Shown here one piece after another: positions 1 to 24,382 of a DNA stretch of 24,382 nucleotides. A program made the position numbers and the translations under genes. Where the stretch lies: the IMG/VR virus record IMGVR_UViG_3300002461_000857; one strand, written 5' to 3'. Position 1 is the stretch's first letter, and each line of letters starts with the position of its first letter. The notes beneath the pieces are model-generated. The model made no database searches and had not been told where the DNA came from. It saw only the letters and a program-made list of their open reading frames with translations. The stretch is from a virus.

Positions 1-310
1 TGATAGGATCGAGGAGCTCGCCCAGTGCGCCGCGGATCGGCTCGCGCCAGATCGGGATGATGCTCCCGGACAACCTGGCCAGGCACTCCGACGTGATCCA
101 GACGAAGGACTCCGGGGATCGCCCGACCTGGATCTTGAAGATCGATCGTCCCTGCCCGCACGGAACCTGGTGGAGCCGAGCATGCCAGTCGGGCCTCAGC
201 TCGGAGAGTCGCCTGAGGACTTCTCGAGCCACGACCTCTCGCGCCGACTCGACGTCTGCCGAGGGAGGAAAGACGCGTGCCTCGTGGACTGGAACGTGGT
301 TGCTATCCAC
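1..310 (-). CDS. hypothetical protein, runs off the window edge (partial)
   Basis: Not in ORF track. Translated by hand: GTG at 310 with GGAGG upstream, overlapping the stop of the 303-1055 gene; frame open to base 1 (MDSNHVPVHEARVFPPSADVESAREVVAREVLRRLSELRPDWHARLHQVPCGQGRSIFKIQVG...). Confidence 0.7.
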   Translation of the reverse strand, partial: MDSNHVPVHEARVFPPSADVESAREVVAREVLRRLSELRPDWHARLHQVPCGQGRSIFKIQVGRSPESFVWITSECLARLSGSIIPIWREPIRGALGELLDPI

Positions 311-1055
311 CTGACACCTCCGAACCTTTGATGGCTTCGATGACCAGATCGATGTCGATGAACATGGATCGACCATTGGACTCTTCGACCAGAGCCTTGA
401 CACGAGCGGAACAACGATTGCGTTCGTCGTCACGAACCATCGCTTCGAACTCGGAGGCAGAGGTACGATGACGAACAAGACCCCTCGCCCACTCGCACAT
501 GCGAGCGACATCCAAGGCTGAGAGAGGTTCGAGGTGCGGAGGATATGCCGGAGCGACGACCACGTCGGGAGGACCTGCCCTGAGCCATGACTTCAGCAGC
601 AAGGCGACTCGAGCATGCGCAGCATCTTCCTCGTCGGTACCGACCTTGCACTTGTCATCGCTCAACCTCATGAGCACGTGGCCCCGGCTCTCCGCTGCCG
701 AACGAAGCGCGTCCCGAGACGTCACGCTGTCGATCTCGGAAGGGTCGCATCTGTCTTGAACCGACTGGACCGCAAGGGCACTGCTCGAAGCACACGAGTA
801 GGTCATATCTCCGATCGCCTTGGTCCAACCGTACGGCGTCATCTCCCACCCCTTCGATGCAAGGAATCGGCAGACGATCATGTCGAGATCTTCGCGGACG
901 CGAGAGATGTCCTCCGACAGGATCGACGAGCCGACGAGACGCAGAGCGTCGCGTTCCCTCAGCGCGTGGGTTTCTTCTTCTTCTCGCGACCACGACGACT
1001 CTTCACTCTTCGTTCCCATCACTCCTCCTTCATGGTTCTCCACGTTGCTATTCAT
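303..1055 (-). CDS. hypothetical protein (250 aa)
   Basis: 3' part of ORF 303..1442; start placed at ATG 1055 (ATGA overlap with helicase stop, GGAGG 5 nt upstream). Alternative start 1019. Confidence 0.75.
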   Translation of the reverse strand: MNSNVENHEGGVMGTKSEESSWSREEEETHALRERDALRLVGSSILSEDISRVREDLDMIVCRFLASKGWEMTPYGWTKAIGDMTYSCASSSALAVQSVQDRCDPSEIDSVTSRDALRSAAESRGHVLMRLSDDKCKVGTDEEDAAHARVALLLKSWLRAGPPDVVVAPAYPPHLEPLSALDVARMCEWARGLVRHRTSASEFEAMVRDDERNRCSARVKALVEESNGRSMFIDIDLVIEAIKGSEVSGG

Positions 1056-4000
1056 GCCGTCCTCCGAACGCGTCGACTCCGACCCTGCATCTCGATCGCG
1101 TGATGAGCGAGCTCGACGAGGAAGTTGGCACCACCGACGTCGTGCTGGGCGAGGCCGCCGTTCTCCTCGCCGTCGATCATCTCCGCGGCCCGCATCTTCT
1201 TCGCGATCAGGTCGAGGGCGAGCGACTGGATCGTGTTGCGGTAGCCGAGGAAGACGACCCGGATCGGCTTGGTTTGACCGAGCCGCCACGAGCGACGGAT
1301 CGACTGTCGAAGGACCGACAGGTTGTACTCGATGCCGTACTGGATGATGGTATGGGCGAACAGGAGATCGAGACCGGTCTCGACCAGCTTTCCGTTCGTG
1401 AGCAGCACGTCGAATCCCTTGGCCTCCGCGGATGCTAGCCACTGGATCCGCTTGTCGGGCTGGACGCTGGACTCGAGCACCGCGACGCGAAGCCCCTTGG
1501 CCTCGAGGGCAGCCTTCACGCGACCTCGGGCGTCACGTCGCTTCGTCTGCGAGAAGAAGACCATGGACTTTCGTCCGGCCTCACGCTCAGCGACACAGAT
1601 CTCGACCGTGCGAAGATCCTTGGGCCAGATCTGCGAAGGGAAAGCCTTCGCCGAGGCGATCAGGATGGGACTCCCATCGTCGTCGAGGCCCTCGATCGCC
1701 TCGGCTTGGTCGGGACGATCCGGGTAGCCGAGACACGCCTGGATGTACGCGCCCAGGATCTTGGGATTGTGTCGGATCTGGCCTTGAATCTCGGACGCGA
1801 ACCGCATCGCCTCCGCCTGGACCAGAGGATCGTGATCGACGAGCTCGACTTCCTCGGAGTAGGGAGGCAACTCGACGCGAAGATCCTTGAGCTTGACGAA
1901 GATCGTGTAGGCCAGGAGCATGGGAATCATGGCCGGGCTCATGCCTGGGATCTCTCGGACCCGACCACCGCTGCTCCCCTTGCTGTAGTTGAAGGTCGAG
2001 GTCCGCCGATCGATCTTCTGGACCGTCTCGAATAGGCCATGGTGAGCGACGAACCGTGCGCACTCGTTGTGCTTGTAGGACTGTCGGAACCCGTGATCGA
2101 TCCGGTAGAGGAGATGGAAGATCGACGAGGCTCGGCCGCCGTACAGGGTCCCGGTCAGGGCCAGGATCTTCAGGGACGACGAGCCAAGGACCTGCACGGC
2201 GCGACCCTGGTCGGACTCCGCCCCCGCGAACTGATGGACTTCGTCGATGACCAGTCGGTAACGCCGTGCGTAGTGGGTCGCGATGTAGCGGGCCAGAGGC
2301 CATCGCTTCGTGGGCTCCTTCTTTTTCCCCTTCCCCTTCCCCTTCCCCTTCTTCTTGGGGGTGGTCTCTTCGACCTCCTCGGACGAGGACAAGGGAAGCG
2401 ACGTCCACATCGGCTCGCCACAGTCGCCGCACTTCCTCCGAAGATCGGAGTTCATGGACTCGACCGGAGCTCCAAGGTACAGCGATCCACAGTGCGAGCA
2501 CGTGATGCACCGCTTGACCCTGATCTTCTTGACGATCTCAGGCTGAGACCACTGATCCCGGCGGACCCTGGACTCCTCGACGATTCGCATGCGACGCGTC
2601 GAGTAAGCCGGTGCCCATCTCGCGCCGAGCTTGGCCATCTCCTTGCTCACGACGAGGCACCGTGCCGAAGGATCGGCGAAGAACGCATCGACATCCGAGC
2701 ACCGCTTCGCGAATCGTGACGCGCGAGGATCGCCGAAGACCACGGCGTTCTCGTGAACCCACTTGCTGACGAGGTGGGTCGGGCAGATGATGATCGTCTT
2801 CTTGGCCCCGGAGAGCGCGATGGCGACGTTGGCCATCGTCGTCTTGCCCGTCCCCTGCTCGCCGCAGATGATCACCGACTTGTGGTCACGCCACCGGTGG
2901 ACGACGGCGGCAGCGGCCTGACGCTGGATCTCCAAGATCTCGGGCTCGGATCGACCAGGAAGGATCCCTGGGGCGCGAAGCTTCGAGAAGTCGAGCCCTG
3001 AGAGGTCGCCGTTGAAGCTTGGCGTATGCCCGGACAGGATCGCCGCAGCGAGATCGTCTCCATGGTTCTCGAACCACTTCGAGGTCCGGATCGGATCCTC
3101 GTCGACGCGCCACGTCTCGAGGTCTCCAGTACTCAAGGAGATCGACGAGAGGTACGACACGATCCGCTCCTGTTTGATCCTCTCGTCCTCGGTGGTCAGT
3201 TCGACCGTGACTTTGAAGGATCCTCCCTTCATCAGGCAGTCGCCGATCTCAGCGCCGTCGAGGCACCCAGCCGCCAGGAGCATCGCCTGGTGACCCGGAC
3301 GAGGCGCGACGAGGGGGGTCTCGGATCGGATGTTCCGATCCGTCATCATGATCCCCCAGCGGGGCGACGCGTAGGCGCCGGTGGGCGACTCGCCGAGCAC
3401 GGGCGGAGCAGGAAGGCTCTCGTCGATCTCGAAAGCTCCGGTCGGAACGGAAGGAACAGGTCCGCCTTCGAAGACTTCCGATCCGAGGACACCGATCTCG
3501 CCGAGGTGGAAGACGTGGTAGCCCCACTGATTGGGGTCGCGCCGACGAGCGATCACCACGACCTGATCGAAGCTCTCCGACTCAGGGTGCGGGAACTCCC
3601 AAGCGCGAACGTCACAGAAGCTCTTCTGGATCGCCGTCTCGAACCTGTAATCCGAGAGGATCTTCCTCGGAACGATGAAGATCAGCAGGCCTCGAGGCGC
3701 GAGGAACTCGGCGGCGCGGAACAACCACGATACCTCTTGGCGCAGCGATCCGTCATCGTCGCTCCCATCGTTGTCATAGGGAGGATTGAGGAGTACGACC
3801 GAGAAGGTTGCCAGCTTGAGCTGATGGAAGGATCCGTGCAGAACGTGATCCATGACGAGCGATGCCGCCTCAGCACGGTCGCGATCAAGCTCGACGCCAT
3901 AGCTCTTGAGTCCCCAGGCCTTCGCGAGGCAGGCCGCTGCATCGCCCCGGCCTGCACATGGATCGAGAAGAGTCGCGCCGGGCTCGAACTTCAAGCGAAC

Positions 4001-4078
4001 CATCTTCATGAGAATGCTGACGATCCGATCCGGGGTCGGAAAGAACAGCATCTTTGCGACTGCTTCAAGGCGTGCCAT
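1052..4078 (-). CDS. N6-adenine/N4-cytosine DNA methyltransferase (DUF6094-like) fused to SNF2/DExH helicase, 1008 aa
   Basis: Start MARLEAVAKMLFFPTP at 4078 (TGATG overlap). MTase motif I LDPCAGRG, GVELD, motif IV LNPPY. Walker A GEQGTGKT, Walker B DEVH, motif III LTGT, motif V LVETGLDL, motif VI QSIRRSWRLGQ. CxxC...CxxC zinc finger (CSHC/CGDC) inside the helicase domain. Confidence 0.92.
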   Translation of the reverse strand: MARLEAVAKMLFFPTPDRIVSILMKMVRLKFEPGATLLDPCAGRGDAAACLAKAWGLKSYGVELDRDRAEAASLVMDHVLHGSFHQLKLATFSVVLLNPPYDNDGSDDDGSLRQEVSWLFRAAEFLAPRGLLIFIVPRKILSDYRFETAIQKSFCDVRAWEFPHPESESFDQVVVIARRRDPNQWGYHVFHLGEIGVLGSEVFEGGPVPSVPTGAFEIDESLPAPPVLGESPTGAYASPRWGIMMTDRNIRSETPLVAPRPGHQAMLLAAGCLDGAEIGDCLMKGGSFKVTVELTTEDERIKQERIVSYLSSISLSTGDLETWRVDEDPIRTSKWFENHGDDLAAAILSGHTPSFNGDLSGLDFSKLRAPGILPGRSEPEILEIQRQAAAAVVHRWRDHKSVIICGEQGTGKTTMANVAIALSGAKKTIIICPTHLVSKWVHENAVVFGDPRASRFAKRCSDVDAFFADPSARCLVVSKEMAKLGARWAPAYSTRRMRIVEESRVRRDQWSQPEIVKKIRVKRCITCSHCGSLYLGAPVESMNSDLRRKCGDCGEPMWTSLPLSSSEEVEETTPKKKGKGKGKGKKKEPTKRWPLARYIATHYARRYRLVIDEVHQFAGAESDQGRAVQVLGSSSLKILALTGTLYGGRASSIFHLLYRIDHGFRQSYKHNECARFVAHHGLFETVQKIDRRTSTFNYSKGSSGGRVREIPGMSPAMIPMLLAYTIFVKLKDLRVELPPYSEEVELVDHDPLVQAEAMRFASEIQGQIRHNPKILGAYIQACLGYPDRPDQAEAIEGLDDDGSPILIASAKAFPSQIWPKDLRTVEICVAEREAGRKSMVFFSQTKRRDARGRVKAALEAKGLRVAVLESSVQPDKRIQWLASAEAKGFDVLLTNGKLVETGLDLLFAHTIIQYGIEYNLSVLRQSIRRSWRLGQTKPIRVVFLGYRNTIQSLALDLIAKKMRAAEMIDGEENGGLAQHDVGGANFLVELAHHAIEMQGRSRRVRRTA
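2327..2350 (-). repeat. (AAGGGG)x4 microsatellite encoding the KGKGKGKG tract
   Basis: CCCCTT x4 on the + strand, inside the helicase gene. Confidence 0.9.
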
Positions 4079-4608
4079 CAGCTCAGAACTCCATCGGCGA
4101 TCGCTTGCTTGACGAGAGGGGCCCAGGCGTCGACATGGGTGTCGATCTTGTGCACCGAGATCCCGAAACCGAACACGGGGACGATCGCCTTCCCGCGGAG
4201 TCCGATCTCCCAGATCGCGTCGCTCCAAGACTTCCGCATCGGGACACGGCACAGCTGGGCGAGGCGACTGAAGTACTTCGTCGATGGGTCAGGTCCGATC
4301 TGGAAGAACCGGTCTCGTGTCACCGTCGACTGACGCGTCGCGTCGTTGTGGACCAGAACGATGTGAACACTGTTCCGATCGTGAAGAGAGGAGCTGATCG
4401 TGGTGTAACGATCGCCGTCACCCACGTGAAGTCGGACGCCAAGAGAATCGATCCAGATCCCTGAGTCGCCTCGCTTCCGGCTCACGATCGACGCCCAGAT
4501 CCCTCTCACTGCGTTGCGGTGACCGAACATGGAGAGGAACACGATGTCTCCGTCGTGACGGATCGCGTCGCTCCAGCACGAGCACCCACGACTGTCGATC
4601 TTGATCAC
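4078..4608 (-). CDS. hypothetical protein coupled to the methylase-helicase (176 aa)
   Basis: GTGA overlap at the start, TGATG overlap with the helicase. N-terminal DAIRHDGDIVFLSMFGHRNAVRGI resembles, from memory, conserved hypotheticals found beside DUF6094/helicase genes in ICEs and plasmids. Confidence 0.8.
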   Translation of the reverse strand: MIKIDSRGCSCWSDAIRHDGDIVFLSMFGHRNAVRGIWASIVSRKRGDSGIWIDSLGVRLHVGDGDRYTTISSSLHDRNSVHIVLVHNDATRQSTVTRDRFFQIGPDPSTKYFSRLAQLCRVPMRKSWSDAIWEIGLRGKAIVPVFGFGISVHKIDTHVDAWAPLVKQAIADGVLS

Positions 4609-4943
4609 TGGACCTCCGGTCGCATCGACTCGACGAACCTCTGCATGTGAACGATCTCGAGGATCCGAGCGTAGAGACCGGCGGATCGGGAAGCCCCCCT
4701 GGACGAAGCCTTGGCGAGTAGCGACTTGAGCTCGTCGACGACCGCTGGATACTCCCCGACGATCCAGATCGCGAGGAAGTCCGGCGCCCAGTTCGTGGAG
4801 ATCATGACCGCGATCTCGTCACGGGACGGCTCGATGACTTCGTCCGTCGAGGACTGGACCATCGGTCGCACCTTCTCGGGGTACCGGACCACCCGCGATC
4901 CCGCGGGATGGGGCGCTCCGTGAGTCCATCGGACAGGGATCAT
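4605..4943 (-). CDS. hypothetical protein (112 aa)
   Basis: ATG 4943 overlaps upstream stop (ATGA); stop overlaps next start. Confidence 0.7.
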   Translation of the reverse strand: MIPVRWTHGAPHPAGSRVVRYPEKVRPMVQSSTDEVIEPSRDEIAVMISTNWAPDFLAIWIVGEYPAVVDELKSLLAKASSRGASRSAGLYARILEIVHMQRFVESMRPEVQ

Positions 4944-5458
4944 GACTGGCTCCTTGGGTCGGGCCACGAGAGGCAGACCCTGCTGCGCATGACGCCGCTT
5001 CGAACCGCGTCCCTGAACGCGGCGATCGTTCGGATTCGATACTGGACCGTCACCCATGACTCGACACGCCCACAGTTGGAGTGAGGCATGGGCCCGTCAG
5101 CGATCAAAACGGTCCTCTCGCTGAGCTTGGCGCCTTCGATCTTGACCAGCTCGGCCAGCAGCTCGTCGGCGAGAGCGAACGCCTCAGGCGTCCCGGGCAT
5201 CTCGACGTTGCGGTAGTGGGTCGATCCTCGGCATTCGGAGTAGGACCCTCCCACGGCTCGAACCCGACGCCCGTAGCGTCGGGTGAAGTCCGGAAGATCG
5301 TAGAACCTTACCGTGAACCGACCAAGAAGACTGTTCACGATCTGGTCGATCGTCACGACGATGTCGGGGAAGGCCTTCAGCTTGCGGATCTTCGACAAGA
5401 TCTCGAGCGCGGCATCGTCCGCATCGATCACGGATCCGCCCTGTGTTGTGGTGTTCAT
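4940..5458 (-). CDS. hypothetical protein (172 aa)
   Basis: Start MNTTTQGG at 5458 with ATGA overlap and GGAG upstream. Confidence 0.75.
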   Translation of the reverse strand: MNTTTQGGSVIDADDAALEILSKIRKLKAFPDIVVTIDQIVNSLLGRFTVRFYDLPDFTRRYGRRVRAVGGSYSECRGSTHYRNVEMPGTPEAFALADELLAELVKIEGAKLSERTVLIADGPMPHSNCGRVESWVTVQYRIRTIAAFRDAVRSGVMRSRVCLSWPDPRSQS

Positions 5459-5676
5459 CGGTGGCGCTCCAGTTCGGCCCGTCCCGCGGCAGTGATCTCG
5501 TAGTGGTCGTACGCCGGTCGCAACCAACCCGCATCTTCCAGCGACCAGATCACGGAGGCGTAGCTTTCGGTGCCCGCCGCCGCTGCGAGATCATCACTCG
5601 CGGCCCTGGTGCTAGCGTCGCTGGCCTTGGCGTAAACAGCGAGAACCTTGATCGATGCGGGCATCGTGGTGTTCAT
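5455..5676 (-). CDS. small winged-helix-like DNA-binding protein (73 aa)
   Basis: ATGA-coupled start with GGAGG. C-terminal LEDAGWL...YEITAAGRAEL matches the wing/terminal helix pattern of PadR/MarR-type wHTH proteins. Confidence 0.6.
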   Translation of the reverse strand: MNTTMPASIKVLAVYAKASDASTRAASDDLAAAAGTESYASVIWSLEDAGWLRPAYDHYEITAAGRAELERHR

Positions 5677-5882
5677 GGCGAACCGACCTCCAGTTCGGCA
5701 CGCGGGACCCACGTGTGCGTCCCACCGAGGATGGACCAGCTTGCGACCAGGTCACCGCCGCGATAGATGGACGCATCCCAACCACGCTTCTTGGCGACTG
5801 CCAGGGCCTCTGCGAACGACTCCGCTGGCACGGGCTCGTGGTGGTCGAAGTTGAGCGAACGAACCGTGAACTTGTCGGTCAT
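5673..5882 (-). CDS. hypothetical protein (69 aa)
   Basis: MTDKFTVRSLNF...; stop overlaps next start; typical small phage protein composition. Confidence 0.7.
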   Translation of the reverse strand: MTDKFTVRSLNFDHHEPVPAESFAEALAVAKKRGWDASIYRGGDLVASWSILGGTHTWVPRAELEVGSP

Positions 5883-5913
5883 GGCGTTGAACCTTGTCGA
5901 GGAGTAGTGACGG

Positions 5914-6348
5914 TCACGCACACGTCTCACTGCCCGCGACGGACACGAACGCGCTAGGACTGTTCGACCCGTCGCGAAGACGGACAAGAGGAACGTCGAG
6001 TCCGTAGCCCACGAGAGCCGAGTAAGTCTCGTAGGCCCTACGCGACTCGACAAGCATCGAGACTCCGCGCCCCTTGAGCATACGACCGATCCTGACCCCG
6101 CATGGATACACGACCGAAGCTGTGGTGGATCGAACCCCACGAAGACTGGAACCCTTCTCCCAGCACGAGATCCCGCGCACGCTCCACTTGACGAAAAACT
6201 TCGCCGGAGAGAACGGGTACCTAGGTTCCTGGAACGTGGCTACGACCTCGCCGCGGTCGAAGCTTCCGCCCCGACCCCTCTCCACGATGTCGCCGATCTT
6301 GAACGGGAACAGCAACCGGAACATCTCCTGAGGCGTCATCTCGACCAT
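5914..6348 (-). CDS. hypothetical protein, first gene of leftward operon (144 aa)
   Basis: ATG 6348 preceded by GAAGG; FKIGDIV motif suggests an SH3-like beta-barrel. Start could be 6339 or 6324. Confidence 0.6.
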   Translation of the reverse strand: MVEMTPQEMFRLLFPFKIGDIVERGRGGSFDRGEVVATFQEPRYPFSPAKFFVKWSVRGISCWEKGSSLRGVRSTTASVVYPCGVRIGRMLKGRGVSMLVESRRAYETYSALVGYGLDVPLVRLRDGSNSPSAFVSVAGSETCA

Positions 6349-6379
6349 GCACACCTTCGACGTCGCAGAAACGGCCCAA

Positions 6380-6414
6380 CTTCCACTCCTGATGCGGTCT
6401 GGCGCACCAGGAGC
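6380..6414 (-). promoter_or_regulatory. leader RNA hairpin element, leftward copy
   Basis: GCUCCUGGUGCG-CCAGAC-CGCAUCAGGAGU-GGAAG: 12-bp stem (two G-U), 6-nt loop. Confidence 0.7.
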
Positions 6415-6422
6415 CTTGGGTC

Positions 6423-6451
6423 TTGCGTACACCGGTCCGGTAGGGTAACTT
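6423..6451 (+). promoter_or_regulatory. sigma70-type promoter for rightward operon
   Basis: TTGCGT (6423-6428)-N17-TAACTT (6446-6451) in an AT-richer patch at the divergence point. Confidence 0.7.
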
Positions 6452-6470
6452 TTTCAACCCGGGCAGGCAA
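6442..6470 (-). promoter_or_regulatory. sigma70-type promoter for leftward operon
   Basis: TTGCCT (6470-6465)-N17-TACCCT (6447-6442); its -10 overlaps the -10 of the rightward promoter. Confidence 0.65.
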
Positions 6471-6476
6471 GCATGA

Positions 6477-6511
6477 ACTCCTCGAGCGGCCCAGCGCATG
6501 GGGAGTGGAAG
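6477..6511 (+). promoter_or_regulatory. leader RNA hairpin element, rightward copy
   Basis: ACUCCUCGAGCG-GCCCAG-CGCAUGGGGAGU-GGAAG: 12-position stem (two G-U, one A-A mismatch), 6-nt loop; homologous to 6380-6414. Confidence 0.7.
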
Positions 6512-6554
6512 AGCGGGGTGAGGGCGCACGTCAGACCAAGCGAGAGCGAGAACC

Positions 6555-6653
6555 ATGGACCCCTTCGTCAGAACCCTTCTCTGGATCCTCGACAAGTCCG
6601 CGTTCGTCGCAGCGATCACCCTCGGGATCATCTTCGCGAGGTGCGTGTCATGA
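6555..6653 (+). CDS. small hydrophobic membrane peptide (32 aa)
   Basis: Not in ORF track: MDPFVRTLLWILDKSAFVAAITLGIIFARCVS; stop overlaps the next ATG (ATGA); GC-rich third codon positions. Confidence 0.6.
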   Translation: MDPFVRTLLWILDKSAFVAAITLGIIFARCVS

Positions 6654-6940
6654 GCGCGGACCTGTTTGCGAGAAGCCTCCTCTGGACCAAGGTTGACGAG
6701 CGCATGTACGTCGCCACTGCGTCCGTCGTGATCGACAGGCGCCCGATCAGGGTGGAGCTCCGCATCGACGGACGCGCCGCTGACCACTTCCGAGTCGACT
6801 GCGCGAAGGGCATCCCGCTGTGGGAGGCCATCGACGGGAGCCAGGAGTTCCCGACCACCCTCGCCGCGGCCAAGGTCGTTGCCAAGGTCTGGTTCAAGTC
6901 CGCCAACGACCAGGGCACACTCAGCCCGAGGTGCACATGA
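6650..6940 (+). CDS. hypothetical protein (96 aa)
   Basis: 3' part of ORF 6473..6940; ATG 6650 with GAGG upstream; ATGA overlaps at both ends. Confidence 0.7.
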   Translation: MSADLFARSLLWTKVDERMYVATASVVIDRRPIRVELRIDGRAADHFRVDCAKGIPLWEAIDGSQEFPTTLAAAKVVAKVWFKSANDQGTLSPRCT

Positions 6941-7203
6941 ACGCTCGACGAGCTGCCGAGATCGGAGCCAGGTTCGCCGAGACTCTCCCCTGCGTCGACG
7001 ATCGGGTGAGGCGTCCCAATCTCTCCACCGTCGACGTAGACGGACTCCTGGGAGGAGACTCGACCTTCGAAGAGAGAACGGCGTTCGAATGGGCCGTGAT
7101 CGGAGGCGTTGCGAAGAGCGAAGGCGACGAGATGACGACCCTCTACTGCAAGCATCGTCTCGAGACCATCATCGCCAAGACCGAGCGAGGAGAAACCCTG
7201 TGA
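6937..7203 (+). CDS. hypothetical protein (88 aa)
   Basis: MNARRAAEIG...; ATGA overlap, GAGG upstream. Confidence 0.7.
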   Translation: MNARRAAEIGARFAETLPCVDDRVRRPNLSTVDVDGLLGGDSTFEERTAFEWAVIGGVAKSEGDEMTTLYCKHRLETIIAKTERGETL

Positions 7204-7523
7204 CCGCCATGCCCATCGCACCCGGAACCGTCCTTGTCTCTTCCTGGGGCTACGACCAGACCAACGTGAACTTCTACGTCGTGGTCAGCGCGACCCGAAA
7301 GACCGTCACGGTCCGGGAGCTTCGCTCCGAGGTGATCGACGGCGATCGCGTTGTCCCAGTCGCGGGCAGCGAGAACGGGCCCGCGATGCGTCGCAAGATC
7401 AACATCCGCGCAATGTCGCCGGTCCTCTGCAGCGATCGCCCCTCGGTGAGGATCGATGGAGCGTTCGCCTACCCCTGGACGGGCCGTGCCGAGCGCCAGA
7501 CCGAGGCCATGGCAGGCCACTGA
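7200..7523 (+). CDS. conserved phage/plasmid hypothetical protein with SWGYDQTNVxFY motif (107 aa)
   Basis: GTGA overlap, AGGAG upstream. GTVLVSSWGYDQTNVNFYVVV is a motif I recognise from widespread phage/plasmid proteins of unknown function. Confidence 0.8.
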   Translation: MTAMPIAPGTVLVSSWGYDQTNVNFYVVVSATRKTVTVRELRSEVIDGDRVVPVAGSENGPAMRRKINIRAMSPVLCSDRPSVRIDGAFAYPWTGRAERQTEAMAGH

Positions 7524-7526
7524 GCG

Positions 7527-7724
7527 GTGATCGAGCCCACCCAGATCCATGAGGCCGATTCTTCTCGCACGATCGGCCTGTCTGAACCTGCCGCAATCGA
7601 TCACCTGATCGTGCGCGCGATGGCATACGCGAAGCGTCCGTCGATCTCACGCAAGCGAGCCCTCATCCGTGCGATCGACACCACTCTCAAGCTCTACTCG
7701 AACCCGACGAGATCCACGCGATGA
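7527..7724 (+). CDS. hypothetical protein (65 aa)
   Basis: Fills the gap in the operon; stop overlaps next start. Confidence 0.6.
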   Translation: MIEPTQIHEADSSRTIGLSEPAAIDHLIVRAMAYAKRPSISRKRALIRAIDTTLKLYSNPTRSTR

Positions 7725-8059
7725 GTCGCACGAAGCACCCCCGTCCCCCAAAGAACGATAGCGCTCGCGCCGTTCTTTTTTCGAACGAGTCATGGGACAC
7801 ACTGCAGCACGAGATTCGATCGAAGAAGGTCGATCGCACACGACGAGACGAGTACGACACTCGTGATCCGCTCGAAAACTTCGAGTGGGACCTCTACCAG
7901 AAGTACGCTCAGGACTACGGGTTCGACGATGACGACGACTACGATCTCAACTACTGGGACCGAGGCCTACTCAAAGTTCCCGAAGACAACTACGAGCCGT
8001 ACAACGAAGACTACTACGACCCGCCATTCGTCGACCCGTGGGTCTACGACTTCGTCTAG
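7721..8059 (+). CDS. protein with basic N-terminus and Asp/Tyr-rich acidic C-terminus (112 aa)
   Basis: ATGA overlap; strong GAC/TAC codon bias; low-complexity D/Y tail. Confidence 0.8.
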   Translation: MSRTKHPRPPKNDSARAVLFSNESWDTLQHEIRSKKVDRTRRDEYDTRDPLENFEWDLYQKYAQDYGFDDDDDYDLNYWDRGLLKVPEDNYEPYNEDYYDPPFVDPWVYDFV

Positions 8060-8068
8060 GAGCGATCC

Positions 8069-8695
8069 GTGAACGCCAACGCAGAACATGAAAGATGCAG
8101 TGCCTGCGGAGGGGAGAAGGACGCCGAGGGATGGTGCTCGAGGTACTGCGAAGATCTCTCAGGTCCAGTCGACGCAGGCGTTCCGGAGATCGCCGTCCAG
8201 AGCCCGGATCGAGTGCAGAGGATGATCCGCCGCGCCGTTGTCGAGGCCATGAGGTCGAGCTGTGCCAAGAGCAAGCGTGGCGTCGTGATCTTCGACGACC
8301 TGTTTCGGGTCTACGCGTGCGGGCACAACGATCAGCCGCCAGGCATGCGATGCAACGGATCCGCAGCGTGCCGATCCTCCTGCCCGCAGCTGTGTCAGCA
8401 CGCCGAGCGGGCCGCCATGGATGCCCTCCTGATGCTTCGAATCCCCCCGGGAGAGCGTCGCGATCCTCGAGGAGGCCTGCACATGCTGCACGTGAAGGCG
8501 ATCGACGGAGCTGCTGTCCCAAGCGGATCCCCATCGTGCTGGCAGTGTTCCAGGGAGATCCTCTCCCTCGCCGAGCCTGTGGGACTCCTCGACGTGTGGC
8601 TTCTTCACGAGAACGGGATCCGATCCTACTCACCGATCGACTTCCACCGAGCAACGCTCCGGAGCTGTGAGCTGCCGATCCTCGAGGCCCCATGA
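8069..8695 (+). CDS. dCMP/cytidine deaminase-family zinc-binding protein (208 aa)
   Basis: SSCAKSKRGVVI, GHN, catalytic HAE and PSCWQC motifs; extra N-terminal CxxC...CxxxC cluster; AGGAG RBS before GTG. Confidence 0.82.
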   Translation: MNANAEHERCSACGGEKDAEGWCSRYCEDLSGPVDAGVPEIAVQSPDRVQRMIRRAVVEAMRSSCAKSKRGVVIFDDLFRVYACGHNDQPPGMRCNGSAACRSSCPQLCQHAERAAMDALLMLRIPPGERRDPRGGLHMLHVKAIDGAAVPSGSPSCWQCSREILSLAEPVGLLDVWLLHENGIRSYSPIDFHRATLRSCELPILEAP

Positions 8696-9234
8696 CCGTC
8701 ACAGACAACCACCGCGCGATCATCGACTCGATGATCCGAGCATGGGACCCCAAGGGGACCCTGGAGCACAACGAGGAAGCTCTATGGATCATGCTCTCTC
8801 CGGGGATGTTGGACCAAGGGGTGTCGGTCGGGATTCGATGTGGAAAAACATCGATCAGCTGGGAAAGCATCGGCGATGCCGTCGAGTGCCCAGAGTCCTC
8901 TCCTCGACTAGAGCTGAAGCTCGCCACCGATCTGATGGAGATCGTTGCCGAAGGCGTACGGGCGAAGATCGTCTCCTACGAGAACGATGCTGATCGCCTC
9001 GTGAACGAGAGCAGGTCCAAGGGGTCGACTTCACACGCGTTGTGGACACAGGATCTTTCGGATCACCTCGCGTTCATGTCCACGTCATGGACGGCGATCG
9101 GATACCACAACGCGGTGTTCACCTCGATCGCCAATGGCAATCGGTGGACAGTACATCTCCATCCAGACGCGCTGAACGTCGCGCTGCTTCGCGACATGCA
9201 GGACACCCCTACGACGTTGGGACGCAGGCCATGA
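8692..9234 (+). CDS. hypothetical protein (180 aa)
   Basis: ATGA overlaps at both ends, GAGG upstream. Confidence 0.75.
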   Translation: MTVTDNHRAIIDSMIRAWDPKGTLEHNEEALWIMLSPGMLDQGVSVGIRCGKTSISWESIGDAVECPESSPRLELKLATDLMEIVAEGVRAKIVSYENDADRLVNESRSKGSTSHALWTQDLSDHLAFMSTSWTAIGYHNAVFTSIANGNRWTVHLHPDALNVALLRDMQDTPTTLGRRP

Positions 9235-9695
9235 CGACAACCGAGAACGACCTCGCCCAGGCCCATCTGAAGATCAGCGAGCTGACGCGCGAGCTCGCCG
9301 ATGCACAGGCCCAGATCGCGACGCTGCAGGACAAGGACGCTCCGATTCCGATCCTCCTGCACTGCCCTTTCTGCAACCATCGCCACATCGACGTCGGCGA
9401 GTTCGCCACGAAGCCACACCACACCCACAGCTGTCAGCGCTGCGGCGAGTCTTGGAGGCCCGCCGTGGTCAAGACGGTCGGCGTCCAGTTCCTGCCGGGC
9501 TTCAAGAACGTGGCCTCGATCGAGGACCTGATGCTCGAGGCTGCTTGGTACATCCGATCCGCGGCAGTCACGGAGCCGGAGGAAGGCCTCGTCGCCGAGG
9601 CAACCGGGCATGCACTCGCCGATCGCATGTTCGACGCGCTCGGGATCGATCGAACCGGTCCCGAGCACAAGCACGAGAAGGAACCGACACCTTGA
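9231..9695 (+). CDS. coiled-coil plus zinc-finger phage protein (154 aa)
   Basis: ATG 9231 (ATGA); heptad N-terminus, then PIPILLHCPFCNHRHID...PHHTHSCQRCGESWRP, a phage CxxC/HxH/CxxC motif. Confidence 0.8.
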   Translation: MTTTENDLAQAHLKISELTRELADAQAQIATLQDKDAPIPILLHCPFCNHRHIDVGEFATKPHHTHSCQRCGESWRPAVVKTVGVQFLPGFKNVASIEDLMLEAAWYIRSAAVTEPEEGLVAEATGHALADRMFDALGIDRTGPEHKHEKEPTP

Positions 9696-10168
9696 GCAAG
9701 TCCACGCACATCATGATCGGGTGCAGCAGCGCCAAGCGCGACGGGGTCAGGACTGCTGTTGGCATGTACACCGGACAGCTCTTCGACCTCTCGCTACGGT
9801 GGGCGAATCTTCAACTCGCACATCTATGGATCCTCTCGGCGAAGTACGGCCTGCTCGAGAGGTTCCAACGTATCGAGAGCTACAACTGCACCCTGAATGG
9901 GGCTGAAGAGATCCGCGCCTGGAACGAGCGAGTCGAGATCGACATTCGCAACGCGACCCGGAAGGGCGATAGGATCATCGTGCTGGCCGGATCGAACTAC
10001 AGCGGATGGTGCGACGACCTCGCTGAGCAGGGCAGGATCATCGAGCAGCCGCTGCGTGGCATGGGGATCGGGACCAGGAAGCAGTGGCTCGCCAAGCAGA
10101 TCGAAGTCATGTCCGCGCAGAGAATCGAGCCACAAGGGAAGACTCCACCGAAGAAGGTGACGCGATGA
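9692..10168 (+). CDS. DUF6884-family protein (158 aa)
   Basis: TTG start overlapping upstream TGA. Motifs IGCSSAK, MYTGQLF, WILSAKYGLL, IESYN, LAGSNY, PLRGMGIGTRKQWL. Confidence 0.85.
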   Translation: MSKSTHIMIGCSSAKRDGVRTAVGMYTGQLFDLSLRWANLQLAHLWILSAKYGLLERFQRIESYNCTLNGAEEIRAWNERVEIDIRNATRKGDRIIVLAGSNYSGWCDDLAEQGRIIEQPLRGMGIGTRKQWLAKQIEVMSAQRIEPQGKTPPKKVTR

Positions 10169-10365
10169 ACGAAGAACCGAAGTGGAAGCGCGAGAAGAAG
10201 CGATGGGAGCTGTGGCAAGGAGAGTGCCTCCTCGCGATCTGCGAACCTGCTCAGACCCGGGGCCACTGGTGGTGGTCCCTGTGGAAGGTGTCAGGGTGTC
10301 CCGCTGGCTACGAGTTCTCGTTGGCCGAAGCGAAAGAGTACGCCAGATCGGCGGCAGCCCGATGA
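10165..10365 (+). CDS. small Trp-rich hypothetical protein (66 aa)
   Basis: ATGA overlaps at both ends; SLAEAKEYA C-terminal helix common in small phage proteins. Confidence 0.72.
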   Translation: MNEEPKWKREKKRWELWQGECLLAICEPAQTRGHWWWSLWKVSGCPAGYEFSLAEAKEYARSAAAR

Positions 10366-11729
10366 CACCTGCAACTGAGTCTCGATCGAAGCGACATGCC
10401 AACTTCTCGATGACCGGGAAGGATCTGACCAGGATTGCCCGAACCCTCGTGCTCGACGATCGCCCCGAGCTCGCATATCAGACCCTTGCAAAGGGTCTCC
10501 TCGGCAAGGGTGCCAGCGAAGCGGCGATCCGCATCTTGCAGGGGCATAGCAAGCTCGTCGGGGGCATGGAGTGCTTGAGGCTGACGACGGAGAGGAAGTC
10601 CAAGGCGCTCGACGAGTTCAAGCGCAAGGTCAACTTCACCTACGCTGGACGGATCAAGACGCAAGGAACCTGGGTCCGCCCTGTCGAGTGGATTGATTCC
10701 GACGAGGGCGAGAAGCTCCAACGCTCCCACGCGATCCACTACGCGCGCCCCGGGGGAGCAATCGAGCCTCTCGACGTTCCCGGCGAAGGTAAGCGATGGG
10801 TGGTTTTCGAGCAATGCACGGAACGTCCGATGTGGCAAGACTCTCCCGCGAGCATGCAAGGGGCGCTCGACGAGTTCATCGCAGCGGGACGATCCATTGA
10901 AGTCGTCCGCGTCGATCCGCTCCGAAGCGGCGACCTCGACGACATCTTCGGAGATCCGGATCAGGAGTGGGAGGAGAGCGAGCGAGAGGAGCGAGAGGAG
11001 GAGAGCGAGCGAGAGGAGCGAGAGGAGCGAGAGGAGCGAAAATGGTACTCGAAGATCGCGAAGATCGCCGATGCGGTTCGTGAGCAGGCCGGCGACAACA
11101 CGTTTGTCATGACCTTGCTCAGCGGTCGAGAGGTGAAGGTCCCTCGAGCCCCGTTCGTTCGCTGGGCGTTTCGCGGCACCGATCTGGGAGACGCAGCGCC
11201 AGAGTGGACGAACGTCGCGGAGTCCGGACTCAAGCTGCCGCTCGACAGCCGCGATCACTCCGACTGGGTCCTCGGATCTGGGCTGACCCTCGAAGAGGCC
11301 TACACCGACGAAGTGATCCGTCCCGCCTACGATGCGATGTTCGAGATCCAGGAGGAGATCCGCAGCTCCAGAGAGTCGAAGCGTCCGTATGCCGGAATCT
11401 TCGCAGCGCTCGACAACCTGCGCAGCAAGCGGATCCCCGCCGCCTGCATCATCGACAACGGCGAGGTCACCGGAGTCGTCGGATCCGAGATCCTGGTATT
11501 CCCCGACTCGGATGGACGCAGGGTCGCTGAGCTTGGCAACTGCAAAGGCCTCGTGGTGGAACAAGGCGGGCCGCTCGCGCATCTGGTCATCACATCCAAG
11601 GGCCTCCGCATCACTGTCATGCGCCACCCCAACGCAATCGAGCTGCTTCGCCCAGGGTCGACGATCACCCTCAACCCTTCCTCTGGACGGATCACCGTGC
11701 TCGAGGAGAAGACCGAATCCGAGACCTGA
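10362..11729 (+). CDS. protein with C-terminal PEP-utilising enzyme mobile (phosphohistidine swivel) domain (455 aa)
   Basis: C-terminal GEVTGVV...ILVFP...KGLVVEQGGPLAHLVITSKG...LRPGSTITLNPSSGRITV matches the GGxxxH swivel signature; N-terminal ~370 aa unrecognised. Confidence 0.8.
   Translation: MTPATESRSKRHANFSMTGKDLTRIARTLVLDDRPELAYQTLAKGLLGKGASEAAIRILQGHSKLVGGMECLRLTTERKSKALDEFKRKVNFTYAGRIKTQGTWVRPVEWIDSDEGEKLQRSHAIHYARPGGAIEPLDVPGEGKRWVVFEQCTERPMWQDSPASMQGALDEFIAAGRSIEVVRVDPLRSGDLDDIFGDPDQEWEESEREEREEESEREEREEREERKWYSKIAKIADAVREQAGDNTFVMTLLSGREVKVPRAPFVRWAFRGTDLGDAAPEWTNVAESGLKLPLDSRDHSDWVLGSGLTLEEAYTDEVIRPAYDAMFEIQEEIRSSRESKRPYAGIFAALDNLRSKRIPAACIIDNGEVTGVVGSEILVFPDSDGRRVAELGNCKGLVVEQGGPLAHLVITSKGLRITVMRHPNAIELLRPGSTITLNPSSGRITVLEEKTESET
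10971..11039 (+). repeat. purine-rich tandem repeat (GAGGAGCGA-type) encoding EESEREEREEESEREEREEREER
   Basis: Directly visible in-frame repeat. Confidence 0.9.
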
Positions 11730-11745
11730 TCAGAGGAGAACGATC

Positions 11746-12750
11746 ATGAAGAAGACCCTGTACGCCTCCATCATCCTCATCGCCTGCGACCCAGGACAGG
11801 GATCCGACTTCCGAGTCGCGTGCCCCGACGCCACCAGCGGATCTCCAGAGGATCCTCCGCCGCCCCCGCCGCCGCCTCCATCGATCGGGATCCCCGTCCC
11901 CACCGCGACGTGCCCGGAGATCATCGACGGATCGATCACGATCTGTCCCTCGGCCATGCTCGAGTGTCGTGACGTCGTCGTGATCAACGCGTCGTCTGCC
12001 ACGGGATCCGGACCACTCGCCTTGCACTGGCACGGCACGTTCGAGACCCCTGAAGCGCTCCTCGAATGGGACTCGGCAGCGCTCGCGATCCGATCCATGG
12101 TGGAGTCCGAGGGAGGCCTGATGGTCTTGCCTCGAGCAGATCCGGAAGCGGTAGCGCGACCCAGCAACCCCTTCCCGTGGTGGGTGGTGTGCGGTGCAAC
12201 GCCGTCGCAGTGCAGCCGGCCCGACGACTTCATCGTCGCCGACGAGGTTGTGGCCTGTGCCGTCGAGCAAGGCCTGGTCGATCCGACGAGAATCACGACG
12301 TCGGGCATGTCCGCGGGCGGGATCATGACGTCCCATCTCGTGGACCGTGTCGGATACCTGGCCGGTGCGGTGAGCTGGTCCGGAGGCCTTCCCGAAGCGT
12401 TCCAGCCCACGACGCCGGCCGGAGACGCGGCGGTCATGGTGATCCACGGCGGCGTCACCGATCAGTACTGCGGCGCAGGTCAGCCGACCGGGACCTGCTA
12501 CTCCTTCATGGATCCCAGCCATGACCTCGCGCTCGACGTCTCGACCTCTGGAGACTTCGCGTTCCTGTGTGATCATCAGGCCGGCCACAGCACCGCGATG
12601 GCCGGAGAGGGCGCCGCGTTCCTCGCCGCCTCGAGCACCGGAGGTCATCCTTGGGCCGGGTATCCGTTCGGTCACCCCGGCGATGGACCGAACTGGATGC
12701 TCAACCACTACTGCTACGCCCCAGGCACACCGTCGCCCTGGGCGCAGTGA
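11746..12750 (+). CDS. lipoprotein alpha/beta-hydrolase esterase (PHB depolymerase/LpqC-like), 334 aa
   Basis: GAGGAG RBS; signal MKKTLYASIILIAC (lipobox-like); poly-Pro linker; oxyanion WHG; nucleophile GMSAGG after VDPTRI; HGGVTD acid; DHQAGH catalytic His region. Confidence 0.87.
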   Translation: MKKTLYASIILIACDPGQGSDFRVACPDATSGSPEDPPPPPPPPPSIGIPVPTATCPEIIDGSITICPSAMLECRDVVVINASSATGSGPLALHWHGTFETPEALLEWDSAALAIRSMVESEGGLMVLPRADPEAVARPSNPFPWWVVCGATPSQCSRPDDFIVADEVVACAVEQGLVDPTRITTSGMSAGGIMTSHLVDRVGYLAGAVSWSGGLPEAFQPTTPAGDAAVMVIHGGVTDQYCGAGQPTGTCYSFMDPSHDLALDVSTSGDFAFLCDHQAGHSTAMAGEGAAFLAASSTGGHPWAGYPFGHPGDGPNWMLNHYCYAPGTPSPWAQ

Positions 12751-12807
12751 TCGATCGTTCGGACAAGAACTGGGACCGATCTCCTACTCGATCGGATCGA
12801 GAACGCC

Positions 12808-13290
12808 ATGAAACACATCATCTCCATCCTTCTCATGGTCTGCGCGTGCGGCGACGATCGAAATCCTCCTGCGCCGGTCGAAGGTGTCTCCGAATCGGAT
12901 CCTCCGTCCACCAACTGCTCCGCCTATCTCGGGTGCGCCAAGCTGTGTGAAGACGCGTCTTGCGTCGACGCATGTGCTGAGGCTACGCTGGCGCCCGTGA
13001 TCGCTTGCGAGGCAGAGCGGTGCGAGAGACTTCTTGCTGCTTGCGACGAAGGGAACACGTTCGCATGTTCCGAGCTCCCGAAGTGCGGCGGGTACGAGGA
13101 GATCAGTACCACATCGGGTATGTCTGACTCATGGTCTTCGAGCAGCGGAGGCACGAGCAGCGATTCGAGCAGTAGCACGAGCGTTGATTCGGGTAGTGAA
13201 TCGAGCAGCGACTCCAGCGGCGGAAGCACGAGCGGCGACACAGGAGAATGGACGGAGTCCTCGGGTGAAACCGGGAACACGAGCACCTAA
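12808..13290 (+). CDS. Cys-rich lipoprotein with Ser/Gly/Thr-rich tail (160 aa)
   Basis: MKHIISILLMVCACGDD lipobox; CxxxC repeats; SSSSGGTSSDSSSSTS tail reminiscent of myxobacterial lipoproteins. Confidence 0.8.
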   Translation: MKHIISILLMVCACGDDRNPPAPVEGVSESDPPSTNCSAYLGCAKLCEDASCVDACAEATLAPVIACEAERCERLLAACDEGNTFACSELPKCGGYEEISTTSGMSDSWSSSSGGTSSDSSSSTSVDSGSESSSDSSGGSTSGDTGEWTESSGETGNTST

Positions 13291-13332
13291 CGCAAACGAA
13301 GACATTTCGTCTTCCTAGGGACCGACAACGAC

Positions 13333-14253
13333 ATGACAAGGCACTTCACAACCACCATCATCTTCATGATCCTCCTCATCGTTGCTTCGTGCAACGTGGA
13401 ATTCATCCATCAAATCGACACCGAAGACATCGGATCCGACACGGGCGATGTCGAGTTCCGTGCGTTCACCGACTGGCCAGAGGTCGGATGGGGCGCCGCC
13501 GAGATGTGCTGTCCCGTCATCGGAGGTCAGCATCAGCGCGAGTACTGCACCCCAGGCAACGTTCCTGCGGACTGCGACGCGCTTCCTGCCATCCCGAGCA
13601 AGTCGATCACGTCGTGGCGTCTTTCCGGGTGCTATCAGTGTGGCGATGGCTACTCCGGATACGGAGATCTCGCGTGGGCGTCGTACGGTCCCGGTTGGGG
13701 CTACGAGTGCTTCGGCCAGCTCCGCGACGCGGACGTTCCGTATTGGCCAACCCCGACCTACGCGTGGAACGCCTTCGACATGGGCGACAACTGTTGGTCG
13801 CCGAAGAACACCGACAAGCACGTCCCGTGCCCTGCTGGAACGACGGCAGCGTGCAAGGCCGGAGCGACTGAGTGCCAGACGAGTGTCTACGACTCGGAAG
13901 AAGACTCCACGAACTGGCTCGACATCGGCGACGAGATGCTGATGTGCTGCAAGGACAACGGTTCGTCGTGCGTACCTCTCGACGACATCGGCAACTGTCC
14001 CAACGGAGCGTCCACTCTCGGGTACACGGTGAAGATGTTCTGCAGCCAGTGCAACAACGGCTGTCAAGGATGGGATCTCATCCGCGACGGAGCCGCCTCC
14101 CAGACACAGGAACAGCTCGAGTCACTCCAGTGTGGGAAGAAGGTCGATGGCCTCGTTCCTTTGCGGTACCACTGCGACGGGGAGCTGTGGGACCCGTCCG
14201 CGTACGAAATCGTGAAGCCGTGTCCCGCTTCGAGCGGACTGTGCATCGACTGA
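13333..14253 (+). CDS. Cys-rich putative lipoprotein (306 aa)
   Basis: Hydrophobic signal ending IVASC; more than 20 Cys including CC and CxxC; acidic. Confidence 0.8.
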   Translation: MTRHFTTTIIFMILLIVASCNVEFIHQIDTEDIGSDTGDVEFRAFTDWPEVGWGAAEMCCPVIGGQHQREYCTPGNVPADCDALPAIPSKSITSWRLSGCYQCGDGYSGYGDLAWASYGPGWGYECFGQLRDADVPYWPTPTYAWNAFDMGDNCWSPKNTDKHVPCPAGTTAACKAGATECQTSVYDSEEDSTNWLDIGDEMLMCCKDNGSSCVPLDDIGNCPNGASTLGYTVKMFCSQCNNGCQGWDLIRDGAASQTQEQLESLQCGKKVDGLVPLRYHCDGELWDPSAYEIVKPCPASSGLCID

Positions 14254-14280
14254 TCGTCTAGGACATCGACATCATCAACG

Positions 14281-14321
14281 GGGGAGGACCTGGTCGCAAG
14301 GACCAGTCCTCCCCTTCTCTT
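14281..14321 (+). terminator. Rho-independent terminator
   Basis: GGGGAGGAC(C)TGGTC-GCAAG-GACCAGTCCTCCCC stem followed by TTCTCTT, directly after the lipoprotein cluster. Confidence 0.75.
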
Positions 14322-14342
14322 GACCGAAAAGGAACCGACCCC

Positions 14343-14594
14343 ATGAAGATCCACGCCCTATTCATCCTCCGCAACGGAGAAGGGACTCCTGAGCTCCAGA
14401 CGGCCTGGGACGAGTACTGCGTCGACGAGAACTTCGAGGTCTTCGAAAAGGAGTGCAAGGAGAAGATCGAAGCGATCGGAACTGAGCTCGAGTCTCACGT
14501 GATCGTCATGATCGAGGTCCCTGAAGAAAAGATCATGAAGCGACTTCGGAAGCCGACGCTCCATGTGACAGGTGTTGTCCAGGACGAGGAGTGA
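14343..14594 (+). CDS. hypothetical phage protein (83 aa)
   Basis: AAGGA RBS; acidic; PELxxAWDEY motif. Confidence 0.8.
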   Translation: MKIHALFILRNGEGTPELQTAWDEYCVDENFEVFEKECKEKIEAIGTELESHVIVMIEVPEEKIMKRLRKPTLHVTGVVQDEE

Positions 14595-14595
14595 G

Positions 14596-15021
14596 GTGAA
14601 GGACTGTCTCATCGTGACGGTGACCGGAGGACGAGCGTACGAGTCGACCCTGGCCGACATGGCTAGATTCATGGCCATCATCTCTGGTCGAAGCCGATCG
14701 GTGGTCGTCCGATGCGGTGGAGCTAAAGGTCTCGATGAGCAGATCTACGATCTTGTCGGCCTCATCGATCCATCTCGGAATATCCGAAGAGAGCTGTGGC
14801 GAGCTGACTGGGATCGATTCGGGAGACGGAAGGCTGGACCTATCCGCAACCGAGGCATGCTCCGTGGCGACACATCGACGATCGTGAGGCAATGCGTAGG
14901 CGGCATTGCTACAGCAAACAAGCCTGCGGATCTCCTGGTCTCGTTTCCAGGAGGATCCGGTACGAGGGACTGCACCGGTGCCGCAGGGGCGCTAGGCATC
15001 CCGATCAAGATCATGTACTGA
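14596..15021 (+). CDS. SLOG-superfamily protein (YspA cpYpsA-related/DUF2493), 141 aa
   Basis: GTG 14596 after GAGGAG. Motifs VTGGRAY, GGAKGLD, ADWDRFG.KAGPIRNRGML, FPGGSGT. Confidence 0.88.
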   Translation: MKDCLIVTVTGGRAYESTLADMARFMAIISGRSRSVVVRCGGAKGLDEQIYDLVGLIDPSRNIRRELWRADWDRFGRRKAGPIRNRGMLRGDTSTIVRQCVGGIATANKPADLLVSFPGGSGTRDCTGAAGALGIPIKIMY

Positions 15022-15040
15022 CGAAGGAGAGAACACACTC

Positions 15041-16915
15041 ATGGCGATCCATCTACCCATGTTCCAACCCAAGGTCCCGGTCGGAGGACTGATCAAGAAC
15101 GGCATTCTCGTCCCGGTGATGAACAACGACGGGACCCAACGTCTCGATCGCTGGAAGAAACCTCTGTTTCGTCCGAAGCAGGTCGACTCGTGGATCATCA
15201 TGACTCCGATCAAGGACCAAGACGGCCTGTACGTCGTCGACGAGAAGGCGATGGCGGCGCTGCCGAAGGATTCGGATGAGAAGTGCCGGAGACTTCCTGT
15301 GTTCTTCTCGTCCGACGATCTCGAGGAGTCGGCTCGGACCTACCTCGCAGGGTACATCGGTCCAGTCCGCGTATGCATCGGAGATGGGAAGAACGCGACA
15401 CGATGGGAGATCAAGGCTGGCGTCAAGACCGGCAACAAGCAGGAGCGCAAGTGCCCGTGCGAGTGGCTCACTGCGCCCGAGGAAGACGGACCCAAGTGTT
15501 CGGGGACGCTCGATCTTCGATGCAGCATCGATTTGAAGGATGCTGTGACGCTCGGATCGGTGCATCGCTACCAGACCCACGGCGTGATCGGGATTTCGGA
15601 GCTCGTCGGATCTCTCATCCACATCCAGCGGGTGATCGGATCGATCGTGGCCGTTCCCATGTGGCTGTGCCTCAAGCCAGTGGTCGTGAATCCCAAGGGG
15701 ATGGGTCGGAAGACGGTCTACACCGCCTACCTCGAGATCAGAGGCAACAACATCGAAGGCCTGCAGAAGACCGCGCTGGCCCGGGCATCTGCGGTCCGGG
15801 AGGTGGCCAAGATCGCCGGTCTCCCATTCCAGTTCAGCCTGCCCGGCCCGGAGGAAGAGAGCGAGGAGGACGAAGCCGACGCGGCGAGGGAGTTTCTCCC
15901 CGATGTGATCGACACCACGATCTCGGATCGCGGGGAAGCCTCGAAGCGGAGCACTCCACCGGTCGCTCCTCTGCAGGATCAGAAGCCGACCCCCGAGCAG
16001 ATGACGCAGATCAAGGTGAGGATGGGAAAGCTGTCCTCGCTCTTGAACGAGCCTACCTCCGACAAGCAGGAGCGGATGCGTCGCATGTCGCAGATGGCCA
16101 AGAGGATCCTGCACGGACTCGGCTACAGGTTCGGCGACCTCAACATGTCGCAGTACGTCGAAGTCGCAGAGATCCTCGAGAAGCACATCCTCATCGAGGA
16201 GGGGATCATTCGACTCGAGGCGCTCTTCGGCATGGACGACAAGGCGAAGGCCCGCGACTACCTCCTGAACAGGATCGGGATCAAGGACGCGAACCAGATC
16301 GAACCTTCGATTCTCGACGAAATCCTGGTGAATCTCCAAGAGGCGATCATCCTCTCGGAACAGATCGAGACGTCCGACGACAAGACCGGCGAGCGTTCGG
16401 ATGACGATGACGACATCGGAGACGACGACATCGGAGACGACGACGACGGAGACGACGGAGACGACGGAGACGACTGGGACGACGATGACGAAGGTTCTGG
16501 TGGTGTCGAAGACAAGCCGGACGCCCCACCCGAAGCCGTGAACAGCGAGAAGGATACCGCGCCATCCCCAGCCCCCGAACCTGGCGCTGAGAAGGTCGAT
16601 CCTCCTCCGGCTCCGACATCTGCGGTCGAAGAAGAGGCCAAGGCTCGTCCACCTGGTCTCTCTGAGGATCCGGACAAGGTCCTCGGGAAGAACGATCCGC
16701 TTCGATCCAGGCTCGAGACCTCGATCGAGAAACTCGCGAAGCTTCGCGGCATCGACGGAAATGTCAAAGAGCGCAAGGAGCTTCTCGCGATCGTCTCGCA
16801 GGGAGAGATCGGACGATCGGTCACCATGTCTCAGATCACGAGCTCCATGGCGATGAAGCTGATCCCTGCGTTCGAGCAGTTGATCCAGGCAAGGGAGCAG
16901 GGAGAGCTCGGATGA
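15041..16915 (+). CDS. phage Gp3-like (recombination directionality factor-like) protein with long acidic C-terminal extension (624 aa)
   Basis: AAGGAG RBS; PKVPVGGLIKNG, LPVFFSSDD, CIGDG, CPC...KC, GSVHRYQTHG, VPMWLCL pattern; Asp-rich linker and repeated helical C-terminal domains. Confidence 0.7.
   Translation: MAIHLPMFQPKVPVGGLIKNGILVPVMNNDGTQRLDRWKKPLFRPKQVDSWIIMTPIKDQDGLYVVDEKAMAALPKDSDEKCRRLPVFFSSDDLEESARTYLAGYIGPVRVCIGDGKNATRWEIKAGVKTGNKQERKCPCEWLTAPEEDGPKCSGTLDLRCSIDLKDAVTLGSVHRYQTHGVIGISELVGSLIHIQRVIGSIVAVPMWLCLKPVVVNPKGMGRKTVYTAYLEIRGNNIEGLQKTALARASAVREVAKIAGLPFQFSLPGPEEESEEDEADAAREFLPDVIDTTISDRGEASKRSTPPVAPLQDQKPTPEQMTQIKVRMGKLSSLLNEPTSDKQERMRRMSQMAKRILHGLGYRFGDLNMSQYVEVAEILEKHILIEEGIIRLEALFGMDDKAKARDYLLNRIGIKDANQIEPSILDEILVNLQEAIILSEQIETSDDKTGERSDDDDDIGDDDIGDDDDGDDGDDGDDWDDDDEGSGGVEDKPDAPPEAVNSEKDTAPSPAPEPGAEKVDPPPAPTSAVEEEAKARPPGLSEDPDKVLGKNDPLRSRLETSIEKLAKLRGIDGNVKERKELLAIVSQGEIGRSVTMSQITSSMAMKLIPAFEQLIQAREQGELG
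16400..16491 (+). repeat. GAC-rich tandem repeats encoding the poly-Asp/Gly tract
   Basis: GACGACATCGGAGAC and GACGACGGA units, in frame. Confidence 0.85.
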
Positions 16916-17502
16916 TTCTCCATCCTCCCCAGGGTCATCCATTCCACGCCGCCACGGTCTTCCGTGGCGACGAGGACTCGTGGGCCATCTTCTCTCCCTG
17001 CGAGACGATGCGGTACGTCCTGGGGAGGAGACTGAGCCATGCACCGCTCCTCGTCTTCTTGCTGTTGAACCCAAGCACAGCTGACGAGATCGAACTCGAC
17101 CCAACACTGCGTCGATGCATCGACTTCGCGGCGAACATGTGGGGTTACGGAGGCATGATCATCCTCAACGCGTATGCGCTACGGACCAAGGATCCGAAGC
17201 TTCTTCCTCGCGTCAAGAGTCCTCGCGTCAAGAGGATGGTCTGCGACAGCGCGATCGGTCCGGAGAACAACTTCGCGATCGAGTACTACACCAAGGGACG
17301 GGACGTCTTGGTCGGATGGGGTAACCACTGCTCCGGTCCTCGGATGAGAAGGATCTCTCAGATCATTTCGTCGACGGCAAGGAACGTGGAGTGTCTGGAG
17401 ATCAACAAGAACGGATCACCAACGCACCCTCTGTACCTGCGCAAGGATAGCGTTCGCAAGCCTTGGGTCATGCCATACAGCATCGGTACGGTGGGAGCGT
17501 AA
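16912..17502 (+). CDS. DUF1643-family protein (196 aa)
   Basis: AIFSPC..RYVLGR, LNPSTAD..DPTLRRC, NAYALRTKDP, GPENN, VGWG, NGSPTHPLY. Confidence 0.92.
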   Translation: MILHPPQGHPFHAATVFRGDEDSWAIFSPCETMRYVLGRRLSHAPLLVFLLLNPSTADEIELDPTLRRCIDFAANMWGYGGMIILNAYALRTKDPKLLPRVKSPRVKRMVCDSAIGPENNFAIEYYTKGRDVLVGWGNHCSGPRMRRISQIISSTARNVECLEINKNGSPTHPLYLRKDSVRKPWVMPYSIGTVGA

Positions 17503-17505
17503 GCA

Positions 17506-18084
17506 ATGGCTGATCACAAGACGTGTCCTTCATGCGGATGGGTGCTTCATGGACATGCCCGAAGCGAAGCGCTGACGTGCGACGCTTGCGGGATGATCGT
17601 CCCAAGGGGTCTTCTTCCAGACGATCCGTCGTCGAAGCTGAAGATCGTCGATACAGACCTGATGTCGTCGAGGTCCGAAGCGGTGGTCAACGCCGTCAAC
17701 ACGGTCGGAGTGATGGGGAAGGGCGTCGCGCTGCTCTTCAAGAAGAAGTACCCCGACTACTTCTCCTCGTACGCCAAGGCGTGTCGATCAGGAACTATCC
17801 GGATCGGATCCGTCTTCGAGTACGAACTCGGGAGCGCCGGTCCGCCTTCGTGGATCCTGAGCGTTCCAACCAAGAGGCACTGGCGAGATCCTTCGGGTAT
17901 CGCCGACGTCGAACGCGGAGTCGAGGCGCTTTGGCGTTCGATTCTTCACCTCAAGATCGGATCCGTTTCCGTACCGGCACTCGGATGCGGAGAGGGAGGA
18001 CTTTCCTTCTCACGGGTCGGGCCGATCCTGGTGAAGTACCTGTCGAGCCTCAGCTGCGAAGTGTTCATCCACATGCCAAGGTAG
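17506..18084 (+). CDS. DarG-like macrodomain ADP-ribosyl hydrolase with N-terminal zinc ribbon (192 aa)
   Basis: VNAVNTVGVMGKGVALLFKKKYP, PTKRHWRDPS, PALGCGEGGL; N-terminal CPSC...CDAC; GGGAG RBS. Confidence 0.9.
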   Translation: MADHKTCPSCGWVLHGHARSEALTCDACGMIVPRGLLPDDPSSKLKIVDTDLMSSRSEAVVNAVNTVGVMGKGVALLFKKKYPDYFSSYAKACRSGTIRIGSVFEYELGSAGPPSWILSVPTKRHWRDPSGIADVERGVEALWRSILHLKIGSVSVPALGCGEGGLSFSRVGPILVKYLSSLSCEVFIHMPR

Positions 18085-18090
18085 AACCCA

Positions 18091-18459
18091 ATGAGCGAGA
18101 ACCGAATCATCGACACCACGCAACCTGTGAACTACTTCATCGGACCAGAGGAATCTTGGGGCAGGAGCATGGCTCTTCCTCGAGGCATCGATCCGCATGA
18201 GTTCTTCGACCAGATCGCCCCCGAGTTCGAACGGATGCGCCAGTTCTTCATCCAACAGAGCCAGGTCTCTGGAAAGGTTGGAACCGAGCTCCACCTCATC
18301 GAGATGTTCCGCGCCGTTTGGGTGATGGCCTCGGAGGCGCTGAAGCAGAAGGATGCGGAGACCAAGGATGCGGAGACCAAGGCCCTTGCAGCCGCTGTCA
18401 TGGACCTGCAGTCGCAGATCAATGAGATCCGCCGATCTCTTCGAGGGGACCTCCCGTAG
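18091..18459 (+). CDS. hypothetical protein (122 aa) with duplicated KDAET
   Basis: AAGG upstream; exact 15-nt tandem duplication 18349-18378; C-terminal coiled coil. Confidence 0.78.
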   Translation: MSENRIIDTTQPVNYFIGPEESWGRSMALPRGIDPHEFFDQIAPEFERMRQFFIQQSQVSGKVGTELHLIEMFRAVWVMASEALKQKDAETKDAETKALAAAVMDLQSQINEIRRSLRGDLP

Positions 18460-18475
18460 GCCTCGAGGTCACGGC

Positions 18476-18505
18476 TGGACGGAGGACTCTGGACGGCGCT
18501 AGACT
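18476..18505 (+). promoter_or_regulatory. putative promoter for a leaderless gene
   Basis: TGGACG-N18-TAGACT ending 7 nt before ATG 18513; no clear SD. Confidence 0.5.
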
Positions 18506-18512
18506 GCCGGGG

Positions 18513-18974
18513 ATGAGAAAAAATCCCCCAAGTGTCCGTCCCGGAGCGCGTATCCGTCCACGCCTCGTCCCTCCCCTACGTTCCGACGATCCGCCCAAGC
18601 GTGCGGGTCCGAAGATCGAGCAGGCGAAGCTCTCGAGCCTCGACGCTGCTCGTCAGCGGACCTCCGCCGTCGCAGCGCCTCTCACCCCAAGCGAGGGTCG
18701 GGTCATGCCCACTCCAGAGGCCGCAGGACCTCCGTCGCTGGCGACGGTGGCCGACCTGCTGTCTCAGATCCGGGATGAGATCCTCGGCCTGCGCGAGGAC
18801 TTCAGTGCCATGATCAACATGGCCGGCGACAGCGAAGAGGTCGAGGAGGAGGACCCCGAGTCGCCTACCGGATCCCACGCCTCCGAGCACGGGGAGGGTG
18901 AGGACGGGGAGGATGGCGAGCACGAGGGCGGCGACGTCGAGGAGGAGAGCCCCGAGTCGCCTACCGGATCCTGA
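18513..18974 (+). CDS. largely disordered protein: basic Pro-rich N-terminus, short coiled coil, acidic tail (153 aa)
   Basis: LLSQIRDEILGLRED helix; tail has an exact 22-nt direct repeat (18854-18875, 18950-18971) encoding PESPTGS. Confidence 0.72.
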   Translation: MRKNPPSVRPGARIRPRLVPPLRSDDPPKRAGPKIEQAKLSSLDAARQRTSAVAAPLTPSEGRVMPTPEAAGPPSLATVADLLSQIRDEILGLREDFSAMINMAGDSEEVEEEDPESPTGSHASEHGEGEDGEDGEHEGGDVEEESPESPTGS

Positions 18975-18985
18975 GCTCGAAGTTC

Positions 18986-19035
18986 GGCAGTGCGGCCGAA
19001 ACCAGGGTCCTAGAACGGCGCTCGACCGCACTGCC
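18986..19035. terminator. inverted repeat between convergent genes
   Basis: GGCAGTGCGGCCGA-N22-TCGACCGCACTGCC; the single mismatch becomes G-U on the minus strand; no clear U tract. Confidence 0.45.
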
Positions 19036-19121
19036 TACCAGCTTTCTGATCGATCAACGAGTCCCCTGTCCCCGCGATCGCTGACGATCTTCCAGTGGTG
19101 GCCCCACGCTAATCGTGAGGA

Positions 19122-19743
19122 TCACGTCCTGTCAAGACCCGGGATCCATGTCTCAGTGTCGATGACGTCGACGAAGAGGGCGCCGGCCCATCGCCACCAT
19201 GGGATAGCCTGCGCGCATTGGTGCTGTACCGACGAGAGTTGAGACCAGCGCGATCGCATCGACCAGATGCCGGGACCGACCCACCACTTCGTCCGCTCCT
19301 CGCAGCTACACGCGCCTTGCCTGCGGCACAGGCTGTCGATCCATGCGACGGCGGCGACAGCTGCCTTTCGAGGGTCATCCAGCGCGCTGGGACCGACGCA
19401 GTCGCCCAGGTAGCGGACGGTCCACGCCGAAGCGATCCCGAAGGGCGCGCCATCGAGCTCGACCCCCGGAGGCATCTCCCTCGTGCCAGGTCACCTCCTT
19501 GATCCAGTTGCAGCTGGATTCGCGTCGACAGATCCGCTTGAGCTCGGCACGAAGCTCGAGGTCCTGTGTCGCGGCATCGATGGCGTAGTAGACCTCCCAG
19601 ACCCTCGCCTCGGCCTCGGCTCGAGCCCGAGGATCGGTCGGATGGGTGTAGTTGGGGATGCCCGGGACTCGAGCCTCCGCGGTCCGAAGGCCTGCCAGAA
19701 GCCAGAGCATCAGGGCAGAAACGATCCAGATCGTGTGTCTCAT
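19122..19743 (-). pseudogene. secreted lysozyme/lytic-transglycosylase-like gene split by a frameshift near 19440-19455
   Basis: ORF 19375..19743 has a signal peptide (…AEA) and ICRRES catalytic-Glu motif; ORF 19122..19475 (+1 frame) carries the PFGI and LDDPRKAAVAAVAWI motifs expected downstream in the SLT fold. Confidence 0.6.
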
Positions 19744-19817
19744 CGGGGCGGAGCGTAACGCAGGCTGAGGGGTGGATGTCCATCCATCCTTTGAGGATCT
19801 TCACACCTGATCGACCA

Positions 19818-19945
19818 TGCACCGGACCATGCTCCTTTCGGGACGATGGTGCTGGACGAAGGCCGAAACTGGAGATACGATGCCTTCTCGTATCGCTTCG
19901 TCGAATGAGTGCACCCTGCTCGGAATGGTCCGGGCAGGGTTTTTT
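19818..19945 (+). ncRNA. candidate structured RNA/attenuator
   Basis: Stems 19822-30/19846-55, 19855-61/19896-902, 19874-80/19888-94, then a terminator hairpin; lies in a divergent intergenic gap with no credible + strand CDS. Confidence 0.45.
19913..19945 (+). terminator. Rho-independent terminator
   Basis: ACCCTGCTCGGA-ATGG-TCCGGGCAGGGT followed by TTTTT (12-bp stem, one U-G). Confidence 0.8.
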
Positions 19946-19962
19946 CGTATACGATGGCGAGG

Positions 19963-20871
19963 ATGATTCTTCCAAGCCTCGGCATTCGAGCCCTCATCGA
20001 GTCGGCCCATCGGGCCATGAGTGGACGTGAGCCCGCAGACGAGCGCAGTCGCGAGCCAGAGCCCATGATCCCCGACGCTCATGGTCAAGACGTGTCGATC
20101 GATACGGTCGGCGCATGGGCTGGTCGGACCTCGATGTCCTCCCCTGCAGCGATCAAGAGGGATGTGAGCTTCGCCAAGTCGATCGGGTTGAAGAGGCTGG
20201 ACATCATCGTCAACGACCACGCGGCCTGGAGATCGGACACTCCGTTCGACACCTATGACACCGATCGGATCGTGGGCCTTGCCGATGCGGCGATCTCCGC
20301 CGGTCTCGAGATCCACCTCATGTCCTGGTTGATGCCGCACCGGAAATACATCGACCAGGCCGCGCCACGACTCCGCGTTCTGGTCGAGAGGACAGGAGCA
20401 CGCTCGATCGTCTGGGACTGCGAAGAGCCATGGACGCAGGCGAGAGGAGCGATCAACTACGCCGACACGGCGTCCCATGTCTACGACGCCTTCCATGGGA
20501 TCGTGCAGGGTGTGACTGGGATCGGATACGCATCCGTGGAGAAGCTCGGACCGATCTGCAAGCTCGTCGACTACGTCGTCCCCCAGTGCTACTCGACGTC
20601 GACCACCGGAGTCTCTCCGAGCACCGTCGCGGCGAAGTTCGCGAGCCGGTGGAGGAAGATGTTCCGGAAGCCCGTCGTGATCGGACTTGCTGCGTATCGC
20701 CAGCGCGGGATCAAGGGGTTCACCGAAGAGTCGGCGCTCCGAGCTGCGTTCGGAAGCGCTGAGTCCGATCCGGAAGCCAGGACGGTGATCTACTGGTCTC
20801 TCGGTCAGATCCGAGCGAGCTCAACGGCGGCCAGGGTGATCCGAAGCCTGACCCATGTCTCGGTCGCCTAG
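19963..20871 (+). CDS. TIM-barrel glycoside hydrolase-like protein (GH18/GH25-like), possible peptidoglycan hydrolase (~302 aa)
   Basis: Alternating beta/alpha pattern; AGLEIHLMSW, IVWDCEE (DxE), DYVVPQCY, KPVVIGLAAY, IYWS. Start chosen from TACGAT-N7-ATG. Confidence 0.65.
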   Translation: MILPSLGIRALIESAHRAMSGREPADERSREPEPMIPDAHGQDVSIDTVGAWAGRTSMSSPAAIKRDVSFAKSIGLKRLDIIVNDHAAWRSDTPFDTYDTDRIVGLADAAISAGLEIHLMSWLMPHRKYIDQAAPRLRVLVERTGARSIVWDCEEPWTQARGAINYADTASHVYDAFHGIVQGVTGIGYASVEKLGPICKLVDYVVPQCYSTSTTGVSPSTVAAKFASRWRKMFRKPVVIGLAAYRQRGIKGFTEESALRAAFGSAESDPEARTVIYWSLGQIRASSTAARVIRSLTHVSVA

Positions 20872-20936
20872 TGCGACCAGGATCGCTCCTGCGATTGTTC
20901 TACGAACCGATCCCTGGATCGGTTAGATTTCTTCCC

Positions 20937-21404
20937 GTGTTCAACATCCTCCTCTTCCTCGTCATCTCCGCTCCATCGAACAGCGAGCTTCGGGCCTCGT
21001 GCTACACCGCCGATCCCGACGCTTCGGCATGCCTCCGTCTCGGGCGTAGGCATCTCACTGGACGAGGGGCCAAGAAGGATCTCCCGAAGGCGGAAAAGCT
21101 CCTGACCGTCGCATGTGGGTCCGCCGAGCGCGAGGACGTCGCCGCTGCGGCATGCACCCAGCTCGGGGGCATGCTCTACAACGGCAACGGGGTACGAAAG
21201 GACTACGCTCGAGCCGCAGAGGCCTTCAAGATCGCCTGCGATTTCGGCGGAGCGAGCGCTTGCGCATCCCTCGGGCAGATGACGTACCGAGGCATCGGCG
21301 TCCTCGAAAAGGATCTCGAAGGGAGCGAAGCCCTGTTCCGCAAGGCGTGCTTTCTCGGATGGAAGCGGTCGTGCGACGATGACCACGCGAAGGATCGCCA
21401 GTGA
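20937..21404 (+). CDS. secreted Cys-rich Sel1-like repeat protein (Hcp-type), 155 aa
   Basis: Three SLRs (ACxxLGxxxxxGxGvxKDxxxAxxxxxxAC); hydrophobic N-terminus from GTG 20937, preceded by TAGATT-N7. ORF track start 20871 is the alternative. Confidence 0.88.
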   Translation: MFNILLFLVISAPSNSELRASCYTADPDASACLRLGRRHLTGRGAKKDLPKAEKLLTVACGSAEREDVAAAACTQLGGMLYNGNGVRKDYARAAEAFKIACDFGGASACASLGQMTYRGIGVLEKDLEGSEALFRKACFLGWKRSCDDDHAKDRQ

Positions 21405-21643
21405 TGACACCCATCCTCATCGCCGCCGGGTTCATCGCGATCTTGATCGCATCAGAGATCTTCCTCGACCGCATGCAACAGAGGCTGTGGCGAGAAGGAC
21501 GATCCGATCGTGAGAAGATCGCGTCCTTGAAGTCCGATCTCCGCCGAGACAAAGAGAAGATCCGCAACGATCTCATGAAGGATCCGCTCATCTCAGCGGT
21601 CGCAAAAATACTCGCCGAGAGCGAGAAGGTTCGCGGGCAATGA
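21401..21643 (+). CDS. single-pass membrane protein with charged coiled coil (80 aa)
   Basis: GTGATG overlap, AAGGA upstream; TM segment ILIAAGFIAILIASEIFL. Confidence 0.75.
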   Translation: MMTPILIAAGFIAILIASEIFLDRMQQRLWREGRSDREKIASLKSDLRRDKEKIRNDLMKDPLISAVAKILAESEKVRGQ

Positions 21644-21810
21644 CCGACGTCCTGAGGCGAGCTATCGCGAGACGACGGCGTGAGAGTAACGTTCGCGCTC
21701 ACTACTTCATGATGCGGAGCTTCGCTCGTATGGCGTGGGAACATCGAAGCGCTCGGCTTCTGTGGGCCTCGACAAAGCACGCCGCGAGATGGGTGCTAGG
21801 GATGCAATGA
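21640..21810 (+). CDS. small basic protein (56 aa)
   Basis: Not in ORF track: MTDVLRRAIARRRRESNVRAHYFMMRSFARMAWEHRSARLLWASTKHAARWVLGMQ; ATGA overlaps at both ends. Confidence 0.65.
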   Translation: MTDVLRRAIARRRRESNVRAHYFMMRSFARMAWEHRSARLLWASTKHAARWVLGMQ

Positions 21811-22295
21811 CGATGACCGAGTTCACTGCCGACTATCTCATCCCGATCCCACAAGGGTTTCCTGCGGAGATGCTCTCCACGTTCACCTCCGGACCACTTC
21901 GAGATCTACGGACGAGGTGGCGTGACCTCGGGTGCACGTCGAAGGTCCGACGTACCGACGCCGGGCTGACGGTCGACGTGACCGGGCCCGTCAACGCTGT
22001 ACTCGACGTCATGGCTGAAGTCTGCGCGTGCGGAGTCGCGATCCAAATGGCGTCATCACACGCGAGAAAGTGGGACGCAGTGATCGCCAGTGCGGTCGAC
22101 GATTTCATGCGCACGAAAAAGCCAGGAACGATCGTGTTCCTCTGCGATTTTGGGCACGTGAAGTCGGTGGAAGACTCCCCGACCTTGCGCGATCTCATGG
22201 AGAGTCGAGTTTTACCAAGGTGCGAAAAGTGCTCGTCCAAGATGGTCGAGGCAACGCCGGAGATCCTGATGCGCTTCGCTATCGAGCGACGATGA
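21807..22295 (+). CDS. hypothetical protein with C-terminal zinc ribbon (162 aa)
   Basis: Start at ATG 21807 (ATGA overlap); CDFGH...CEKC. Confidence 0.72.
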   Translation: MTMTEFTADYLIPIPQGFPAEMLSTFTSGPLRDLRTRWRDLGCTSKVRRTDAGLTVDVTGPVNAVLDVMAEVCACGVAIQMASSHARKWDAVIASAVDDFMRTKKPGTIVFLCDFGHVKSVEDSPTLRDLMESRVLPRCEKCSSKMVEATPEILMRFAIERR

Positions 22296-22304
22296 GGATC
22301 ACGG

Positions 22305-22490
22305 CTACTTCTCGAGCTTCCACGCGAACCCGTTCCCATAGATCGACAAGCACGACACCTTCCTCTGGCGAGGCTTGCAGTCGAACCACTCGATCGTCAC
22401 GTTCTCGTCAGAGACCACGGATACACGGCCTCTGCGAAACGGCCTTCGCATCGTAGCGACAATATCTCCAACCTTCGGTGACTCGCTCAT
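22305..22490 (-). CDS. small SH3/KOW-like protein (61 aa)
   Basis: MSESPKVGDIV...GRV...VTIEW; ATGA overlap, GGAG upstream. Confidence 0.65.
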   Translation of the reverse strand: MSESPKVGDIVATMRRPFRRGRVSVVSDENVTIEWFDCKPRQRKVSCLSIYGNGFAWKLEK

Positions 22491-23776
22491 GTCTTCTTCT
22501 CCAGTCGCTCTGACAGCTCGCGACAGCTCTTCCACTTCGAACTCTGCAGCGCCGCGATCAGTTCCTCTCGCGTCACATAGTCCGGTCCCGGGTCCAGTGC
22601 AACTTCGAGCACAGAGTCTTCCCATACCTTGATCTTCTCGCGGGCCTGGGTGAGCTCAGCCTCCAGTTCCGCCACGCGGGCGATCGAAGCGTCGAGGTCT
22701 TCGCTGATGTGCACATCCAAGCACTGGATGTTCTCGTAGTCGGCATTCAGCGCTGCGATACGATTTCTGGCCTCGGTCAACTCGGTGGACATCGTGACGT
22801 GCTCGGCCTCGAGCTCCGCCACGCGGGCGATCGATGCGTCGCGTTCGGCGACCGCGTTTGTCCGCTCATCGACTGCGATCTGTCGACTCCGCCTGAGGCC
22901 ATCGATATCGAGTTCCATCCGTGCCATTCGTGCAAGAGCTGCCGACTTCGCCCACCCTGACTCAGGGCGCTCGGCCTCCAGCGCTGCGATCTTCTCGCGG
23001 GGCGTCTCTGATGTAGGTCCGGGCGCGTCTGGACTGTCCGTCTTCGCGATCCGAGATCGGGCCTGGGCCATCTCAGTGACCATCGCGAGGCCCAGTCCCA
23101 TCGCGGCCAGCCACGTCTCGAGGAGCTTGCGCGCGCCCAGCATCCGCGGCATGACACGCTCGTCCTCGAGCCCCGCCATGCGGGCGATCGCGGCATCTCG
23201 CTCATCTCCGGCTTTCCTGGCCCAGGCCCGGGCTTCGTCGCGCTCCTCTCTGGCCTTCCTGGCCTCGTCGGAGTAGGCGTCGCAGCATCGTGCGAACTCC
23301 GAGGACGCATCAGCGGCCTCGGAGTACAGCGCCACGATGCGCTCGCGGGCCTGGGTGAGTTCGGACCGTGCGGACTCCAGCTCCGAACGGAGCTGGGCGA
23401 GATCGGCCTGGTAGCTGTCCAGCATCGAGGACTGGACACGGAGCTGTGCAGTCGCTGACTCCAACTCGGTGGAGACGGGCTCTCGTGGGCCCGGCGTCGG
23501 ACCTCCGCGACTCGCGGCGATGAACGCTTCGTCGATCGCGCTGATCGTATCCGCGGACCTGCACGCCCGCCACAGCTCCCAGCGAGCTCGTCCGAGCAAG
23601 TCGAACAGCGTGGCGATCTCAGGGGAGTCCATGACCACAGCGTTGGCGTGGGCCGTGGCTGCTGCGATGGCCTCCTCTCTCGTAGTGTGACACGCCTTCA
23701 TCTCCGCGCATACATTCCACCGCCCCGCGTGCATCTCGGTGTCAGCGATCTCGTAGTGCTTCGGAACGTCTGTCAT
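22487..23776 (-). CDS. long coiled-coil protein with internal repeats (429 aa)
   Basis: GAGG RBS; repeats DASIARVAELEAE x2 and ELTQAR/ELTEAR x3, also visible at DNA level (e.g. 22670-22688 and 22816-22834). Confidence 0.82.
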   Translation of the reverse strand: MTDVPKHYEIADTEMHAGRWNVCAEMKACHTTREEAIAAATAHANAVVMDSPEIATLFDLLGRARWELWRACRSADTISAIDEAFIAASRGGPTPGPREPVSTELESATAQLRVQSSMLDSYQADLAQLRSELESARSELTQARERIVALYSEAADASSEFARCCDAYSDEARKAREERDEARAWARKAGDERDAAIARMAGLEDERVMPRMLGARKLLETWLAAMGLGLAMVTEMAQARSRIAKTDSPDAPGPTSETPREKIAALEAERPESGWAKSAALARMARMELDIDGLRRSRQIAVDERTNAVAERDASIARVAELEAEHVTMSTELTEARNRIAALNADYENIQCLDVHISEDLDASIARVAELEAELTQAREKIKVWEDSVLEVALDPGPDYVTREELIAALQSSKWKSCRELSERLEKKT

Positions 23777-23777
23777 G

Positions 23778-24116
23778 TCACCCTCGGTTTCTTTCGTCTA
23801 CTTCGGACCATCTCATCCACGCCGTGAAGCGCCGCCACAGGCCGGGCGGCTTGGGCGGCTTGGGAGCCAGCGGGTCGGCCTCCTCGCTCGGAAGCTTCTG
23901 CGGGTTGTCACCAGCCCAGACGAACGCCGCGACGTTGTGATGCCGCCCGTCCATGCGGATCCAGTACCAGACGCAGCCTCGTTCGTCGGTTGTGGTGCTA
24001 GTGCGGTAGTCCTGACCGAAGTAGTAGCTGATGAACTCGTCCGCGGATGTGCACCTAAGATCGTACCGGGCTCGGTATGGAACGAAGATCCAGAACTCGG
24101 TACGGCGGTCGTTCAT
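23778..24116 (-). CDS. hypothetical protein (112 aa)
   Basis: GAGG 5 nt before ATG 24116; aromatic-rich; PKPPKPP linker then amphipathic C-terminal helix. Confidence 0.72.
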   Translation of the reverse strand: MNDRRTEFWIFVPYRARYDLRCTSADEFISYYFGQDYRTSTTTDERGCVWYWIRMDGRHHNVAAFVWAGDNPQKLPSEEADPLAPKPPKPPGLWRRFTAWMRWSEVDERNRG

Positions 24117-24131
24117 GTTCACCTCATGCGT

Positions 24132-24263
24132 TCACATCTTGGTCATCTTCCAGAACACGTAGCCGGCCAGGGAGCCGAGTCCGATGACGACACCGGCAGC
24201 GGTACCGATCGCGAACCATGCGGACTTTCCAGGATTGGGGAGACGGGGTGCGATGCGCTTCAT
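24132..24263 (-). CDS. small single-TM peptide (43 aa)
   Basis: Not in ORF track: MKRIAPRLPNPGKSAWFAIGTAAGVVIGLGSLAGYVFWKMTKM; preceded by extended -10 TGcTACGAT-N7-ATG. Confidence 0.68.
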   Translation of the reverse strand: MKRIAPRLPNPGKSAWFAIGTAAGVVIGLGSLAGYVFWKMTKM

Positions 24264-24282
24264 GGGTCCGATCGTAGCACGA

Positions 24283-24366
24283 TCATCGTCGGAGGATGTA
24301 GACAAGGATCAGTGCCACGATCAGCGTAACGACCAGGAGCGCAACGACGAGCTCGTGTCGGCTCAC
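24283..24366 (-). CDS. small single-TM peptide (27 aa)
   Basis: Not in ORF track: MSRHELVVALLVVTLIVALILVYILRR; the GTG start overlaps a TGA that may end an upstream gene (…EIEIP*). Confidence 0.6.
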   Translation of the reverse strand: MSRHELVVALLVVTLIVALILVYILRR

Positions 24367-24382
24367 GGAATCTCGATCTCGT

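Follow-up and report, generated by a model that had tools for sequence, protein, structure and literature searches.

Several described systems come close to the locus considered here. The PeSLs of the T4-type phages RB49 and phi1 are repeated intergenic cassettes in which a promoter is combined with a GC-rich, G-T-containing stem-loop in front of ORFan-rich early genes (PMC2839356, PMC4122927), and these cassettes terminate transcription in vivo and serve as a point of recombination, in one instance within the loop (PMC2839356). Promoters of ECF sigma factors have spacers of 16-18 bp (PMC7776599); two mapped ECF26 promoters of S. meliloti, those of rpoE4 and SMc04291, have the form GGAAT-N17-CGTC-N8-start, SMc02156 has GGAAG (PMC6180224), and M. 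tuberculosis SigH uses GGAA-N19-GTT (PMC4803200). Among bidirectional promoters, a distance of ~23 bp between the two starts is one of the preferred spacings (bioRxiv 10.1101/2020.01.31.928960). Finally, the put RNA of phage HK022, which comprises two stem-loops over ~70 nt and a pause fixed 21 nt behind the stem, binds the zinc-binding domain of beta' and in this way suppresses both pausing and termination (PMC9378689).

How does our locus compare with these? The window, that is, the whole stretch of DNA that was analyzed, comprises 24,382 nt of the IMG/VR record IMGVR_UViG_3300002461_000857 and has 62% G+C. A sequence-only reading had reported two copies of a 35-nt hairpin element in the leaders of divergent operons, at 6414-6380 (-) and 6477-6511 (+), and both are indeed present at these coordinates. 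The 6-nt loops, the GGAAG tail, and the ACGTC found 16 nt downstream are seen in both window copies, and the pairings given for the left and right stems (G-U/A-U at pair 1, U-A/U-G at pair 6, G-C/C-G at pair 7, and U-A/A-A at pair 9) are all confirmed. Thirty-five nucleotides describe a genuine element but not the full unit, which is ~65 nt long and in gap-free alignment consists of a 12-nt arm, a 6-nt loop, a second 12-nt arm, GGAAG, 17 free bases, CGTC, and a semiconserved 9 nt ending in T|G. The parts of the two window copies, and the genes that they precede, are as follows.

6385-6414, minus strand: left 12-6-12 inverted repeat (5' arm 6414-6403, loop 6402-6397, 3' arm 6396-6385)
6380-6384, minus strand: left GGAAG, immediately next to the stem, a candidate ECF-type -35 box that is invariant in 9/9 tailed copies
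6359-6362, minus strand: left CGTC, separated by 17 nt from GGAAG, a candidate ECF-type -10 box
6477-6506, plus strand: right 12-6-12 inverted repeat (5' arm 6477-6488, loop 6489-6494, 3' arm 6495-6506), with A-A at pair 9
6507-6511, plus strand: right GGAAG, candidate ECF-type -35 box, from sequence and from conservation among tailed copies
6529-6532, plus strand: right CGTC, candidate ECF-type -10 box, from sequence
5914-6348, minus strand: first left-arm gene, with no Pfam or PHROG match and only hypothetical atlas neighbors
6555-6940, plus strand: first right-arm genes, of 32 aa and 96 aa, whose sole homologue is a protein of a related strain (L030)

The setting is that of a large phage. 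Positions 7506-24314 of the window match a 21,907-bp ENA contig at 100% identity, which comes from an activated-carbon biofilter metagenome, and positions 1-923 match the start of a 175,068-bp ENA contig, also at 100%. Because these two contigs sum to 196,975 bp, close to the 101,828 + 95,598 bp of other assemblies with these genes, we infer a genome of ~197 kb; virion-protein matches, tRNAs, and a primase on the long contig, together with helicase relatives in complete viral genomes, indicate that it is a phage genome. Four tRNA genes were located (L035:1982-2135; L056:9266-9339 and 11204-11276), and a candidate replication origin lies ~4 kb from the primase genes (L056:11384-11840), in a divergent gap of 456 nt that has no genes but contains both GC-rich inverted repeats and AT-rich runs. 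The left arm of the window junction carries small genes without known function and then a DUF6094 methyltransferase-helicase, and the right arm, of ~12 kb, carries dCMP-deaminase-like, phosphohistidine swivel domain, Gp3-like, DUF1643, and macro-domain genes. The first left-arm gene has only its first ~70 aa in common with its 85-aa L030 orthologue, and the structure prediction for its product gives no reliable fold (pLDDT, 31); a KOW/NusG-like identity for this gene finds no support in the family and atlas comparisons listed above. Elsewhere in the window, a strong terminator-like hairpin with a U6 tail lies at 19913-19948 (+), with no plus-strand gene directly 5' of the gap.

Taken from the window alone, the likeness of the two copies is only modestly above chance: 26 of 35 positions are identical, which is the top inverted match of the window, and the maxima in 12 resampled windows are 23-25. 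This doubt is removed because the same pair recurs at a second junction and in a second strain. A metagenome scan recovered the second divergent junction (L027/L035), which has the same pair plus a third copy without the tail; it lies on the 175,068-bp contig, and the identical sequence was obtained from a second sample. The second junction was considered as an independent lineage, a possibility rejected on finding that this contig carries window positions 1-923 at 100%; since both junctions belong to the same phage genome, the second is a paralogue and adds no independent evolutionary support. Strain SRR28552080, ~91% identical, has orthologues of both junctions (L030 and L046) and one extra copy. 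In total, there are 11 copies at six positions in the two strains, nine of them tailed and representing five tailed paralogues, and the genes flanking the six positions are mostly without family. A covariance model gives all of the collected tailed copies 65-86 bits and nothing elsewhere above 22 bits, including in four genomes of distant relatives. Two further candidates, a partial match at 10957-10973 and a weak model match at 10036-10107, were rejected as lying in coding sequence. Apart from L027, pattern scans of viral contigs, species genomes, and metagenomes returned chance matches only, blastn against phages and plasmids returned no match, and the element is absent from helicase relatives of 45-60% identity (L038, L040, and L047-L051; whole genomes G001-G004). 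The claim that the hairpin corresponds to no recognized motif holds as well, in that Rfam yields no match at gathering score and chance matches alone up to an E value of 10. The element is real and under selection, and it is known so far from one uncultured phage lineage with two strains; it would be of known kinds (a stem-loop/promoter cassette and an ECF-type promoter), and the element itself is absent from Rfam.

The part of this unit that is best explained is the tail, which we think is probably a DNA promoter for an ECF-type sigma factor, because its spacer is fixed in length and random in sequence, because its geometry is that of mapped ECF promoters, and because one copy, L046:2851(-), has the tail without an outer stem or sigma70 promoter. 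The distance from GGAAG to CGTC is 17 nt in all nine tailed copies, and only 1-8 of these 17 bases are identical among the five paralogues (mean, 27%); the flanks have indels of 1, 2, and 5 nt, and the spacer length is unchanged. Between orthologues, substitutions are rare in the constrained parts (3/60 in the 3' arm, 0/20 in GGAAG, 0/16 in CGTC, and 1/36 in the next 9 nt) and common in the neutral parts (9/68 in the spacer and 8/30 in the loop, with 208/1074, or 19%, at four-fold sites); the 5' arm, with 6/60, is under intermediate constraint. A T|G step, a sequence signature alone, occurs exactly 8 nt after CGTC in four of the five tailed paralogues. On the left, the T|G that marks this predicted start is at 6350, which leaves 2 nt to the ATG at 6348 and 11 nt to the ATG that follows. 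On the right, the predicted start is at 6541-6542, 13-14 nt before the ATG at 6555; the step there is C|G and is shifted downstream by one base relative to the other copies, and the right copy is the weakest of all downstream of CGTC. The predicted ECF-type leaders are 2-32 nt long.

In total, the geometry is GGAA-N18-CGTC-N8-(+1), with bipartite boxes, a free spacer in the 16-18-bp range, and spacer identity at background. The tail is like the promoters of S. meliloti RpoE1/RpoE4 and M. tuberculosis SigH in its GGAA, its 17-nt free spacer, its CGTC, and the Y|R step of its predicted start 8-9 nt further on, and its GGAA-to-GTC spacing equals the GGAA-to-GTT spacing of SigH; in contrast, its fifth base is G rather than T or C, and an invariant 12-nt block with an inverted partner precedes the -35 box. 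A GGAAC-N16-18-CGTCR promoter for M. tuberculosis SigM, for which literature searches gave no confirmation, is not used as evidence. Readings of the tail as a sigma54 or sigma32 promoter, made by eye on all copies, fail on spacing or conservation. Nor did a sigma factor gene turn up in the ~60 kb of this genome that were read, and four distant relatives likewise lack PF04542.

Copy L046:2851(-) keeps the 3' arm and the whole tail, lacks the outer 5' arm (-6 kcal/mol) and an adjacent sigma70 promoter, follows a stop codon, and heads a two-gene insert. The insert, defined by L046:2390-2851 against L035:10495-10545, is strain specific, encodes proteins of 53 and 62 aa, and has one end exactly at the border of the loop and the 3' arm; in the window's strain, the corresponding stretch is missing from the loop onward, and at its opposite end the indel does not resemble the element. 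Throughout the ~60 kb read, the tail always occurs with the 3' arm. As a separate observation, a distant 185-kb relative contains an outward-facing pair of GAGGT-N17-CGTCGA sequences (L048:5467-5574), the only two exact copies in that genome; the -10-like box and the spacer are as in the tail, and the upstream box is different. That relative also encodes a 114-aa sigma4-like helix-turn-helix frame.

The two arms are separated by a conserved bidirectional core of sigma70 type, in which each strand reads TTGC-N19-TAnnnT and from which two further promoters are predicted.

6423-6451, plus strand: P1R, predicted rightward sigma70-type promoter (-35 TTGCGT 6423-6428, 17 nt, -10 TAACTT 6446-6451; start ~6458)
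6442-6470, minus strand: P1L, predicted leftward sigma70-type promoter (-35 TTGCCT 6470-6465, 17 nt, -10 TACCCT 6447-6442; start ~6435)

The second junction and the second strain both repeat the layout of P1R, whose score is under the threshold of a consensus scanner. The -10 boxes of P1L and P1R interlock, and their predicted starts are ~23 bp apart, so that the core at 6423-6470 resembles described bidirectional promoters; by sequence it is an ordinary member of that class, which leaves the flanking cassettes unexplained. The distance from the stem to the predicted -10 box is 23-27 nt in six copies and 60-65 nt in two, in each of which the copy lies behind a tail-less one. With respect to these predicted sigma70-type starts, the earlier placement of the element ~20 nt behind both divergent starts holds in both arms.

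Based on the observations outlined above, we posit, with a probability of roughly 40%, a PeSL-like composite cassette with two tandem promoters in each arm of the divergent junction. In the first step, the host housekeeping RNA polymerase would initiate at the interlocked sigma70-type promoters. Some 20 nt on, the GC-rich 12-bp hairpin may pause or attenuate transcription or mark the transcript for processing, a step that has moderate support, and P1 output into the operon would thereby be gated by the hairpin. In the third and best-supported step, GGAAG-N17-CGTC would act as a promoter recognized by an ECF-type (group IV) sigma factor, encoded by either the host or the phage; with starts 8-9 nt after CGTC, it would yield short-leader mRNAs without the hairpin and restart transcription under separate control. 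Such an element would more likely be a two-step transcription-start switch than an RNA antitermination signal. The basis for this reading is the sequence of the element, its repetition and geometry, the selective constraint on it, and a single gene-cassette indel with an end in the loop.

The analogy to PeSLs is close in that a cassette of a promoter and a GC-rich stem-loop is repeated between genes, at six positions in two strains, and in that the loop of one copy is the site of a gene indel. The promoters of PeSLs, however, are sigma70 consensus promoters with an AT-rich UP region, and their stem-loops lie mostly between or over the boxes, whereas here the stem abuts an ECF-type -35 box, stands at a variable distance behind a separate sigma70-type promoter, and occurs mainly at divergent junctions; a strong sigma70 consensus with AT-rich upstream sequence was not found. 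PeSL-type shuffling would be expected to involve two copies, and the one indel has one end in a loop and the other in nonhomologous sequence. Other features also weigh against the composite cassette: GGAAG is a minority form among ECF -35 boxes, which are usually GGAAC or GGAAT; the hairpin has no U-tract, and an attenuator merely 20 nt behind its own promoter is odd; the stem tolerates mismatches and shows no significant covariation; a leader of only 2 nt would result from the left ECF-type start; every copy comes from one lineage of two strains; and the ~60 kb read hold no sigma factor gene. If the tail is an ECF-type promoter, early ORFan-rich operons would run from housekeeping and stress-type sigma promoters in tandem, an arrangement for which a literature search found no example in a phage, and the motif would point to the cognate sigma factor of the host.

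Does the stem act as RNA or as DNA? The single copies fold at -20.8 and -17.2 kcal/mol (z, -4.6 and -2.7, for left and right, respectively), and the entire leaders fold no better than shuffles (z, -0.9 and +0.4). The hairpins had been described as covarying, a description that is too strong: only one pair is double-changed across the nine tailed copies, in one lineage, and 209 of 500 shuffles do as well, which is not significant in a test that has little sequence diversity to draw on, namely, two strains of one lineage. Palindrome correction is a possible cause of the single double change. In the L030 orthologues, the left stem has a single difference, G-U to A-U, and the right stem has pair 6 changed from U-G to C-A. 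Overall, eight of nine orthologous stem substitutions swap Watson-Crick and G-U pairs when read in the sense of the transcript, the ninth producing C-A (naive p, 0.02, the changes not being independent), and the sense strand folds better than the antisense strand in 9 of 11 copies. A mutational keto bias was considered as the cause of the lean toward G-U and was rejected, since four-fold sites show no keto skew. Because of the eight G-U exchanges, the better folding of the sense strand, and the lack of keto skew, we lean, nearly evenly, toward a sense-strand RNA hairpin rather than a DNA operator. The tolerance of the stem for mismatches speaks for an operator: pair 9 is A-A in 7 of the 11 copies, and G-G and C-A are also present.

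The operator alternative keeps the same tandem promoters and takes the inverted repeat as the DNA site of a dimeric regulator, of the phage or the host, that switches from the inner to the outer promoters. We consider it somewhat less likely than the composite cassette, and it is the strongest of the rivals. The repeat abuts the ECF-type -35 box on one side and on the other lies just upstream of the opposite sigma70 -35 box, an arrangement comparable to that of lambda OR between PR and PRM; the loop is 6 nt in 11/11 copies and neutral in sequence, and the half-sites vary almost independently. Consistent with a DNA site, both halves of the tail-less third copy match the half-site consensus despite its G-G mismatch, and this copy lies 42 bp, or four turns, from a full copy in both strains despite a 5-nt indel just upstream. 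Another repeated hairpin of this genome changes its stem length, as is usual for RNA. Against a regulator site stand the transcript-sense G-U lean and a gap to the opposite sigma70 -35 box that ranges from -1 to 8 bp, with left and right sites out of phase; moreover, no conserved regulator candidate was found, the winged-helix-like gene at 5455-5676 being missing in L030. That gene, on the minus strand, encodes 73 aa, was judged winged-helix-like by eye, and has no PHROG match.

Can the element instead be an antiterminator? The sequence-only reading proposed a nut/put-like system in which the nascent RNA makes RNA polymerase terminator resistant; the CGTC block would then be a pause or loading signal or, alternatively, the tail would be a separate promoter. 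We regard this as rather improbable. Support for it comes from the placement of the element ~20 nt behind both divergent starts at two junctions, from the G-U lean of the stem changes, from long codirectional gene runs, and from an internal terminator that has no evident promoter after it.

14281-14322, plus strand: intrinsic-terminator-like hairpin (hairpin 14281-14314, -27.3 kcal/mol), inside the rightward gene run

The terminator reported there is real, but its U-tail is weak, and simple leak-through can therefore serve the distal genes; genes resume on the same strand 29 nt after it, and no TTGC-N19-TAnnnT promoter follows. Lambda nut consists of a boxB hairpin with a conserved GNRA-like, purine-rich pentaloop, boxA, and the N protein. 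The window copies are like nutL and nutR in placing a short hairpin in both early leaders; unlike them, they have a 12-bp stem, a neutral 6-nt loop where boxB needs a conserved one, no boxA, and no conserved block 5' of the stem. An arginine-rich, N-like candidate was sought among first genes in about one third of the genome; these genes match no family, and their arginine content does not exceed 3-5 residues in 15 aa. With putL and putR, the likeness lies in paired elements behind divergent early promoters (here predicted), in the 21 nt from the stem end to a downstream signal, here the RCGTC block (PMC9378689), and in the lack of an evident phage protein. In contrast to put, with its two stems over ~70 nt, the element has a single stem, its tail has no common fold and folds differently and weakly in each copy, there is no sequence likeness, the downstream block is GC rich and promoter-like, each genome has at least two junctions, and the host is apparently not an enterobacterium. 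Copy L046:2851, with a tail and no hairpin, also argues against an antiterminator. The earlier reading had itself taken starts downstream of the elements to count against antitermination, and the fixed-distance tail has the anatomy of an ECF promoter with its predicted start behind the hairpin. With no significant covariation, a neutral loop, no second stem, and no N-like protein found, antitermination is not supported specifically.

A variant that joins the hairpin RNA and the ECF-like tail into one unit, in which an ECF-type or sigma-like factor halts the sigma70 polymerase at the tail and the hairpin converts it to a terminator-resistant state, seems quite unlikely to us; it would be a new kind of loading site for antitermination, with traits of both qut and put, in a nonlambdoid large phage. 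If the hairpin were an antiterminator, RNA-based antitermination would extend well beyond the lambdoid coliphages. Whether promoter or antiterminator, this short element comes with natural tail-less and stem-less variants and is easily tested in a reporter.

Two readings are very improbable. Translational control, which the sequence-only reading offered as its alternative, or a leader peptide would have the stem hide a Shine-Dalgarno-like GGAG and the ATG of MGSG-type short frames, and GGAG does lie within the 3' arm and a 14-codon frame does open in several copies, but a distance of 37-67 nt separates GGAG from the called starts, ATG is replaced by ATC in the left copy, and the frames, which contain nonsynonymous changes, are inconsistent, being 7 or 14 codons long or continuing into the next gene; inspected by eye on all copies, the leader-peptide version fails on spacing or conservation. 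Likewise, a tyrosine-recombinase-like site, suggested by the similarity of 12-6-12 to 11-6-11 and 13-8-13 recombinase architectures and by the strain-specific two-gene indel ending at the loop/3'-arm border, or a solitary CRISPR-repeat mimic would leave the bipartite tail unexplained; in addition, the other end of the indel is unlike the element, the central 6 nt differ between copies and drift in a way that such recombinases do not tolerate, and no Rfam CRISPR repeat matches even at an E value of 10.

The same genome and its relatives contain other repeated motifs. A second repeated element is a ~55-nt sense-strand hairpin with a conserved internal CCGUAACGCAG and an apical stem of variable length; it is intergenic, immediately 5' of ribosome-binding sites, in each of the two operons at the second junction, has no Rfam match, and recurs in an unrelated 68-kb complete phage in a copy whose outer stem is compensated. 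Its copies lie at the following positions.

L035:7582, minus strand: ~55-nt hairpin
L035:8244, minus strand: ~55-nt hairpin
L035:12837, plus strand: ~55-nt hairpin
L035:13349, plus strand: ~55-nt hairpin
L046:4817, plus strand: ~55-nt hairpin
L046:76, minus strand: ~55-nt hairpin
L058:1171-1204, minus strand: ~55-nt hairpin

This hairpin looks more clearly like RNA than the 12-6-12 element does, and it is a candidate processing site, ribozyme, or recombination cassette. In a distant relative, a divergent gap (L050:6400-6590) holds five TCCGGA-centered palindromes, the best form being CCACTCCGGAGTGG, which have the word GGAGTGG in common with the 12-6-12 element, possibly by chance. Finally, divergent gaps in two helicase relatives (L038:8360-8480 and 9330-9490; L040:8570-8700 and 9265-9485) have the short motifs GGGGTAGAA and GGAGTTTCACGTT in common, and, judging by these motifs, a different regulatory grammar stands there beside the same helicase module.
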